Below, piece by piece: positions 1-64,000 of a stretch of 64,000 bases of DNA. Every line of letters starts with the position of its first letter. Position 1 is the first letter of the stretch. The DNA comes from Chloroflexota bacterium (GTDB taxonomy: Bacteria; Chloroflexota; UBA11872; VXOZ01). Position numbers and translations under genes: made by a program. The notes beneath the pieces were generated by a model. That model was not told the DNA's origin, searched no databases, and saw only the letters and a program-made list of their open reading frames with translations. The stretch is from assembly GCA_964291655.2 (NCBI GenBank), contig OZ219802.1, forward strand, positions 1,472,001 through 1,536,000. The letters are read 5' to 3'.

Positions 1-87
1 CGCGTACCCCCGCCTCCAGGCATGGGGCGTGCACAACGATTACGGATCCGCTCTGCGGGGCGGTCTGTGTGTGGCGGCAAGACCATC

Positions 88-1113
88 CTATAGGGCTATG
101 TCCACAGGATCGCCGTTTTGCTGCAGCGATTCATAGATCGCCCACGTAACGGCCAGAGCAATGCGCGCATCCTCGGCGCTGGCCTGCACCGGCTCTTCGC
201 CCCGGATCGCCCGTATCGCGTGCTGCGTTAAGAGCAACTGGCTGTCACCGCCGTAGGGACCGAATTCTTCGCTCGCTCCGCCCTCCCGCAGGATCTTGAA
301 ACCATCTCGGGGACGGCTCGGCGTCAACGCGCCCTGGGGGCCGAGAATATCGTCAATCCGTCCCTGCGGTTGCACGCCCGGCGGCAAGCCCCACGAGATG
401 CTGAACGCGGCCAGGTCGCCGCTGCCGTACTCCAACGCAACCGTGGCCGTATCCGGCGCCTTGTTTGCGAAGTGGGCGATTTCCGGCCGGTCTTTGGCAA
501 GCGTGAAGCCGTGGGCGCTCACCCGCACCGGATTCGTGCCCGTGAGCCAGCGCCAGTAGTCAAAGTAGTGGGTCATGAAGTCGTTGAGCGGGCCGCCGTT
601 GCCGCGGTCCATGTCGTGCATAGCCAGCTTGGGGCGAATGTGAGTGGCCGAGTGCATGCGGAACATGACCGGGCTGCCCAGGGCACGATCTCGCATCGCC
701 TGTTGCACGGCTGCGGGCGCGTCGCCGAAGCGGCTTTGAAAGTTAATGACGAACACGACGCCTGTCGCGTTCAAAGCCGCGATCATCCGGTCGGCCTGGT
801 CCAGCCGCATGGCGATCGGTTTTTCGCTCAGCATGTGCTTGCCGTGCTCGGCGGCGAAGATCGTCACCTCTTCGTGGTAGAAAGCCGGTGTACAAATGGA
901 GACCACATCGATGTCATCGCGCTGTACCGCTTCCCGATAGTCGGTGAAGACGAGTGGCGCTTCAAATGCTGCCGCCAACTCCTGAGCGCGGTCTTCCAGC
1001 ACGTCCACGACTGCCGCCACTTCCGCCTCTCCGGACGCCGCCCAGGCTGTGGCGTGGGCATTCCCCCGCGCGCCGGTGCCGACGATACAGACGCGATATT
1101 TGCCGTTAGCCAT
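88..1113 (-). CDS. Gfo/Idh/MocA family oxidoreductase
   Basis: N-terminal Rossmann motif VCIVGTGARG; ICTPAFYH; HMLSEKPIA motif. Confidence 0.9.
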   Translation of the reverse strand: MANGKYRVCIVGTGARGNAHATAWAASGEAEVAAVVDVLEDRAQELAAAFEAPLVFTDYREAVQRDDIDVVSICTPAFYHEEVTIFAAEHGKHMLSEKPIAMRLDQADRMIAALNATGVVFVINFQSRFGDAPAAVQQAMRDRALGSPVMFRMHSATHIRPKLAMHDMDRGNGGPLNDFMTHYFDYWRWLTGTNPVRVSAHGFTLAKDRPEIAHFANKAPDTATVALEYGSGDLAAFSISWGLPPGVQPQGRIDDILGPQGALTPSRPRDGFKILREGGASEEFGPYGGDSQLLLTQHAIRAIRGEEPVQASAEDARIALAVTWAIYESLQQNGDPVDIAL

Positions 1114-1360
1114 GTGTCGTGCGCTCCTCTCCAGCTAGGCTTTGCGGCAAGCGAAATTCCCGCAAAACGTGGCCCGGACTTGGTTGCCGGTTCGTGCTTG
1201 CAATTGTCGCATTTGCCCTAGCATGGGGCATCGAGCCCCGTGCTGTCAACGCAGGCACGCGGCGGCAGGTGGAAAACACGCCTGTCTCAGAACTCTTTCA
1301 GATTGTCTGCGGATAATGGAATCACACAGCTTCTACTACCCATTACAAAGGAGGTGCAAT

Positions 1361-2482
1361 GTGCGATACCGGAATCTTTTTGGGGTACTCCTGCTCGCTT
1401 TGGTGATTCTTGTGAGTGGGTGTAGCGCGGCAATTGTGCAAGATCCCCCATCCGCGGCAGACAAGCCGGCGGCGAGCCAAGCCGCATCCGCCGGTCCCGG
1501 ACCGGCATTCGCATCAACGGGAGACATACGCACCATCGTGCAGGAAGTCGTGAACCAAGTACGGCCGTCGGTGGTGCAGGTAGCAAACGAGCAAAGGCGG
1601 CAAGGGCCCTCCGGCGACCCGGTGCTGGTTCCAACGGGGTCTGGCTCGGGCTTTATCATCGACGCCGCCGGGCACATCATCACGAACAATCACGTTGTCG
1701 ACGGCGCCGAGCGGCTTACCGTCGCCTTGCCGGACGGACGGTTGTTCGTGGCAGAGACTGTCGGCCGCGACCCTCGTACCGACCTGGCGGTTATCAAGAT
1801 TGAAGGTGAAGACTTGCCGATAGTGGCGCTGGGAACATCGCAGGACCTGGCAATCGGACAGTGGGTAATCGCCATCGGCAATGCCCTTGGGCTACCCGGC
1901 GGCCCGACCGTAACAGTCGGCGTGGTGAGCGCCACCGGCCGCACCGCGCGCCCTGACGAGAACTTTCTCTTCGACCTCATTCAAACCGACGCCGCGATCA
2001 ATCCCGGCAACTCCGGCGGACCCCTGATAGATCTGGCGGGACGCGTCATCGGCATCAACACGCTTGGCGCCGGTCTCATCAGGCCTGGGTTGCAAGCGCA
2101 GGGCATCGGCTTTGCAATCGCCATCGATACCGCCAAACCGCTCACGCAACAGATCATCGAAACCGGCAGAGTTGCGCATCCCTACATCGGTGTTGCGCTG
2201 TTCTACAACAACCCGATCATCGCGGAGCAAGACGGACTGCCCAACATTGCAGGCGCCGTGATCGCGCGGGTGGAGGCAGGCAGCCCCGCCGATGAGGCCG
2301 GTCTGGAACCGAACGACATCATCATCGCGGCGGATGCCGAAAGGCTTGTTGACGAGAGTACGCTCTATCGCATCCTCTCTCGCCGCATGCCGGGCGATGA
2401 ACTTGCGTTGACGGTGCAGCGTGGCGAGGAGCAACGGGAGATTTCATTGGCTCTCGGCGTGTTTCCCAACACGCCGCAATAG
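1361..2482 (+). CDS. HtrA/DegP-like trypsin serine protease with PDZ domain, probable lipoprotein
   Basis: GSGSGFII, ITNNHVV, DLAVIK and TDAAINPGNSGGPL motifs; C-terminal PDZ (GSPADEAGL); GTG start at 1361 after AAGGAGG, then a signal peptide ending LVSGC. Confidence 0.92.
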   Translation: MRYRNLFGVLLLALVILVSGCSAAIVQDPPSAADKPAASQAASAGPGPAFASTGDIRTIVQEVVNQVRPSVVQVANEQRRQGPSGDPVLVPTGSGSGFIIDAAGHIITNNHVVDGAERLTVALPDGRLFVAETVGRDPRTDLAVIKIEGEDLPIVALGTSQDLAIGQWVIAIGNALGLPGGPTVTVGVVSATGRTARPDENFLFDLIQTDAAINPGNSGGPLIDLAGRVIGINTLGAGLIRPGLQAQGIGFAIAIDTAKPLTQQIIETGRVAHPYIGVALFYNNPIIAEQDGLPNIAGAVIARVEAGSPADEAGLEPNDIIIAADAERLVDESTLYRILSRRMPGDELALTVQRGEEQREISLALGVFPNTPQ

Positions 2483-2490
2483 CGAATCCG

Positions 2491-2603
2491 GGCTGGAGAT
2501 TTCAGCCGCCGCGCGCTGGAGACTTCAGCCCTCTCGGGCTGTAGACTTCAGCCTTATCAGGCTGCAGACTTCAGCCCCTTAGGGCTATAGGCGACCGATA
2601 GCC
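2491..2603. repeat. 23-bp period array: 17-bp palindromic unit GGCTGNAGA(C/T)TTCAGCC with 6-nt variable spacers
   Basis: Units at 2491, 2514, 2537, 2560 and a degenerate one at 2583; spacers GCCGCG, CTCTCG, TTATCA, CCTTAG. Confidence 0.9.
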
Positions 2604-2668
2604 GTAAGGTTCGGACGGAGGCTGCCCGTGCCACTGCCCGCGTGTTCAGACCGGCAGGAACGGTTGCG

Positions 2669-3847
2669 CTACCAGCGCGGCCGCATGGGCAGCCAGCTCG
2701 GATCGCGTTCCTGCATAGCGGAAACGTCGTCTCTGGCCGCTGCCTCGTTTTCAAGGTAGCGCTCGTGGGCCTCCTGCAGGCGGTCTTCATCCACTTCCAC
2801 GCCCAGCCCCGGGTCCTCCGGCACGGGAAACGCCCCGTCCACGAATTGCAGCGGCCCGCCGGCCACGATGTCGTCGTCCTCATTCCACGGGTAGTGCGTG
2901 TCCGACGCGTAGATAAGATTCGGCGCCGCGGCCGCCCAGTGGGTCATGGCCGCCAGCGAGATTCCGGTGTGGTTGTTGCTGTGTTGGGAGACACCGAGCC
3001 GGAACGTCTCGCAGATTTTGGCCAGTTGCAGCGATGCCAGCATGCCGCCCCAGTGGTGGTGATCGCCCAGCACCACCTGCACGGCGTCCATCTCTACGGA
3101 CGGGGCGATGTGGGAAAAAGCCGTCACGACCATATTCGTCGACAAAGGAATAGGCGTGGCTTGCGCCACGGCTGCCATGCCCGCCAAGTCCGGCGCCGGG
3201 TCCTCCAAGTATTCCAGGTCCAATTCCTCCACCCAGCCGGCAAAGCGGATGCTCGTTTCCACCGACCAGATGGCGTTGGGGTCGATGCGTAGTTCATGGT
3301 TTGGGAAACGGGTACGGAGTTGGAGCATGGTCTCGGCTTCCACTTCGGGCGGCAGCACACCGCCCTTGAGCTTGAGCGTTTGGAAGCCGTAGCGTTCTAC
3401 AAACGTCTCCGCCTGATCCACGAGCTGCTCCGGACTCATGGCCTCGCCCCACTCGTCGTCGCCCTCGTATTTGTAGAAGAGATACGCCGAATAGGGAACG
3501 GTGTCGCGCACCTTGCCGCCGAGCACGTCGCAGACGGGCCGCCCGGTTTCCTTGCCCAGCAGGTCGAGCATGGCGGTCTCGTACGCGGCAAAGACCGGCG
3601 GATTGTTGATGAGGATGCGCGTCCGGTTGAACTGCGCCGGGTCCTGGTCTTGCACGATGGATGCGGCGCTCTGCAGCTTCCTTACCATCTCATCGCCGCC
3701 ATAGGTCTCGCCCCAGCCCACGCAGCCGTCGTCCGTGGTGAGACGCACGATCACGCGCAGCGCCACGGGCTCGTGCACGCCCCACGAGTTGCGTAACGGG
3801 GGATCGCTAATGGCGATGGGAATTACGTCTACGTCAACGATACGCAT
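2669..3847 (-). CDS. Enolase superfamily (glucarate dehydratase-related) acid-sugar dehydratase
   Basis: KLKGGV, RIDPNAIW, YLEDP, TNMVVT and HSNNH motifs of the GudD-like subgroup. Confidence 0.85.
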   Translation of the reverse strand: MRIVDVDVIPIAISDPPLRNSWGVHEPVALRVIVRLTTDDGCVGWGETYGGDEMVRKLQSAASIVQDQDPAQFNRTRILINNPPVFAAYETAMLDLLGKETGRPVCDVLGGKVRDTVPYSAYLFYKYEGDDEWGEAMSPEQLVDQAETFVERYGFQTLKLKGGVLPPEVEAETMLQLRTRFPNHELRIDPNAIWSVETSIRFAGWVEELDLEYLEDPAPDLAGMAAVAQATPIPLSTNMVVTAFSHIAPSVEMDAVQVVLGDHHHWGGMLASLQLAKICETFRLGVSQHSNNHTGISLAAMTHWAAAAPNLIYASDTHYPWNEDDDIVAGGPLQFVDGAFPVPEDPGLGVEVDEDRLQEAHERYLENEAAARDDVSAMQERDPSWLPMRPRW

Positions 3848-3924
3848 TGGTTATTGCTCCTTTTGCAGACTTCATGCTCTTGCGTCGATGGTTCGAAGCG
3901 TCCACATCGATAGACTGAGGTCCG

Positions 3925-4208
3925 GTAGCGTAGGTTTGCGACCTGCGCGATATTCATGTGAGGTGGGGTAATCCCGCCAATCCATCGAATTGAGCACAGG
4001 TTACAAGCCTATGCTACCGCTTATTCCATCCGTCAACTCAAAGCCGCCTCAGTACGGCAGCTTTCGATAGGATACCGTAGCGCGGGGGCTTGTCCCCCGC
4101 TAGCGTATCACTGCCCGGAGTGAGCGAGAAAAGATGGATTCCCGCATGCGCGGGAATGACGGTCGCCTCCCCACTCCCATCTTCGTAGCGCGGGGGCTTG
4201 TCCCCCGC
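3925..4208. repeat. Cluster of REP-like palindromes (GTAG-type and ATTCC..GGAAT type)
   Basis: Inverted pair GTAGCGTAGGTTTGCGACCTGCGC (3925) and its partner ending 4017; GTAGCGCGGGGGCTTGTCCCCCGC at 4077 and 4185; GGATTCCCGCATGCGCGGGAATGAC at about 4136. Confidence 0.85.
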
Positions 4209-4258
4209 CTCTTCGCTTGCTATGCAAACACCGTATCGAGCAAGGCACTGCGATCGCA

Positions 4259-5125
4259 CTAAAGCACTGACGACAAATCCACCCGCTCGCCGGTCTCGCC
4301 GGACTGCTTCGCCGCCACAAGCATTGCAATAATCTCCAGCATCTCCTCGTGGGGTATAGGGTTCTCCCGGGTCTGTATCATGCGCACCACATTGCGCATC
4401 TGTTCGGCGTAGAAGAAGCTGGCGTCGCGCACGGCGATTTCCGCGCTGCCCTCGGTGCCGTAGACGTTGAGCAGGAACCCGTAACGGGCGGAGCGAATGA
4501 TCTGCATAGTGACGGCACGGCCGTCCGTGTAACGCACGTGGACGAGGTCGAATTCATCCGTGTACTCGTTGCGCACCCACGCGATGCCGGGCCCCATCAC
4601 GGTGTAGAAGAGTTCCGCCGCGTGGATGCCGTAGTAGACGAGCTCGTTCGGGCCGGTGGCCACGGCGACCCGCGCCTCGCCCACCAGCTCTTTTTCGTTC
4701 GCCTTGAAGTCTATGACTTCTCGCGCGTAACGGAGCGCCGACGACGACATGAGCGGCGTATTGTGGGCCTGCGCCAGCCGCACCATCTCCTTGGCGTGAT
4801 CGATGCCAAGCGCAAAGGGCTTATCCACAAACGTCGGCACCCCGGCTTCCAGATACGGCCGCGCCAACTCCAGGTGCGTATCACCCGGGTCTTCCAACAC
4901 AAGCACACCGTCGGCTTTGCCGATCGCCGCGGTTGGCTCGTCGAGCACAGTCTCCAGATCATGTTCGGCCACGAATTCTTCGGCTGCCGCGCGGTCGCGA
5001 TCCCAGAGCATGGAGATACGCGCCACGCCGTTGAGACCTACTCCATTTGGATTCTCCTTGTTGATTAGCTCTGAGAATGAACGGGGATGCTGGGGGCTAA
5101 GTCCGATAATGGCGAGATCGAGCAT
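4259..5125 (-). CDS. Gfo/Idh/MocA family oxidoreductase (short, divergent type)
   Basis: AGVPTFVDKPFA, SSSALRY and YYGIH motifs. Confidence 0.85.
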   Translation of the reverse strand: MLDLAIIGLSPQHPRSFSELINKENPNGVGLNGVARISMLWDRDRAAAEEFVAEHDLETVLDEPTAAIGKADGVLVLEDPGDTHLELARPYLEAGVPTFVDKPFALGIDHAKEMVRLAQAHNTPLMSSSALRYAREVIDFKANEKELVGEARVAVATGPNELVYYGIHAAELFYTVMGPGIAWVRNEYTDEFDLVHVRYTDGRAVTMQIIRSARYGFLLNVYGTEGSAEIAVRDASFFYAEQMRNVVRMIQTRENPIPHEEMLEIIAMLVAAKQSGETGERVDLSSVL

Positions 5126-5442
5126 GGAGTGCTTCCTTTCACACGTTTAGTCTGATTCCGAGATGCTACCTATGGATGGGCCTATGATACTGTACTGTGT
5201 CCGTCTGTGGGGAGCTTTCGATGCGGCGAGCCGCTTAAGTTGCCCGCCTTCGGCAAGCCAACATCTGGCACATCAGGGCTAGGGTCTGCTGCCTTCGCTC
5301 AGTTTCAGAATCAAGGAATCGCCTGGCAAGTCGTATGAACTACAACGAATAGCCAAGTTACACCATCTTGGTGCTCTGCAAAAGCCACATGCGGGAATGG
5401 GTGTCGAGGTGCGTGATCACTCAGCGTTAATTGCTATCTTCT

Positions 5443-6795
5443 CTAGCGTACTGCAATGGATTCCGAGAATGGAGAGCAGCCGGCTTTGTTGCATGCCCTA
5501 ATCTTGTAGGCGGTAGCTCGAAAGGCACCAAAGGCTACATTTGGAGTTGGATCCATGTAACTGACCTGAGGAGCGCTAACTTCCGAGTCGAAGCGAAACG
5601 AGTTGGGATCACTAACAGTGCCTTGATATACCTCGTAGTAGGTTGCCCCTTTCACCGTATCCCAATTCACTCTTGCAAAGTCATGGTGTAGTGGAATGCG
5701 GACCCTCTCCCCTTTGACGCCAGTGGTTCTGAGCGGCGATTCGACCGGCCCATCAGACTCCGTAAGCCCTCCCGATTCATCAGATACAGGTGAGCAACCG
5801 TTGTCGTTGCAGACATGTACCCTATAGAAGTAGATGGTACTTGGGTGCAAGCCTTCGTCTACATACGGGGGACGGTTGAGATTCGACGCTACAGGTTGAT
5901 ATTCACTTTCTCGCGTTCTCCTGCTCAACTGATAGGAGTGATCCTGCAACTGGTAAGAGAATGGCACAAAAGCAGCGTTCCTATAGCCGTCGTTTTCTGA
6001 GCACACTGCGTTGTAGCAGGCCGTGACCCAGTATTGGACATCGTGGGTGTAGCTACCGCCCTGGAGTGCATGCCACTGAACCGTCATCGAATGAGCGCTC
6101 CTGTCGATGACTCTCACACCATCTGGCTGAGGGGGGATCGGACGTGGTTCGTGGGTATAGGCGGTTCCGACCACATTCCCATCCAGCTCCACGATGCAAT
6201 CAATAAGATCAGGGCAACCTGTATAGATCTTGTAATGAGCGGCACCTGGCACAGAATTCCAGATGATCCGTATCGATGACTCAGCTTGGACAGCATGCAC
6301 ATCATCAGGGAAGGGCGGTGGCGGCTGGGCCGGGTTGTCACTTTCGATCTCCGAGCAACCGGAACTGTTGCAAGCAACAACCCAATAGTGTCTGCCGAAT
6401 CCTTGCTGGGTGAGAATGTAGTTAGGTTGCTGAATGCCACTTGCAAGTTCCTGGCAAATGAAGGGCCGGCCATCGAGCAGTCTACAATCTGGGAGCGTTG
6501 GGGAGTGATAGACGGTATAGGATTCCGCACCAGCCGAGGCATCCCATTTGAGCACCTTGTCCGCCCCCACATACCCATAGCGCTGGTTCGCGGGAGTCTT
6601 GGGCGGCCCGCCGAAGGGCCCACAGCAAGTCAAGACCAGAGGGAGCAGAATCGCCAAGAGCAGGATGGCGAGACCCCGCAGTCTTAACGAACAGGCGCCA
6701 ACGTGACAAATGCCTGTTAAGCCAGCCCCGATCGGCGTCTCCTCTGCTCTAGAGACAGAAATCCTTGCTATTGCACCATCCCTACACTTTGCCAT
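5443..6795 (-). CDS. Fibronectin type III repeat protein, probable lipoprotein (start uncertain)
   Basis: Four FN3-like units (W..V.GA..Y..Y, Y.V.ACN..GCS); hydrophobic stretch ending LVLTCC; visibly lower GC than neighbours. Confidence 0.75.
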   Translation of the reverse strand: MAKCRDGAIARISVSRAEETPIGAGLTGICHVGACSLRLRGLAILLLAILLPLVLTCCGPFGGPPKTPANQRYGYVGADKVLKWDASAGAESYTVYHSPTLPDCRLLDGRPFICQELASGIQQPNYILTQQGFGRHYWVVACNSSGCSEIESDNPAQPPPPFPDDVHAVQAESSIRIIWNSVPGAAHYKIYTGCPDLIDCIVELDGNVVGTAYTHEPRPIPPQPDGVRVIDRSAHSMTVQWHALQGGSYTHDVQYWVTACYNAVCSENDGYRNAAFVPFSYQLQDHSYQLSRRTRESEYQPVASNLNRPPYVDEGLHPSTIYFYRVHVCNDNGCSPVSDESGGLTESDGPVESPLRTTGVKGERVRIPLHHDFARVNWDTVKGATYYEVYQGTVSDPNSFRFDSEVSAPQVSYMDPTPNVAFGAFRATAYKIRACNKAGCSPFSESIAVR

Positions 6796-7034
6796 TGTGC
6801 CGGATCCTACTTACGACACATACTTCAAGAGTGATTTAGACAATTGCCAGTCCGTCCCATCATGTACTGGCCAAGCAGAGAGGGCCCATACGAAACGATT
6901 GTACGCGGTCTCTTGCAGGAAGCCAATTGTGCCTACCGCAAGACGGCGATTGCCCGGAACCGGCATCGGCATTGCGGGCGACGTGGCGCGGCGCCCAGCT
7001 GCGTCACCCCCAATTGGTGCCCGCTCTTGCTTCG

Positions 7035-7778
7035 TCAGTCTTGGGAACTCGCCCGCCCATAGACTGACACATGGGCGCCGCTCTGCGCGGTGAACGGCCC
7101 GCGTTGCCAATCGCCCCACCGCTCGCGCAGTCGAAGCCCGGCGAGGCGCGCCATCAGGTCCAGTTCTGACGGCCACACGTAGCGCAATCGTCCGGGATAC
7201 ATGCGGATGCCGTCTTCCGTCAGATGCAGGTGGCGGAAGTCCACTATCTGGTTTACAGCGTCGTGGATCGAAACGTCAAGCCGGACCGAGTCCATTTCAG
7301 GCAGGCTCGCGCGCAGGTGTTGGTTCTCGTCATACCGGGAAATGTCCGGGACAAAGGCGTGGACCAGGAAGACGCCGGACTCATCGAGACGAGACGCCAC
7401 ATTTGCAAAGCACCTGACTTGGTCTTCCTGGGAGGTAAGCATCAGGAAGGTGTTGTTGATGACGAAGACGAGCGAGAAGCTGCCCGCGACCGCAACGTCC
7501 GCGAAGTCGCCGCTGGTCACCGGCAATGTCGCTCCGCCTTCCTTGGCTCGCAGCCTTTCGATCATGGCCCCGGAAGCCTCAATCCCGTGTACCGCTACAC
7601 CGCGCGCCGCCAGGGGCAGCGCGTACGTCCCCGTCCCAATCCCGAGCTCAAGCGCCCGGCCGCCTGCCGCCAGTTCTTCAAGGACGTCGACGCGTGCCGC
7701 TACGTTTCCCGGTCTGTAGAACTCATCGTAGACGCCGGCGATGCGGTCGCCATACGTTGCAGCCGAATACTCTTTCAC
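7035..7778 (-). CDS. Class I SAM-dependent methyltransferase
   Basis: ALELGIGTG motif I; GDFADV; RYVWPSELDLMARLAG; GTG start after GAGGAAAG. Confidence 0.88.
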   Translation of the reverse strand: MKEYSAATYGDRIAGVYDEFYRPGNVAARVDVLEELAAGGRALELGIGTGTYALPLAARGVAVHGIEASGAMIERLRAKEGGATLPVTSGDFADVAVAGSFSLVFVINNTFLMLTSQEDQVRCFANVASRLDESGVFLVHAFVPDISRYDENQHLRASLPEMDSVRLDVSIHDAVNQIVDFRHLHLTEDGIRMYPGRLRYVWPSELDLMARLAGLRLRERWGDWQRGPFTAQSGAHVSVYGRASSQD

Positions 7779-8184
7779 AACACTTTCCTCTCTTCGCGAA
7801 CACACGAGCCAGATGCCCAACAAAACAAAAGACCTCCCATGCATGGGAGGCCGTGATGACTTACTTCTTGAGTGCGCGGTCGCTACGTCCTCCCCAATAC
7901 GCATAGCCACGGCAGCGGTGCCGCCGCGGCGCTGGCGTTAATCGGGAAATTGTAGGCCGCAGATAACATGCCCAATGTTCTCCTATCTACTGCGGGAGTA
8001 TGACACAGTTCTAACTCTTCTGACAACCCTCAATCTCATCTTGTAGAGAGAGGCTCTACGCTTATGGGCTTGTCACATTGCCAAACACCTGCTATACATA
8101 TTACGTATAGACACTCTCTCCCTAACGTACAGGAAAGAGTCGATAGTTTGTGTAGTGCGCGCAGTTGTTTAGAGGAGTCCAACC

Positions 8185-9579
8185 ATGCGTACCTCAAGAC
8201 GGCGAATACTTGGCACCGGAATCGGCTTTGCGGGCAGTGCGGTGTTGCTAGCCGCCTGCGGCACAGCCGCGGCGCCTATGGAAGAAGCGCCCGAGGCAGA
8301 AGCTCCCAAGGCGGAAGAGGAAAAACCCGCGGCGCCTATGGAAGCCAGTGAGGTTGTTTACTGGTCGCTCACGTCGGCGTGGGGTTCCTTCAACGAGGAG
8401 ATTGGCGCGGAGCTCGTGGCGGAATTCAACGAGACGTTCGAGGCTTACAACGTTACCACCATTCCCAAAACCGGCAGGGACAATCGCGACACCCTGCCAG
8501 CGGCGGTGGCCGGCGGTGCGGCGCCCGATATGGCATTTCAGGACCGCTACATTCCCAAGACCATGGCGGTTAACGGCATTGTGCGCGACATCACGGACAT
8601 GGTGAAGGTGTCATCCATCATCAACACGTCCGACATGTGGGAGCGCATTCTCAATGACGTCACCTACCGCGGCCACCACTTCGGCCTGCCGTGGTCGGCG
8701 GACGTGCGCACGTTGTTCTTGAACAACGACGCGCTGCTTGAGGTGGGGCTGGATCCCGAAAACCCGCCCACCTCGTGGGACGATTTCCACGAAGCCATCA
8801 ACCTGACTTTCAAGAAAGACGGCGCCAATATTGAACGTCTCGGCTACGTGCCGTTGTGGGGCAGCGGCGGCGCGCTGGCCGGGTGGATGATCCCCTACTG
8901 GCAGCAGGGCGGCAGCCTAACATCAGCCGACGACAGCACGTCCACCATGGACAACGAGTTGATGGTGAACGCGTTCGAGCATACGCTGCGCATGTACGAG
9001 GCCCAGGACGGCTACGACGCCATCGCGGAGTTCCGCGGCGAAGTTCGCACCCAGCAGATCTTCATCGACAGCAAGCTGGCGATGTACTTCGAGATCTACG
9101 ACATCCCGAATTTCCCCGACTACCGCGAAGGCTTTGCGGCGCTCAACTACGGCCTGGCAGTGGAACCGATCCCGCCCGGCGGCTCGGCCGCCACCTACGG
9201 CGGCGGCGGCTCCAAGGTGCTGCCGAATGCTTCGGCCAACCCTGAAGGCGCGTTCGCGTTCCTCGAGTGGCTCTACGACGCTCCGCAGGAGTTGCGCTTC
9301 AACGACGCCAAGGGCCGCCTGCCGGTGCAGAAGGCCATCGCGAACAGTCCCGAGTGGACCCAGGACGATCCGCTGCGCTTGCAGGCCTCTATCGAGATGG
9401 CCGGCGCGCACTGGGTGGTGACCGCTCCCGGCGGCATCGAGATCCTCGGCCTGCACGTGGCGCTGCCGCGCACCATCTACCAGGGTGAGAAGACCATCCA
9501 GGAAGCCATCGCCGAGACCAACGAGCAAACCCAAATCGTCCTGGACGAGACGCTCGCCAACTCGGTGCTGGACTTCTAG
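8185..9579 (+). CDS. ABC transporter solute-binding lipoprotein (carbohydrate family), Tat-type signal
   Basis: SRRRIL twin-arginine motif, LAAC lipobox, AGGAAPDM, GLPW..D...LF.N, PPTSWDDF; RBS GAGGAG. Confidence 0.9.
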   Translation: MRTSRRRILGTGIGFAGSAVLLAACGTAAAPMEEAPEAEAPKAEEEKPAAPMEASEVVYWSLTSAWGSFNEEIGAELVAEFNETFEAYNVTTIPKTGRDNRDTLPAAVAGGAAPDMAFQDRYIPKTMAVNGIVRDITDMVKVSSIINTSDMWERILNDVTYRGHHFGLPWSADVRTLFLNNDALLEVGLDPENPPTSWDDFHEAINLTFKKDGANIERLGYVPLWGSGGALAGWMIPYWQQGGSLTSADDSTSTMDNELMVNAFEHTLRMYEAQDGYDAIAEFRGEVRTQQIFIDSKLAMYFEIYDIPNFPDYREGFAALNYGLAVEPIPPGGSAATYGGGGSKVLPNASANPEGAFAFLEWLYDAPQELRFNDAKGRLPVQKAIANSPEWTQDDPLRLQASIEMAGAHWVVTAPGGIEILGLHVALPRTIYQGEKTIQEAIAETNEQTQIVLDETLANSVLDF

Positions 9580-9655
9580 GTACAGTTCATCGTCGTTGGG
9601 GATTCGGCTAGAGCGTGGTGAGGGACTTTGTTTCCCAACGAAGCACTGTTGACCG

Positions 9656-9684
9656 AAAGGGCAATCCAACGAGGTTGCCCTTTC
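9656..9684 (+). terminator. Probable intrinsic terminator after solute-binding protein gene
   Basis: AAAGGGCAATC...GGTTGCCCTTT hairpin. Confidence 0.5.
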
Positions 9685-9901
9685 CTGCGTCCTTTGGGCG
9701 CAGGTTGCAAACCTGCGCTACCGGAAGAGGAGGGTCCAACCTTAGTCAAGCCAGCGGCGCCGTCCAAACAGCGTGAGGGCCGCCGTGCGCGCAGGCAAAC
9801 GAGCCTTCTCCCGCATTGCTCACCTTGACAGCCAGCCGTGAATACGCTGTACTGTAGCCAAGTTTCGTCTTGCGTATGTTGAAACTTTGGGAGGATTTGC
9901 G

Positions 9902-10948
9902 ATGACAGACAATGGCAAGCTTGGGGTCGGTGTGGTCGGCATCGGCTGGGTCTCGCACCAGCACATCGATACCCTGGTCAAGAACCCGCATACCGAGGTG
10001 GTCGGGCTCTGCAGCGGCAGCCTGGAAAACGCCCAGAACGCCAAGGAAGAGCACGGGCTCAGCAACGCCCACTGCTACAACGACTACGAGCAGATGCTGA
10101 AGCAGGACAACCTGGACGTCATCTTCATCTGCTCCACCAATGAGAAGCACGTGGACCAAGCGATAGCGGGCGCGGAAGCCGGCAATCACCTGCTCATCGA
10201 GAAGCCTGCCGCGCTGAGTTGGGAAGGCCTGAAATCCATCGCGGCAGCCGTGGACAAGGCCGGCGTGGTGGCGTGCGAGGGCTTTGAGCTGCACTGGAGC
10301 CCCTACTTCCTGATCGTGCACAAGCTCATCAAGGCCAACGCCTTCGGCAACATCTTCTACGGCGAGTGCGACTACTTTAGCGCCAACTGGCCGCAGTGGT
10401 ACGTCGGCTACAACTGGGTGAAGACCCGCGAGAAGGGCGGTTCCGCGCTGGCGGCCGCGGGCTGCCACGCCGTGGACGCGCTGCTCCAGTTCATGCCCGG
10501 CGAGGTCGACCACGTGGTGGGCCATTGGGGCAACTTCACCAAGACCTTCGATTGGGAAGGCACTGTGCTCAGCGTGATCAAATACAAGGACGGCCGCATC
10601 GGCAAGGTGGGCTGCATCTTGGAGGGCAATAACCCTTATTCGTTCAACGTGCGCCTGCACGGCGACCGCGGCACGTTGGTGGGTAATAAGTTCCATTCGG
10701 AGACCCTTATCGGCGAGCGCATGACCGAGCAGACCGATTGGGCGACCTTCGAGACGATCATGCCGGATACGCCGGAGGTCTCGCACCACCCCTTCCAGCC
10801 GCAGACGGACCACTTCATCGACTGCATCCTGAACAACAAGAAGCCGGAAGTGGATATCAACGACGCGCTGAAGATCGACGAGGTAATCTTCGCGGCGGAG
10901 CGGTCGGCCAGCCTGGGCGGCGAACCCGTCAAGCTGCCGTTGGAATAA
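9902..10948 (+). CDS. Gfo/Idh/MocA family oxidoreductase
   Basis: GVVGIGWVS; HLLIEKPAA; GCHAVD; RBS GGAGG. Confidence 0.9.
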   Translation: MTDNGKLGVGVVGIGWVSHQHIDTLVKNPHTEVVGLCSGSLENAQNAKEEHGLSNAHCYNDYEQMLKQDNLDVIFICSTNEKHVDQAIAGAEAGNHLLIEKPAALSWEGLKSIAAAVDKAGVVACEGFELHWSPYFLIVHKLIKANAFGNIFYGECDYFSANWPQWYVGYNWVKTREKGGSALAAAGCHAVDALLQFMPGEVDHVVGHWGNFTKTFDWEGTVLSVIKYKDGRIGKVGCILEGNNPYSFNVRLHGDRGTLVGNKFHSETLIGERMTEQTDWATFETIMPDTPEVSHHPFQPQTDHFIDCILNNKKPEVDINDALKIDEVIFAAERSASLGGEPVKLPLE

Positions 10949-11076
10949 CTTTAGTGCGTTAGCTCGCGGCTGGAGACCAAGCTAGCGGTCAAGCGGGTTA
11001 AGCAGGGCTGAAGCGAAATCCAGGGCTTATCCAATAGCGCTGCTTTGGCTTCAGTGCGAACATGAGTAAAGCGGTG

Positions 11077-11127
11077 AAACGCGTCGGGGAGCTTGAAGTT
11101 CGTTTGAGTTCCCCGGCGTGTTTGCTT
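11077..11127 (+). terminator. Long hairpin, probable terminator
   Basis: AAACGCGTCGGGGAGCTT...GAGTTCCCCGGCGTGTTT. Confidence 0.5.
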
Positions 11128-11191
11128 GCTCAGTCGGCAGAAGTCTAATACGGAGCGGTAGAGGCGAACCCACTCAGCGATGGTGTCGTAT

Positions 11192-11250
11192 TCCCTCTCC
11201 TCGGGGAGAAGGTTAGAGCCTGCCCCATACTCGATACGGGGGTGAGGGGA
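11192..11250. repeat. CCCTCTCC/GGAGAGGG-type REP with 24-nt insert; empty-site homolog of the MITE target at 35525-35880
   Basis: GAGCCTGCCCCATACTCGATACGGGGGTGAGGGG is uninterrupted here. Confidence 0.85.
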
Positions 11251-11535
11251 TTCTTAGCAAATCAGGTACCTCCTCTTGAGATAGGCCACACGGCAATCGG
11301 ACCGGGCTTCATTGGGTCACTCTCTCTTTACCACAGATATGTGCGCAATACCTTCCCTGCTTGCCTGTGTCTGACCGGTAACTGGGGGCCTGAATCTGGG
11401 CAGTTCTCCGCACACCACCCTCCCTCTGGATTCCGGCTTGCGCCGGAATGACGGATAATGAAAGAGGGTCCATACGAGCAGTTTGTGCAGCCACTGTTGT
11501 AGAGACCACGCCATGCACCAGATTTACAATCAGCC

Positions 11536-12114
11536 ATGAATTTCTTTGCTTCACGTCGGGAACGCCGCATGTGGCTGTGGGTGCTTGTCGTCATGGCGGC
11601 GATTTACGCCACGCTGGGGCTCGCACAAACGCTGGCGCAGGCATTGGAAGAGCGGGGCCTGCTGGATATCTCCATCGGACTCTTCCTCCTCTGCATGTTC
11701 CTGGTGGGAGTGACCATCCTCACGCAGGGTCTGCGCGTGAGGCCGGGCGGAGCGGAAGTCGCCGTAGTCATCGGCGTCGTTACCGCGTATCTGCTCGTGC
11801 TCACCCGCATGACGGTGCCGACCGAGCGCTCGCACCTCATCGAGTACGGCGTCGTCGGCGTGCTTGTCTATGAGGCCCTCACCGAGCGCAGCAGCCAAGG
11901 CCGCCGCGTGCCGCTGCCCCCCGTGCTCGCTATCCTGATTACGGCAGCCCTGGGCGTGCTTGACGAGGGCATCCAATGGCTGCTGCCCAACCGGGTGTTC
12001 GATCCGGTTGACATCCTATTCAACCTGCTCGCCGGTACCATGGCCGTAGCCGCCAGCGCGGCGTTGTCGTGGGCGCGGCGTTGGACGCGCTTGCAGAGGT
12101 TGGGGCTGAAGTGA
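11536..12114 (+). CDS. VanZ-like family membrane protein
   Basis: Several transmembrane segments; ERSHLIEYG, DEGIQWLLPNR and DILFN motifs. Confidence 0.8.
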   Translation: MNFFASRRERRMWLWVLVVMAAIYATLGLAQTLAQALEERGLLDISIGLFLLCMFLVGVTILTQGLRVRPGGAEVAVVIGVVTAYLLVLTRMTVPTERSHLIEYGVVGVLVYEALTERSSQGRRVPLPPVLAILITAALGVLDEGIQWLLPNRVFDPVDILFNLLAGTMAVAASAALSWARRWTRLQRLGLK

Positions 12115-12262
12115 GCTAGCCCAGGTGGTGGACAGCGCCAGGCGTTATACTAAACTACTTGCGCCGCATGGGGTACAATTCCCCCTGGAGACATCCTGGA
12201 ATCTCAGCTATCGGCGATTGACATTTCGTATCCCACATTTTTTGCCACACCGCCGATGCGCT

Positions 12263-12318
12263 CTCACCCCCGTATCGAGAACGGGGCAGGCTCTAACCCT
12301 CTCCCCCAGGAAAGGGGA
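12263..12318. repeat. Inverted copy of the REP at 11192-11250
   Basis: CTCACCCCCGTATCGAGAACGGGGCAGGCTCTAACCCTCTCCCCCAGGAAAGGGG. Confidence 0.85.
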
Positions 12319-12413
12319 AAATCTCGGAGCATAGGTACGTGGCAGATTAATCTGGCCACCGTACAAACCGGGAACACACTAACGTCGATCAGGTACAAGC
12401 GGGAGAACATCAC

Positions 12414-14012
12414 ATGAGCACCGACACCGGACTCTTGGCACATTGGAAATTCAACGGCGATTGCCGGGACTCCTCCGGCAACGACAACCACGGCATAAAC
12501 CGGGGCGCGGATCTCGCCGCCGTGGGGCGTGACGGCAGTGCCTACGGCGCCGCACGCTTCGACGGCCGTGCCGCGCATGTGGAAGTTCCTGCCGGCGATG
12601 TGCCGGCCCTCGCTGAGGGTGACTTCACGCTCGCCGCCTGGGTGGAACTCCCGCCCGACGGCGCCAACCTGCATGGCGACATCCTCAGCAAGTACGATCC
12701 CGCCACCCGCTGCGGCCTGAACTTCGGTACCTTGAACTTCGCCGGAGTCACCGCCGCCCAGGCCCACCACCGCAACCTGCACATCGGCATCGACGACGGC
12801 GCACACGAGCCTTCGTGGACCGATTGCGGCCGCCCGGGCAACAACCTGCGCGTTTACTCCCTGGCCGTTTATAACGGCGACCTCTACACCGGTACGTTTG
12901 AGTGGGGCGCGGACGAGGCCGGGCACGTCTACCGCTACGCGGGCGGGCAGACGTGGGATGACTGCGGCAGCCCCGATCAGAGCAATACCGTGGCATCGCT
13001 GGCGGTGTTCAGGGGCGAGCTCTATTGCGGTACGTCCTGCTACCGGGCTGGCGGCTCCGCACTGGAAGATTCGCCGAACAAGCACCCGGGCGGCGCCATT
13101 TACCGCTACACCGGAGAGGCAAGCTGGGAGCACTGCGGGCGCTTGGAGGGAGCAGAATCCATCGCCGGTATGGCCGTGTATAACGGCGAGCTCTACGCTA
13201 TTCCGCTGTACAGCCAAGGCGTCTTTCGCTATTTGGGGGGACAAGACTGGGAGTATTGCGGCACGCCGGGACGCCGCATGATGGCGATCACCGTCTTCAA
13301 GGGACACCTCTACGGCGCGGGTAACGAGGGCGGCGGCGTCTTTCGCTACGACGGCGGTACCACATGGACACCTTGCGGCTTCCAGGAGGGCGTCACGCAG
13401 GTGTATTCCTTTGCCGCCTATCAGGGCAAACTCTACGTCGGCACGTGGCCCAACGGCACCGTCTTCCGCTGGGACGGTCAAGAAACGTGGGAGGACGTAG
13501 GCCGCCTGGAAGACGAGAAGGAAGTAATGGCCATGGCGGTCTACAACGGCAAGCTCTACGCGGGCACGCTGCCCTTGGCGAACGTCTACCGCTACGAGGG
13601 CGGGACCACGTGGATGAACACCGGACAACTGGATACCACGCCGGATGTTAAGTACCGGCGGGTGTGGTCGATGGCAATCTTTCAGGGAAAACTCTTCGGC
13701 GGTACGCTGCCCTCGGGACGGGTCTACTCAATGGAGGCCGGGGCCAACGTAACGTACGACCATGCTCTTGGCGCCGGCTGGCGCTATCTCGCAGCCGTCC
13801 GGGAGAACAATCAGCTGCGGCTCTACGTGGACGGCGTGGCGGTGTCTACTTCCGACACCACGGCGCACGTTCCCGCCTCCATAGCGAACGACCAACCGTT
13901 GCGTATCGGCTTCGGTCAGCACGACCACTTCAACGGCAGCCTGGCAGACGTACGCGTGTACGGGCGTGCCTTGAGCGCTGCGGAGATAGCCGCGCTCCAG
14001 GAAACCACGTAG
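12414..14012 (+). CDS. LamG/ConA-like jellyroll domain interrupted by beta-propeller-like repeats
   Basis: N-half WKFNG..DSSGN..FTLAAWV and C-half LRLYVDG..LRIG..FNGSLADVRVYGRALS flank about 6-7 repeats of S(L/M)AVYNG.LY.GT...VYRY.GG.TW..CG. Confidence 0.75.
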   Translation: MSTDTGLLAHWKFNGDCRDSSGNDNHGINRGADLAAVGRDGSAYGAARFDGRAAHVEVPAGDVPALAEGDFTLAAWVELPPDGANLHGDILSKYDPATRCGLNFGTLNFAGVTAAQAHHRNLHIGIDDGAHEPSWTDCGRPGNNLRVYSLAVYNGDLYTGTFEWGADEAGHVYRYAGGQTWDDCGSPDQSNTVASLAVFRGELYCGTSCYRAGGSALEDSPNKHPGGAIYRYTGEASWEHCGRLEGAESIAGMAVYNGELYAIPLYSQGVFRYLGGQDWEYCGTPGRRMMAITVFKGHLYGAGNEGGGVFRYDGGTTWTPCGFQEGVTQVYSFAAYQGKLYVGTWPNGTVFRWDGQETWEDVGRLEDEKEVMAMAVYNGKLYAGTLPLANVYRYEGGTTWMNTGQLDTTPDVKYRRVWSMAIFQGKLFGGTLPSGRVYSMEAGANVTYDHALGAGWRYLAAVRENNQLRLYVDGVAVSTSDTTAHVPASIANDQPLRIGFGQHDHFNGSLADVRVYGRALSAAEIAALQETT

Positions 14013-14157
14013 CCGCCCGCTCAGATTCCGTTCCATCGAGGCGCCGCCGGGCCGCAGGGCGATGTAGTCGCGACGCAGTTCAGTCCGGTCCGGTTCCGTA
14101 CCAGGCTGTAGCAGCTTGGGCCGCGCGGGCAAACCACGCTTTGCCGGCGGTCATATC

Positions 14158-14496
14158 TCAGACGGAGTCTTCTTCCTCTTCCCCCACATCTGAGAAGTTG
14201 GCGATGGCCACCTCGCCTTCGGGAAACTCGGCGATGATCTTCAGCTTTCCACCCACGGCCTCGATGTAGGAACGGAGGCTGGACACGTACACATCGGCTC
14301 GTTGCTCCAATTTGGAGACGGCGGGCTGATTCACCTTTAGCGTTTCGGCTAATTCCCGCTGGGTCAGTGCACGCGCCCGGCGCAACTCACGCAATGGCAT
14401 TTCCGCGAGCAACTCCCGCTTAATCTCGTCGATGCGCCGACGACGCTCCGGTGTGAAGTCCCCGGTCAGTTCCTTGAACGGACGGCGTCCACTCAT
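14158..14496 (-). CDS. XRE-family HTH antitoxin (HigA-like)
   Basis: LRELRRARALTQRELA..QPAVSKLE..SSLRSYIEAVGGKL; start overlaps the toxin stop codon. Confidence 0.9.
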   Translation of the reverse strand: MSGRRPFKELTGDFTPERRRRIDEIKRELLAEMPLRELRRARALTQRELAETLKVNQPAVSKLEQRADVYVSSLRSYIEAVGGKLKIIAEFPEGEVAIANFSDVGEEEEDSV

Positions 14497-14855
14497 TCGA
14501 TCAACCCCTCCCTTCGCAGTTCTTCCAGATACTCGTCGTAGAGGTCGTCAGCCACGGGCACGTATTCCTCGTAGAACCGGTCGTTGCCCGTCTTGTCCCC
14601 GCCAATGAGCAGGGTGGACGTTCGTCTCGGGTCGAAGGCGTAGAAGACCCGGATGGGCCTTCCGCCGCTCTGCACGCGAAGCTCTCGCATGACTCCGTGG
14701 CGCGAACCTCTGATGTCCGAGGAGAAGGGGTACGGCAGACTGGGGCCATGCTCCACCAGCAACTCTACTCTGGCGGCTACCTCGTCTTGCTGGCCCTCTG
14801 AGAGACCTTGCCACCACTGCCCGAACTCGTCCGTTTACTCGACATCCCAACGCAT
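14493..14855 (-). pseudogene. RelE/HigB-like (Gp49-type) toxin with in-frame nonsense codon
   Basis: Reads MRWDVE*TDEFGQWW...GPSLPYP..GSRHGVMRELRVQ..RVFYAFDPRR; TAA at 14835-14837. Confidence 0.85.
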
Positions 14856-14861
14856 GGATGC

Positions 14862-14891
14862 ATTATATTCCAAATAAGGAATATACTGCAA
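14862..14891 (-). promoter_or_regulatory. Toxin-antitoxin promoter with operator dyad; probably leaderless transcript
   Basis: Minus strand TTGCAG-N18-TATAAT, with the ATG 6 nt after the -10; perfect inverted repeat TATATTCC-N6-GGAATATA at 14864-14885. Confidence 0.7.
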
Positions 14892-15260
14892 GACACGCTC
14901 GGACTCTCCCACGGGAAATCGCATTCTCGGAGAGATGACACTATATTGACCGCAGTTCAGTCCGCTCCCGGCTCTGTAAGAGGCTGCAACAGCTTTGACC
15001 ACGTAAGATACCCACGCATTGCCGGCGGTCATTTCTCAGATGGATTGGGCATGGAATCGCCTTACTCAGAGCCGCACATGCACTTGACTTCACAAGTTTG
15101 CGCACGCTACAATTCTTTCAAGCTGTCTAGGAATTGCGGTCTTTGCTGTAGTTTCCTGGAAGGGATGGCAGCGGGGGACCAACCACTGGTGTCCCGTCAT
15201 CTCGCTTAGCCGTCGTATGAGTTCAGAATAACGCCTACCAGGCAGGAGGTATCGGTTCTG

Positions 15261-16658
15261 ATGAAGAGTCGTACTACATTCCACATGACACGGCGTCGCA
15301 TGCTCGCGGGCACGGGGGCCGCGGCAGGTGCGGTGCTCTTTGCCGCGTGCGCGCAGGGCGGCATGGCGCCCGCAACCGGGGAAGCGCCTGAATCCGAGGA
15401 CATGAAGTCAGAAGAAATGCCGATGGAAGAGCAGTTGCCCGTGAACTTCTGGGCCATCGACATGGGCGGCAGTAACTGGGTGCAGGGCATCGGCGAGGAG
15501 ATTGTTGCCGAGTTCCACGAGGCCAATCCCAACGAGCAGGTCAACGTCATCGCCACGACGTATGGCGACACCATCAACAAGCTGCCGACGGTGGTCGCCG
15601 GCGGCATCTCGCCCGACATCTCGTATATCGACGCTTACTTGCCGAAAGACTTCGGCGTGCGCGGCATTGCCGCCGACATTACGAATTATGTCAAGGCATC
15701 GACCGTCATCGACCCGGAAGACTATTACCCCCGCGTCGTTTTCGACTCGACCTACCGCGGCCACTGGTTCGGGCTGCCCTGGGCGCCCACGGTCTTTACC
15801 TACTTTTACAACAAAGGCGTCTTCGTGGAAGTGGGTCTGGATCCGGACAGCGGGCCGGCGAATTGGGACGAGCTGGACTCGGCCATCCAGCAAACGCTCA
15901 AGAAAGAAGGCGACAACATCGAGCGTCTCGGCTTCTGGTACGGCAATAGCTCCCTGGTCTGGTGGCTGGTACCGTTCTGGCAGCAGGGCGGCCGGCTGCT
16001 CAGCGACGATGAGCTGACGTCCACCATCGACAACGAGACGATGGAGACCGCGTTCAACTTGACGCTGCGCTTCTTCGACCTGCAAGGCGGACTGGACGCC
16101 ATGAACGCCTTCAGGGGCGACGAGCGGCATCAACACCTCTTCTCCACCGGCCGCTGCGCCATGTGGACCGACGTGATGAACATCACGCGGTTCGAGCAGT
16201 ATGAGGAGGCCTTTGCCACGATCGACGTGGGCGTGGACACGTATCCGGTGGCGGATGGCGGCTCGCCCGCAGCCTATCGCGGCGGCGGCGCGCACCTGAT
16301 GCCCGAAGGATCCAACAACCCGGACGGGGCGTTCAAGTTCCTCGAGTGGCTCTTCCTGGAGCCGAACGACCGCCGCTTCAACGACGTGCGCGACAGTTTG
16401 CCGGCCCGCCGCTCGGTGGCCCAAAGCCCCGAATTCACCCAGGGCGACCCGCTGCGCATCCAGGGCGCCCGCGAGATGGACGGCGCCCAGTGGGTGGTCA
16501 GCGCCCCCGGCGGACGCGCCATCATCGGCATTCACGTGCGCATGGCGAGCTCCATCTGGAACCGCGAAAAGACGGTGCCGGAAGCGCTTGCCGACGGCAA
16601 CGCGCAGGTGCAGCAGGCGCTGGACGAAGCGCTGGAGAATTCGGTCATCGATTTCTAG
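15261..16658 (+). CDS. ABC transporter solute-binding lipoprotein, Tat-type signal; paralog of 8185-9579
   Basis: TRRRML, FAAC lipobox; shares TYRGH.FGLPW, IPYWQQGG/VPFWQQGG, AF.FLEWL and NSV(L/I)DF with the paralog. Confidence 0.9.
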   Translation: MKSRTTFHMTRRRMLAGTGAAAGAVLFAACAQGGMAPATGEAPESEDMKSEEMPMEEQLPVNFWAIDMGGSNWVQGIGEEIVAEFHEANPNEQVNVIATTYGDTINKLPTVVAGGISPDISYIDAYLPKDFGVRGIAADITNYVKASTVIDPEDYYPRVVFDSTYRGHWFGLPWAPTVFTYFYNKGVFVEVGLDPDSGPANWDELDSAIQQTLKKEGDNIERLGFWYGNSSLVWWLVPFWQQGGRLLSDDELTSTIDNETMETAFNLTLRFFDLQGGLDAMNAFRGDERHQHLFSTGRCAMWTDVMNITRFEQYEEAFATIDVGVDTYPVADGGSPAAYRGGGAHLMPEGSNNPDGAFKFLEWLFLEPNDRRFNDVRDSLPARRSVAQSPEFTQGDPLRIQGAREMDGAQWVVSAPGGRAIIGIHVRMASSIWNREKTVPEALADGNAQVQQALDEALENSVIDF

Positions 16659-16693
16659 CCGGATTGAGTCCGGCACACGAACATTGCGCTATT

Positions 16694-16728
16694 CGCACGC
16701 GTGGGACTTCCCACGCGTGCGTTTTCTT
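16694..16728 (+). terminator. Intrinsic terminator
   Basis: CGCACGCGTGGGA-CT-TCCCACGCGTGCG followed by TTTTCTT. Confidence 0.85.
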
Positions 16729-16935
16729 ATGGTAGACAGTCCTCCCTCTACGCTTGGCCCGCTCGCCCCAGCACCAGAAGCAAGCCCTTTCCTTGGCACA
16801 CCTTCCTCTTCATTCCACTGGCGGTTCGGCTTCGCATGTTTTTCGGACCTTAACATTTGCTAACTGGAAGTAATTCGCTATCCTTAGTATAGGAGATAAC
16901 GCGAATAGTCTCGGCAGAGGATACTACTACCCTTC

Positions 16936-18351
16936 ATGAGCACTGCTGCGCCTGCGCTTGCCCCGATCGAAACCCTGCGCGAAGAGGATGTTGCGCAACT
17001 TTGGCAGGCGTGTCCTTGGGGTGCCAAACTCCTGCGCACCACGGGTGGCGAAGAGATTCAGGTCGTGTATCCTGGGCGGCGCAACCTGGGCCCCGGGCCG
17101 GACTTTCTCGATGCCATTATCGCGCTCGATGGGCGTAGGCTGCGCCACGGCCACGTGGAGGTGCATACGGCCACGTCCGCTTGGCGCGCCCACGGCCATA
17201 CAGCCGATCCGGCCTACCACAACGTCATTCTCCACGTGGTGTGGGCAGACGACCGCCCGCTTGCGGGCGGTCCGCTGCGCACGCTGGCGTTAGCCCCACA
17301 CTACCCCGCCGGTTTGCCGGAAACGTACGCGGCGCACCGCCTTCCTGATTTCCAGCCCTGTGCAGATCTCCATACCAAGTCCGACGCCATGACCGTCGGC
17401 ATGCTCTTCGCCACGCTTGGCGAACGGCGCTTACGCAAGAAAGCGGCGCAATTGCTAGCTGCCATCGAAGTCCTTGGTGCAGAGCAGGCGCTCTATGCCG
17501 CCTTCCTCGATGCCCTCGGCTACAGCCAGAACCGCGAAGCCTTTCGCCAGCTCAGTGAGGGGTTGCCCTGGCCCGTGGTGGCAAGACTGCTGCGCGGCGA
17601 GTCCGACGCGGTGGCGCGCGGCGAAGCGCTCTTTCTCGGCGCTGCAGGCCTGTTGCCATCGCAGCGTGGCGGGAATCCGCGTAGGGACACGACATGTCGT
17701 GCCTCTACCGACCACGAGCGGATGTATGTGGAGGAGATGGAAGCGCGGTGGCGGCAGTTTCGCTTGGAGCCGGTGGCTGCGGCCTCAGCATGGCAGCGCC
17801 GCGGTGTGCGTCCCGTCAACGCGCCCGCCCGGCGCGTGGCGGCCGCGGGGATGCTCTGTGCCCGGTTTGCCCAGACCGGCCCGGTTCAGGCGTGTCTGGC
17901 ACTCCGTGACGCAGAGGACAGGCCGCAGCCCATGGGGCGCATGGTTGCCTTGTTTTCCCCGGATGCCTCTGCTTCACCTTATTGGGCCGCGCACTGCGAC
18001 GTTGGCGTGCCGCTGCGGGGCGAGCCCCAGCGCCTTGTCGGCACGGAGCGCGCCCGAGAAATCCTTACCAACGTAATGCTGCCGTTTCTCATTGCCTACG
18101 GCGAGCACACCGACGACTCCGCAATTTCAGACTGGGCCATCAACCTCTTTCGCCGCGCGCCGGCTGCCGGCATGAACCGCCTCATCCGCAGCATGCGGGA
18201 CGACGTATACGGTTTGCCTCCAAGATACGTGCCCATGACGGCTGCGCGACAGCAGGGACTGCTGCACATCTACCATACCTGGTGCCGGGAGAAACGCTGC
18301 GACGCGTGTGCGGTGGGTCAGATGCTCGGTGAGAACCCAAAGCAACCGTGA
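16936..18351 (+). CDS. DUF2851 family protein
   Basis: YPG..N...GPDF.DA, G.VEVH....W..HGH..DP.Y.NVILHVV, RP.N.P.RR and terminal C...C..C motifs. Confidence 0.85.
   Translation: MSTAAPALAPIETLREEDVAQLWQACPWGAKLLRTTGGEEIQVVYPGRRNLGPGPDFLDAIIALDGRRLRHGHVEVHTATSAWRAHGHTADPAYHNVILHVVWADDRPLAGGPLRTLALAPHYPAGLPETYAAHRLPDFQPCADLHTKSDAMTVGMLFATLGERRLRKKAAQLLAAIEVLGAEQALYAAFLDALGYSQNREAFRQLSEGLPWPVVARLLRGESDAVARGEALFLGAAGLLPSQRGGNPRRDTTCRASTDHERMYVEEMEARWRQFRLEPVAAASAWQRRGVRPVNAPARRVAAAGMLCARFAQTGPVQACLALRDAEDRPQPMGRMVALFSPDASASPYWAAHCDVGVPLRGEPQRLVGTERAREILTNVMLPFLIAYGEHTDDSAISDWAINLFRRAPAAGMNRLIRSMRDDVYGLPPRYVPMTAARQQGLLHIYHTWCREKRCDACAVGQMLGENPKQP
17681..17708. repeat. GTAG-type REP inside the DUF2851 coding sequence
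   Basis: GTAGGGACACGACATGTCGTGCCTCTAC resembles the intergenic REP at 61573-61600. Confidence 0.75.
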
Positions 18352-18537
18352 GGCGCATGTTTGATCCGGCATCTTCCCGCCCCCCTGCACGAGAAATACC
18401 CTGTCTTCTCATCCAGGCAGGAATGCCGCATGCCAGGAACTAGATTCCGGCTTGCGCCGGAATGACGGTCCTTGCATACCGTGTGTTGCTTCTCCGACGC
18501 GCTCGTCCCATTGGATGCAGCATGGCGCCGTCCCGGT

Positions 18538-19533
18538 CTATGCGTCCAGGTAAACGGTCTTGCCGCTTGCCGACGCCTCGTAAATTCCCTGCACGATGGC
18601 CACGGCCCGCTTGCCGTCCTCGCCGGTGACGCTTGGCGCGCGCGCTTCCAGGATGCTCGCCACGAACTCGCCGTCCTCCCGTATGAACTGGCTGCGGTCG
18701 CGGGGGAATGTCAGCGTCTCCCACTCCTCGTCATCCGCTCCCGCTACCCTAAGGTGCCGCCAGGTCGCAATCTCCATGGCGCCGTTTGAACCCGTCACCT
18801 CGGCGCGGCAGCGGCCCATCGTGGGCGTCGCAATCAACGAGATTTCCATGGTCGCCGTGGCGCCGTTCGCGAATTCGAGATGCGCCACTCCGTGGTCCTC
18901 GCCTTCGGTGCGCGCGCCGTAATGGCCCACGCGGGCGGTGATCGCCGTCACCTCCGACCCGATCCACCAGCGCAGCCGGTCGGCGCTGTGCACGCCGTTA
19001 TCCATGAAGACACCGCCGCCGGCCAGGGCGCGCACGCCGCGCCAGGCCAAGTCCTTATGGCGGGTCGCGCCGATGACGGAGTCGTGAATGTGGAGCACGT
19101 CCCCAATCGCCCCCGCGCGCAGCAGCTCCATGGCCCGCAGGTGCTCATGTATGAATCGGTGCGTATGGCCCACCATGAGGTTTACATCGGCTTCCCGGCA
19201 CGCCGCAATGATGGCATCGCACTCGGCAACGGTCACCCCCAGCGGCTTTTCGGAGAGCACGTGCTTGCCCGCCTGCGCCGCAGCGATTGCGGCTGGACCG
19301 TGCAACGCGTGGGGCAGGCAGATAATGACCGCATCTACCGCCGGATTGTCCAGCACGGCGCGGTAGTCGGTCTCCGCTTGCGGGACGTCATACGCAGCCG
19401 CGAATTCGCGTACAGCTTCTGCTCTGACATCCGCCGCCGCCACGATCCGCGCTTGGGGAACGGCGGCCAGCCCGCGCGCGTGGGACTGCGCAATGCCCCC
19501 GGTACCCGCAAAGCCGACGTTCACAACATCCAT
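18538..19533 (-). CDS. Gfo/Idh/MocA family oxidoreductase
   Basis: GFAGTGGIA; GKHVLSEKPLG; GGGVFMDNGVH. Confidence 0.9.
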   Translation of the reverse strand: MDVVNVGFAGTGGIAQSHARGLAAVPQARIVAAADVRAEAVREFAAAYDVPQAETDYRAVLDNPAVDAVIICLPHALHGPAAIAAAQAGKHVLSEKPLGVTVAECDAIIAACREADVNLMVGHTHRFIHEHLRAMELLRAGAIGDVLHIHDSVIGATRHKDLAWRGVRALAGGGVFMDNGVHSADRLRWWIGSEVTAITARVGHYGARTEGEDHGVAHLEFANGATATMEISLIATPTMGRCRAEVTGSNGAMEIATWRHLRVAGADDEEWETLTFPRDRSQFIREDGEFVASILEARAPSVTGEDGKRAVAIVQGIYEASASGKTVYLDA

Positions 19534-19743
19534 GTAGACAACTCCTTCATTCTTGGTCCGCAGCCCGCACCCGCACTAGTGCCGGGATGCGAACGATGCG
19601 GAATGTGTGCACGCAGGGCATGCTTATGTTGCCCGTCACTTGCTTCGTACGCTCTCGTCTCATTCTATACGTGCTCCCTGTACGTCTGCACTGCATGGTA
19701 TACTGAAGCCGTCTTACTGGCGTGATTTTCCTCGCGCCGCTCG

Positions 19744-19890
19744 AGCCACTAGGGAAGCCGCATGGTCGAGAGCCTCCGCACAGACGGGGGCAACCCTTGG
19801 AACCTGACCCGGATCATGCCATTAGTCTAGAGGTTGCCAGTGATCTGGTAGATGCCAGCGATCTGGAAAATGCCAGCGGAGAAAAGCGGC
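19744..19890 (+). ncRNA. TPP riboswitch-like leader, atypical (P5 module repeated four times)
   Basis: AGGG..GC...GAGAG...ACCCTTGGAACCTGACCCGGATCATGCC...ATGCCAGCGGAG core directly upstream of thiG. Confidence 0.75.
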
Positions 19891-20024
19891 AGCACACGAA
19901 GACGCCGCTGCAAATCGCTTTCCTTACCTATGCAGCAGTTTTTCGTGTTGAGTGGGGCGAGGGTGGAAGCGCGTGACAGGCACACTCCTTCGCTTCAGTT
20001 ACAGCATGTGAAAAAGGAACGGAA

Positions 20025-20801
20025 ATGACAGACGCGCTTGAAATAGCGGGGAAGCAATTCACGTCGCGGCTGATGATTGGTACCGGCAAATACCGCACGC
20101 CTGCAGAGATGGTGCAAGCCATCGAGGCATCCGGAGCCGAGATTATTACCGTGGCGATACGACGCCTCGATCTCAGCAATCCCTCGGAGAAGACGATTCT
20201 CGATCACATCGATTGGGACCGCTACACGATCTTGCCGAACACGGCCGGCGCCCGCACCGCGGACGAAGCGATTGTGACCTCTAAGTTGGCGCGGGAACTC
20301 ACGGGTTCGGACTGGGTCAAGCTGGAAGTGCAGCCGGACCCGGCTTCGCTCTTGCCGGACCCGGTGGATACGCTCCATGCCGCCGAGGCGCTCGTCAAGG
20401 ATGGCTTTGTCGTGCTGCCGTACATTCACGCCGATCCAATTCTGGCGCGGCGCTTGGAGGACGTGGGTTGCGCCACCGTGATGCCCCTCGGCTCGCCGAT
20501 CGGATCCGGCCAAGGCATCTTTACGCGGGAAGAGATCGAATTGATCGTCGAGCAGGCCAACGTGCCCGTGGTCGTGGACGCCGGGCTCGCCGTGCCGTCC
20601 GAAGCCTCCCAGTCACTGGAAATCGGGGCGGACGCCGTGCTCATCAACACGGCAATTGCCCGCGCTGCCGACCCGGTGCTCATGGCGGAAGGCTTCCGTC
20701 TCGGCGTCGAGGCCGGACGCAAAGCCTACCTTGCCGGACGCATCGCGCAGCAGAAATTCGCCACCCCCAGCAGTCCGGTAGCGGGAGTCGTCCACGCCTA
20801 G
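20025..20801 (+). CDS. thiG: Thiazole synthase
   Basis: [35 protein letters not shown] and VLINTAIA motifs; RBS AAGGA. Confidence 0.97.
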
Positions 20802-20821
20802 CCAGGCCGGTCTCACGCCGC

Positions 20822-21538
20822 ATGAAACCCCAACTGCCATACCCCTGCCTCACGCTCATTACGCGCCTCAGCGCGCCGCAGGGCGTTGCGCCGCCGGATT
20901 CGGGTCCCGCACGGCGACCCGGCTTCCCTATGCTTACGCGGAATCCGCTTGCGAGCACGCTCATCCAGCGAGTCCGGGAAGGCGTGGAGGGCGGTGTACG
21001 CGTGGTGCAGGTGCGGGAGAAAGAGTCATTCGCCAAGGACCTGTACACCCTTGCACAGCAATTGCGGCACATCACCGCGGACCGCGCGCTCTTGCTCATC
21101 AACGACCGCATCGACGTTGCCCTTGCCGTCGGCGCGGATGGAGTCCACTTACCTGAAGACGGCCTGCCCGTGCAGGCGGCGCGCCGCTTGCTGGGCGAGG
21201 ACAAACTGATCGGCTGTTCCGTGCATAACGTCGCCAGCGCCCTGCAGTGTGCACAGGCCGGCGCGGACTTCGTGCACGTCGGCACACTGTATGCGACGGA
21301 CTCCAAGCCGGGACGCATACCGGCCGGGCCGCAGTTGGTGCGTGACGTGGCGGCGGCAGTCGACATTCCCGTTATCGGGGTGGGAGGCATTTCGGCGCAG
21401 AACGCGCCAACCGTTATGGCAGCCGGCGCTCACGGCGTGGCCGTAATCAGCGCCCTGCTCGACGCTCCTGATACATCCGAGGCGGCACACGAGCTGACCA
21501 GCGCCCTTGCGGAGCGGGCACAGGTGCGACCGCAATGA
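20822..21538 (+). CDS. thiE: Thiamine phosphate synthase
   Basis: VQVREK, LINDRIDVA..VGADGVHL, GCSVH, T.SKP and VGGI motifs; position in the operon. Confidence 0.92.
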   Translation: MKPQLPYPCLTLITRLSAPQGVAPPDSGPARRPGFPMLTRNPLASTLIQRVREGVEGGVRVVQVREKESFAKDLYTLAQQLRHITADRALLLINDRIDVALAVGADGVHLPEDGLPVQAARRLLGEDKLIGCSVHNVASALQCAQAGADFVHVGTLYATDSKPGRIPAGPQLVRDVAAAVDIPVIGVGGISAQNAPTVMAAGAHGVAVISALLDAPDTSEAAHELTSALAERAQVRPQ

Positions 21539-21909
21539 CGGCAGATAAGCGAATCCCCCATACTGAAGCGGTACAACCGCAGACGGCGCGCATTCGCATC
21601 AGGGTGAACGGGGAAGACCGGCGGTTGGCTGCACGTACGGCACTGGCTACCTTCCTCACAACACAAGATGTGCCGGCGCAATTCGTCGCCGTGGCCGTGA
21701 ACAATGAGGTAGTCCGACGCGCCGACCACCCCCGCGTCATACTCCAAGATGGCGACGTCGTGGAGATCGTCCGCATGGTCGGCGGAGGCTGCGGCCGGCA
21801 GGACAAGACGCGTTCTGCCCCGGCTACCGCGCACATTGACCCCGGCCGGGGTGCGCACCAAGAAGACCCGTATCCATGCCGGCAGAAAGCGCAGGGGCAA
21901 TGTCCATGA
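21535..21909 (+). CDS. thiS: Sulfur carrier ThiS with C-terminal extension after VGGG
   Basis: IRVNGE..VAVAVNNEVV..LQDGDVVEIVRMVGGG followed by about 39 extra residues. Confidence 0.88.
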   Translation: MTADKRIPHTEAVQPQTARIRIRVNGEDRRLAARTALATFLTTQDVPAQFVAVAVNNEVVRRADHPRVILQDGDVVEIVRMVGGGCGRQDKTRSAPATAHIDPGRGAHQEDPYPCRQKAQGQCP

Positions 21910-23015
21910 CGACTGAGGTCGCCATCGTCGGCGGCGGCATCATTGGCTGCGCGCTCGCGTATGCCTTGGCCAAAGATGGTGTGCGGGTAGCCGTCTTCGA
22001 GCAGGAGCGCGTCGGCGGCCAGGCGCGCATCGCCGCGGCCGGCATCTTGGGGGCCGGTGTAGAAGGGGACACCAAGAGCCCGCAATCCAATCTGGCCGCG
22101 CAATCGGCCAAACTCTACCCCGCCTTTGCAGCCGAGCTTGAGGCCGTCACCGGGCTGGACGCTACCTACACGCGTTCCGGCGCGCTCACCATCGTATTTG
22201 GCAAGACACAAGCCATGTTTCTCGAACACCAGGCCGGCGTGCTTGCCGCAGAGGGACAGCGCGTTGCCTGGCTTGAGCCCGTCACCCTGCAAGCGACTGA
22301 GCCGTTGCTCTCCACTAAAGCGCGGGGCGCGCTCTTCTTCCAAGACGATGCTCACGTCTACGCGCCGCAACTCATGCACGTGCTCACACTGGCGGCTGTA
22401 GCCCAGGGTGTGACACTACACGAGTACACGCCGGTGCATAGCTTCCTCACCGCCGGTGAGCGCGTCACCGGTTTGCAAACGGCTGCGGGTCCCGTGCACG
22501 CCGATCACGTCGTCATCGCCGCCGGAGCGTGGAGCCGGTCCCTCGGCGACCATTTGGGCATCAGCCTACCGCTAAAGCCGACCCGCGGCCAGGTGATGGT
22601 GCTGGAGACGTACGACCGCCCGCTGCGGCGCGTGGTCTTTGGCGCCGGCGGCTACCTGGCGCCGAAGCAGGACGGACGCATCGTCGTCGGCGCCACGGAA
22701 GAAGACGCGGGTTTCGAGCGCGAGAATACCGCCGGCGGCGTGGCGTTTCTGGTCAAGCTATTGCAGAGGCTCGCCCCCAACCTCGTGGACGCGCGCGTGC
22801 ACCACTTTGGGGTAGGACTGCGGCCCACGCCGTCCGACAGACTGCCGCTGCTGGGACCGGTCGCGCACTGGCCGGGCCTCTGGGTCGCCGCCGGCCACCA
22901 CCGCAACGGCATCCTGCTCGCCCCCATTACCGCGCAACTCATGCGCAACGCCATACTGGATGGCGACCTGGCGCCGCTGGAACCGTATGCTCCCGATCGC
23001 TTTGCCGCGCAGTGA
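21906..23015 (+). CDS. thiO: Glycine oxidase
   Basis: IVGGGIIG FAD motif; RGQ, GLRP and GHHRNGILLAP motifs; thi operon context. Confidence 0.92.
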   Translation: MTTEVAIVGGGIIGCALAYALAKDGVRVAVFEQERVGGQARIAAAGILGAGVEGDTKSPQSNLAAQSAKLYPAFAAELEAVTGLDATYTRSGALTIVFGKTQAMFLEHQAGVLAAEGQRVAWLEPVTLQATEPLLSTKARGALFFQDDAHVYAPQLMHVLTLAAVAQGVTLHEYTPVHSFLTAGERVTGLQTAAGPVHADHVVIAAGAWSRSLGDHLGISLPLKPTRGQVMVLETYDRPLRRVVFGAGGYLAPKQDGRIVVGATEEDAGFERENTAGGVAFLVKLLQRLAPNLVDARVHHFGVGLRPTPSDRLPLLGPVAHWPGLWVAAGHHRNGILLAPITAQLMRNAILDGDLAPLEPYAPDRFAAQ

Positions 23016-23091
23016 GCAGCCGCAGTGCCGTGTGAACACCGGGCATTCTGTTGTATGCGGCATGTTCGGATGAGTTTGGAAAGGTAGACGC

Positions 23092-24102
23092 ATGTCAGAA
23101 CAGCACCCAGACGCGCCGCCGGCATCCAACGACACGCTGACGCTTGAACCGCAGACCGCGTTTAGCGGCCCAATGCTATCGTTCCACTTTCCCGGCCTGG
23201 CGATTGGCGTCGCCGAGTACGAGGCGGGCCCAACCGGCTGCACGGTATTCCAATTCGGCCATAGCGCCGTCGCCGCCGTAGACATTCGCGGCGGGGCGCA
23301 CGCGACACTTTACACCGAAGCGCTGCAAAACGGTGAAGGCAAGCTGGATGCCATTTGCCTGGCCGGCGGCTCGTTCTACGGCCTGGAAGCCGCGACGGGC
23401 GTGGCGGCGGAATTGCTCGCTCAACGCGCTTACTCGCCCCATTGGGGCAACATCGCCCTCGTATCCGGCGCGATCATCTATGACTTCGGGCCACGCGACA
23501 ATGCCATATATCCGGACAAAGCCCTGGGTCGCGCGGCGCTCAAGGCGGCGCGACCGGGAGTCTTTCCGTTGGGCCCACGGGGCGCGGGACGCTCGGCGAC
23601 GGTGGGCAAGTGGCTGCAGAAGCCCTATCGCAGCGAGGCCGCGGGACAGGGCGGCGCGTTTCGTGAAGTCGCTGGCGTGAAAGTGGCCGTCTTCACGGTG
23701 GTGAATGCCGTGGGCGCCATAGTCGACCGCCAGGGACGGGTGGTGCGGGGCTCGTTGCATCCGGAGACAGGTGAACGCCCGCGCGTGGCTGACGCCGGTT
23801 TGCCACCGCCGCCCCCACAGGGGAACACCACGCTCACCGTCGTGGTCACGAATCAGATCCTCGGAGGCTGGTCGCTGCGGCAGCTTGCCCGCCACGTCCA
23901 CTCGTCCATGGCGCGGGCCATCGAGCCACTGCACACCATCTCCGACGGCGACGTGCTCTATGCGGTGACCACCAACGAGATAGCGCAACAAGACGGATTA
24001 AACGAATACGTGCTTGGCGTGCTTGCCTCCGAGACCGCCTGGGACGCGGTGCTCGCGTCGTACAACGACGACGGCCAGGAAAGTCTTGATGAGGACTTCT
24101 AG
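23092..24102 (+). CDS. Peptidase S58 / DmpA (P1) family
   Basis: TGCTV, DIRGGA, LAGGSFYGL, VVNAVG, GNTTLTVVVTN autocleavage region, HT.SDGD. Confidence 0.88.
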   Translation: MSEQHPDAPPASNDTLTLEPQTAFSGPMLSFHFPGLAIGVAEYEAGPTGCTVFQFGHSAVAAVDIRGGAHATLYTEALQNGEGKLDAICLAGGSFYGLEAATGVAAELLAQRAYSPHWGNIALVSGAIIYDFGPRDNAIYPDKALGRAALKAARPGVFPLGPRGAGRSATVGKWLQKPYRSEAAGQGGAFREVAGVKVAVFTVVNAVGAIVDRQGRVVRGSLHPETGERPRVADAGLPPPPPQGNTTLTVVVTNQILGGWSLRQLARHVHSSMARAIEPLHTISDGDVLYAVTTNEIAQQDGLNEYVLGVLASETAWDAVLASYNDDGQESLDEDF

Positions 24103-24208
24103 CAGGAGAGCAGCAAGTGAACTTAATACGCCCACACTGTGTAGGCCAGTGGACGCTGAGCCAGCGGCGTATCCCAGGCGACAAGTACCAAATTCCAAAT
24201 GTCACTCC

Positions 24209-24462
24209 TGTAAGTGTTGAGTAATTCGTTGACAGAATCCGCTTTCCATTCTGAGGAGTTGACGGTTCATGTCATTCCGAGCGCAGCGAGGAATCTAGAG
24301 TCAATGTCGAACATGGTCCATATGGCACAGTACTCTAGATTCCGCGCTAAGAGCGACACTTCGCTGCGCTTCGTTCGGAATGACATATGTACTTGTCATG
24401 TCTAGCACTGCGGAAGGTTGCTTTTGTTCTCAAACCTGTCAACGAATTACCTGACATCTACA
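24209..24462. mobile_element. 254-bp TGT..ACA MITE (here MITE-C) inserted in an ATTCC..GGAAT REP
   Basis: Terminal inverted repeats TGTAAGTGTTGAGTAATTCGTTGACAG / TGTAGATGTCAGGTAATTCGTTGACAG; flanks ACTCC and ATTCC; inverted REP pair inside. Confidence 0.8.
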
Positions 24463-24759
24463 ATTCCGAGCGCAGCGAGGAATCTAGGATGCCTACCAAT
24501 CGGAATTCATTGACAATGCATCCCATGAGCCCTTACAAAACGTCACTGTCGATTCCCCGCTGAATGACGGGGATGGCCGCTGCTCCATGACTGCGAAGAC
24601 TATGCTGCGAGCTGAGTGCATGGCTTGCGCGGGAATGACGGAAGCGGTATTCGCTTGCTCTAAGATCGCAGGTGGGCTGATTCCCTGTTCTTCACCATAG
24701 TCAGGCACGCCCTTGCGTCTAAGAGAAATGTCCCGACATAGGCAATTAGCGAGCGCCAA

Positions 24760-25473
24760 TTGAGTACCACACCGACGATCGGCACCTATCAGGAGAAGTC
24801 GCTGCACGCGGCGCTTAAGGACTGGTACGCCGCGCCCGGCGACCAAGCCGAACAGCCCGTCGACGGCTACGTGATTGACCTGATTCGCGGTGACGAACTC
24901 ATCGAGATTCAGACGCGGAATTTCTCCGCCATCAAGCGTAAGCTGGCCGCGTTGCTGCCCCAACACGCGGTGCGTCTCGTGCATCCCATTCCGGCGCAAA
25001 AGTGGATCGTGCGGCTCGACCGCGACGGCGCAACCGTGCTCAGCCGCCGCCGTTCGCCCAAGCGCGGCACGGTGCTCGATGTCTTCGATGAACTTGTGAG
25101 CATCCCGCACCTCGTCACCCACCCGCGGTTTTCGTTGGAGGTGCTGCTGGTAGAGGTCGAGGAAACCCGCCAACTGGACGGCCGCGGCAGTTGGCGGCGG
25201 CGCGGCTGGAGCATTCACGACCAAGTGCTTGTCGGCATTTCATCGCAGCACCGCTTCCACGGCCCGTCTGACTTCGCCGCCCTCCTGCCTGCTACGCTGC
25301 CGGAGCCGTTTACCAGCAGCCGGCTTGCCGCCAGACTCGGCGTGCGCCACGGCCAGGGACAGAAGATCGCCTACTGCCTGCGCCACATGGGGGCAATCGA
25401 AATCGTCGGCAAGCAGGGCAACGCCTACCAATACCGGCGCGCGGTAGTGCCGATACCGAATCCGTCCGCATGA
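24760..25473 (+). CDS. Conserved hypothetical protein, PD-(D/E)XK nuclease-like with possible C-terminal winged helix
   Basis: IGTYQEKSLHAALK; YVIDLIRGDELIEIQT (D..E.Q); C-terminal FTS..LA..LG....QKIAYCL. Confidence 0.65.
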   Translation: MSTTPTIGTYQEKSLHAALKDWYAAPGDQAEQPVDGYVIDLIRGDELIEIQTRNFSAIKRKLAALLPQHAVRLVHPIPAQKWIVRLDRDGATVLSRRRSPKRGTVLDVFDELVSIPHLVTHPRFSLEVLLVEVEETRQLDGRGSWRRRGWSIHDQVLVGISSQHRFHGPSDFAALLPATLPEPFTSSRLAARLGVRHGQGQKIAYCLRHMGAIEIVGKQGNAYQYRRAVVPIPNPSA

Positions 25474-25570
25474 CCGCCGCGCCATCATGGTCGAAAATTG
25501 CGGTCCGCGATTGAAAGACTGCGGCTTCACGCAAGCACTGCGCGGTGCTCATTCAGTGACCAATTAAGCG

Positions 25571-25614
25571 AGCAGGAGGGCCGGTTCGTAGTCCAGCCCT
25601 CCTGCTTTTCATTT
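25571..25614. terminator. Hairpin terminator between convergent genes
   Basis: AGCAGGAGGGC...GCCCTCCTGCT followed by TTTCATTT. Confidence 0.75.
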
Positions 25615-25636
25615 ACAATTCTTGGCGGCTCACTTC

Positions 25637-26704
25637 CTAGTCCAGCGGGAACGTCACCGGCGCGGGTGAAATCTTACCGGCTTTTTGGATGCCGACGGCG
25701 ATCTCCAGCGCGTGGCGCGCCTCGTCGCCGGTGATTGCCGGTGGCCGGTTCTCGTGGATTGCCTGCACCATGTCCTCTACCTGGACCTGGTGGCCGTTCC
25801 AGCCTTTGACCGTGGGGTCGGCGGCAGCGGTCATACGCGCGGAGTAGCCGGACTTCATCTCCTGCTCCTCCTCTTCTTCCCGGTCGCCCTGGATGCGCCA
25901 GGTGACGACACCGGCGTTCGTCAGGCAAATGGTGCCCTTCTCGCCGAAGAAGTGGAAGTTATGATCGAGCCCCGGATAGGCCGACGTGGTGAAGACCATG
26001 TTGCCGAATGACCCATTGGCAAAACGCGCGTTCACCACGGCCAGGTCTTCCGTTTCGATATCGTGGGTGAAGGTGCCAAGCTGGGCGGTCAGCGACTCCA
26101 CCGGGCCCATGATCCACTGGAGAAGATCGATGCTGTGGATGCCCTGGTTCATGGACGCGCCGCCGCCGTCGAACTTGTAGGTGCCGCGCCAACTGACCGG
26201 GCCGCCGCCGGAAAAGTACTCCGCCGTGCGCAGCCAGTAGAGCTGCACGTCGGCGTAGAAGACGCGTCCCAAACGGCCGGCAGCGATGGTCTCTTTCACT
26301 TTGGCGTAGAGCGGGTGCAGGCGCGATTGAAAGATCGCCGCCAATTTCACGCCGTTTTCATGGCACGCCGCCATCAGCGCGTCGGCCTTCTCCAGGGTGA
26401 CGTCCAGGGGTTTCTCGCAAATGACGTGCTTGCCGGCTTTTGCGGCTTGGATGCCCAACTCGGCATGGGTGCCGGTGGGGGTGCAGATGTTCACGACCTG
26501 CACGGCATCGTCGGCCAGCAGCTCAGCCACAGAGCCGTAGGCCGTGACGTTATGTTCATTCGCAAGGCCCACCGCAAACTGCGGCTCCATGTCGGCAATG
26601 CCGATCAACTCCGCCCCGGCGGCGTCTTTAATGGCCTGCGTGTGGGAGCGGGCAATGCCCCCGGCGCCGATCACGCCAAACCCAATCGCTTGCTGAGTCG
26701 CCAT
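25637..26704 (-). CDS. Gfo/Idh/MocA family oxidoreductase
   Basis: GVIGAGGIA; GKHVICEKPL; WRGT...DGGG..MNQGIHSID. Confidence 0.92.
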   Translation of the reverse strand: MATQQAIGFGVIGAGGIARSHTQAIKDAAGAELIGIADMEPQFAVGLANEHNVTAYGSVAELLADDAVQVVNICTPTGTHAELGIQAAKAGKHVICEKPLDVTLEKADALMAACHENGVKLAAIFQSRLHPLYAKVKETIAAGRLGRVFYADVQLYWLRTAEYFSGGGPVSWRGTYKFDGGGASMNQGIHSIDLLQWIMGPVESLTAQLGTFTHDIETEDLAVVNARFANGSFGNMVFTTSAYPGLDHNFHFFGEKGTICLTNAGVVTWRIQGDREEEEEQEMKSGYSARMTAAADPTVKGWNGHQVQVEDMVQAIHENRPPAITGDEARHALEIAVGIQKAGKISPAPVTFPLD

Positions 26705-26821
26705 GTTGCACATCTCTCCTTCTGTACACTCACTTCAGCGTCCGGCCCGCCCTTGCCACGCGGGGCGGGACATGCTTACTCACATATTGTTATTCTTCAA
26801 TTCCCGCTGAACTGCCAGCGG

Positions 26822-26961
26822 TGCTTCGACCCTTCGACAGAGCCTGCCGAAGTGCTCCGGACAGGCAAGCTCGGCACGAACGGTAGATTGCACCTAACCC
26901 TTCGCCCTGGGTCCATCCGTTTGCCCTACTTCAATCCGCTCGCCCTGAGCCTGTCGAAGGG
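26822..26961. repeat. Inverted pair of CTTCGAC..CTGAGCCTGTCGAAG-type REPs with nested inserts
   Basis: CTTCGAC-CCTTCGACAG-AGCCTGCCGAAGT-GCTCCGGACAGG-CAAGCTCGGCACGAACGG and CCGCTCGCCCTGAGCCTGTCGAAGGG. Confidence 0.75.
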
Positions 26962-27014
26962 TCGCAGGATCGCAGGGCAAGCACATGAGGGCTAATTTTG
27001 CTTCACGGCCGACC

Positions 27015-28313
27015 CTAAGCTACTTCATAGTGCTGCAGGTCTACTATCAGCGTATCGTCGCGGTGCGGGCCCACGCCCACCATGCAGATTGGCGCACCTG
27101 CTAGTTCACTTATGCGTTCCAAGTACGCCTGGGCATTGGGTGGCAGGTCATGCCATGCCCGGGCGCTGGTTGTTGGCTGCTGCCAGCCGGGAAATTCCTC
27201 ATAGATAGGCCGGGCACGTGCCATCAGGCGTGTGTCCGGTACTGTCTCATAGCGCGTGCCGTCCACGTCGTAGGCGACGCAAATCTTGAGCGTGGGCATT
27301 TGATCGAGCACGTCGATCTTGGTGACGGCAATCGACGAAAAGCCGCAGAGTTCGGCGGCGTAGCCCACGGCGACGGCATCGAACCAGCCGCAGCGGCGGG
27401 GCCGTCCCGTGGTAGCGCCGTACTCCTCACCGATTTCCCGCAGAGTCTCGCCCATTTCGCCGTCAAGATCGGTCGGCACCGGGCCTTCGCCCACCGCCGT
27501 GGTGTAGGCTTTGACCACCCCAATGATGTTGCCGATCCGATGCGGCGGCACTCCGGCTCCGGTGGCGCTACCGCCGGCTATGGGAGACGATGACGTTACA
27601 TAGGGGTATATCCCCCAATCGATGTCACGCAAGGCGCCAAGCTGGCCTTCCAGGAGGATCGTCCTATCCTCTCGCAACGCCTGCTGCACCAAGGGATGCG
27701 TATTCTTGATGTACGGTCCGAGTTGCTTGCCCCAGGCGAGGGCCTGCTCCAGCACGTCGGCGTAAGCGAGCGGCTCGTGGTCATACACACGCGTCAGGAG
27801 GCTATTCTTCGCCTCCAACACTTGCCGCAAGTATTCGCGCAAGTGTGCCGCGTCGGTCAGGTCACCCATGCGCAGCCCGATACGTGCCGCCTTGTCCGTA
27901 TAGCAGGGTCCGATGCCGCGCTTGGTCGTGCCCTGCGCGTTCTTGCCGCGCGCCTCTTCCTCAAGGCCGTCGAAGAGCACATGATAGGGCATCACCACCT
28001 GCGCTCGTTCGGATATGTGAACGTGACTAGGAGCAGTTTCCAGGCCCGCGTCGTTCAGCATCTTCATTTCCGCTAGGAATGACTGCGGATTGATCGCCAT
28101 GCCCGTGCCGAGCACATTGTGCACATGCGGGTAGAATACCCCGCATGGAAAGAGATGCAACGCAAACTTGCCATGGCTGTTTACAACCGTATGACCTGCG
28201 TTATCCCCACCTTGGTACCGAACTACCATGTGGGCCTGCGAGGCCAGGAAATCCACCACGCGCCCTTTGCCCTCATCACCCCACTGGGCTCCAACCACGG
28301 CTGTAACTGGCAT
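27015..28313 (-). CDS. purA: Adenylosuccinate synthetase
   Basis: GAQWGDEGKG, GGDNAGHT, GTTKRGIGP.Y and EYGATTGRPRRCGWFD motifs. Confidence 0.98.
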   Translation of the reverse strand: MPVTAVVGAQWGDEGKGRVVDFLASQAHMVVRYQGGDNAGHTVVNSHGKFALHLFPCGVFYPHVHNVLGTGMAINPQSFLAEMKMLNDAGLETAPSHVHISERAQVVMPYHVLFDGLEEEARGKNAQGTTKRGIGPCYTDKAARIGLRMGDLTDAAHLREYLRQVLEAKNSLLTRVYDHEPLAYADVLEQALAWGKQLGPYIKNTHPLVQQALREDRTILLEGQLGALRDIDWGIYPYVTSSSPIAGGSATGAGVPPHRIGNIIGVVKAYTTAVGEGPVPTDLDGEMGETLREIGEEYGATTGRPRRCGWFDAVAVGYAAELCGFSSIAVTKIDVLDQMPTLKICVAYDVDGTRYETVPDTRLMARARPIYEEFPGWQQPTTSARAWHDLPPNAQAYLERISELAGAPICMVGVGPHRDDTLIVDLQHYEVA

Positions 28314-28477
28314 GGATGCCTCCCTCAACACAAGCTAAACCAAGCCGTTCGTTTAGCAGAAAGACCGAACCCCGGCATCACCGGCGTGATGCGCCATTCC
28401 TTATGGTACCCTATGCCCGCGTGCCGGACAAACCACCCGTCTTGACAGGGAGACTCGCCATGTAGCGCGGGCAAAGA

Positions 28478-29083
28478 CTAACGTCCGCGCCTCTTTCTCC
28501 CGCTTCCCGCGCCATCGCCGGCAGCGGCTGTGGCGCCAACGAGCAACAATACCGCAATTAGCAGGAACGCGCCGAGCGCCATCACGGGGATGGAAACGAA
28601 CCCAAACTCGCGCAACCACATAACGTTGCAGGGCGCATCCGCGCTGCAGCTTGTCGACTGTTGCAGACTGGGCACACGCTGCAAAAGCGCATGATAGAAG
28701 GCAAGACCCGCGCCGATACCTGCCAACGGCAGCGCATACCAGCGCACGTCGCGATCGTCGCGGATCGCGCTGATACCAAGGACCACTACCAAGGGATACA
28801 TAGCGATGCGTTGCAGCCAACAGAGCGTGCACGGCGGATAGTGAGCAATCTCAGAGAGGTAGAGACTGCCCAGGGTTGCGACAAGCGCCGCCACCCATGC
28901 CAGACCAAGCGCAGAGTCCCGGCCGTGCGCCCAGACGCGTTCCAGCAGGGTCGTGCGTGCGGGAACTGCGGCTGACACTACACGCTGCCACACTCCTGCG
29001 ACTATGATTACGGGTATCGCCCCGAATGCGATCAGGGTGAGCGTTGCAAGGGCTTGAGGCACGGACCACATAGGGAACGTCAC
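28478..29083 (-). CDS. Disulfide bond formation protein B (DsbB/BdbC family)
   Basis: GSLYLSEI...PCTLCWLQRIAMYPL; second Cys pair CSADAPC; FVSIPVMAL. Confidence 0.9.
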   Translation of the reverse strand: MTFPMWSVPQALATLTLIAFGAIPVIIVAGVWQRVVSAAVPARTTLLERVWAHGRDSALGLAWVAALVATLGSLYLSEIAHYPPCTLCWLQRIAMYPLVVVLGISAIRDDRDVRWYALPLAGIGAGLAFYHALLQRVPSLQQSTSCSADAPCNVMWLREFGFVSIPVMALGAFLLIAVLLLVGATAAAGDGAGSGRKRRGR

Positions 29084-29174
29084 TCCCCAATTATCCTGAA
29101 GAGTACCGAATTAGCAATCGTACACCGCTGTCTGCGGCGCTAAATCCATTGGATATCCAGACTCACGCGCGCTG

Positions 29175-30404
29175 TCAGGTCGCCGCAGTGGCTCGCTGCT
29201 CGACGGCATTGTACGTAAAGCGGCCTACCGGCGGCAGTGGATCACCGATCAGCGGCCGGGCATACGCGTGGAATGCTTCAGTCGGCATATTACCTTCCCT
29301 GTTCATGAAGGCCCGCGGCATGAGATTCTCGGCGTTGGCCACAGCTCCCAATGGCGCCGTACCGGTCGTGGACTGGTAGGGGTCGTCGCCGGTTCGTTCC
29401 AAAGTGATCATGACGCCGCCGGCACCGCCCACGGCTTCCCGCACGGCCGCTTGCCCGACCATATAGGCCTCCTCACGGTCTACCGCGGAGCAGGTGACCA
29501 TAGACGACCGCTGCAAGGTGCCTGGACGGTTCGCCCGCGCTTTGATACCCAACCGTTCGCGCACCTGCCGTGCCAGGTAGTTGCCACATCCGGCGACTAT
29601 GATATGACCGAAGGAATCGGAGTTCACGGTAGCCTCCGAGAGTCCGACAATGTCGCCATCCGCCGTGGTGAGCATCTCGGCAACCGCCACCGTGCAAAAG
29701 CCGAATTCGACGAAACTCCGGGAAACATCATCCAGAAAGCGGTCTTCGCTGAACGGTATCTCCGGCACATACACGAGATGCGGCGGGTCGATTGGGCTCT
29801 CTTTGCCCAAGCAACTCGCGGCAGTGAGCCAACCCGCATGACGGCCCATGCTCTCGTAAATCGCAACTCTGTCGTATCCCGCCATTGCTTCCACGTCTCG
29901 GCCCATGTCGCGCACCGACAAGGCGCAGAAACGGGCGGCGCTGCCGTAGCCGGGGCAGTGGTCGGTGTACATGAGGTCGTTGTCTATAGTCTTCGGGACG
30001 CCAATCACGCGCAATTCATAGCCCTCACGCTCCGCCAGATCGGCGATACGCTGGCTGGTGTCCATGGAGTCGTTGCCGCCGTTATAGAGAAAATACCTGA
30101 TGTTCTGGGCGCGAAAGACCTCAAGGATGCGCACGTAGTCGTCCGGCCGCAATTTGCGGCGGCAGGACCCCAAGGCGGCCGCCGGCGTACGCTTGATGCG
30201 CTCCAGCAATTCATCACTTGCCCCCCCTAAGTCCATCAAGTCTTCCTTGAGCAGGCCTTCTACGCCATGCCGCAAGCCGTAGACGTTTTCTATTGCGGAA
30301 TGTTTGCTCGCCTCGTGCAATACGCCCACGAGCGATGCATTGATAACCGCGGTAGGACCACCTGATTGGCCGACCGCCAAATTGCCGCGCAGAGTGTCAG
30401 GCAT
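29175..30404 (-). CDS. 6-phosphofructokinase, probably PPi-dependent
   Basis: GQSGGPTAVIN, GGNDSMDT, PKTIDND and MGRHAGW motifs; Asp and Lys signature positions fit the PPi type. Confidence 0.9.
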   Translation of the reverse strand: MPDTLRGNLAVGQSGGPTAVINASLVGVLHEASKHSAIENVYGLRHGVEGLLKEDLMDLGGASDELLERIKRTPAAALGSCRRKLRPDDYVRILEVFRAQNIRYFLYNGGNDSMDTSQRIADLAEREGYELRVIGVPKTIDNDLMYTDHCPGYGSAARFCALSVRDMGRDVEAMAGYDRVAIYESMGRHAGWLTAASCLGKESPIDPPHLVYVPEIPFSEDRFLDDVSRSFVEFGFCTVAVAEMLTTADGDIVGLSEATVNSDSFGHIIVAGCGNYLARQVRERLGIKARANRPGTLQRSSMVTCSAVDREEAYMVGQAAVREAVGGAGGVMITLERTGDDPYQSTTGTAPLGAVANAENLMPRAFMNREGNMPTEAFHAYARPLIGDPLPPVGRFTYNAVEQRATAAT

Positions 30405-30428
30405 AAGAGGTTTCCGCTCCTCTCGCTC

Positions 30429-31469
30429 TTAGGAAAGTGCGTATTGTGTCAGTATGTCAATGCCCTGGTCTTGGTAGCGGGGAAGTCTTCCCAGTGCTTC
30501 GTCAGGGCCGATGCCGTGATGAATGATCTCGCTTATTACCGAGCCAACTGCCAATGGGTCGTCCTGACCCGGATAGAGCACGTTGCGTCCTACCATGGCC
30601 CCGCGTACATTGGGCCCCCCGCCCATGCCACGGGCGAATTCACGTATAGTCGGCTCGGGATTGTCGTGGGACGCCCCGCCCAACATCAGGAGCGGCATGG
30701 TCGTGGCTCGTACCACTCGCTCGTAGCCCTCGCACACGGGAATCTTCAACCAGGTGCGGGCGGTATTGCCGCCCAGACCGGAGAGCACACCGATCTGCTT
30801 GAGCAATTCGATGGGGTCCTTGACCGGTTGGTAGCCGTTTTCGGTGCGTTTGACCGGCAGTGGTTCCAAGAAACTCGGCAGGCCCATCGCGCTGAGTTCG
30901 CTCACCGCCTCCGCAATGTACATGAGCGTCTTGCCGGAACCCGGCTCATTGGGATCGAGTCGCCACAGCACCTTGGCGCCGTCCAGGTTCGCCTCGGCGA
31001 TACCGTCAGCCGTATAGGCGGTCATGTCGTCGTCCATTTCGAACGTCGTCCCGGCCAGGCCGGAGCGGTTCATGGAACCCAACAAGACCTTGCCGTCCAA
31101 GAAGCCCGGGCCGCCGCCTTGCTTGACCAGGTGGTTGACGATAAAGACGTCGTCCAGAACGTCGGGTGTTGCCATCAGGCCATCGATGAGACCCCCCACC
31201 AGCGCTCGCAACACACGACCCAGGTAGGCGTGCCGGTTCGTCATGCCCAGCGGGTCGGAGGGCGTGGCAGTAGACATGCGCGCCGGATGGTCCGCCGCCA
31301 AGATAACGAGCTTACCATCAGGGGCGAGGTGCGTGCGCCGCTTGCGCGAGCGCTGCTCCAGCGCCACGATCTCCGGCTTATCCACCCGCACGTCGGTAAT
31401 GCGCCAGAAGACTTCTTCCGGAAAGAACCGGTCGAGATCAAATGCGTAAGCGCCCGCAGTTTCTGCCAT
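30429..31469 (-). CDS. Cgl0159-like class I aldolase (TIM barrel)
   Basis: ILAADHPAR, GSMNRSGLAG..FEMDD, TWLKIP, LMLGG and VGRNVLYP motifs. Confidence 0.8.
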   Translation of the reverse strand: MAETAGAYAFDLDRFFPEEVFWRITDVRVDKPEIVALEQRSRKRRTHLAPDGKLVILAADHPARMSTATPSDPLGMTNRHAYLGRVLRALVGGLIDGLMATPDVLDDVFIVNHLVKQGGGPGFLDGKVLLGSMNRSGLAGTTFEMDDDMTAYTADGIAEANLDGAKVLWRLDPNEPGSGKTLMYIAEAVSELSAMGLPSFLEPLPVKRTENGYQPVKDPIELLKQIGVLSGLGGNTARTWLKIPVCEGYERVVRATTMPLLMLGGASHDNPEPTIREFARGMGGGPNVRGAMVGRNVLYPGQDDPLAVGSVISEIIHHGIGPDEALGRLPRYQDQGIDILTQYALS

Positions 31470-31603
31470 CTATGCGTCTCCCGGTGTAGTCACGCGCGTC
31501 ATAGTTTGTGTGCCAACAACCAATTATAGCTTACATCTTTGTACTTTACTTGCACGGCCTAATTAGTAGACTTAGCCTTGACGCATTCGCCTGCCAGGAA
31601 TCA

Positions 31604-31703
31604 TGTCATTCCGAGCGCAGCGAGGAGTTTAAACAACTCACGATTCTAGATTCTTCGTCGCGGAGTGTATCCTGAGCCTGCCGAAGGGCTCCTCAGAATG
31701 ACA
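31604..31703. repeat. Inverted REP pair (GTCATTCCGAGCGCAGCGAGGA type) with nested insert
   Basis: TGTCATTCCGAGCGCAGCGAGGA ... CTTCGTCGC[GGAGTGTATCCTGAGCCTGCCGAAGG]GCTCCTCAGAATGACA. Confidence 0.75.
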
Positions 31704-32065
31704 GGTTGAACTGCTGGCTTAGGGCTGGGTGCGACTACGTGTCTTGCACGTGACCAATCTAAACCCAAAACTACCAATTCCGCTTGCATGGCTAACGATC
31801 ACACACTACTTAACTCTTTCGCCAACAAGGTCTCACATGTCCGATCGCCTGTCTCCGTAGAGTTTACACATTGACACACGCATTGGCGCTATCGAGTTCT
31901 TGGGGAAGCAGCGTCCTACCCTTGGCCGATAATCCGTTGCAGTAACACAACTAGGTTACAATATTGGAAGTCGGTGGGAAGTGCAAGACAGCAAGAGGAA
32001 ACAACCTGCGCAGGAGTACGTGGCCTTGGCCGCTGCAAGAAGCACAACGATGTGCCTAAATCCAT

Positions 32066-32286
32066 CCGTTCGTGCTGAGCCTATCGAATCACAACGGCGC
32101 TTTTGACTCCATCCCGCTCGTGCTGAGACCGTCGAAGCGCAACGGCACGCCTGTCTCTATCCCATTCGTGCTGAGCCCGTCGAAGCGCAACGGCGCGCCT
32201 GTTTCTATCCCGTTCGTGCTGAGCCCGTCGAAGCGCAAAAATGCGTCTGAATCTATCCCGTTCGTGCTGAGCCTGTCGAAGCACAA
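32066..32286. repeat. 48-bp period tandem array of a REP-like unit (5 copies)
   Basis: CCGTTCGTGCTGAGCC(C/T)GTCGAAGC(A/G)CAA-like unit at 32066, 32114, 32162, 32210 and 32258. Confidence 0.92.
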
Positions 32287-32404
32287 TAAGGAAGGCAGTT
32301 GACTTGAAGAGACTCGGTGCAAGCCGACGTTAGGCCACCCAACTCAATTCTGCGCAATTTGCAAAAGCAACAAGCCCATAGTGTTCTGAATAGAGTAACC
32401 CCGA

Positions 32405-32824
32405 ATGAATGACTCCGTCACATCACAGCCCCACGTTCCCACGGAGAGGAAAGGACGGCACAAGACCATCGCCGTCGTTGCCGAGCAATGGCACCTGCGG
32501 GCGCTCGTGCGCGCCGCCGTGGAAAACAAGCGCACGCGCGTGGTCGAGGCATCGTCCCTAGAAGAACTGCGTACTATCGCGTGCGGCGCCCGCATCGATC
32601 TCGCCATCCTCGAAGTTGAGGCCGTTTGCAATGACGAGGAACTGGAGTCGGCGCTGCTCACGTGGGACGGGCCGCTCGCAGAGGTGCCGGTGATTCTGCT
32701 CACCGACCAAACGGCACCTGACGAAACTTTACTCCCCGGCTCATTTCCCCCATTTCGGACGCTCCACAAGCACTTCAGTCCCTTCGAACTCCTCAACTTC
32801 GTCTACACCCTCATCGGCTATTGA
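32405..32824 (+). CDS. Stand-alone receiver-like (pseudo-receiver) domain protein
   Basis: CheY-like pattern IAVVAE, VVEA, IDLAILEV, VPVILLT, HKHFSPFEL; phosphoacceptor Asp appears replaced by Glu. Confidence 0.6.
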   Translation: MNDSVTSQPHVPTERKGRHKTIAVVAEQWHLRALVRAAVENKRTRVVEASSLEELRTIACGARIDLAILEVEAVCNDEELESALLTWDGPLAEVPVILLTDQTAPDETLLPGSFPPFRTLHKHFSPFELLNFVYTLIGY

Positions 32825-32938
32825 CCGGCTGGCAAGGTATACACCCCAAGTTGGCTAAATGCTCACAACGACATGCCTTGCCCCGATCGGCATGATGCGA
32901 CAAAGTCCGTACAGGGAATTAGGCCCTTGCCGAGAAGC

Positions 32939-33739
32939 CTAGTCGCTGTACGCCGCCAGCAGCTTCTCCACGTGCGCGCGTACAGAGTCGCGATCTGCGC
33001 TGCAGACGAGGCACGTAAAGGGGAACTCGCCGGTGGCGCGGAAGCGGGCGGCGTTGGGGTAGTGGAAATCGCCGGTGTGGGTCATGAACTGGCCCCACCA
33101 GCCGTAGGTAAAGGCAGGGCCGGAGACTCTACTCTGCTCGGTCCACTCCGGCGGAAAGAGCGAGCGAAACGGCGGCAAGGAATTAATCCAACTGCCGCAC
33201 TGCACAATCCGGATATCCGGCCGGTCGTGTTCCAAGTCGTCCAGGAGTTTCAGTAGCAACCGCGTCAGGGCGGGCATGTCCCAGAAGGGTGACTTGGGCT
33301 GCACCATGTTCGTGAAGTGGATGTGGACGATGTCTTCCGCGTAGTCGCGGCTGAAGCTGCCGTAGGGCGTGGGCGGGATTACCTGTCCCGCACCCTCCCA
33401 GAGGTTGCCCTTGCGTTCGCCGGCAAGGCGCTCTTCCATCGTGGGATGTAGCAGGGCATAGGCGGCCTCTTCCAGCGCATCCGTAGCCGCGTCATGGCGG
33501 TGCTCGTGAAAGAGTGCTTTCAACCGGTCCACGAGCACATCCCACTCGGGGTCTGGGTGGCCCTGCGCAGGATGATGCTCGCCATCCCAGAGGTGCGTGC
33601 GCCGGTAGATGTCAACGCGGGCGGCGATGAGCTCCTCAAAAGGACGCTGCTCAGTCTGGAGCAAGCGGTGCACGTACCAGGTCTTGAGCTTCACGCACTC
33701 GCGGTCGTAGTTGCGGCGGATGTCTAGCCGAGATGCCAT
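32939..33739 (-). CDS. Hypothetical protein
   Basis: 266-aa ORF with host-like codon usage; motifs HFTN..PKSPF, CGSWINS and WWGQF; family not recognised. Confidence 0.7.
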   Translation of the reverse strand: MASRLDIRRNYDRECVKLKTWYVHRLLQTEQRPFEELIAARVDIYRRTHLWDGEHHPAQGHPDPEWDVLVDRLKALFHEHRHDAATDALEEAAYALLHPTMEERLAGERKGNLWEGAGQVIPPTPYGSFSRDYAEDIVHIHFTNMVQPKSPFWDMPALTRLLLKLLDDLEHDRPDIRIVQCGSWINSLPPFRSLFPPEWTEQSRVSGPAFTYGWWGQFMTHTGDFHYPNAARFRATGEFPFTCLVCSADRDSVRAHVEKLLAAYSD

Positions 33740-33835
33740 TGCTCAATTTCCTGACGGAAAGCGTTGCGAAACATTGTCTGACATGAGTAACCGCATTCAA
33801 GAGGTGAAGATTTCCCCTCACCCCAACTCTCTCCC

Positions 33836-34123
33836 TGTACAGACCGGGGACATAGGTAACAGTTGTTCGGGGACATGGGTTACACATTTTACTGATTGAC
33901 ACCTACGAGAGCATTGGGTTGGTCCGGGTTTGATAAGAGACTGGCGACACAGTGCACTCACTTTCAGCCTGTCAGCTTGTGCCAGAGAAACAAACTGTGT
34001 GCATAAGGATATTGAGCGGATCTAACTTTCAAGGCAAGGACATCGCATACTACGAAAATCCCCTCGTTCTATGGTGTAACCTATGTGCCCGAACATGTGT
34101 AACCCATGTACCCGGTCTATACA
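33836..34123 (+). mobile_element. MITE-A copy 1 (288 bp, TGT..ACA, IS481-like ends)
   Basis: Terminal inverted repeats each with two GG(G/T/C)ACAT(A/G)GGT(A/T)ACA subrepeats; 5-bp duplication CTCCC. Confidence 0.95.
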
Positions 34124-34421
34124 CTCCCCAGGGAGAGGGGGTCATTGTCGCCCGCCTATCTTAGTAATGTATCGCACTGGAAGTCTGCGCGTGGCCCGAA
34201 CCAAGGTGGAGAGGGAGTCTCTCTTGCCCGCCAATCTTGCTCAAGCATCAGTCTGATGGTCCGCACATGCCCTAAACCAAGGTATGGGGGTCTCCAGGCG
34301 GGGATATAACCGTTTGCTCGATTCTCTCTTGAACGCTTCAAACGCCTGCCTAAACGCCTAGGGTCACCGTTTCGCCGGCTGAGCTTGTGGATGTGCTTAG
34401 AAACGATCCCGATTCTGTCGG

Positions 34422-35399
34422 CTACTCTTCCGGTACTACTGTAACAGGCAATCCAGTCTCGATAGATTGCCGCGCCGCCGTGATCAGGCGCATTGCCTCC
34501 ACGCCGTCCTCGCCGGTGACGATTGGCACTGTCTTGCCCGCCACACAGTCGAGAAAGTGGCTAATTTCCATATAATAGCGGTCGAGTCCGCCGACGTCCG
34601 TCTCCACCCGCTCGGTAACGTGATCCAGGCTAAAGCGGCTCCGTCCGGATTGAATGTCGATAACGATAGCGCCGCGTTCGCCGTAAATCTCAATGCACTT
34701 TTCCGAATGGGGCGACGACCAGCTTCCCTCCATGGCGCCGACCACGCCGTCCACACTCTCCGCCATGAAGACAACGGTATCGGTGCCGGCTATGTCTTGA
34801 GCGAGGGTCGCGCCCTTGGCGTAGATGTTCTTTAGCTCTCCAATTAGGTGGCGGAAGAGGTCGACGTAGTGAGGGCCGGACTCCCACAGGATGCCGCCGC
34901 CCCGCGCGGGATCTCCCAACCAGGTGCCGGCCATGAGCTCCACGCCCGCAAACCGGAGGCGGAAATGGTGCAGGGGGCCCAGCTTACCGGCATCGATCCA
35001 TGCTTTGGCTTTGGCGATGGGGGTATAGAAGCGGTTGCAGAATGCGGTCAGTAGATGGACGTTAGCGCGCCGGGCGGCAGCAACCATGGCCTGCCCCTCG
35101 GCCACGCTCATGGCCAGCGGCTTTTCACAGAGCACGTGCAGACCCCGCGCAACCGCCTGTTCGGTAATCTTGCGGTGGGAGGTCGGCGGCGTGCAAATGC
35201 TGACGGCATGCAGTTCTTCACTACGCAGCATGTCCGCGTAGTCGGTGTAGGCTTTTGCGCCGTACTCCTGCGCACGCGCCTCCGCGACGGCCAGAATAGG
35301 ATCGGCCACGGCCACAATCTGCGCCCGACCACTCTTGGCATAGCTGCACAAATGAGAATGGGAAATAGCGCCGCAGCCAATGACGCCCACACGGATCAT
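34422..35399 (-). CDS. Gfo/Idh/MocA family oxidoreductase
   Basis: VGVIGCGAI; HVLCEKPLA; GGGILWESGPHYVD. Confidence 0.92.
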   Translation of the reverse strand: MIRVGVIGCGAISHSHLCSYAKSGRAQIVAVADPILAVAEARAQEYGAKAYTDYADMLRSEELHAVSICTPPTSHRKITEQAVARGLHVLCEKPLAMSVAEGQAMVAAARRANVHLLTAFCNRFYTPIAKAKAWIDAGKLGPLHHFRLRFAGVELMAGTWLGDPARGGGILWESGPHYVDLFRHLIGELKNIYAKGATLAQDIAGTDTVVFMAESVDGVVGAMEGSWSSPHSEKCIEIYGERGAIVIDIQSGRSRFSLDHVTERVETDVGGLDRYYMEISHFLDCVAGKTVPIVTGEDGVEAMRLITAARQSIETGLPVTVVPEE

Positions 35400-35487
35400 G
35401 GAAGAGCCTTTCTCTGTCGAATTGCCACTCCTCAGGCCATGCAAACCGGAAATGCAAGGAGCCCCTCACCCCAGCCCTCTCCCCCAG

Positions 35488-36039
35488 GAGACCTCTGCGC
35501 AACTCTAGCGGTAGCGAAATAGTTCCCTCTCCCTCGACGGGAGAGGGCTAGAGCCTGCCCCGTACTCGATACGTGTATAGACCGGGGACATGGGTAACAG
35601 TTGTTCGGGCTCATAGGTAACACCATAGAACGAGGGGGTTTTCGTAGTATGCGATGTCCTTGCCTTGAAAGTTAGATCCACTCAATATCCTTATGCACAC
35701 TGTTTGTTTCTCTGGCACAAGCTGACAGGCGGAAAGTGAGTGCACTGTGTCGCCAGTCTCTTATCAAACCCGGACCAACCCAATGCTCTCGTAGGTGTCA
35801 ATCAGTAAAATGTGTTACCCATGTCCCCGAACAACTGTTACCTATGTCCCCGGTCTGTACAATACGGGGGTGAGGGTGAATCTCCGAATTCTCTCCATAG
35901 CATACAGATATTTGCTCGGCTACATCTTGACACTGCACCAGCGCAAGGGGCCACCGCAACATAAAGATCCCCTCACCCCGACCCTCTCCCCGAGGAGAGG
36001 GAGGTTTGCTCGCCGACAGGTAAGTTACGCAAAGGTCTC
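35488..36039. mobile_element. MITE-B (GAGACC..GGTCTC ends) containing REP hairpins and MITE-A copy 2
   Basis: Ends GAGACCTCTGCGCAACT and AGTTACGCAAAGGTCTC; CCCAG on both sides; sits inside a CCCTCTCC/GGAGAGGG hairpin. Confidence 0.85.
35574..35861 (-). mobile_element. MITE-A copy 2 (variant, about 11 substitutions)
   Basis: Same 288-bp length; 5-bp duplication ATACG. Confidence 0.95.
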
Positions 36040-36170
36040 CCCAGGGAGAGGGAGTCACTTTGCGCTTGCGGGTCGTTCGTACGCCAATCCCGCCGGTCGT
36101 ATGACTATGCCTCTGTTGAGCGATTCGCCGGGCTTCCGACCCCGGCAGAAGAAGATGCATGCCGTTTCGT

Positions 36171-36920
36171 TCATTGTTTTCGGCCTACCATGAGCCGAGT
36201 GAGCAAGCCGAACTGGGGCGGCGCGATTGCGAATGTCTCGCGTAGTGCCGGCGGCGCAGCGGCGAAGCGCGCACGCAACTCTTCAACAGCCTCCGGCGGT
36301 GTTTGCTGGCGGGCGACCCAATCGTCAAACTCCAACATCTTCAGCCAGGTGTGCGTCACCGCAAAGTTGAGGCCCGCCGCGTGAAAGAAGCCCTGCCACT
36401 CACCTTGGCTCCACTCGCGCACGTGCGAAGGGTCGCGCAGCACCTCCACAGCATTAATCCAGCGGTCCGCGATGGAATCGTCTGGTGACGTATTGTCCAC
36501 CACCAAGAAGCGGCCCCCAGCGGTCAGGACACGCGCCACTTCCTGCACCACGCGGGCGGGCTGTTGGAAGTGGTGCCCGGTGTAACGGCAAACAACGAGA
36601 GAAAAGCTCTCATCCGGAAACGGCAGGTGCTCAGCATTGCCGACGCTGGCTGCAAAATGAGCAATGCCGCGCTCGTAGGCATTGCGGCAGGCGGTCAAAA
36701 CCATCTGGGGCGTGATGTCAAAGCCGATGATTTGTCCCGCGCAGCGGGACAGAGCAAAGGCGGCGTGGCCCGCGCCGGTGCCGACATCCAGTGCACGGGC
36801 ATGTTGGCCGGGGCCGGCCTGCTCCACGAGCCAGTCCAGGTCCTCGCCCTCCGCGAAGGCCGCACTCTGGCTATACGCTTCTGCCGCACGGCCGAACTGT
36901 TTCTGAACTTGCTGATACAT
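36171..36920 (-). CDS. Class I SAM-dependent methyltransferase (YcgJ/YafE-like)
   Basis: ALDVGTGAGH, NAEHLPFPDESF, CR..GHHF and RDPSHVR motifs. Confidence 0.9.
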   Translation of the reverse strand: MYQQVQKQFGRAAEAYSQSAAFAEGEDLDWLVEQAGPGQHARALDVGTGAGHAAFALSRCAGQIIGFDITPQMVLTACRNAYERGIAHFAASVGNAEHLPFPDESFSLVVCRYTGHHFQQPARVVQEVARVLTAGGRFLVVDNTSPDDSIADRWINAVEVLRDPSHVREWSQGEWQGFFHAAGLNFAVTHTWLKMLEFDDWVARQQTPPEAVEELRARFAAAPPALRETFAIAPPQFGLLTRLMVGRKQ

Positions 36921-37130
36921 CGTCTCAGATAACCGTATCGCTCCCCAGGCCGGCAGACGAGATGACTCACTTACTCTGAGGTAATAACACCCATCCCAAG
37001 CTGTCAGCCCGCAAGACTCATTCTGCCTAGGAGACCATCGCACAGCCCAATTCTACAGGCGGCAAGACTCCCTCTCCCCTTGAAGACCCTACACGCCCAC
37101 ACCTAGCAGACCAAAAGACTCCCTCTCACC

Positions 37131-37244
37131 AGAAAGCCCCTGTGCACCCCTGCCCTGCAGGCCGCAAGACCCCCTCTCCCTGGGGAGAGAAAGCCCATGT
37201 GCACCCCTGCCCTGCAAGCCGCAAGACCCCCTCTCCCTGGGGAG
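37131..37244. repeat. 57-bp tandem duplication containing a REP hairpin
   Basis: 37131-37187 and 37188-37244 differ at two positions; more degenerate units lie upstream to about 37060. Confidence 0.85.
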
Positions 37245-37532
37245 TGTATAGACCGGGTACATGGGTTACACATGTTCGGGCACATAGGTTACACCATAGA
37301 ACGAGGGGATTTTCGTAGTATGCGATGTCCTTGCCTTGAAAGTTAGATCCGCTCAATATCCTTATGCACACAGTTTGTTTCTCTGGCACAAGCTGACAGG
37401 CTGAAAGTGAGTGCACTGTGTCGCCAGTCTCTTATCAAACCCGGACCAACCCAATGCTCTCGTAGGTGTCAATCAGTAAAATGTGTAACCCATGTCCCCG
37501 AACAACTGTTACCTATGTCCCCGGTCTGTACA
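37245..37532 (-). mobile_element. MITE-A copy 3
   Basis: Reverse complement of copy 1; 5-bp duplication GGGAG. Confidence 0.95.
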
Positions 37533-37943
37533 GGGAGAGGGCCGGGGTGAGGGGAATCTTCACCGTTACCGCCTATTGCCGCACGCTCGTCAGGACCGAA
37601 AATACATCCTTGGGACCAAGCCGTCTCATCCGCAGTCCCAAATCATCCAGCCTCCACTTAATCGCCGCGCTCCGCGCGGTTGCACAGCAACGACACAACT
37701 GTCCGCTCACGGCGGCTGTAACGTAACGACCTCAATGGGTCAAGCGGTCTCGATTCAGCAACTCCACGCCTCCGCCTCTCCGCATGGTAAAGGATGCGCC
37801 GCACTCAGGGCAACGGGAACATGACACTGGTTTAGTGCTATGCTAGAATCGTGGTTCGGGTGAAGAAGATGACACGTCCTTTGACGAATGGATATGTAAG
37901 TTTCTTTGTGTACGTAGCTCGTGGCAAGAAGGAGTTGCTCTTG

Positions 37944-38462
37944 ATGCGGTGGGGTTTGCGCGTTCCCTTGGCGCTCGTCGCGCTTGTGCTTTCGTTGATA
38001 CTTATCAGCGCTTGTGGTGGCGAAGAGAAAGCAGCCTGGAGTTGGGATGAAGACCCAACGCCCGAGACAGTCGCCTCCACAGATTCCTCTACCACCAAGA
38101 AAGATGATGCATGCGAACCGATGCCGGATTGCATCGAGGTTACCGTGGACCTTAGTAAGGGCAGGGCCGAGGACGGGATGGAGCTATTCGAGACAAAGGG
38201 ATGCGTCGCCTGTCATCAGGTTGAAGAAGGCGGCCCCGGTGGCACAATTGGCCCCTTACTTGCCGGTATTGGCGATCCCGCGGCGCGCCCGCAACTGGCG
38301 GCGGGTGATGAAGGTGCGGCAGGCATTCCCAACACTCCTGAGAATATCTGGCGCTGGGTGCAGTTCCCGCAAAAGATCAAGCCGGGAACGGAAATGGCGC
38401 CGCAACCCCTTGATGAGCAAGAGGCCGCTGACCTGGTAGCGTATCTGCAGACGCTGAAGTAG
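37944..38462 (+). CDS. Monoheme cytochrome c lipoprotein
   Basis: ISAC lipobox; CVACH heme motif; GP.L.GIG; P..IKPGTEM axial Met. Confidence 0.88.
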   Translation: MRWGLRVPLALVALVLSLILISACGGEEKAAWSWDEDPTPETVASTDSSTTKKDDACEPMPDCIEVTVDLSKGRAEDGMELFETKGCVACHQVEEGGPGGTIGPLLAGIGDPAARPQLAAGDEGAAGIPNTPENIWRWVQFPQKIKPGTEMAPQPLDEQEAADLVAYLQTLK

Positions 38463-38524
38463 TGCGTCCGGCGAACCGCAATTGGCCGCAGAGTTCGTGC
38501 GGCTCTTTCAGGGACCCGTAGTCG

Positions 38525-38983
38525 ATGCGCAGGCTTGTCCAAATCGCCGCAGGCCTATCTCTCGTCACTCTGTGGCTTGCTGCACTAACCGGCTGTCTTC
38601 CTTGGGATTCTCAGGAGCAGTCGACTGCTCAACCCATCGCGAATGGTGGTTCCCGCGCTTCCGCCAACCCGCTGTCAACCGTTCCGCCGGGAATTCTCGA
38701 CAATGGCAGCGCGACACAGGGCCAAGCGCTCTTCGCAAGCAAGGGGTGTACTGCTTGCCACCAGATCGGCGGTGAAGGCGGCAGCGCCGGTCCCGCCTTG
38801 GACGGCATCGGCGACCGGACGAAGCGGCCAACGCTGGCAGGCAACCTTGCAAACACGGCGGAAAACTTGTGGCTCTGGATCACGGATCCGCGATCGATCA
38901 AGCGTGATACCCTCATGGCGTCGCAGCCGCTCACTCCCCAAGAAGCCGTCGACCTCGTAGCATACCTGGAGACTCTGAAATAG
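38525..38983 (+). CDS. Monoheme cytochrome c lipoprotein, tandem paralog
   Basis: LTGC lipobox; CTACH motif; shared C-terminus DLVAYL.TLK. Confidence 0.88.
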   Translation: MRRLVQIAAGLSLVTLWLAALTGCLPWDSQEQSTAQPIANGGSRASANPLSTVPPGILDNGSATQGQALFASKGCTACHQIGGEGGSAGPALDGIGDRTKRPTLAGNLANTAENLWLWITDPRSIKRDTLMASQPLTPQEAVDLVAYLETLK

Positions 38984-39053
38984 GTGACTGTGCAGGCGGG
39001 AGGACTCCCTCTACCTGGGAAGAGAACAGGCGAATGATCCCACTCTCCCTGGG

Positions 39054-39800
39054 GAGACTTTTGCATAACCCTTGCTGGGGCGAGAAAGTCCCCTCTCCCG
39101 GTGGAGACCTTTGCATAACCCCACTTTCAAGCAGGGGCACTCCCTCTCCTGGGGGAGAGGGTCTTTTTGCTACGATGGCCCTTTACGCTGGGCAGTGTCA
39201 AGACGTATCAGGGCAGATTTGGTGTGCATATGGAGAGATTTCACGAGATTCACCCTCACCCTAACCCTCTCCCATCTGTACAGACCGGGGACATAGGTAA
39301 CAGTTGTTCGGGGACATGGGTTACACATTTTACTGATTGACACCTACGAGAGCATTGGGTTGGTCCGGGTTTGATAAGAGACTGGCGACACAGTGCACTC
39401 ACTTTCAGCCTGTCAGCTTGTGCCAGAGAAACAAACTGTGTGCATAAGGATATTGAGCGGATCTAACTTTCAAGGCAAGGACATCGCATACTACGAAAAT
39501 CCCCTCGTTCTATGGTGTAACCTATGTGCCCGAACATGTGTAACCCATGTACCCGGTCTATACAGGGGAGAGGGCCGGGGTGAGGGGGTCCTTATGCTAC
39601 GATGGCCCTTTACGCTGGGCAGTGTCAAGACGTATCAGGGCAGATTTGGTGTGCATATGGAGAGATTTCAGGAGATTCACCCTCACCCTAGCCCTCTCCC
39701 GTCGAGGGAGAGGGGACATCCGCGCTGTGGCGAGGGTTATGCAAAGGTCTCCGCCGGGAGAGGGGACTTTCCCGCCCCGCGTGGGTGATGCAACAGTCTA
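39054..39800. mobile_element. Doubly nested MITE-B structure (inner element 39104-39751) around MITE-A copy 4
   Basis: Left ends GAGACTTTTGCATAACC (39054) and GAGACCTTTGCATAACC (39104); right ends at 39751 and 39800; 106-bp direct repeat at 39168-39273 and 39595-39700. Confidence 0.8.
39277..39564 (+). mobile_element. MITE-A copy 4 (no matching target duplication)
   Basis: Appears identical to copy 1; flanks CCATC and GGGGA. Confidence 0.95.
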
Positions 39801-39859
39801 CCCAGGGAGAGGGTTGGGGTGAGGGTGAAGCATCAGAATAAGGTCAAATTGAAAGCGTA

Positions 39860-40507
39860 CTAGCCCTTCTGGCTGGTTCCCCGCAGCACCCAACCCAGCA
39901 CTGCCACCACCACAACTAAGAGCACCGCAAAGCCCAACCACGCCGGAATAAATTCCTGTAAAGGACTTTCAGCGGACGTGGTTGCATCGGCCCCGGCAGC
40001 CGTTGAACGTGTCCGCTCAATCCGGAAACCGGACTGTCGATAGGGCTCGCTGGTACCCGCGGCAGGCACTTGGCCCTCACCCAGCGCGTCAATGTCCGAC
40101 TGCGCGAGCGACAAGCGGCGCGTGCGGCTGCAAGGGACTGCGGTCTCGCCGTCGTAGGAGTAGACCAGCCACTCCTGTCCCACGTAGAACTCCACCCCGC
40201 AACTGCCGCTCCACCATGCCGTTTCGATGAACATGGTGGCATAGGCCTGGCCTTTCCAGACGGCGTACACTTCGAACTCCACCAAGACGTACCCGCTGAG
40301 CAGCGCCGGTTCGCGCAGCGTGCCGTCGCCCCCGCTGACGTGCACAACCTTCCCCGAGAACACTTTTGCGCTCTGCGCCAACGCCTCGGTGGGAGAGGGC
40401 GTTTCCCCGCACGAGCACGCATCTACGTCACCTACGAACAAGAGAAAGCAAAATCCGGCAAAGAATATTGCTGAGGAAAATCGCAAGGCTTGAACGGTCG
40501 TCATCAT
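39860..40507 (-). CDS. Membrane-anchored TIMP/NTR-like domain protein
   Basis: Signal peptide then ACSC; VFSGKV, V..VWKG, SCG..F..G.EWLVY and CSRT; C-terminal transmembrane helix. Confidence 0.7.
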   Translation of the reverse strand: MMTTVQALRFSSAIFFAGFCFLLFVGDVDACSCGETPSPTEALAQSAKVFSGKVVHVSGGDGTLREPALLSGYVLVEFEVYAVWKGQAYATMFIETAWWSGSCGVEFYVGQEWLVYSYDGETAVPCSRTRRLSLAQSDIDALGEGQVPAAGTSEPYRQSGFRIERTRSTAAGADATTSAESPLQEFIPAWLGFAVLLVVVVAVLGWVLRGTSQKG

Positions 40508-40809
40508 CACTTAATTATGTCTCATTCGTATGAAGCAATAACACTTGCCAACTCCCTGACTACTCCGTTGCAACGCAAGTACAAGTAGACGCACTAGGTG
40601 GGTTTCTCACTTAGCTGGTGGTCTAGTTACTCATCGTTGTATTTTTTTGTTTGCAACCTGATCCTGCGGAGTCCTGCAGATGCGAACTCTTAACCTACAA
40701 ACTCGAGGGTCGGCACAAGTTGACATACCGGTTGCGAACACTACCCGCACCTAATACATTGGATGGTGCGCGCAATTCGACTGGCAACAACAAGGCAAGG
40801 GAGCACAAG

Positions 40810-42657
40810 ATGGATTATATGGGCTACGGTATCGAAAATGAATTCCTCCAAGGGGTGCTAGGTGGATCAGCGGAGGGGAATACACAACTTCCCGACTTTC
40901 AGCGAGGTTGGGTGTGGGACGACGAACACGTGCGGAGCCTCCTCTCAAGCATCACTCTAGGATATCCGATCGGTGCAGTCATGATGCTTGAGGTCGGGGG
41001 CGATAGTGTTCGCTTCAAGCAACGCCCGCTTGAGGGTGCACCTGAGCCGAAGCAGGAAGCCGAGCGGTTAATCCTTGACGGACAGCAGCGGATAACGTCG
41101 CTATTCCAGTCCCTCCGCCCTGACCAACCAGTTCGCACCCGCGACCAGCGCGGACGGCAAATCGACCGCTGGTACTACATCAAAATGGAACTGGCTCTGG
41201 ACCCAAGTTCCGATCGTGAGGACGCGGTGGTCTCGCTGCCAGCAGACCGGCAGATCAAACGTTTCGGGCGCGATGTCATAGAGGACTACTCGACTCCCAA
41301 TCTAGAGTATAAGGCAATGCTCTTTCCGCTGTCCCAGGCATTCGATTCGAGCGACTGGCGTGTGGGCTTCGAAAAGTACTGGGACTACAACAGAGAGAAG
41401 ATCAAACTGTGGAACGAATTTGAAAAGAAGATCGTCAAGCGCATTCAGCAGTACCAAGTGCCGGTAATTGAGCTTGGAAAGGACACTCCGAAAGAGGCTG
41501 TGTGCCAAGTCTTTGAGAAGGTGAACACAGGGGGCGTGACACTTACTGTTTTCGAGCTGCTTACCGCAACTTTTGCAGCTGACGACTTCCAATTGCGACC
41601 AGACTGGGAGGTACGGGAGCGTACGATACACTCCCAGTCGGTACTCACTGGCGTGTCCAATACGGACTTCCTTCAGGCTGTAGCGTTGCTCGCAACCCTT
41701 GAGCGGCGGCAGGTTGCCATGCGTGATGGCACGGACGCGGACCGTGCGCCGGGAGTAGGGTGTAAGCGCGCGGACATGTTGCGGCTGAGTCTCGAAGAGT
41801 ATCAGAGGTGGGCGGATCCACTGATGAGGGGCTTCGAGAGGGTGGCGCGATTTCTTCACGCGCAACGCCTTTTCGACGCCAAGTTCCTGCCCTACGGTAG
41901 CCAATTGATTCCGTTGGCCGCAATCCTCACAGAACTTGACAGCGATTGGGAGCCGCACCCTGCGAGGGAGAAGCTCGCGCGCTGGTACTGGTGCGGCGTC
42001 CTAGGAGAATTGTACGGTGGATCAGTCGAGACTCGATTTGCCCTCGACCTTCCGGAGGTTGTGAATTGGATTCGGGACAACGGGCCAGAGCCGAGGACGA
42101 TCTATGACGCTGAGTTCGCCCCGGCCCGACTGCTTACACTGCGCACCCGGAATAGCGCAGCATATAAGGGCGTGTACGCACTGCTGCTGCGCGAAGGTGC
42201 ATGCGACTGGATCACAGGAGAGGAATCGTCGATACAGTCCTACTTCGACGAGAGAATCGACATCCACCACATCTTCCCCCAAAAATGGTGCCGCGAGCAG
42301 GGGATAGAGGCAGCGCGCTGTGACTCGATTATCAACAAGACGCCACTCACGGCACGGACGAACCGTAGCATTGGCGGCCAAGCGCCCGGCGCATACCTGA
42401 ATCGCATCATGTCGGATGGCGTTTCGCGAGACGCGCTGAACATCTACCTCGACTCGCATCTCATCGACCCCGAGCACCTATGGCTTTCCGATTTTAGTCA
42501 ACTCTTTCGCGCAAGGGAATCGGCTCTTCTCAATGCAATCAGGAAGGCGATGGGGAAGCCCATCGCGTCCAGGACGGTAGATGAGCCCGACGACACGCCG
42601 GTCGATTACGAACTTGTGCAGGAAGATAGTTTGGAGTTGGAGGGCGTGCCTGGTTGA
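40810..42657 (+). CDS. GmrSD-type modification-dependent endonuclease (DUF262 plus HNH-like domain)
   Basis: LPDFQRGWVW, LDGQQR, FEKVNTGG; C-terminal DIHHIFP..N.TPL...TN..I; RBS AAGGGAG. Confidence 0.88.
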   Translation: MDYMGYGIENEFLQGVLGGSAEGNTQLPDFQRGWVWDDEHVRSLLSSITLGYPIGAVMMLEVGGDSVRFKQRPLEGAPEPKQEAERLILDGQQRITSLFQSLRPDQPVRTRDQRGRQIDRWYYIKMELALDPSSDREDAVVSLPADRQIKRFGRDVIEDYSTPNLEYKAMLFPLSQAFDSSDWRVGFEKYWDYNREKIKLWNEFEKKIVKRIQQYQVPVIELGKDTPKEAVCQVFEKVNTGGVTLTVFELLTATFAADDFQLRPDWEVRERTIHSQSVLTGVSNTDFLQAVALLATLERRQVAMRDGTDADRAPGVGCKRADMLRLSLEEYQRWADPLMRGFERVARFLHAQRLFDAKFLPYGSQLIPLAAILTELDSDWEPHPAREKLARWYWCGVLGELYGGSVETRFALDLPEVVNWIRDNGPEPRTIYDAEFAPARLLTLRTRNSAAYKGVYALLLREGACDWITGEESSIQSYFDERIDIHHIFPQKWCREQGIEAARCDSIINKTPLTARTNRSIGGQAPGAYLNRIMSDGVSRDALNIYLDSHLIDPEHLWLSDFSQLFRARESALLNAIRKAMGKPIASRTVDEPDDTPVDYELVQEDSLELEGVPG

Positions 42658-42774
42658 CTGTTTGCCTTGGTCGTGATTTGTTCCTGAGGGGTAGCGATTC
42701 GCAACTGTTTTTTTGTTTAGCCATTTGCGTGGTCTGTTGTGAGGTCTGTGAAAGAACGGTTCCATCCGTAACAT

Positions 42775-42935
42775 TCAAAGGCCAACCGGCGTCACGAAAG
42801 GGGTAATTTCGGTGCGGAGTCTCTGCTCCCGGAAGCGATTGGCAAGCGGGCGCCGCGGCCTCTTCTTGGCAGACGGTGAATACCGTTGGCCCGCTGCCGG
42901 AGACCTGGGCGTGTTGAGCGCTGGCTTGCATCAAG
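42775..42935 (-). pseudogene. Diverged, frameshifted 3' fragment of ispE
   Basis: MQASAQHAQVSGSGPTVFTVCQE aligns with MQAGAERAHVSGSGPTVFAVCED of IspE; after a frameshift it reads LANRFREQ against LANRIRMQ. Confidence 0.8.
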
Positions 42936-43021
42936 TCGTTTTTGTGCCACTGTGATCTACGGCCGCAGGCATGTCGCTGCTGTCACTGCTAGTCCTGCCA
43001 GTAATCGGCGGCCGCTGTCGA

Positions 43022-44629
43022 TCACAACTTTATTGGGGTATTGGTGCCTGTTAATTGGCAGGGCGAGCCCGCACTTGGCCAATTTCCTTTGACGAAGTCG
43101 GCAGCCCGCTCTGCCATTGCAATCACCGTGTGGTTGAGGTTGGCCCGCACGGTATCGGGCATGATTGACGCGTCGCAGATGCGGAGGCCCACGACGCCGT
43201 GCACCCTGCCGTATTGGTCCGTCACGGCCAGTGGATCGGTGGCGGGCCCCATTTTGCAGGTGCTTGAGACGTGATGGGCCGTGACCACCTCGCGTTTCAT
43301 CCATGAATCCAGGGCAGCGTCATCGTCAAGGACATTGTCCGCGGGCGCGACCCGTTCAGCGACCATGTCTGCGAAGGCTGCATGTTGGAACAACCCGGCG
43401 CAGGTCCGGATGCTCTCGCGCAGCCGCGAGCGGTCGAACGGATCGTCCAGCAGGTTGAAGTCGAGGTACGGCTGCTGCCGCGGGTCATCGGATTGGAGGC
43501 GGAGTTCGCCCTGGCTCAGGGCCAAATAGAGGCACTGGCTCACGCCGATGCCTATCGGAATCAGATGGTCCGCGCCCCGCATGGGCCGTTCCGCCGCATA
43601 GTTGCCCATGTAGATCACCAGGTCATTCTTGAATGGCGAACCGGTGGCCGTATAGCGCAGCGTGACCATGCCCGTCGCCACCTGAGAGGTGAACAGGCGA
43701 AATCCTGCTCGCGTGCGCCAGGCCATGGGCACGTCCGGGTGGTCGCGAAGATTGCGGCCGACGCCTGGGAGGTCGTGCACAACGGGTATGCCAAACTGCC
43801 GCGACTGCGCCGCCGGTCCGATTCCCGATAGCGCCAGGATGTGGGGCGAGCCGATCGCCCCGGCGCAGAGGACGATCTCGTCGCCATAGACGTCAAACGT
43901 TTCATTCCCGCTGATAGCGCGCACGCCTACTGCGCGGTTGTCCTGAAAGATGATGCGGTGGACGAGGCAGCGGGGTCGAATAGTCAGCTCCGGACGGGCG
44001 CGGGCAGGATTGAGGTAGGCGAAGGCCGTGCTCACACGCGTGCGGCCCGCAATGTTGAACGCCAGCGGTCCTACGCCTGTGGCATGGGGCAAATTGTGGT
44101 CGGGACAGTCGGGAATTCCGGCGTCACGGCAGGCCTCATAGAACGCGTGCTGTTGGGGTCCCCATACGCCGGGCTGAAACCGGTGGCAGTACATGGGACC
44201 GTCCGCGCCGTGAAGCTCGCTTTGAAAGTCCGCGTCCGCTTCCAGTTTCTTTAGATAGGGTAAGACTTTCGCGTACTCCCACTCCGGATTGCCCCACGAC
44301 GCCCACCGCTCGAAGTCTTCCGGCATTGCCCGCAAGAACTGCGCGTCGTTGACAGCGCTGGAACCGCCGGTGACCTTGCCGCGCGGTATATCAATCTCGG
44401 CTTCATCCGTCGCCCGGGCGCGAAACTTCCATATGTGTTCGGTCTCCCAGAGGCTTGTGTCAACGCCGTAGACGTACTCTAGCGGGTGCGGCAACCGCGC
44501 CTCCGAGGGAAAGTCCGCCCCGGCCTCGAGCAGCAGCACCGAGCGGTGGGGGTCTTCGGTCAGGCGGGCCGCCAAGACCGCGCCAGCCGAACCCGCGCCA
44601 ACGATAATGTGATCGTATCTCTTGCTCAT
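43022..44629 (-). CDS. GMC family oxidoreductase (choline dehydrogenase-like)
   Basis: IVGAGSAG..LA.RL; RGKVTGGSSAVN; VGRNLRDH; H..STCKMG; DASIMP. Confidence 0.93.
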   Translation of the reverse strand: MSKRYDHIIVGAGSAGAVLAARLTEDPHRSVLLLEAGADFPSEARLPHPLEYVYGVDTSLWETEHIWKFRARATDEAEIDIPRGKVTGGSSAVNDAQFLRAMPEDFERWASWGNPEWEYAKVLPYLKKLEADADFQSELHGADGPMYCHRFQPGVWGPQQHAFYEACRDAGIPDCPDHNLPHATGVGPLAFNIAGRTRVSTAFAYLNPARARPELTIRPRCLVHRIIFQDNRAVGVRAISGNETFDVYGDEIVLCAGAIGSPHILALSGIGPAAQSRQFGIPVVHDLPGVGRNLRDHPDVPMAWRTRAGFRLFTSQVATGMVTLRYTATGSPFKNDLVIYMGNYAAERPMRGADHLIPIGIGVSQCLYLALSQGELRLQSDDPRQQPYLDFNLLDDPFDRSRLRESIRTCAGLFQHAAFADMVAERVAPADNVLDDDAALDSWMKREVVTAHHVSSTCKMGPATDPLAVTDQYGRVHGVVGLRICDASIMPDTVRANLNHTVIAMAERAADFVKGNWPSAGSPCQLTGTNTPIKL

Positions 44630-44831
44630 GCTATTCAGTCGGTCGTGCGCGCGCGTTTCCGTGCGGCCGGCTTGCCTTCCCGCGCGGTGTAGATCTCTTC
44701 CACCGCATTGGAGGGCCGATATGCAAAGAATCCTTTGTGTAATGTTAGCGGTTCCGTGAGAGTTTCTTCTCCCTTGACAGAGTCCCTTGCGTAACTCTAG
44801 CGGAAGCGAGTATGTTCCCTCTCCCGCGATG

Positions 44832-44976
44832 GAGACCTCTGAATTGCTCCGTCATACCGGCGAAAACTGGAATCCAGAAGTCTGAGGGTAGCTTGCGATT
44901 ACTAGCTATGGAGCCAAAGTGTACTCCTCACCACTTGGACATCCTCATGAAGGGGATAGGGTTTTGCAAGGGTCTC
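44832..44976. mobile_element. Inner MITE-B-like element in a hairpin loop
   Basis: GAGACCTCTG..TTGCAAGGGTCTC flanked by CGCGATG and CGCGACG. Confidence 0.7.
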
Positions 44977-46700
44977 CGCGACGGGAGAGGGTTAGAGCCT
45001 GCCCGTAGGTGATATGGGGTGAGGGTGAATCTCCTGAAGTCTCTCCATATGCACACCGACACTGCCCTAATACGTCTTGACACTGCCCAGCGTATAGTGC
45101 CATTGTAGCAAGTAGACCCCCTCACCCCAACCCTCTCCCCCAGAGGCTGTCTCAATATTTTGGTGCGGGGCACGGTGAATGGGGTGAGAAGGACAGACAG
45201 ATGGCGGGTGGTATGAACAAGACGGTGCCAGTGAGAGACTCGTCCCCGGGGCGACGCTGGACTACACCCAGACCGCCACAGGGCGTGGAGGCTCTTGAGA
45301 TTGAACGCGGTGGCCAGCAGGTGCCATTCGGACGTCACGTGGCTGCGGCCTCTGAGCAGGAAGCGCCTGGCACTGTGCCACTCCTTGAGCAGGCCAAAGA
45401 CCGGCTCGACGATGGTACTCCGGCGGCGGTACACCTGCTTGGCAGGCGCGGTGGCCATCAACTGCCTGTGCCGTTGCAGTATTGGCTCGTAGGCGCTGAT
45501 CTTTATGGAGCGGCCCCTCTGGGAGGAGGTGCAGACGCCGAAGGCCGGACAGGTTCTGCAGTCCCGGCCGTTGGCTTGGTACCGCTTGACCCGGTAGCCG
45601 TTGCTGTGGGTCAAGCGGTGCGTGTAGGTGAGCACCTTTTGCTGGGGACACAGGTAGGTGTCGGTCTCTGGACGGTAGGTGAAGTGGTCTTTATGGTAGG
45701 GGTTGCGGCGTCTGCGCTCGTGGGTCGTGGGCATCAATACCGTGTGGCCGCCGGCGTGGCACGTGGCGAGGTTGGCCCCCGAATGGTAGCCGGCGTCCGC
45801 AACGGTCACCACGTCCCGCGCGGCGTCGATGTTCTCCTGCGCCGCCTCGATCAGCGGCGCCAGGTGGGGATGGTCGTCGGCACTGGCGCTCACGTCCACG
45901 GCTGTGATCAACCTCCCCCCTGCGCCCTCGTCCGGGGACGCAAGAGGGGAGACCAGCGCCTGGGCGTTGTAGCCGGTGATGAAGCCACCCATGCCAGTCT
46001 TGAGCAGGGCCGCGTCCGCATCAGTCAGGTTCGTGTAGCGCGGCCCGTCCTCAGCCGCGACGCGGGCGAGCGCGTCGTCCACCCGCCGCCGCAGGGCCTG
46101 GGCATCGGCAAGTTCCTGCGGCAAAGTCGCTGGCGGCGCGTCGCCCCCCGTGGCGTTCTGCGCCTCCAGGTCCGCGATCGCTTGCTCGGTGCGGGACAAC
46201 AGCCGCTGCAGCCCCTGCGCGTCGTGGGTATGCCGCGTCCCGGCGTTGGCCGCGATCCTGGTGCCGTCCACCGCCTGGATTGCCAACTCCACCAGGCCGG
46301 CTCGCACCGCCGTGCGCACCGTGCGCTTGAGCAGCGTCCGCATCCGGTCGCGGTGCGCCTTGTAGAAGCGCCACAGCGTGTTGTGGTCCGGCTGCTGCAT
46401 CCCCACCAGCCACAGGTACGGTACCTGATCCCGGCAGGCTGCCTCCAGCTTGCGGCTCGAGCGCACGCCGGTCATGAAGCCGTAGACCCATACGCCCAGC
46501 AGCGCGCGCGGATGGTAGGCCCCGGCGCCACGCGGATCGCCTTGCAGGTCAATCTCCATCGCCTCCCAGGCCGCAGCATCGAGGCTGTCCACGAACGCTG
46601 CCGCAAACCTGACAGGATGGTCGTCCGGGATCAGTTCGTCCAGCGTCGGCGGCAACAGCCAGGCCTGTTCACGACTAAACGGTCTCAACGGCATCGTCAC
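44928..46700 (-). CDS. IS1182 family DDE transposase (frame runs past the IS end)
   Basis: Q..LLPP.LDELIP.DHP, YHP..LL, SSRKLE, PDHNT, DGT.I.AN, GYNAQ, ADAGY, Y.CP and YRRR..IVEPVFG motifs. Confidence 0.93.
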   Translation of the reverse strand: MTMPLRPFSREQAWLLPPTLDELIPDDHPVRFAAAFVDSLDAAAWEAMEIDLQGDPRGAGAYHPRALLGVWVYGFMTGVRSSRKLEAACRDQVPYLWLVGMQQPDHNTLWRFYKAHRDRMRTLLKRTVRTAVRAGLVELAIQAVDGTRIAANAGTRHTHDAQGLQRLLSRTEQAIADLEAQNATGGDAPPATLPQELADAQALRRRVDDALARVAAEDGPRYTNLTDADAALLKTGMGGFITGYNAQALVSPLASPDEGAGGRLITAVDVSASADDHPHLAPLIEAAQENIDAARDVVTVADAGYHSGANLATCHAGGHTVLMPTTHERRRRNPYHKDHFTYRPETDTYLCPQQKVLTYTHRLTHSNGYRVKRYQANGRDCRTCPAFGVCTSSQRGRSIKISAYEPILQRHRQLMATAPAKQVYRRRSTIVEPVFGLLKEWHSARRFLLRGRSHVTSEWHLLATAFNLKSLHALWRSGCSPASPRGRVSHWHRLVHTTRHLSVLLTPFTVPRTKILRQPLGERVGVRGSTCYNGTIRWAVSRRIRAVSVCIWRDFRRFTLTPYHLRAGSNPLPSRRPLQNPIPFMRMSKW

Positions 46701-46786
46701 TACCTCTCTACAAACTATCCCACCACCTCACCTTGCTTCTCTTCACACCAGTATATATCCAGTAGATCTATTTTTGAGACACCCTC
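45143..46786 (-). mobile_element. IS1182 family insertion sequence
   Basis: Inverted repeats GAGGCTGTCTCAATATT / GAGGGTGTCTCAAAAAT; sits in the loop of CCCTCTCC..GGAGAGGG. Confidence 0.92.
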
Positions 46787-46833
46787 CCCGGGAGAGGGAG
46801 TGCCCCTGCTTGAAAGCGGTATGCAATGGTCTC

Positions 46834-47052
46834 CATCGGCAAGGGCTCCCAAACCATGAACGACATCGTCCAGCGCCCCGTACGGTGGTCCGCTCGCGCA
46901 GGCCTAGTCGGTAAGCCGGCGGCATGGTGGCCGTCGAACCTCACCGACCTGGCCGCCAGCCTATTGAGAGCGGGTGTGCGAATTGCAGGACTGTCGTAGG
47001 ATCGTGGGTGGTCCCTGCGGAAGCTGTCTGCAACCACACAGATGACATTCAA
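46834..47052 (-). pseudogene. Truncated sulfatase-like N-terminal fragment
   Basis: NVICVVADSFRRDH..Y....IRTPALNRLA..SVRF......PT.PARAD..TGR, ending at the MITE-B terminus. Confidence 0.7.
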
Positions 47053-47135
47053 ATTGACTGCTCCCTGATGCTCCCGACAAATGTACCATAGGCCGCGAGG
47101 AGCAGGCAGAGTCTGTGCGCCGTTGGCTCCTAGCC

Positions 47136-48029
47136 TTACATGCCGGCGTGGCCCCAGGTCCTCCCGGACTGAACAATGCGGACGAGCTCGGCGGCGTACC
47201 CCTGCATTCGGATGCGGTTGGCAAGCGCGAGTGCGGCGTGCCTGTCTTCGCACACGGCAAAGACCGTAGGGCCGCTGCCGGAGACGTGAGCACGCTCGGC
47301 GCCGGCTTGCATCAGGGCAATCTGCGCTGCTGCAATTTCCGGCGCCAGGTCGCGAGCGGAGCGGGCTAAGCCGTTGTGCCAGCGAATCTGTGGTGAGAGC
47401 GTGCCGAGCCGGGCGGCGGCAACGGCGTCTGCGGTGGCGACGCCTGAGGTGTAGTCCGACGGGGTTACGGAGCCATAGACCTCCGCTGTGCTAAGCGTGG
47501 TTGGCAGCAGCACGAGCACCACCCAGTGCGGTGGCAGTGGCGGCAGTGGCGTGATGCGTTCACCGCGACCGGTGGCAAGCGCCGTGCCGCCTGTGAGAAA
47601 GAACGGCACGTCCGATCCCAATCCGGCAGCCAGTGCCTGCATCTCCGTTAGGGGTAGTTGAAGATTCCACAGCCGGTTGAGGGCAATGATAGCTCCCGCC
47701 GCATCGCTGCTGCCGCCGCCCAGGCCGGCCGCGACCGGTATGCGTTTCTCCAGACTGAGCGCGGCGCCCGCCCGCACGGAGAATTCTGTCTGTAGCCGCC
47801 GCGCGGCGCGATACATGAGATTATCCGGCTTTGCCAGCACGGGGTCTGAACATGTGAAGGATAGTTCGTCTGCCGCCGCGACCTCCAGCCGGTCGGCCAG
47901 CCCGACGGTCTGCATCACCGAGCGAACCTCATGGAAGCCGTCGGCGCGTTTCCCCAATATCTCCAGGGTCAGATTGATCTTGGCGTAGCAATTAACAACC
48001 ACGGTGATCCCGATCTCTCGTGCAGGCAC
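47136..48029 (-). CDS. ispE: 4-diphosphocytidyl-2-C-methyl-D-erythritol kinase
   Basis: AKINLTL, KRIPVAAGLGGGSSDAA, LGSDVPFF, GRGE and SGSGPTVF motifs. Confidence 0.97.
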   Translation of the reverse strand: MPAREIGITVVVNCYAKINLTLEILGKRADGFHEVRSVMQTVGLADRLEVAAADELSFTCSDPVLAKPDNLMYRAARRLQTEFSVRAGAALSLEKRIPVAAGLGGGSSDAAGAIIALNRLWNLQLPLTEMQALAAGLGSDVPFFLTGGTALATGRGERITPLPPLPPHWVVLVLLPTTLSTAEVYGSVTPSDYTSGVATADAVAAARLGTLSPQIRWHNGLARSARDLAPEIAAAQIALMQAGAERAHVSGSGPTVFAVCEDRHAALALANRIRMQGYAAELVRIVQSGRTWGHAGM

Positions 48030-48199
48030 GACACCATCTTAATGCACAACAGGGATGGCCGGTACCTTGCCATCCCTGCGTTCAATTCAATTCGGCTCTA
48101 GCGTGTTTCAGATGTGCGGTCTGCACGAGCATGCGGACTCTCAGAGCTTGCCTGTCTTGAGTTTGACGAAGAGTGGAAGGGCAGGTCATGTTGTTCGAG

Positions 48200-48601
48200 G
48201 AGACCTTTGCGCAACCCCCGCCGGATGCGCAAGAACCACTCCCTCTCCCTGGGGAGTGTATAGACCGGGTACATGGGTTACACATGTTCGGGCACATAGG
48301 TTACACCATAGAACGAGGGGATTTTCGTAGTATGCGATGTCCTTGCCTTGAAAGTTAGATCCGCTCAATATCCTTATGCACACAGTTTGTTTCTCTGGCA
48401 CAAGCTGACAGGCTGAAAGTGAGTGCACTGTGTCGCCAGTCTCTTATCAAACCCGGACCAACCCAATGCTCTCGTAGGTGTCAATCAGTAAAATGTGTAA
48501 CCCATGTCCCCGAACAACTGTTACCTATGTCCCCGGTCTGTACACTCCCCAAGGAGAGGGGGCAGTTCTTGCGCCACCGGCCGGGGTTACGCAAGGGTCT
48601 C
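48200..48601. mobile_element. MITE-B arms in inverted arrangement around MITE-A copy 5
   Basis: GAGACCTTTGCGCAACC.. and ..GGTTACGCAAGGGTCTC; the two 57-bp arms are imperfect reverse complements. Confidence 0.8.
48257..48544 (-). mobile_element. MITE-A copy 5 (inverted flanks)
   Basis: Appears identical to copy 3; flanks GGGAG and CTCCC. Confidence 0.95.
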
Positions 48602-48824
48602 CTGAGGGAGAGGAAACAAACTCGGATCCGAGTTATCTATCAAGTCCATCTGGATGCGGTACTAGGGCTGTCTGCGCGCGAGGCAAACCCGTGCGATTCC
48701 GGCGGCAGACGCGGCAACAGCTCGGCGGTGGGCCGAGCCGCTAGTCCGCAGTACTCGCCAGCAGATGCCTCGCACGACTATAGCAGACAGAGCAGCGCCT
48801 ATTCGCTATTGCATGACCGCTCGC

Positions 48825-49757
48825 CTACGCCCGATATGGCTTGCCGGTGCGGCGCAGCTCTTTCGTCACCGCGATCTGGCAGGTCACGTACGCGCTCTCG
48901 GTAGGCCGGCCGCGGTGATTCATATCGCCGGCGGAATAGCCGGGACGGGCGTCGCCGATGGTGCCGACGATGAGGTTCGCGTGTTCGGTGGTCGTATCGT
49001 AGCGGTCGGCGATGAGGCCCACCATGTCCGCCCACGCCGCGCGCACGGCATCCGTCCAGGTGCGGCCCTGACCGGCGGTGAGGTATTCCTCCGCGCTCTC
49101 CACGATGTTGGTCGTCTCAACCACGGGGCTGGACGTCGAGAATCCCGGCGAGCGGTCGACTCGTATCGTCACTGCCGTGTCGATCTCGACACCGGTGCCG
49201 GTGAGTTCGCCGTCGGACATGCGCGCGTGGGCGTCGGCGAGGGTCAGCAGGCCGCCGGCTTTCTGCGCGCGAATGTGCACGGTGCTGCCGGGCCGCGTTG
49301 AGTTGAAGTCCATGTTGCCGCCGTGGTCGATCTCATACGGGTCCACAGACTCCAACATGACCACGCCCACCATGGGGCGCACCGGCACCACGAAGTCCGG
49401 TGGGAAATGCACCAGACCGTCACGCACAGGGGCAATAAGGCGCACACTGCCCCAATTTGGGCCGCCGTTGCGGTAGAAGCCGTAGGGGCCGCACTCCATA
49501 TCCAGGATTTCGATAGATACCCAGTCACCGGGTTCGATGCCTTCGATATAGAAAGGCCCGCCCGGCCGCGAGTAGCGCGGTGTCCCGACTTCCATGACGG
49601 CGCCGGGCTTGAGTTCGCCCTTGATCTTCAGGTCCTGGTCGTGGCCACCGACCGTTTCGATGACCACCGTCTCACCCAATCGCAGGGTGCCTCTAAGCTC
49701 ATCACGCTCAGGATCGTGGGGTCCGTTGTAGTAGGGTGTACGGGTGAAGCGCCGCAT
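48825..49757 (-). CDS. Acetamidase/formamidase family protein
   Basis: GPFYIEGIEPGD, RPMVGV, HGGNMD and DAHARMSDGE.TGTGVE motifs. Confidence 0.87.
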   Translation of the reverse strand: MRRFTRTPYYNGPHDPERDELRGTLRLGETVVIETVGGHDQDLKIKGELKPGAVMEVGTPRYSRPGGPFYIEGIEPGDWVSIEILDMECGPYGFYRNGGPNWGSVRLIAPVRDGLVHFPPDFVVPVRPMVGVVMLESVDPYEIDHGGNMDFNSTRPGSTVHIRAQKAGGLLTLADAHARMSDGELTGTGVEIDTAVTIRVDRSPGFSTSSPVVETTNIVESAEEYLTAGQGRTWTDAVRAAWADMVGLIADRYDTTTEHANLIVGTIGDARPGYSAGDMNHRGRPTESAYVTCQIAVTKELRRTGKPYRA

Positions 49758-49966
49758 GAGAATCCTCCCGCTTGCGGTATTGCTCGGACGCATTGTGACG
49801 TGTTCCGGTGAGAAAGGCTGGCCGGACTTTCTGTTCCTTACTTAGATTCTATGCCGAAATGCAGTCTAGGACTAGCCCTCTCGCGTTAATTCATAAGTGT
49901 AGTTAAGCTTTCTCCTGAGGTACACAACCGGCAGGCCCGGTATGCAGTTGCATAGCGCTAGTTCAC

Positions 49967-49996
49967 TTGACATAGGCGGAAAATCCGCCCTATACT
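49967..49996 (+). promoter_or_regulatory. Sigma70-type promoter upstream of tRNA-Val
   Basis: TTGACA-N18-TATACT; spacer contains the dyad GGCGGA-AAA-TCCGCC. Confidence 0.7.
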
Positions 49997-50081
49997 TACG
50001 GCAATCTGTCAGTGTTGCCAGTGGAGATAGACTAGTGGTTATATACCAAATGAAGCCCAAGCGGCTTCATTAGCGTTTCTT

Positions 50082-50158
<77 letters not shown>

Positions 50159-50224
50159 AGAGATTTCATTCGAATTCTCTGCCTGCTACTTCAGCCGCCC
50201 AGCGTGGGACTTGACGCGAACACA

Positions 50225-50584
50225 ATGATCGAAAACGCATCCGAGAAAACACAGCTTGCCGCTGCCGAGGAGGTGGGAGCGACGCCGGTCCTGCTCTTAG
50301 GCGGCAACCCACAGATGGCAATGGCCGACGGCGACGCACCTGTGCAGGCCTACATCGCGGTCACACCGGAGTGGCAGAGCGACGTTGGCAGCCGCCCCGG
50401 CACACTCATCGTGCGCACAGTGCCCAAGCTGCGCGAAGCCGTGCGGTGGATCGCAAGCTACGAGGTCAAGCTCGCCGAAGAGCAGATGGCCGAGTGGGTC
50501 CGGCAGGCAGCGGCCCTGCCCGGCTTGGGATGGATTCAATCAAACCAAAGGCTGAAATCCGAACCGTCCGAGGGGCCCTCTTAG
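50225..50584 (+). CDS. Hypothetical protein
   Basis: About 119-aa ORF with GC-biased third positions; family not recognised. Confidence 0.45.
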   Translation: MIENASEKTQLAAAEEVGATPVLLLGGNPQMAMADGDAPVQAYIAVTPEWQSDVGSRPGTLIVRTVPKLREAVRWIASYEVKLAEEQMAEWVRQAAALPGLGWIQSNQRLKSEPSEGPS

Positions 50585-50851
50585 GGGCTTATCCGATCCC
50601 TTCAGAGGAGAAGGGGAGCGAAAACGTGCGCGGCGGCACGCGGCTACGAATGACCGGCCCAGTTAGGAGTGAAATGGAGGAGACGCCCCTGTCGAACTGA
50701 CTTCCCGCTTTGCCTAAAGACTTCTGGAGACGTACGTGGGCCGCTCGAGCGGCCCACCACATTGGATAGTTCACGCGAGTTTTCCGCAGTATTGTACACG
50801 TATTTCCACGGCGGCAGTATGTGTCGAGTAGCACAGAGTGAGGTGTGAAGT

Positions 50852-52594
50852 ATGGCTGCAGTAAACGTCAACGACAACGTCCGCTACGAGCCCGATGAGA
50901 ATCCTCCCCCGTTAGTAACAATAGGCTCCGGCATTCAGGCGGCAATACTTATCCTGGCGCCGGTGGTCTTGACCGTCGTCATTGTGTCGCGGATTGCCGG
51001 GCAGTCGGAAGGCTTCATGACGTGGGCCATATTTGCGGCGTTGCTCGTGAGTGGGTCAACAACTGTGCTTCAGGCGGTGCGGGTTGGGCGGTTTGGGTCC
51101 GGGCACGTGTTAATGATGGGCACGTCGGGGGCGTTCATCGCAGTCTGCGTGGCGGCGCTCAAGTTCGGCGGCCCGGAGACGATGGCAAGTCTGATTGTCA
51201 TTTCGTCGCTCATCCAGTTTCTGCTGGCGGCGCGCCTCTCATGGTTGCGCCGCATCTTCACACCTATTGTCACCGGCACCGTGATCATGCTGATCGCAGC
51301 CACGGTGATGCCGATCATCTTTGATTCACTAAATGACGTCCCGGAAGGGTCGCCGCAGGCGGCGGCTCCCGTAGCAGCGCTGGTGACGATGGTCATCGTA
51401 ACTGCTATGGTGGTGCGGTCGCCGCCGGCCTGGCGGCTCTGGTCGCCCATTATCGCCATTGCCGCGGGGTGCCTCGTGTCGATTCCCTTCGGCATCTACG
51501 AATTTCAAGCAGTGCTCGACGCGCCGTGGATCGGCATACCCTTTGACGGCTGGCCCGGCTTTAACGTCGCGCCCGGCGTCGAGTTCTGGGCGCTCTTGCC
51601 CGCCTTCATCGTGGTTACCCTGGTAGGCGCAATCGAGACTATTGGCGACGGCGTGGCGATCCAGCGGGTCTCCCGCCGCAATCCGCGCGCGACGGACTTC
51701 CGTGTGGTGCAGGGCGCGTTGAATGCTGACGGCGTGGGAAATCTGCTTTCCGGTCTACTCGCGACGGTGCCTAATACCACCTACTCATCCAGCATCTCCC
51801 TCGCCGAAGTTACCGGCGTGGCCGCGCGGCGCATTGGTGTCGTTATTGGCGTCATCTTTGTAGTCTTGGCTTTCTTCCCTAAAGTTGCCGCCTTGCTCAT
51901 TGCTATTCCCGCGCCTGTGGCGGCTGCCTACATTACCGTGCTCGTCGTGCTGCTCTTCGTCCAAGGCATGCGCATCGTCATCAATGACGGTATGGACCAC
52001 CGCAAAGCGATGGTTGTCGGCTTATCGTTTTGGGTTGGTGCGGGCTTCCAGAGTGGATGGATTTTCGCCGACCTGTTGGGAGAAGGATTCTTAGGCGTGC
52101 TGCTGAGCAATGGCATGACCGCCGGCGCCATCGTAGCGATCATTGTGATGGTCTTTATTGAACTCACACGCCCGCGGCATCGACGCCTGCAAGTTGCTCT
52201 AGAGAGTGACGCGCTGCCCAAGATCGAGCAGTTCCTGCTGGCGTTTGCGGGAAAGCGCGACTGGAACGACGCTGCGACGGAACGGCTGACCTCGGCGGGT
52301 GAAGAGTCGCTCGCTATCCTGTTGCAGGAAAGTGGCAAGGACGAGGCCGCTGATACCGCGCGAAACTTAACCATCAACGCGCGCATGGAAGGCAATTCGG
52401 CAGAGCTGGAATTCGTGACGTCGCTGGAAGGTGAGAACGTGGAAGACTATCTGGCGCACTTGAACGAAATGCCGCCTGTTCCCGATGAGCGCGAGGTGTC
52501 GTTCCGCTTGCTGTGGCACTATGCCTCTTCCGTGCGGCACCAGAAGTACCACGGCCTCGACATCATCACGGTGCAGGTGGAGGGCTCAAGCTAA
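50852..52594 (+). CDS. NCS2 (xanthine/uracil) permease fused to a C-terminal soluble domain
   Basis: SG.TT.LQ..R.GR.GS, FTP.VTGTVI and ETIGD motifs plus PNTTYSSSI..AEVTG signature region; about 140-aa hydrophilic tail. Confidence 0.88.
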   Translation: MAAVNVNDNVRYEPDENPPPLVTIGSGIQAAILILAPVVLTVVIVSRIAGQSEGFMTWAIFAALLVSGSTTVLQAVRVGRFGSGHVLMMGTSGAFIAVCVAALKFGGPETMASLIVISSLIQFLLAARLSWLRRIFTPIVTGTVIMLIAATVMPIIFDSLNDVPEGSPQAAAPVAALVTMVIVTAMVVRSPPAWRLWSPIIAIAAGCLVSIPFGIYEFQAVLDAPWIGIPFDGWPGFNVAPGVEFWALLPAFIVVTLVGAIETIGDGVAIQRVSRRNPRATDFRVVQGALNADGVGNLLSGLLATVPNTTYSSSISLAEVTGVAARRIGVVIGVIFVVLAFFPKVAALLIAIPAPVAAAYITVLVVLLFVQGMRIVINDGMDHRKAMVVGLSFWVGAGFQSGWIFADLLGEGFLGVLLSNGMTAGAIVAIIVMVFIELTRPRHRRLQVALESDALPKIEQFLLAFAGKRDWNDAATERLTSAGEESLAILLQESGKDEAADTARNLTINARMEGNSAELEFVTSLEGENVEDYLAHLNEMPPVPDEREVSFRLLWHYASSVRHQKYHGLDIITVQVEGSS

Positions 52595-52957
52595 AGGCTT
52601 GGCCCCACGTTCGGGGCCGGCTGTGGATGGCTCACGCCGGTTCATGGCGCCACGGGCTCGCGTCGGAAAAACGCGCCCGGCCCGCCTTGGGCACGGGGCG
52701 TTGTCACTCTCATGCGTCTTGGCAGATTCGTTAATCTAGCCAATGCCATGGATAGTGGCAGACGTCCGGTTCCGTCTTGCCCGCGCGCTCGCCCCCGCAC
52801 GAGGGCGCGGAATTCATCTTCGCTGCACGCCCTGGACTCCGGCATTCATTGGAGAGACGACTATCGTGCTGCCCGACAAGCGTGCACTTGAAGCCTGGCA
52901 CCTGCAATTCCGCCAATAGTCGCCTGAGATTCGGAGGTCACTACCAGTTGTTACGCC

Positions 52958-53530
52958 ATGCCAGTTGAAATCATCGAACAGTACCTTAATCGGTTGCGCA
53001 CGTATGGCAGTATTCCCATCTCGTTCACGGTCGACTCCAAGTACCGAGTCGATGCCGTTGGTCGCGGGGGTGGCGCCTGGAGACTGACCGAGGAACGCGT
53101 GGATCACCCCTATGTCAAAGACTATGACGAGGGAGGCGAGCGACCGCTGCGGTGGGCGCAGCAATTCGATCTCTCTAACTGGGTAATCTTAGCAGCACTA
53201 CAGGACTCGGCACGACTTGGCGGCGCTGTCGTCGCTTGGAACACTCCCGGCGTAAACATGCTGGAGGATCGCGAAGATCTCGCCGTGCTCTGGGACGTGC
53301 GGGTCCATCCCTGCCGCCGCCGGGAAGGCATAGGAAAACGGCTCTTCGACCACGCCGCCGCCTGGGCGCGCGCCAAGGGGTGCCGGCAGCTCAAGGTGGA
53401 GACCCAGAACATCAACGTGCCGGCGTGTAAGTTCTATGCCAAGCAGGGCTGCTACCTTGGAGCCGTACAGCCTGGCGCCTATCCGGAGTACCCCAACGAA
53501 GTACGACTCCTTTGGTATCTGGACTTGTGA
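52958..53530 (+). CDS. GNAT acetyltransferase (streptothricin acetyltransferase-like)
   Basis: WDVRVHP..RREGIG; LKVETQNINVPACKFYAKQG; LWYLDL. Confidence 0.85.
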   Translation: MPVEIIEQYLNRLRTYGSIPISFTVDSKYRVDAVGRGGGAWRLTEERVDHPYVKDYDEGGERPLRWAQQFDLSNWVILAALQDSARLGGAVVAWNTPGVNMLEDREDLAVLWDVRVHPCRRREGIGKRLFDHAAAWARAKGCRQLKVETQNINVPACKFYAKQGCYLGAVQPGAYPEYPNEVRLLWYLDL

Positions 53531-53599
53531 GGTCGTTCCAGCCACTCGTGGTACTGCCGCAAGAGTTTGGCTTCGCGCCCGACCTCGTCACAAGCCACG

Positions 53600-53688
53600 A
53601 GAAGTCCGGCAGGGGAAGCGCGCCGAGTGTCGACGTAAACGCGTGCTATGTAGCCGGCATCTTTCGCGCCGGCCTGTCGTATGCGCAT
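53600..53688 (-). pseudogene. N-terminal remnant of a second GNAT gene
   Basis: MRIRQAGAKDAGYIARVYVDTRRA resembles GNAT N-termini; similarity is then lost. Confidence 0.45.
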
Positions 53689-53745
53689 TGCCGCGTTTTT
53701 TCTATAGCGACAAGGGACCCTTTGGGGCGACGCTATGAAATGCGC

Positions 53746-55362
53746 CTACTCCGGCAAAAGGCGCTGCGCAACTTCCTTGGCTTCGTCGAGGTCCTTGGCA
53801 AATTGATCGGCGGGGACTCGCTGCAATATGTTCAGCGCCCGCAGGGCAAACGCAGGCGGGCCGGTGAGACCCATGATGATGCACTCGGTGTCTTCCGCAA
53901 TGGCGGTATCGATCATCTGCTCCACCACCAACGCAGCGCTATCGTCGATGTAGACGGTCTCAGTGAAGTCGAGGATGACGACCTCATGGTCGCGAATGTC
54001 CACGCTGATCGTGTTGATGAGCTTGTTGGACGAGGCGACGGAGAAGCTGCCTCTGAGCGCCACCAGCCCCACGCGGGCGGAGAAGGCGTCCGCCTTTTCA
54101 TCAGTCTCCTCACTGCCAAAGAAGGTCTGGTCCAGCAGCGGCACTGAGACGACTCTATCGAGTTCCAGGCGCTCGAACTGGCGCGCGCTCGCCATACCGG
54201 CGGCAATGAGACCAATGGCGACGGCAGTGACCAGGTCGACGAAGACCGTGAGACCAAGGGTGATGACCATCACCAGCAGGTGCTCGCGCTGCACGCGGTG
54301 AATACGCAGGATAAAGCGCCAGTCGATGATGTCCCAGCCGACTTTCATCAAGATGCCGGCAAGCACCGCGTGGGGGATGGCCTCGACGTACTTACCGAGC
54401 CCCAGCACAAGCGCGAGCAAAATGGCCGCCCGCAGCGCGCCGGAGACTTGCGTCTGTCCGCCGGCGCGGATGTTCACCACCGTGCCCATGGTGGCGCCGG
54501 CCCCGGGCAAACCGCCGATAAAGCCCGCCACCAGGTTGCCGATGCCCTGACCAACCAGTTCACGGTTCGGGTTGTGGCGCGTGCGGGTCATGGCGTCGGC
54601 GATCAGTGAAGTGAGCAGACTGTCAATGGAACCGAGCAGGGCGAGGATCAGGGCAGGCTCGATGGCCCTGACGAGAATCCCGGCCGAAATGGCCGGCATC
54701 TCGATCTGCGGCAGACCCGTCGGCACCTCTCCAATCACCGGGACGTTGGTCAGCCACAGCACGCCCAGCAGCGTACCGGCGACCAAAGCCGCCAAAGTAG
54801 GAGGAAAGTATCGCCGCAACTGCTGGGGCCAGAGTATACCCACGACAAGAGTCACGGCGGCGATGGCAAGCGCGCTGAAGTTTATGTTGCCGATTGCCTG
54901 CGGCCACGCGCGCACGGCCCCCAGCGGGCCGCCTGTCGCACCGGCTGCTCCCATGAATGGCAGCGTCTGGAGGAGCATGATGATTACGCCGATGCCGGAC
55001 ATGAAGCCGGAAATCACCGAGTACGGCGTGAAGGCCACAAAACGCCCGATCCGCATGACGCCGAGCGCAATCTGCAGCAGGCCGGCCATGATGACGATGG
55101 TGAAGGCTTCGGGAAGCGTGTCGGCGTGGGTGGTGACGATGACGGCCATGGCAACCGCCATGGGGCCGGTAGGGCCGGAAATCTGCGACTTGGTGCCCCC
55201 AAAGATCGCCGCGAAGAAACCGACGGCAATGGCGCCGTAAATGCCCGCCAGCGCGCCCAAGCCGGACGCCACACCAAAAGCCAAAGACACCGGCAGGCCC
55301 ACCACGGCTGCGGTAATTCCGCCAAAAATGTCTCCACGCAGTGTTTGGAGATTGTACGTCAC
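53746..55362 (-). CDS. SulP/SLC26 anion transporter (BicA-like) with STAS domain
   Basis: GGITAAVVGLP, QISGPTGPM, VISGFMSGIG, IDSLLT, ELVGQGIGN; STAS motif VILDF..T.YIDDS. Confidence 0.93.
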   Translation of the reverse strand: MTYNLQTLRGDIFGGITAAVVGLPVSLAFGVASGLGALAGIYGAIAVGFFAAIFGGTKSQISGPTGPMAVAMAVIVTTHADTLPEAFTIVIMAGLLQIALGVMRIGRFVAFTPYSVISGFMSGIGVIIMLLQTLPFMGAAGATGGPLGAVRAWPQAIGNINFSALAIAAVTLVVGILWPQQLRRYFPPTLAALVAGTLLGVLWLTNVPVIGEVPTGLPQIEMPAISAGILVRAIEPALILALLGSIDSLLTSLIADAMTRTRHNPNRELVGQGIGNLVAGFIGGLPGAGATMGTVVNIRAGGQTQVSGALRAAILLALVLGLGKYVEAIPHAVLAGILMKVGWDIIDWRFILRIHRVQREHLLVMVITLGLTVFVDLVTAVAIGLIAAGMASARQFERLELDRVVSVPLLDQTFFGSEETDEKADAFSARVGLVALRGSFSVASSNKLINTISVDIRDHEVVILDFTETVYIDDSAALVVEQMIDTAIAEDTECIIMGLTGPPAFALRALNILQRVPADQFAKDLDEAKEVAQRLLPE

Positions 55363-55741
55363 TCTGAGCTACCCACCACAACGGAGCGGAACCACATCCA
55401 CTACGCTTCACATCAGCAAACTGCGCACGCCCTTTGGACGCCTGTCACAGCTTTCTCACAACTTGCAGCCACTAAGTGCCCCAATTTGCCAAGCATGCTA
55501 CCACAATCGGGCGAGAATGTCAGGAAGAGTCCTAATCGACCGAATACCCCTGTGAATTCCAATATTTATGCTTAAACGGAGACTCCGATCGCGCGCGACC
55601 AGACTGCTACTTTGCTGGAGTTTGGCGCCGCAAACCCTGTCAGGGCCTGCTGCAAAACACGCAAATGCAAGAAATCTCCCGTGAGGTTTTGGCGCGGCCG
55701 TGGGCAAGCGCAAGGCTGGTTGCGTAGGACCGAGTGTTGTG

Positions 55742-56767
55742 TTAGATGTCACTCTTCACGTGTTGAAGTTGGTCGTCGTCTCCGGCCACCACTACCCTGT
55801 CACCGGCCTCCAGGACGACTTCCGCTGCCGGGGTAAAGAGCACCTGCCCGTCATCTCTTCTCACAGCCAGCACTTGCAGGTGGTGTAGCGCCACAAATCC
55901 AGCAAGGTCCATTCCCGCGTAGCGCGAATCGGCAGCTACGGCTATTTCGGCAAGTCTAGGGCCGATGCGCGAGGAATCGAGCATGTCATCGAGAAAGTCG
56001 GCGGTGAGCGGTCGCACGGCGGAGAGCGCCATGCGCCGTCCACCAATACTGTAGGGAGTGACTACCTGGTCCGCGCCCGCCAATCTGAGTTTGTCTCTCG
56101 TCTCCACGGCATCGGCACGGGCGACAATAGTGACATTGGGGTTGATCGCCTTAGCGGTGAGCGTGATGAGCACGTTGTTGCTGTCGCTGCCGGTGGCGGC
56201 GACGAGACCGCGGGCACGCGCGATCCCGGCTTGGTGGAGAGAGTCATTCTGGGTGGCGTCCCTGCAGATGGCGAGCACCCCATCCTCCCCCGCTATCTCC
56301 ACCGCAGGTTCCGCGCTATCCACCACGACCACGTCCACGTTTTCGCCACTGAACGCGGATGCGGCCTCGCGGCCCACTCTGCCGTAGCCGCAAAGGATGA
56401 AGTGGTCCTTGGTCGCATCGATTCTGGCTTTCATACGTCGCCTCCGCACGAATACTCTGAGTATTTCATCTTCAACCACGGTCTGCACGGTGACCGTGAG
56501 TATGTAAAGCATCAATCCAACACCGGCCAGCATGAGTAAAAGATTGAAGAAGCGGCCGAGCTGCGAAAGCGGCTGCACCTCTTCATACCCCACAGTCGTC
56601 ATGGTGACCACCGTCATGTAAACGGCGTCAAAATAGCCCCAGCCCTCGATGAGGACAAACCCGGTGGAGCCAACGAGAAAGACGATGACAAGCGCCAAGC
56701 CACCGCGGGTTAGCCGGCTGGCGGCGATTACACTTAGCAAGTTGCGTAGACGTCGTCTAGTGGCCAA
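55742..56767 (-). CDS. Two-TM potassium channel-like protein with TrkA-N/TrkA-C (RCK) domains
   Basis: DAVYMTVVTMTTVGYEE pore region; HFILCGYGRVG; KLRLAGADQVVTPY. Confidence 0.9.
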   Translation of the reverse strand: MATRRRLRNLLSVIAASRLTRGGLALVIVFLVGSTGFVLIEGWGYFDAVYMTVVTMTTVGYEEVQPLSQLGRFFNLLLMLAGVGLMLYILTVTVQTVVEDEILRVFVRRRRMKARIDATKDHFILCGYGRVGREAASAFSGENVDVVVVDSAEPAVEIAGEDGVLAICRDATQNDSLHQAGIARARGLVAATGSDSNNVLITLTAKAINPNVTIVARADAVETRDKLRLAGADQVVTPYSIGGRRMALSAVRPLTADFLDDMLDSSRIGPRLAEIAVAADSRYAGMDLAGFVALHHLQVLAVRRDDGQVLFTPAAEVVLEAGDRVVVAGDDDQLQHVKSDI

Positions 56768-56946
56768 AGCGTTAGTCTTGAAGATCTACCTGCGCTAAAG
56801 ACTAACTGGCAACACCACGACGGTTTCACGTCTTGCTGCCAGGAGCCATCAATGGCCCAGATCGTGAATAATCGAAAGTGACTGAAGACGTTTGACCATG
56901 TTCAATGCAGTTTCTCTGGCAAACGCTTAACTGCTACCCGCAAAGT

Positions 56947-58284
56947 CTATGATTGACTTTGTTCAAGGTACTTCATCATTTCCCGCAGTAAGTCGTTGTA
57001 TCGTCTCTTAAGGTCGTCTAGATCTCTGCCTTCGTGCCTCCATTGGACACGTAGCACTTCGCTATAGAACTGCCATCTACATTCGTGGGCGTCAGTGTTG
57101 TTTTCAACGCGCAAGTTGATGCCCTTACCCTCTCTTTGCCTGAAGCGTGAAAAGCCGCTCGAAAAAACGGTGGAGATTGAGCCCAATTCATCCGGGACAT
57201 TCTCTGAATCCATCAAAGTCTGAAGCGAAGGCGATCCCTTTCTGATCCCGAATAAACTGGGCCGCATTGGTTGTTCTTCTGTGTCAGTTCCATCAACACG
57301 AATAGTCACATCCACGTAGCCGAATACGTCCGAAATGCTCCAGACCTTTTCTGAACAGTATTCGTAGAACGGACTTAAGACAGACGTGACAAACGACTTT
57401 GTAGAAATCCCTTGAATCTTGGTTTTGGCATGAGACCGCTTGAAGAGCGCGATTTCTTTGTCGATGTCCTCGATATCGTCAATGGGCTCGCCGCGAGCGG
57501 CCTTTAGGTACAGGTTCAGAGCGTACTCACAGCATCTTGCAACATAGTTAATGAACTCCGTCAGGTCCTCGGTTCTATCAGTCTGCTCCAGCTTGCTTAG
57601 GTACTCGTCTCGGTTCTCGCGCCTAATCATCGCCACTGTGTAGCCGTGCCTGATAAGGATCATGTTCATCAGCAGGCGGGCCATACGTCCGTTGCCGTCG
57701 TCGAATGGATGGATGCGCACAAAGCGGTAGTGGAAAGTGGCGGCGATGACGATGGGGTGCTCGTCATCTCGCTCCTTGGCGCGGTACCAGTCGATGAGAT
57801 CGCCCATCGCCTGCTTCACTTGCTCAGGCGGTGTGAAGAAATAGGTCTCGCCGGTAGAAGTCCTGACGTTGTTGGGAACTGTCTTGTATTCTCCAAGTGT
57901 AATCGTGCGCTCTGTCAGATTTCCGTCCGGCGTTTCTGCCGGTGTCTTGTAGGGTTCCTTCAGCAACAGGCGGTGAAGATTCCGGATGAAGACCTCGTTG
58001 AGTTCTTGGTCTACTTTGACCGCGTCCTCAACTGCCTGCACGGCGCTGTCGTGCCCTTTAATGTCCAGATGATCGCGCATCGGCTTACCATGGGCAGTAA
58101 GGCCGTGGAGGATGAGACTGCGGGTTTCGCCAAGGGTAAGGGTATTGCCTTCAATGGCGTTGGAATGGTAATTCGCCTCAAGCCGCAGCTTCTGCCCGAC
58201 CTGAGCCAGGACGGTTGGCGGCAAGGGTCGCAGGCTATCAAGTTCTCTCTTGAGCTTGGAGATGGTTCTAAGTGCGTTGGCCAT
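56947..58284 (-). CDS. Fic family protein with N-terminal inhibitory motif and extra C-terminal domain
   Basis: HPFDDGNGRMAR catalytic motif; SNAIEGN inhibitory motif. Confidence 0.93.
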   Translation of the reverse strand: MANALRTISKLKRELDSLRPLPPTVLAQVGQKLRLEANYHSNAIEGNTLTLGETRSLILHGLTAHGKPMRDHLDIKGHDSAVQAVEDAVKVDQELNEVFIRNLHRLLLKEPYKTPAETPDGNLTERTITLGEYKTVPNNVRTSTGETYFFTPPEQVKQAMGDLIDWYRAKERDDEHPIVIAATFHYRFVRIHPFDDGNGRMARLLMNMILIRHGYTVAMIRRENRDEYLSKLEQTDRTEDLTEFINYVARCCEYALNLYLKAARGEPIDDIEDIDKEIALFKRSHAKTKIQGISTKSFVTSVLSPFYEYCSEKVWSISDVFGYVDVTIRVDGTDTEEQPMRPSLFGIRKGSPSLQTLMDSENVPDELGSISTVFSSGFSRFRQREGKGINLRVENNTDAHECRWQFYSEVLRVQWRHEGRDLDDLKRRYNDLLREMMKYLEQSQS

Positions 58285-58598
58285 CTTACCTGTGCCTATC
58301 TCTATTCAGGGGCTGTTCGAGGTATTCGCTGAGACGATCTGTCTGTAGCCAGCGAACGAAGCTTCCAGGAAGACTCCAAATGTTTTTGAAGCTCCGCTAG
58401 TTCATTCCATTATAGAGCGTGGCATTGAAGGTTCGACTATAGGAACTGAGGATTCTTGCTGAGAGGAGTGGTGAGAACGGGGATACAGTGTGTTGGTTCG
58501 CGCTCAAGCTTGGAGTCATCTTGGGTCGCATTGGCCAAGAGAGAAGGCTATCCCAAAGTAGTTCATTCTGATTGGGCTACCGGAGCCAAACGAAGCGA

Positions 58599-58694
58599 GG
58601 CGCAGAGCCTGCCCCGTACTCGATACGGGGTTGCAAACCTGTCCTGAGCACTTCGGCAAGCTCAGCACAGGCTCTGTCGAGGGGCCTGTGCTAC
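58599..58694. repeat. REP carrying nested mini-repeat insertions
   Basis: Removing two inserts restores GCGCAGGTTGCAAACCTG(T/C)GCTAC, seen intact at 9698-9721. Confidence 0.7.
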
Positions 58695-58828
58695 CGAAGG
58701 CAATTCTCCCAGTTGGCCTGAATCAATGGCACGCTTGGACAATCGCCTTGCGCGTGGCATGTCTCAGAAACAACCCCTTTAGGGAAATCTCAAATACCCG
58801 CGACGACCGTCCCGGACCGGGCCTATAG

Positions 58829-59056
58829 GAGGCCTTTGGCTAACGCCGTCATTCAGGCGAAAAGTCCGCCCCGTACGTGAAACAGGGGTGAAGGCGAATC
58901 CCCTAAAACCTGTATATAGCGCACCGATTATTGCGCTGCTACATCGTGAAGCTGCACATTGCAAGGGGCAATTGTAGCCATAGGAGCCCTAACCCCGACC
59001 CTCTCCCCCAGGAGAGGGAGGTTTTGTCGCCTGCTGTTGGGTTACGCAAGGGTCTC
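58829..59056. mobile_element. Degenerate MITE-B copy
   Basis: Right end GGTTACGCAAGGGTCTC; body resembles 35870-36039; decayed left end GAGGCCTTTGGCTAAC. Confidence 0.6.
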
Positions 59057-59142
59057 CGCCAAGGGAGAAGACTCAACAGGTTGGCGTTGACAGCCAATTC
59101 AAGATGCGGGCAAGCAACCGGTCCTCGCAAACACCGGCGAGA

Positions 59143-61338
<2,196 letters not shown>

Positions 61339-61572
61339 CTATAGCGCGCGCCGAATCCCAAAGCCGCTGAATTCTTGCGGCACCACGGATTCCTGGCAAT
61401 CAAGCAATCGCGTTCACCGGTCGGGTCTCGCGTCTGCGTCAATCAAATTCTGCGTGTACCCCAAATACGCCCGCCGCAGGCCTCGCAATGACTCCGTGCG
61501 CACGCCCCTGTACGTCGCATACTACCATACCGGTACGGTACTGTCTGGCCTAGAAATTATACTGTTAAACTC

Positions 61573-61600
61573 GTAGGGTCACGACGTGTCGTGACCCTAC
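61573..61600. repeat. GTAG-type REP palindrome
   Basis: GTAGGGTCACGAC-GT-GTCGTGACCCTAC. Confidence 0.85.
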
Positions 61601-61648
61601 CCATCGGCAACTCTTGAGCGCGCCGGAGCGCTTTAACACTGTCGCCGG

Positions 61649-62722
61649 TCAGCCGCCTTTGGCGCCGGTTATGTCCCGCCGCTGGAAGAGCCAGAACGTC
61701 AGTACGCCGAATACGAGCGTATACCCTGCCAGGACGAGAAAGGCGTGGAGGAGTTCCGGCTGCGCCGCGTCGCCGTTATCTCCGATATTTATACTTACCT
61801 CGCCGTAACTCGCTTGGAGCACGGTCGTAGCGTTAGTGCTGAGCAAGTACTCGGAGATCCGCTGGAACCATTCAAAGTTGCTGAAAACTGGAATCAGCGT
61901 CGTTTCAATCAGGTAGTAGACCACAAATGCGACGATGCCGAGCGCCGTAGAGGAAGTCACCGCCGTAGCGAGCAGTGCCAGCATGACGTAGGGGAGGAAG
62001 CTGTAGAGCAGAGTCCCCATCTTGATGGGCACGTCCAGCCATTCCGCCGAGCCCTGCAGCGAGTCGCCTTCCAGACCGAAAAACCCGATCAAGACGCTGC
62101 TCAGCGCCACGGTAGCGGCGGCCACAATCAAGCCGGCCAGTGTGGCCAGCATGAGTGCGACGATCTTTGCCGTCAGGAATTGCCAGCGGCCGGTGCCTTT
62201 CGTCAACACCGTTCGCAGCGTTCCCCAGCCGTATTCGGCACCCAGCGCCGCCGCACCTAAGATGCTGACGAGGATAAACAGAGTTCCCTGCAACAGCGTA
62301 AAGCCTAAGAGAATGCTGTTCGGCAGCAAGACGGCGTTGCTGGTGAACGTGCGGAACTCCTCATAGCCTGCGCATGATTCGCGGAATTCCTCCACACTTG
62401 CCAGCGCACTCTCGCGATGCTCGTCAGCGAGCTCTTCGACTCCCGGTGGGATGCGGTCGCCCCGCACGTCCTTGCACGTCCATTCCGCTTCGAAGATCGT
62501 TTCCTTTTTCTCGCTTGCGTTTTCGCTTGCAGTCTCGACTGCGGTCTCGCCTATGCCGATGCCATGCCGCGGCGAGAAAGGTTCGGTGCGGTGCACGACG
62601 TAAGCGCCCCAAACCGCAATCTGCATCAGGATTACGACGATTGCCAAGAGCGTCCATGGCAACAGGCGGCGGCGGAGCTTGTGCCATTCCCATACGGAAA
62701 GACGTAAAACGTGAGCGATCAT
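61649..62722 (-). CDS. ABC-2 type exporter permease
   Basis: EWHKLRRR, GAEYGWGTLR, KIVAL and terminal FQRRDI; six hydrophobic segments. Confidence 0.9.
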   Translation of the reverse strand: MIAHVLRLSVWEWHKLRRRLLPWTLLAIVVILMQIAVWGAYVVHRTEPFSPRHGIGIGETAVETASENASEKKETIFEAEWTCKDVRGDRIPPGVEELADEHRESALASVEEFRESCAGYEEFRTFTSNAVLLPNSILLGFTLLQGTLFILVSILGAAALGAEYGWGTLRTVLTKGTGRWQFLTAKIVALMLATLAGLIVAAATVALSSVLIGFFGLEGDSLQGSAEWLDVPIKMGTLLYSFLPYVMLALLATAVTSSTALGIVAFVVYYLIETTLIPVFSNFEWFQRISEYLLSTNATTVLQASYGEVSINIGDNGDAAQPELLHAFLVLAGYTLVFGVLTFWLFQRRDITGAKGG

Positions 62723-63633
62723 TGCGCTTCCCCTTCCTCCGCGGTGATCTTAAGGAAGTAGTTCTCCAGCGAGTCTTGGCCGGAGGTCATTTCAGTTAGG
62801 TAGATGTCGGCCCGGCTCAGGGCAGCACTCACGTCAGCCGCGCGCTCCGGCGACGCGGAGACAAGCACGAATCCGTTTTCGACTCTTGCCTCCTCGACCC
62901 AGTCCAAAGCCGTCAGCACGTTGACCGCCTCATTATTGTCGGTGGTGCGCAAACGGATTTGCCCGCGTCCTTTCAGCAGTTCGGCCACCGACCCCTGCGC
63001 GATCAGCTTGCCCTTGGAGAGAATCACCACGCTATCGCACACCTGTTCAACCTCGTTGAGCAGGTGACTCGAAAGAAAGACCGTGCGGTCCTTAGTCCCC
63101 AGGCTGCGGATTAGTCCGCGCATCTCGGCCATGCCGGCGGGGTCCATGCCGTTGGTGGGTTCGTCCAGGAAGAGTAGCTCCGGATCGCCTAAGAGCGCGT
63201 AGGCCAAACCCAGTCGCTGCTTCATGCCCAATGAGTACGTGTGGAAGCGGTCATCGGCGCGGTCCGCCAGGTTAACTTGCTCGAGCAGACCGTCGAGTTC
63301 CGACGCCGTCCCTCGCCCCAAGATGCCCTGGAAATAAGCGAGGTTTTGGCGGCCCGTGAGGTACGGATAGAACGTCGGGGTCTCGACGATAGCGCCGACG
63401 CGGCGCAGGGATGCTTGATGGTTGGTATGCGTGCCGAACAGGCTGAAGCTCCCAGCAGTCGGTCGCACGAGACCCAGCAGCATGCCCATGGTGGTGGTCT
63501 TGCCAGAGCCATTGGGGCCTAGCAGACCGAAGACATGCCCGCGCGGAACCGTCAGCGAGAGATCATCCACGGCAAGGATGCTGCCGTACCTCTTCGAGAG
63601 ACCCTCCGTCTGAACGACGGGGTTAGAGTCCAT
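62719..63633 (-). CDS. ABC transporter ATP-binding protein
   Basis: GPNGSGKT, YSLGMKQRL, LDEPTNG and SSHLL motifs. Confidence 0.95.
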   Translation of the reverse strand: MDSNPVVQTEGLSKRYGSILAVDDLSLTVPRGHVFGLLGPNGSGKTTTMGMLLGLVRPTAGSFSLFGTHTNHQASLRRVGAIVETPTFYPYLTGRQNLAYFQGILGRGTASELDGLLEQVNLADRADDRFHTYSLGMKQRLGLAYALLGDPELLFLDEPTNGMDPAGMAEMRGLIRSLGTKDRTVFLSSHLLNEVEQVCDSVVILSKGKLIAQGSVAELLKGRGQIRLRTTDNNEAVNVLTALDWVEEARVENGFVLVSASPERAADVSAALSRADIYLTEMTSGQDSLENYFLKITAEEGEAQ

Positions 63634-63745
63634 TTGGGTTTCCCTCCACTCGTGTTTGCGTAGATGCGAGAACGCGCTTGGCCGGACCTACGTCCGCTCC
63701 AGACTGTAGCGGTTTCGCTACCCTCCTAACCGCATGTTTAGCATT

Positions 63746-63767
63746 CTATACCTTCTGGAAAGTATAG
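63746..63767. promoter_or_regulatory. Dyad upstream of the ABC operon, possible operator
   Basis: CTATAC-CTTCTGGAAA-GTATAG at the edge of an AT-rich stretch. Confidence 0.35.
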
Positions 63768-64000
63768 CGCACCTTTTTGAAGAATGCAACTTATATTTTA
63801 GTAACTATCACTATTCTTGAGAAGAATTGGTAATTAACTGAGATTATTGTTTCATTACGCTCAAATCAGAACTTCATGCACGGGCTTGTGTGGGACCGCG
63901 TGGTTAGCGTTTACCGCACGTTTGCCATGCGGGTGTCGCCGGTATGCGTCAGCACTGCGGAGTGCACACGAGGGAGGGGAACGGGAATGCGGCGAGAAGC

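Follow-up and report, generated by a model that had tools for sequence, protein, structure and literature searches.

A miniature transposon derived from an IS481-family IS and its probable sequence target in a REP-like repeat of a Chloroflexota genome

REP-targeting elements and the present repeat

The IS3-family element IS1397 of enterobacteria targets the central part of a palindromic unit. Members of the IS481 family are recognised by a single transposase ORF without programmed frameshift, a length of about 1-1.3 kb and ends of the form TGT..ACA, and the type element of the family, from Bordetella, prefers a short palindromic hexamer and not a REP. For IS1397 and ISKpn1, the specificity for REPs is reported to lie, as it appears, with the transposases themselves (PMC1525189). 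In a survey of REP-targeting IS, all or most copies of ISPsy8, ISPa11, ISPpu9/10, ISRm22, ISRm19 and IS621 lie in REPs, with a short duplication generated by ISPsy8 at one fixed point of the REP, and the elements fall into five families (IS3, IS110, IS4, IS256 and IS5); the term IS481 is absent from its text (Tobes & Pareja 2006). The titles and abstracts found by literature search described no REP targeting by an IS481-family element.

The present analysis concerns a window of 64,000 nucleotides, the whole stretch of DNA analysed, from a Chloroflexota bacterium (GCA_964291655.2 OZ219802.1:1472001-1536000), in which a 288-bp noncoding repeat (MITE-A) recurs. Together with a 1265-bp IS of the same genome it forms a system of a known kind, a REP-targeting IS with its MITE, and leaves the accepted workings of such elements unchanged. 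A DDE (rve-type) transposase, short duplications and the location of all or nearly all copies at a set REP position are common to this system and to the enterobacterial, IS3-family IS1397 and ISKpn1 (PMC1525189). Unlike them, the IS belongs to the IS481 family, has a single ORF, resides in a Chloroflexota host and is accompanied by abundant cognate MITEs, and its 5-6-bp duplication is off-centre in one arm and not on the symmetry axis. The location of all or most copies in REPs is likewise that of the surveyed elements, from which the present one differs in family (Tobes & Pareja 2006).

With the IS481 family the partner IS has in common its TGT..ACA ends, a length within the family range (1265 bp), one ORF, an N-terminal HTH/leucine-zipper and an rve core. 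The target here is a repeat of roughly 30 bp, unlike that of the type element, and the two binding-site-like subrepeats seen at each end are unconfirmed as a feature of the family. The MITE resembles other IS-derived bacterial MITEs in having ends (near-)identical to those of a resident IS, in being noncoding, in its duplication length and in its many near-identical copies; nothing essential is different, and the decayed start of the transposase gene is still visible inside it. These elements offer a compact natural data set on the reading of a palindromic repeat by a DDE transposase, consisting of 58 insertions dated by identity and two lineages in which an IS is paired with its own MITE, to which are added another related IS, inserted in a different register of the repeat, and the empty sites of sister genomes. 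They also make up many of the repeats in this Chloroflexota genome group, underlie at least one 8.7-kb inversion and probably cause contig breaks in short-read assemblies.

The 288-bp element, its partner IS and a sister genome

Five copies of MITE-A, each of exactly 288 bp, are present in the window, as the preliminary description had reported: copy 1 at 33836..34123 (+), copy 2 at 35574..35861 (-), copy 3 at 37245..37532 (-), copy 4 at 39277..39564 (+) and copy 5 at 48257..48544 (-). Four of them, copies 1 and 4 on one strand and copies 3 and 5 on the other, have the same sequence throughout (288/288), whereas copy 2 agrees with it at 277/288 positions. Each of the five interrupts a REP-like palindrome and falls between ORFs, counting those of at least 150 aa. 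The reported TGT..ACA ends, with two subrepeats each, were also recovered, the subrepeats being 17-nt direct repeats of the form CGGGNACATRGGTWACA spaced by 23 bp. In copy 1 they occupy 33845..33884 (+) at the left end (33845-33861 and 33868-33884) and 34075..34114 (-) at the right end (34075-34091 and 34098-34114), and they are presumed to be transposase binding sites.

Three copies are flanked by 5-bp target duplications, again in agreement with the earlier account: CTCCC for copy 1 (left 33831..33835, right 34124-34128), ATACG on the + strand, or CGTAT in element orientation, for copy 2 (35569-35573 and 35862-35866) and GGGAG for copy 3 (37240-37244 and 37533-37537). No target duplication was found for copies 4 and 5.

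A blastn search of the genome with the 288-mer returned 45 full-length MITE copies and 24 pairs of ends 1265 bp apart. Sixteen MITE copies, including copy 1, are identical genome-wide. A target duplication was found in 58/69 of these elements (MITE and IS), of 5 bp in 43 and of 6 bp in 15; each of the 11/69 without one has REP-type sequence, judged by eye, on at least one flank. The duplication lengths are the same for the MITE (31 of 5 bp, 6 of 6 bp and 8 without; n=45) and for the IS (12, 9 and 3 respectively; n=24).

The longer element, for which the preliminary description had proposed a search as the autonomous partner, is thus at hand in 24 copies, 11 of them identical, whose ends are matched by MITE positions 1-55 and 235-288. 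Two MITE lineages exist, each end-matched to a different IS lineage: over the terminal 50 nt, MITE-A agrees with IS-1 at 46/50 and 50/50 positions and MITE-B with IS-2 at 50/50 and 48/50. The IS carries a single frame of 398-406 codons, open in all 24 copies, whose product scores 290.3 bits against NCBIfam NF033577, 'IS481 family transposase' (cut-off 224), and 117.8 bits against the IS3 model, under its cut-off of 160; matches to Pfam rve, HTH_32 and LZ_Tnp_IS481 were also obtained. From the TGT..ACA ends, the preliminary description had pointed to IS481 or to the Tn7/Tn552/Mu group, and only the former holds. The ends, the several subterminal repeats and the 5-bp duplication are indeed like those of Tn7/Tn552/Mu. 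The only longer elements with MITE ends, however, are 1265 bp long, lack accessory genes and carry a single ORF, of the IS481 type, and since the partner is such a single-ORF IS, with no multi-gene transposition module (transposase plus ATPase/target selector) between the same ends, an origin of the Tn7/Tn552/Mu type was rejected.

The 288-bp repeat is therefore a real, recently mobile miniature transposon, internally deleted from the resident IS481-family IS, and the common ends, target and duplication length suggest that the IS transposase acts on it in trans. Its core is not cargo: the alignments show a decayed relic of the right end of the IS, which extends into the 5' part of the transposase gene. 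In copy 1 this relic (MITE nt ~106-288; 33941..34123, -) comprises the terminus, the former 5' UTR and ~30 decayed codons of the transposase N-terminus. MITE nt 110-288 are 74% identical to the right end of the 1265-bp IS in two other genomes (G004 and G005) by DNA alignment, the IS of the genome itself was also aligned, and the former start-codon region can be recognised, with the IS start ATG changed to TTG in the MITE and a TGA two codons further on (alignment read directly). By tblastn the transposase frame matches 19 MITE copies, of which 18 belong to MITE-A and one is m8, a variant of 289 bp; the alignments span 54-61 residues of the query frame with 46-50% identity, the best E being ~1e-10. 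A search of Rfam (E<=1, 33700-39800) gave no match on any MITE copy. The earlier suggestion that the core of ~185 nt might be a functional RNA was not upheld: neither the empty Rfam search nor the alignment of the core with the right end of the IS supports a structured RNA gene.

In the sister genome G008 the sites of copies 1-3 were found precisely empty, the duplicated bases being present once in each, with a single CTCCC in the ortholog of copy 1, and with the orthologs of copies 2 and 3 in G008:C42 and G008:C70. Together with the 16 identical copies, these sites bear out the earlier view of a recently active non-autonomous element. The other reading of the repeat, by which the copies are an assembly error or a segmental duplication carried with its REP flanks, could draw on the identity of four of the five window copies and on the 11 elements without duplication. 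It is refuted by the empty sites: the copies are not assembly duplicates, because their flanks are unique and differ from one to the next and the G008 sites are precise, and 5-6-bp duplications border 58/69 of the elements. We accordingly give this explanation practically no weight.

The lack of duplications at copies 4 and 5 is explained by an inversion between them. Relative to G008, a segment of ~8.7 kb (39565..48256) bounded by these two inversely oriented copies is inverted: G008:C70 aligns in reverse to query numbering 7361-7924, 10611-12121 and 14339-15757, and forward to 5034-6605 and 16163-17001. The exchanged flanks, to the left of copy 5 (in element orientation) and to the right of copy 4, have GGGGAG in common.

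Position of the insertions within the REP-like repeat

The target repeat is a short, abundant, mostly intergenic imperfect palindrome and in this resembles a REP/REPIN, CCCTCTCCC being one of its arms. Its layout is seen at copy 1 (read directly), where the left half (33814..33835, +) consists of the module CCCCTCACCCC (33814-33824) and the module-proximal arm (33827-33835), and the right half (34124..34139, +) of the second copy of the duplication, a 2-nt loop CA and the determinant arm GGGAGAGGG (34131-34139). A 9-mer with at most one mismatch to CCCTCTCCC lies 0-3 bp from the duplication in 58/58 of the duplication-bearing insertions (28 exact, 30 with one mismatch), the spacing being 1-2 bp in 55/58. 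By this arm-plus-spacer rule the insertions occupy a fixed REP position throughout, as all or most copies of REP-targeting IS do. The element is found in both orientations, 34 versus 24, so that the rule reported previously from the window copies, by which the duplication falls on the 5' arm when read along the element, was an effect of the small sample.

The two sides of the repeat are used unequally, the GGGGTGAGGG module lying beyond the duplication in 50 insertions, whereas in only 7 it is situated behind the determinant arm (binomial p = 4e-9). At two sites with 5-nt loops (C2:2343382 and C2:2239738; read directly) the arm distance of 1-2 bp is kept, and the offset from the dyad shifts from ~3.5 to ~1-2.5 bp.

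The 9-mer by itself is insufficient. The genome contains 346 CCCTCACCC modules and 459 arm 9-mers that are paired in a palindrome, which makes about 230 hairpins; 55/459 of these paired 9-mers are occupied versus 0/279 solitary ones (Fisher p = 1.7e-12). Restriction to intergenic sites gives 30/279 versus 0/139 (p = 3.7e-6), on a crude gene map of greedy ORFs of at least 100 aa that labels many REP clusters as coding. Nor is any palindrome with two mismatches occupied (0/34; p = 0.023). Because neither solitary 9-mers nor two-mismatch palindromes are used, the partner arm or its hairpin is also needed, by a contribution in which these data do not separate sequence from structure.

Copy 2 had been described as sitting in a hairpin unrelated to that of copies 1 and 3. 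This did not hold, since its hairpin is part of a composite variant of the CCCTCTCCC REP family, of which the first hairpin (CCCTCTCCC, 5-nt loop, GGGAGAGGG; 35525..35547) is unoccupied and the second holds the element, with CCCTCACCC 1 bp from the duplication. The two target hairpins differ in their stems, each having CCCTC[T/A]CCC 1-2 bp from the duplication. As copy 2 thus follows CCCTCACCC, in the composite variant of the same repeat, insertion into hairpins of unrelated sequence is not demonstrated. The opposite stem-loop junction is 4 nt away at copy 2 versus 1-2 nt at other sites. The look-alike empty site noted previously is present at 11217..11250, as the second hairpin of a composite REP by a GGGGTGAGGGG module; its stem contains one mismatch. 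Folding of the empty sites, as had been proposed, gave DNA hairpins of about -8 kcal/mol for both.

In other genomes, relatives of the IS whose proteins are 56-85% identical are inserted between similar arms, one C-rich and one G-rich, with different duplicated bases, and relatives in other phyla (L055, L061) also lie within such repeats. In those of 63% identity (L040-L048) the hairpin is longer and the duplication coincides exactly with the apex of its loop. The use of the same kind of repeat across genomes and phyla is indirect evidence, from sequence comparison, that the specificity may belong to the transposase.

Other occupants of the repeat were also observed. A second IS481-like IS (55% identity) uses it at another register, with the duplication CCCTC at the arm base, and unrelated sequences too interrupt these REP hairpins.

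Explanations for the choice of target

We consider it likely that the MITE, derived from the IS481-family IS, is inserted at a fixed place in the REP by way of an extended and asymmetric sequence target. The IS transposase, supplied in trans, would bind the two 17-nt subterminal repeats of each end and cut the abundant REP-like repeat always at the same place, with a stagger of 5-6 bp, the chemistry presumably being that of IS3/IS481 DDE enzymes, by analogy. The target, presumably read by this protein, is best described as CCCTCTCC(C/T), 1-2 bp, the 5-6 duplicated bp and then AGGG-NN-GGGGTGAGGG; its constant feature is the C-rich arm beside the duplication, the duplicated bases being free to vary and the element free to lie in either orientation. 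The copy-2 hairpin is a secondary site, with the related 9-mer CCCTCACCC at the same distance. The loss of insertions at other places could account for some of the pattern; such survivorship cannot explain a position that is constant to ~1 bp within the repeat.

The preliminary description had favoured a choice of target by hairpin geometry, whatever the sequence, in which the transposase or transpososome would read an extruded cruciform or single-stranded DNA with any stem sequence. In its favour are the presence of all insertions in palindromes, the folding of both empty sites into hairpins and the unused solitary 9-mers and two-mismatch palindromes; the loop-apex position of the 63%-identity relatives would be expected of a reader that is symmetric or guided by structure. 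A CCCCGTA/TACGGGG hairpin of the copy-2 type is moreover occupied in G000, G005 and G015, all of one genus, by a MITE in G000 and by a full IS in G005, these two being clearly separate events. However, not one of the 58 insertions is in a hairpin that lacks the C-rich 9-mer, or a one-mismatch variant of it, 0-3 bp from the duplication, and a symmetric hairpin alone would not give the unequal use of mirror-image stem positions (50 versus 7), which counts against targeting by the hairpin only. It is also the arm distance, and not the offset from the dyad, that stays constant with 5-nt loops; at copy 2 it is CCCTCACCC, and not the junction, that keeps its usual distance; and the arms are of one sequence type across relatives. 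The flanking sequence common to the sites explains the landing spot better than hairpin shape alone, and geometry as the sole guide appears improbable.

Tethering, in which a REP-bound host factor (e.g. a nucleoid protein or a REP-associated enzyme) would recruit the transposase and hold the specificity, would fit a protein footprint, since the repeat is used asymmetrically and arm, partner and module are required together, and the further occupants of the same hairpins described above, the second IS481-like IS among them, could be accommodated in the same way. No such factor was identified, however: the sole gene that matches the REP-associated tyrosine transposase model NF047646, at 82.2 bits (cut-off 80), is flanked by a different palindrome and not by the CCCTCTCCC repeat. 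The transposases of IS1397 and ISKpn1 themselves are reported as apparently responsible for REP specificity (PMC1525189), and the relatives L055 and L061 in other phyla, with the same kind of repeat, are easier to understand if specificity travels with the transposase. We regard a tethering factor as very improbable.

It is conceivable, if rather unlikely, that the palindrome is read partly as structure by this clade of IS481-family DDE transposases, the C-rich arm and an extruded stem-loop both being required and the cut falling at a set distance from the stem-loop junction. Such structure-assisted reading would explain the unused solitary 9-mers, the recurring CCCCGTA/TACGGGG target and the loop-apex insertions in distant relatives and, if true, is not described for IS481-family transposases. 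The recurrence of insertions at sites of the copy-2 type in three genomes, set beside a single insertion among the 232 ordinary module sites of G000 with the same CCCTCACCC, hints that the local hairpin helps, but inside G000 the difference (1/25 versus 1/232) is not significant (p = 0.19).

MITE-A copies and their mobility

The five 288-bp copies of MITE-A in the preliminary description were recovered at window positions 33836 (+), 35574 (-), 37245 (-), 39277 (+) and 48257 (-), copies 1 and 4 being identical, copies 3 and 5 their exact reverse complements and copy 2 matching at 277/288 positions. The element has TGT..ACA termini and two 17-nt direct subrepeats per end, spaced 23 bp. All five copies lie between ORFs of at least 150 aa and, as had been described, inside REP-like palindromes. 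Flank comparison revealed 5-bp duplications at copies 1 (CTCCC), 2 (ATACG on the plus strand, CGTAT in element orientation) and 3 (GGGAG), and none at copies 4 and 5. The unoccupied counterpart of the copy-2 site is also present at 11217-11250, its stem having one mismatch.

The closest genome, the sister genome G008, carries a MITE 95% identical, and its loci corresponding to copies 1, 2 and 3 are empty with the duplicated bases in single copy, in agreement with the recent activity initially proposed. The 8.7 kb between the inversely oriented copies 4 and 5 (39565-48256) are inverted relative to G008, and GGGGAG is shared by two flanks, the left one of copy 5 and the right one of copy 4. Both observations are as expected for recombination between two inversely oriented copies, which explains the missing duplications at both of them. 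The left flank of copy 4 paired with the right flank of copy 5 shows no duplication and, therefore, one end has had a further history. Further insertions are additional differences in this region of G008.

Two repeats were noted nearby. A 129-nt direct repeat, 94% identical, lies on either side of copy 4 (39148-39276 and 39575-39703), and since each unit has REP modules at its start and end, REP-bounded units seemingly stand in tandem there. Just upstream of the MITE region, at 32066-32305, is a tandem array of 48-bp period, in which 4 overlapping copies of 96 nt, at 66-100% identity, were reported and each unit has a short palindrome, GTGCTGAGCC..TCGAAGCGCAACGG.

The window spans C2:1472001-1536000 of the source genome (3.47 Mb in two contigs, ~59% G+C). 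Comparison of the 288-mer with this genome by blastn gave 131 rows, resolved into 45 full-length elements and 24 pairs of ends exactly 1265 bp apart. The full-length elements comprise lineage A (33 copies, including 16 identical ones), lineage B (11 copies of 287 bp, ~75% identity to A) and lineage C (one copy, 71%). A duplication was found in 58/69 elements, MITE and IS together, of 5 bp in 43 cases and 6 bp in 15.

The parent insertion sequence and the MITE core

The 1265-bp IS holds one long frame of 398-406 codons, open in 24/24 copies, 11 of which are identical. Its product scores 290.3 bits against NCBIfam NF033577 'IS481 family transposase' (cut-off 224) and matches Pfam rve, HTH_32 and LZ_Tnp_IS481. 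Of the element groups originally suggested from the termini, IS481 was thus correct, and the Tn7/Tn552/Mu reading is excluded because the full-length partner is a single-ORF IS of 1265 bp. There are two IS lineages, whose products are ~86% identical by tblastn. The ends of MITE-A correspond to those of IS-1 (46/50 and 50/50) and the ends of MITE-B to those of IS-2 (50/50 and 48/50). The copies at C2:909903-911167 and C2:1793963-1795227 are chimeric, with an IS-1 left end and an IS-2 right end, which suggests recombination between the IS lineages. The MITE is a genuine and recently active element that belongs with an IS481-family parent.

The origin of the 'conserved ~185-nt core', for which a function such as an RNA had been considered, was approached by an alignment of all three MITE lineages to IS right ends, both from the source genome and from the same-genus genomes G004 and G005. 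The 1265-bp IS copies in these two genomes align to MITE nt 1-64 and, at 72-74%, to nt 110-288. In MITE nt ~106-288 the alignment shows counterparts of the IS terminus, of its untranslated leader and of the initial transposase codons, with a former start region that can still be recognised but is no longer open. The transposase frame was also matched by 19 MITE copies in tblastn, with 46-50% identity along 54-61 of its residues and a best E of ~1e-10. These alignments and matches therefore identify the core as the remnant that an internal deletion has left of the IS. An RNA gene is unsupported and was set aside, since the core descends from the IS and Rfam (E<=1, window 33700-39800) gave no match on any MITE copy. 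The only Rfam matches in that interval were to whalefall-1, on both strands of the REP at 35969-36053 and below threshold, at 23 and 19.5 bits against a gathering score of 37; this motif, known from metagenomes, may be similar to repeats of this kind.

A second IS481-like IS, of 1287 bp, was observed in 4 full copies (C2:1707063-1708349, 1755174-1756460, 1906013-1907299 and 2408023-2409309) and as a single isolated end at C2:1965576. The transposases of this IS and the 1265-bp IS are 55% identical, and the ends of the 1287-bp element are of the TGTATAGACC type. It inserts into the same REP in another register, where its flanks share CCCTC or GAGGG, located at the arm base.

Sequence and shape of the target

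Viewed in element orientation, the insertion flanks form two mirror classes; when the repeat is taken as reference instead, nearly all insertions occupy one position in CCCCTCACCCC-NN-CCCTCTCCC-NN-GGGAGAGGG. At 58/58 duplication-bearing insertions a 9-mer at most one mismatch from CCCTCTCCC (28 exact, 30 with one mismatch) stands 0-3 bp from the duplication, at 1-2 bp in 55/58, giving the consensus CCCTCTCC(C/T)-N1-2-[GGGAG]-AGGG-NN-GGGGTGAGGGG. Of these 58 9-mers, 34 stand left and 24 right of the element, which therefore has no preference for one orientation (p = 0.24). Copy 2 follows the same arrangement, with CCCTCACCC, then 1 bp, then the duplication CGTAT, its hairpin being the second one of a composite REP variant, CCCTCACCCC-CGTATCNNGTACGGGG-CAGGCTCTAGCCCTCTCCC..., of which the genome has 25 strict copies. 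The two target hairpins had been called unrelated in sequence; both have the determinant 9-mer at equal distance, with one base different, and so are not. The MITE and its parent IS both insert specifically at one position of a REP-like repeat.

A recurring sequence, either GGAGACCTTTGCGTAAC-like or GAGGCTGTCTCATGA-like, often follows the REP hairpins or interrupts them (35970-36040, 58987-59057 and many genome sites); it may mark the end of other repeats or IS with the same REP as target.

Selection by hairpin geometry alone, as proposed at first, is not borne out, given the fit of all 58 insertions to the 9-mer rule and the very unequal use of the mirror positions of the symmetric stem: 50 insertions have the GGGGTGAGGG module beyond the duplication and 7 have it behind the determinant (p = 4e-9). 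At two sites with 5-nt loops, read directly (C2:2343382, CGACG; C2:2239738, CCCGTC), the distance of 1-2 bp to the arm is kept and the offset from the dyad shifts. The duplicated bases are variable (CGTAT, CGACG, GAGGG, CCCGTC, AGCCCT) and the arm is constant. The 80 related loci in other genomes have arms of the same C-rich/G-rich kind, with varying duplications (GGCCT, ACGGG, GCGTGCG, GAAAG and others). Unequal arm use, the 5-nt-loop sites, the constant arm and the arms of related loci favour a reading of sequence, and a hairpin does not serve as target irrespective of its sequence.

Other observations leave room for shape. Solitary 9-mers were occupied in 0/279 cases vs 55/459 for those with a palindromic partner (p = 1.7e-12), and in 0/139 vs 30/279 (p = 3.7e-6) among 'intergenic' 9-mers, on a crude gene map that labels many REP clusters as coding and served as a rough selection control only. 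Palindromes with two mismatches were occupied in 0/34 cases (p = 0.023). The copy-2-type site (a CCCCGTA/TACGGGG hairpin) is occupied in three same-genus genomes, by a MITE in the source genome, a full IS in G005 (locus L017) and an element in G015; the far more numerous ordinary module sites have one insertion in the source genome. A genus-wide search for junction patterns gave 14 junctions in 7/17 genomes, three of the CGTAT type. Within the source genome 1/25 copy-2-type vs 1/232 ordinary module sites are occupied, which is not significant (p = 0.19); consequently, this contrast is not decisive and was dropped as proof of a role of the hairpin. Relatives at 63% identity have duplications centred on the apex of the loop. 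Unused solitary 9-mers, repeated use of the copy-2-type site and these apex duplications are what keep a contribution of shape in play, and the same data, compatible with recognition of an extended duplex sequence as with that of a hairpin of that sequence, cannot separate the two.

Related loci and known REP-specific elements

The related loci were 80 of 578 confirmed stretches, with 56-85% protein identity, mostly from Chloroflexota or Dehalococcoidia MAGs; by record title, one each came from Planctomycetota, Desulfurivibrio, Desulfobaccales, Thiotrichales and an 'uncultured delta proteobacterium'. Their IS ends were located with anchored termini, L036 and L080 being without ends and the loci shorter than 4 kb (L052, L054, L075) excluded. 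The co-occurrence of this IS clade with such repeats seems to be widespread. The transposase relatives of the Desulfobaccales (L055) and Thiotrichales (L061) MAGs, which belong to other phyla, are at 57-59% identity and were observed within CCC..C-rich/G-rich palindromes adjoining a module of CCCTCACCCC-like or CCCCTCCCCC-like sequence.

The paired subterminal repeats are conserved between IS and MITE, and would be bound by the IS481-family DDE transposase of the IS copies, the same enzyme probably mobilising both. Target choice would then be an asymmetric reading of the REP. The IS3 and IS481 families are related, and the transposition chemistry is assumed from this relationship to be that of IS3/IS481 enzymes.

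One survey (PMC1525189) lists REP-specific IS in the IS3, IS110, IS4, IS256 and IS5 families, has 0 occurrences of the term IS481, and cites experiments that point to the IS1397 and ISKpn1 transposases themselves as the apparent source of REP specificity. In open-access literature on IS481 with REP, MITE or palindrome, no title or abstract describing REP targeting in the IS481 family was found. The MITE and its IS481 parent share REP targeting with these known REP-specific IS and add a further case of that kind.

One REP-associated tyrosine transposase-like gene was also observed, at C2:2523379-2524059 (L128:1399-2079, minus strand), with 82.2 bits against NF047646 (cut-off 80). It is flanked by a different, GCGGGCGNGACGCCCGC-like palindrome and not by the CCCTCTCCC repeat.

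Follow-up and report, generated by a model that had tools for sequence, protein, structure and literature searches.

Bacterial MITEs are short, non-coding elements with terminal inverted repeats and target duplications; they share their ends with an autonomous IS, they are polymorphic and nested MITEs exist. REPINs and BIMEs are REP doublets that are moved by RAYT. That ISs target REPs has been described before (Tobes & Pareja 2006; IS1272). ISs of five families (IS3, IS110, IS4, IS256 and IS5) target REPs, including IS1397, ISKpn1, ISPpu9/10, ISRm22 and ISNm1106, a REP-associated member of the IS5 family (PMC1525189). In that article, the terms IS481, 'MITE' and 'nested' have 0 occurrences. 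IS1272 (IS1182 family) targets stem-loops of varied sequence and is reported to replace the target inverted repeat without producing a duplication (Wan et al. 2017, PMC5678879).

We analyzed a 64,000-nt stretch of a Chloroflexota genome, hereafter the window (G000:C2:1472001-1536000). The genome, G000, comprises 3.47 Mb in two contigs with 59% G+C, and was compared with 16 sister species of the same genus (17 genomes including G000). The elements described here are new members of IS families already known. We consider it very probable that one REP hairpin is the shared integration site of four DDE-transposon lineages, and that one element, B-long, brings REPs with it and nests stack. The lineages meeting at the REP would be an IS5 family (here orphan B MITEs), an IS481-family IS with its MITE-A, a second IS481-family IS and an IS1182-family IS.

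The systems of Tobes & Pareja (PMC1525189) present the same specific IS insertion into REP palindromes, but here IS481 and IS1182 elements insert too, all four lineages use one REP, and one lineage survives only as REP-carrying MITEs. Like IS1272, the IS1182-family element integrates at potential stem-loops; however, it keeps the arms and duplicates the 4-nt loop, whereas IS1272 is reported to replace the inverted repeat (PMC5678879). Relative to bacterial MITEs generally, B-long differs in that its subterminal regions are full copies of its target and that the cognate IS is absent from G000. It resembles REPINs and BIMEs in holding two REPs in inverted orientation, but B is set apart by terminal repeats of DDE type and by its target duplications, and the Y1 gene of G000 is not associated with the REP.

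The nest at 35461-36052 and its orthologous sites

The sequence-only reading had described an outer REP hairpin split by an element B that itself holds two hairpins and a 24-nt module split by MITE-A. All of these parts are present:

35461 to 35487, plus strand: 5' part of the outer REP, with the CCCTCACCCC tail, the CCCTCTCC arm and the left CCCAG copy (35483-35487)
35488 to 36039, no strand assigned: B-long MITE, 259 bp without its passenger, with ends GAGACCTCTGC...GCAAAGGTCTC; a derivative of an IS5-family IS
35524 to 35549, no strand assigned: intact REP hairpin in subterminal position at the left B end, with CTCGACG as its loop
35552 to 35573, plus strand: 5' part of the 24-nt hairpin module, ending in the left ATACG copy and completed at 35862-35868
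35574 to 35861, plus strand: MITE-A, 288 bp, with ends TGTATAGACC...GGTCTGTACA; non-autonomous form of a 1265-bp IS481-family IS
35862 to 35868, plus strand: right ATACG copy and the last 2 nt of the module
35970 to 36001, plus strand: intact REP in subterminal position at the right B end, made of a tail and the hairpin CCCTCTCC-CCGA-GGAGAGGG (hairpin at 35982-36001)
36040 to 36052, plus strand: 3' part of the outer REP, with the right CCCAG copy (36040-36044) and the GGAGAGGG arm

The REP hairpin CCCTCTCC-loop-GGAGAGGG is interrupted by a 552-bp element made of the 259-bp B-long MITE and the 288-bp MITE-A, and the 5-bp duplications are perfect for both (CCCAG for B-long, ATACG for MITE-A). 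The inverted arms of this MITE-A are 50 nt long with 90% complementarity, and its insertion site is the small hairpin CCCCGTA-CTCGA-TACGGGG of the module. The terminus pattern of B was matched 14 times in the window against an expectation of 4.8 +/- 2.1, and 14 matches were reached in 0 of 100 shuffles. No Rfam family matched positions 33500-49000. The loci that we read by eye lie between ORFs; at this one, the flanking genes encode a GFO/IDH/MocA oxidoreductase (34422-35444) and a methyltransferase (36171-37043). Over 34422-37043, the nest has widened the spacer between these two minus-strand genes to 726 bp, and this may uncouple their transcription.

Both flanking genes have orthologues in the sister genomes. 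Five of these (G003, G015, G007, G004 and G005) present a spacer of about 60-80 bp without a REP, and a REP stands at a similar position in G001 and G016. In the orthologous spacer of G012, the REP (...CCCTCTCCCCAGGGAGAGGG...) is uninterrupted and represents the empty site of B. In G008, where the gene is 93% identical, the REP is split by B at the identical point before the contig ends, and the module hairpin is uninterrupted, which is the empty site of MITE-A. A second MITE-A of the window (33836-34123) is also missing in G008, where its hairpin is intact. The sister loci that we read, together with G000, thus present four states: no REP, REP only, REP with B, and REP with B and MITE-A. Since empty orthologous sites exist in related genomes for B (G012) and for MITE-A (G008), the nesting is real, and the duplications and the graded states show that separate insertions built it. 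The presence/absence polymorphism at orthologous sites is also that of MITEs. Because the module is present in the B copy of G008, it was inherited with B at this locus and does not represent a separate local event.

The history of the locus would then have started with the REP. B-long, with the module already aboard, would have entered the REP loop before the split from G008, and MITE-A would have entered the module hairpin in the G000 lineage only. The 17 species offer in this way a natural gradation from empty through half-filled to filled sites. Such nests break short-read assemblies, and at one orthologous locus checked the G008 contig ends inside B. Both contigs of G000 end in copies of the IS1182-family element (C2:2642381-2643963 and C1:828441-830011), and they may represent pieces of one replicon broken at a repeat rather than two replicons.

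The same nesting logic had been claimed for 39054-39800, 44780-46833 and 48200-48601. These intervals do contain nests as described, although the evidence is less clean. The further copies and nests of the window are:

33836 to 34123, minus strand: MITE-A in a solitary REP, duplication CTCCC
37245 to 37532, plus strand: MITE-A in a solitary REP, duplication GGGAG
39054 to 39800, no strand assigned: mini-B of ~100 nt (terminus-spacer-hairpin-spacer-terminus), hairpin split by a 648-bp B (39104-39751)
44780 to 46833, no strand assigned: B-long with two passengers, a 145-bp B-type element and an IS1182-family IS, one per hairpin
44832 to 44976: the 145-bp B-type element, 7-bp duplication CGCGATG/CGCGACG
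45143 to 46786, minus strand: IS1182-family IS, 1644 bp, with ends GAGGCTGTCTCAA.../...TTGAGACACCCTC and a transposase ORF at 44928-46700
48200 to 48601, no strand assigned: mini-B of ~114 nt with a MITE-A (48257-48544) in its hairpin
58829 to 59056, no strand assigned: further B-long-sized copy, 228 bp, with a degenerate left terminus, GAGGCCTTTGG

At 39054-39800 and 48200-48601, the nests consist of a short, palindromic mini-B with only one hairpin, in which further elements are lodged. The 648-bp B of the former contains a MITE-A (39277-39564) with the central B segment duplicated on either side. No recognisable duplication surrounds the outer B at 44780-46833. The left flank of the MITE-A at 48257-48544 is GGGAG and its right flank CTCCC, which is not a direct repeat. 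Neither this copy nor that at 39277-39564 has matching duplications, and their flanks come from different hairpin halves. These mismatched flanks and the repeated B core around 39277 indicate that recombination between copies has also shaped the nests, and the two MITE-A copies without duplications point to recombination as a second source of nests.

Element families and their transposases

Throughout G000, 28 pairs of B termini are flanked by a perfect 5-bp duplication of the form C-NNN-G. Stepwise excision recovered 52 B elements: 34 B-long (~234-236 or 256-259 bp), 12 B-short (~139 bp) and 6 singletons. Each end of B-long consists of an 11-nt terminus, a spacer of ~27 nt and a full REP facing inward. 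The one B-short copy that we read end to end (139 bp; G000:C2:1279272-1279410) shows no REP by eye. This copy holds a TTCCGGC-TTTC-GCCGGAA hairpin, a palindrome found 83 times in the genome.

The termini had been said to recall those of the IS5 group (IS1106-like). This holds at the family level: scanning public genomes with the 18-nt B terminus led to a 1200-bp element (locus L101) whose 331-aa ORF matches the IS5-family transposase model NF033581 (306 bits for a cut-off of 140) as well as DUF772 and DDE_Tnp_1. The model score places the parent of B, whose gene lies outside G000, in the IS5 family. Eight of the 16 sister genomes encode transposases 54-59% identical to the one of L101. Among the copies whose flanks were read, elements of 1217-1248 bp with GAGACCTTTGC ends sit in REP hairpins in G003, G004, G006, G010, G011 and G015, and a 1235-bp copy of G013 lies outside a REP. 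With 139-259 bp against 1200-1248 bp for the ISs that share its ends in other genomes, B has the dimensions of a MITE. We found 0 matches to an IS5-type transposase in G000 at E <= 1e-20 and no autonomous B; the only multi-copy elements of at least 600 bp in this genome are the IS481 types and the IS1182-family IS. B is therefore an orphan without an autonomous partner in G000, and it cannot feed back now unless it is moved by another transposase. The IS1182 element was considered for this role and rejected: its ends are unlike those of B and its duplications are 4 bp long instead of 5 bp. We also considered the second IS481 element, found inside a 2798-bp B pair, as an autonomous B, but this element is bounded by TGTATAGACC ends of its own and occupies a B hairpin.

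MITE-A is represented in G000 by 44 copies of at least 250 bp (BLAST), of which 33 share 96-100% identity with the query and the other 11 about 75%. Its termini also bound 17 copies of a 1265-bp element with a 377-aa ORF that matches the IS481-family model NF033577 (290 bits, cut-off 224) and contains rve, HTH and LZ_Tnp_IS481 domains. The ends of this IS are TGTA...TACA, and TGT ends are a trait of the IS481 family; both the model score and these ends assign the parent of MITE-A to IS481. With its 50-nt inverted arms and ends common to the 1265-bp IS, the 288-bp MITE-A has the features of a MITE, and it is a deletion derivative of this IS481-family IS of G000. Using tblastn, we identified in G000 17 copies with at least 97.6% identity, 7 with 88-92% and 4 copies of the second IS481-family element at 55%, which is found in B hairpins as well. 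The median pairwise identity is 96.5% among MITE-A copies, several of which are identical, against 83.6% among B-long copies: in G000, MITE-A is young and B is old. Relatives of the IS481 transposase were examined at 79 loci of other MAGs, mostly of Chloroflexota with a few from other phyla. By eye, many of them are bracketed by the two halves of a G+C-rich palindrome, whose sequence varies, and 36 of the 79 present a perfect 5-bp duplication.

The transposase of the IS1182-family element scores 364 bits with NF033551 (cut-off 270), which confirms its family. There are 25 copies of this IS in G000. The copy of the window is flanked by the loop copies CCCA/CCCG, and all 23 copies for which both ends were listed (23/23) are flanked by REP arms with a 4-nt loop on each side.

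Target use and hairpins carried by B

Stepwise excision recognised 123 insertion events in G000. Copies with poor duplications escaped this procedure (20 of the ~72 IS481-type copies, 6 of the 25 IS1182 copies and every B with a poor duplication). The events are distributed as follows:

IS481-type: 52 events, 50 in a REP hairpin, 31 of those in a B-subterminal hairpin
IS1182: 19 events, 19 in a REP hairpin, 11 of those in a B-subterminal hairpin
B: 52 events, 34 in a REP hairpin, 10 of those in a B-subterminal hairpin

Hairpins carried by B are used by B itself and by the other families, as the sequence-only reading had maintained. The remaining 18 of the 52 B events occurred at non-REP sites of the form C-NNN-G, and B is not REP-specific. 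Perfect duplications accompany 46 of 52 IS481-type, 33 of 52 B and 13 of 19 IS1182 events. Fully nested inside recognised B elements are 18 IS481-type, 3 IS1182 and 2 B elements. We also considered that B insertions might recreate junction pseudo-hairpins attracting B, but only 1 of the 52 B events abuts another B end.

G000 contains 168 exact and 311 near-exact intact REP hairpins, and 378 hairpins after excision of the IS481 and IS1182 insertions. A B terminus lies within 60 nt, mostly at 27-31 nt, of 171 of these 378. We defined B-borne hairpins by this distance, as BLAST homology did not separate solitary REPs from B ends. B-borne hairpins received 52 of the 103 hairpin insertions, roughly their 45% share. 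Relative to this availability, 62% of the IS481-type and 58% of the IS1182 hairpin insertions fell in B-borne hairpins, and only 29% of those of B; a preference for B-borne hairpins is not clear. Across the 17 genomes, the counts of exact B termini and of intact hairpins correlate with a Spearman coefficient of 0.89, these genomes being related and not independent points.

Each insertion had been proposed to deliver fresh landing sites, with positive feedback in the pile-up of elements. The first part applies to B-long, which carries a full REP at each end, and fails for MITE-A, IS481 and IS1182 elements, none of which contains one in the window copies that we read; self-seeding is thus a property of B-long only. 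A B-long insertion would split one hairpin and add two intact ones, which would later take IS481, IS1182 and B insertions, and accumulation would have proceeded by positive feedback. Intergenic REPs are probably tolerated sites. A target-specific MITE with its own target could in this way make ever larger stacks of mobile DNA out of a few palindromes between genes.

The 24-nt module (AGCCTG-CCCCGTA-loop-TACGGG) occurs 106 times in G000 with at most 2 mismatches: 33 copies are in a REP linker, 16 stand before TTGCAAAC, 13 between CAGGCTCAGA and GCGAACG, and 41 elsewhere. At least 3 lie inside a TTCCGGCGAAA/GCCGGAA hairpin, and the TTCCGGC-TTTC-GCCGGAA palindrome of B-short is one such context. 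The contexts unrelated in sequence number at least four, and 'empty' versions were found 160 times for the REP linker and 83 times for the TTCCGGCGAAA/GCCGGAA hairpin. Among the 26 of 30 B-long copies that could be oriented (4 ambiguous copies were excluded), the module is present in 8 and absent in 18. Close B copies differ in having or lacking it at the same point, and this difference runs through at least five sub-lineages. Either the module moves and prefers a certain site, or conversion has spread it.

Competing explanations and recognition of the hairpin

Several other explanations can be weighed against REP hairpins as shared integration sites replenished by B-long. The GAGACC...GGTCTC termini and the REP arms could be fixed parts of one composite repeat, without any insertion: ...TCCC-NNN-G precedes most B termini, and the B end GGAGAC resembles the arm GGAGAG. 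This account is almost certainly wrong, however, as 18 of the 52 B copies lie in non-REP DNA with 5-bp duplications, the duplications vary from copy to copy and the orthologous REP of G012 is uninterrupted. The G012 REP and the non-REP sites contradict the idea that the termini belong invariably to a larger repeat. Homologous recombination or gene conversion could have generated most nests, leaving targeted transposition a minor role, and would account for the mismatched flanks of the MITE-A copies at 39277 and 48257, for the duplicated B core around the former, and for the presence or absence of the module in at least five B sub-lineages, which conversion can produce. We regard it as very unlikely to be the main process given the high numbers of perfect duplications in all three groups of events (46/52, 33/52 and 13/19 for IS481-type, B and IS1182) and the clean empty sites in sister species.

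A more serious competitor, although still an unlikely one, holds that REPs are an independent host or RAYT-type repeat of which B-long captured two, so that B adds little to REP numbers. The REP is a high-copy short palindrome, as expected from the REP/RAYT type, and as single-stranded DNA it is predicted to form an 8-bp stem (-8.2 kcal/mol). In favour of this competitor, 207 of the 378 hairpins have no adjoining B end, REP-only states exist at orthologous sites, and G012 contains 218 hairpins for only 40 exact B termini. Against this, 45% of the hairpins keep a constant distance of 27-31 nt to a B terminus, solitary REPs are followed downstream by sequence that resembles the B-end spacer (by eye, in the copies read), and the sole Y1_Tnp (RAYT-like) gene of G000 is flanked by a different palindrome. 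This gene, the only Y1_Tnp match in G000 (30 bits, a 276-aa open frame in G000:C2:2521981-2525214, locus L235), has no CCTCTCC arm within 1.4 kb or in its 3.2-kb locus, so that the flanking REPs typical of RAYT genes are missing. It adjoins tandem copies of a GCGGGCG-AGA-CGCCCGC palindrome, and these repeats may constitute a second, unrelated REP system.

The element boundaries with their duplications, the empty sites at orthologous loci, the target statistics, the families of the transposases and the share of hairpins borne by B are all observed. Beyond these, we infer that the transposases which share the REP as integration site recognise its palindrome. They could read it as two CTCC half-sites, similar to the ...GGTCTC end of the transposon, or in the form of an extruded hairpin. 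The use of one 20-nt hairpin by three unrelated families of DDE transposases suggests that structure is read as well as sequence. Pairing the B ends by their spacers (CTCC to the left end and right end to GGAG) yielded 27 pairs with direct repeats, whose duplications measure 4 bp (2 pairs), 5 bp (19), 6 bp (2), 7 bp (3) and 8 bp (1). Since the element starts with G and ends in C, the lengths of 4 and 6 bp carry an ambiguity of one base; the 7- and 8-bp duplications cannot be read as 5 bp. Full-length IS5-type copies of sister species present duplications of 5, 6 and 8 bp. B duplications are 5 bp at non-REP sites and 4-8 bp in hairpins, and these few cases suggest that the attack points of B follow the arms, with no fixed stagger. 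Duplications of 2-4, 8 or 9 bp are typical of the IS5 subgroups.

As a tentative extension, which we find possible and no better than that, the IS5-type transposase of B would read the hairpin without a fixed stagger, and the REP would stand at the centre of a community of mobile elements that propagates itself. The IS5-type ends would be joined just after CTCC on each strand, and the duplication would correspond to the sequence between the arms. Integration would in that case take place in an extruded hairpin or cruciform, or through contacts with two half-sites that are only loosely coupled. The community would include a MITE carrying its own target and the 24-nt module, with elements ranging down to 24 nt. 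A duplication that depends on loop length would provide a direct handle on the choice of two attack points by a DDE transposase. A limited literature search, which is not proof of absence, found no report of REP targeting by the IS481 family, of a MITE carrying the REP that it targets or of a duplication that follows the length of the loop. The MITE with its own target, the loop-length duplication (4-8 bp) and the dispersed 24-nt hairpin module may be new.

The exact 18-nt B terminus (loci L098-L177) was also found in records titled as other phyla, among them Desulfatiglandales, Nitrospinales, Syntrophales, Smithella and a Thermoplasmata archaeon. Its neighbour in some genomes of Chloroflexota is another palindrome, TTCCCGCGAAAGCGGGAA. 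These occurrences suggest that elements with this terminus are widespread and have a general liking for hairpin loops. Locus L140 presents repeated right ends in 84-nt steps with an identical duplication. Finally, tandem units of ~30 nt ending in CAAAGGTCT(C/G) stand beside a full-length IS5-type copy in G011 (L227, ~2533-2751).
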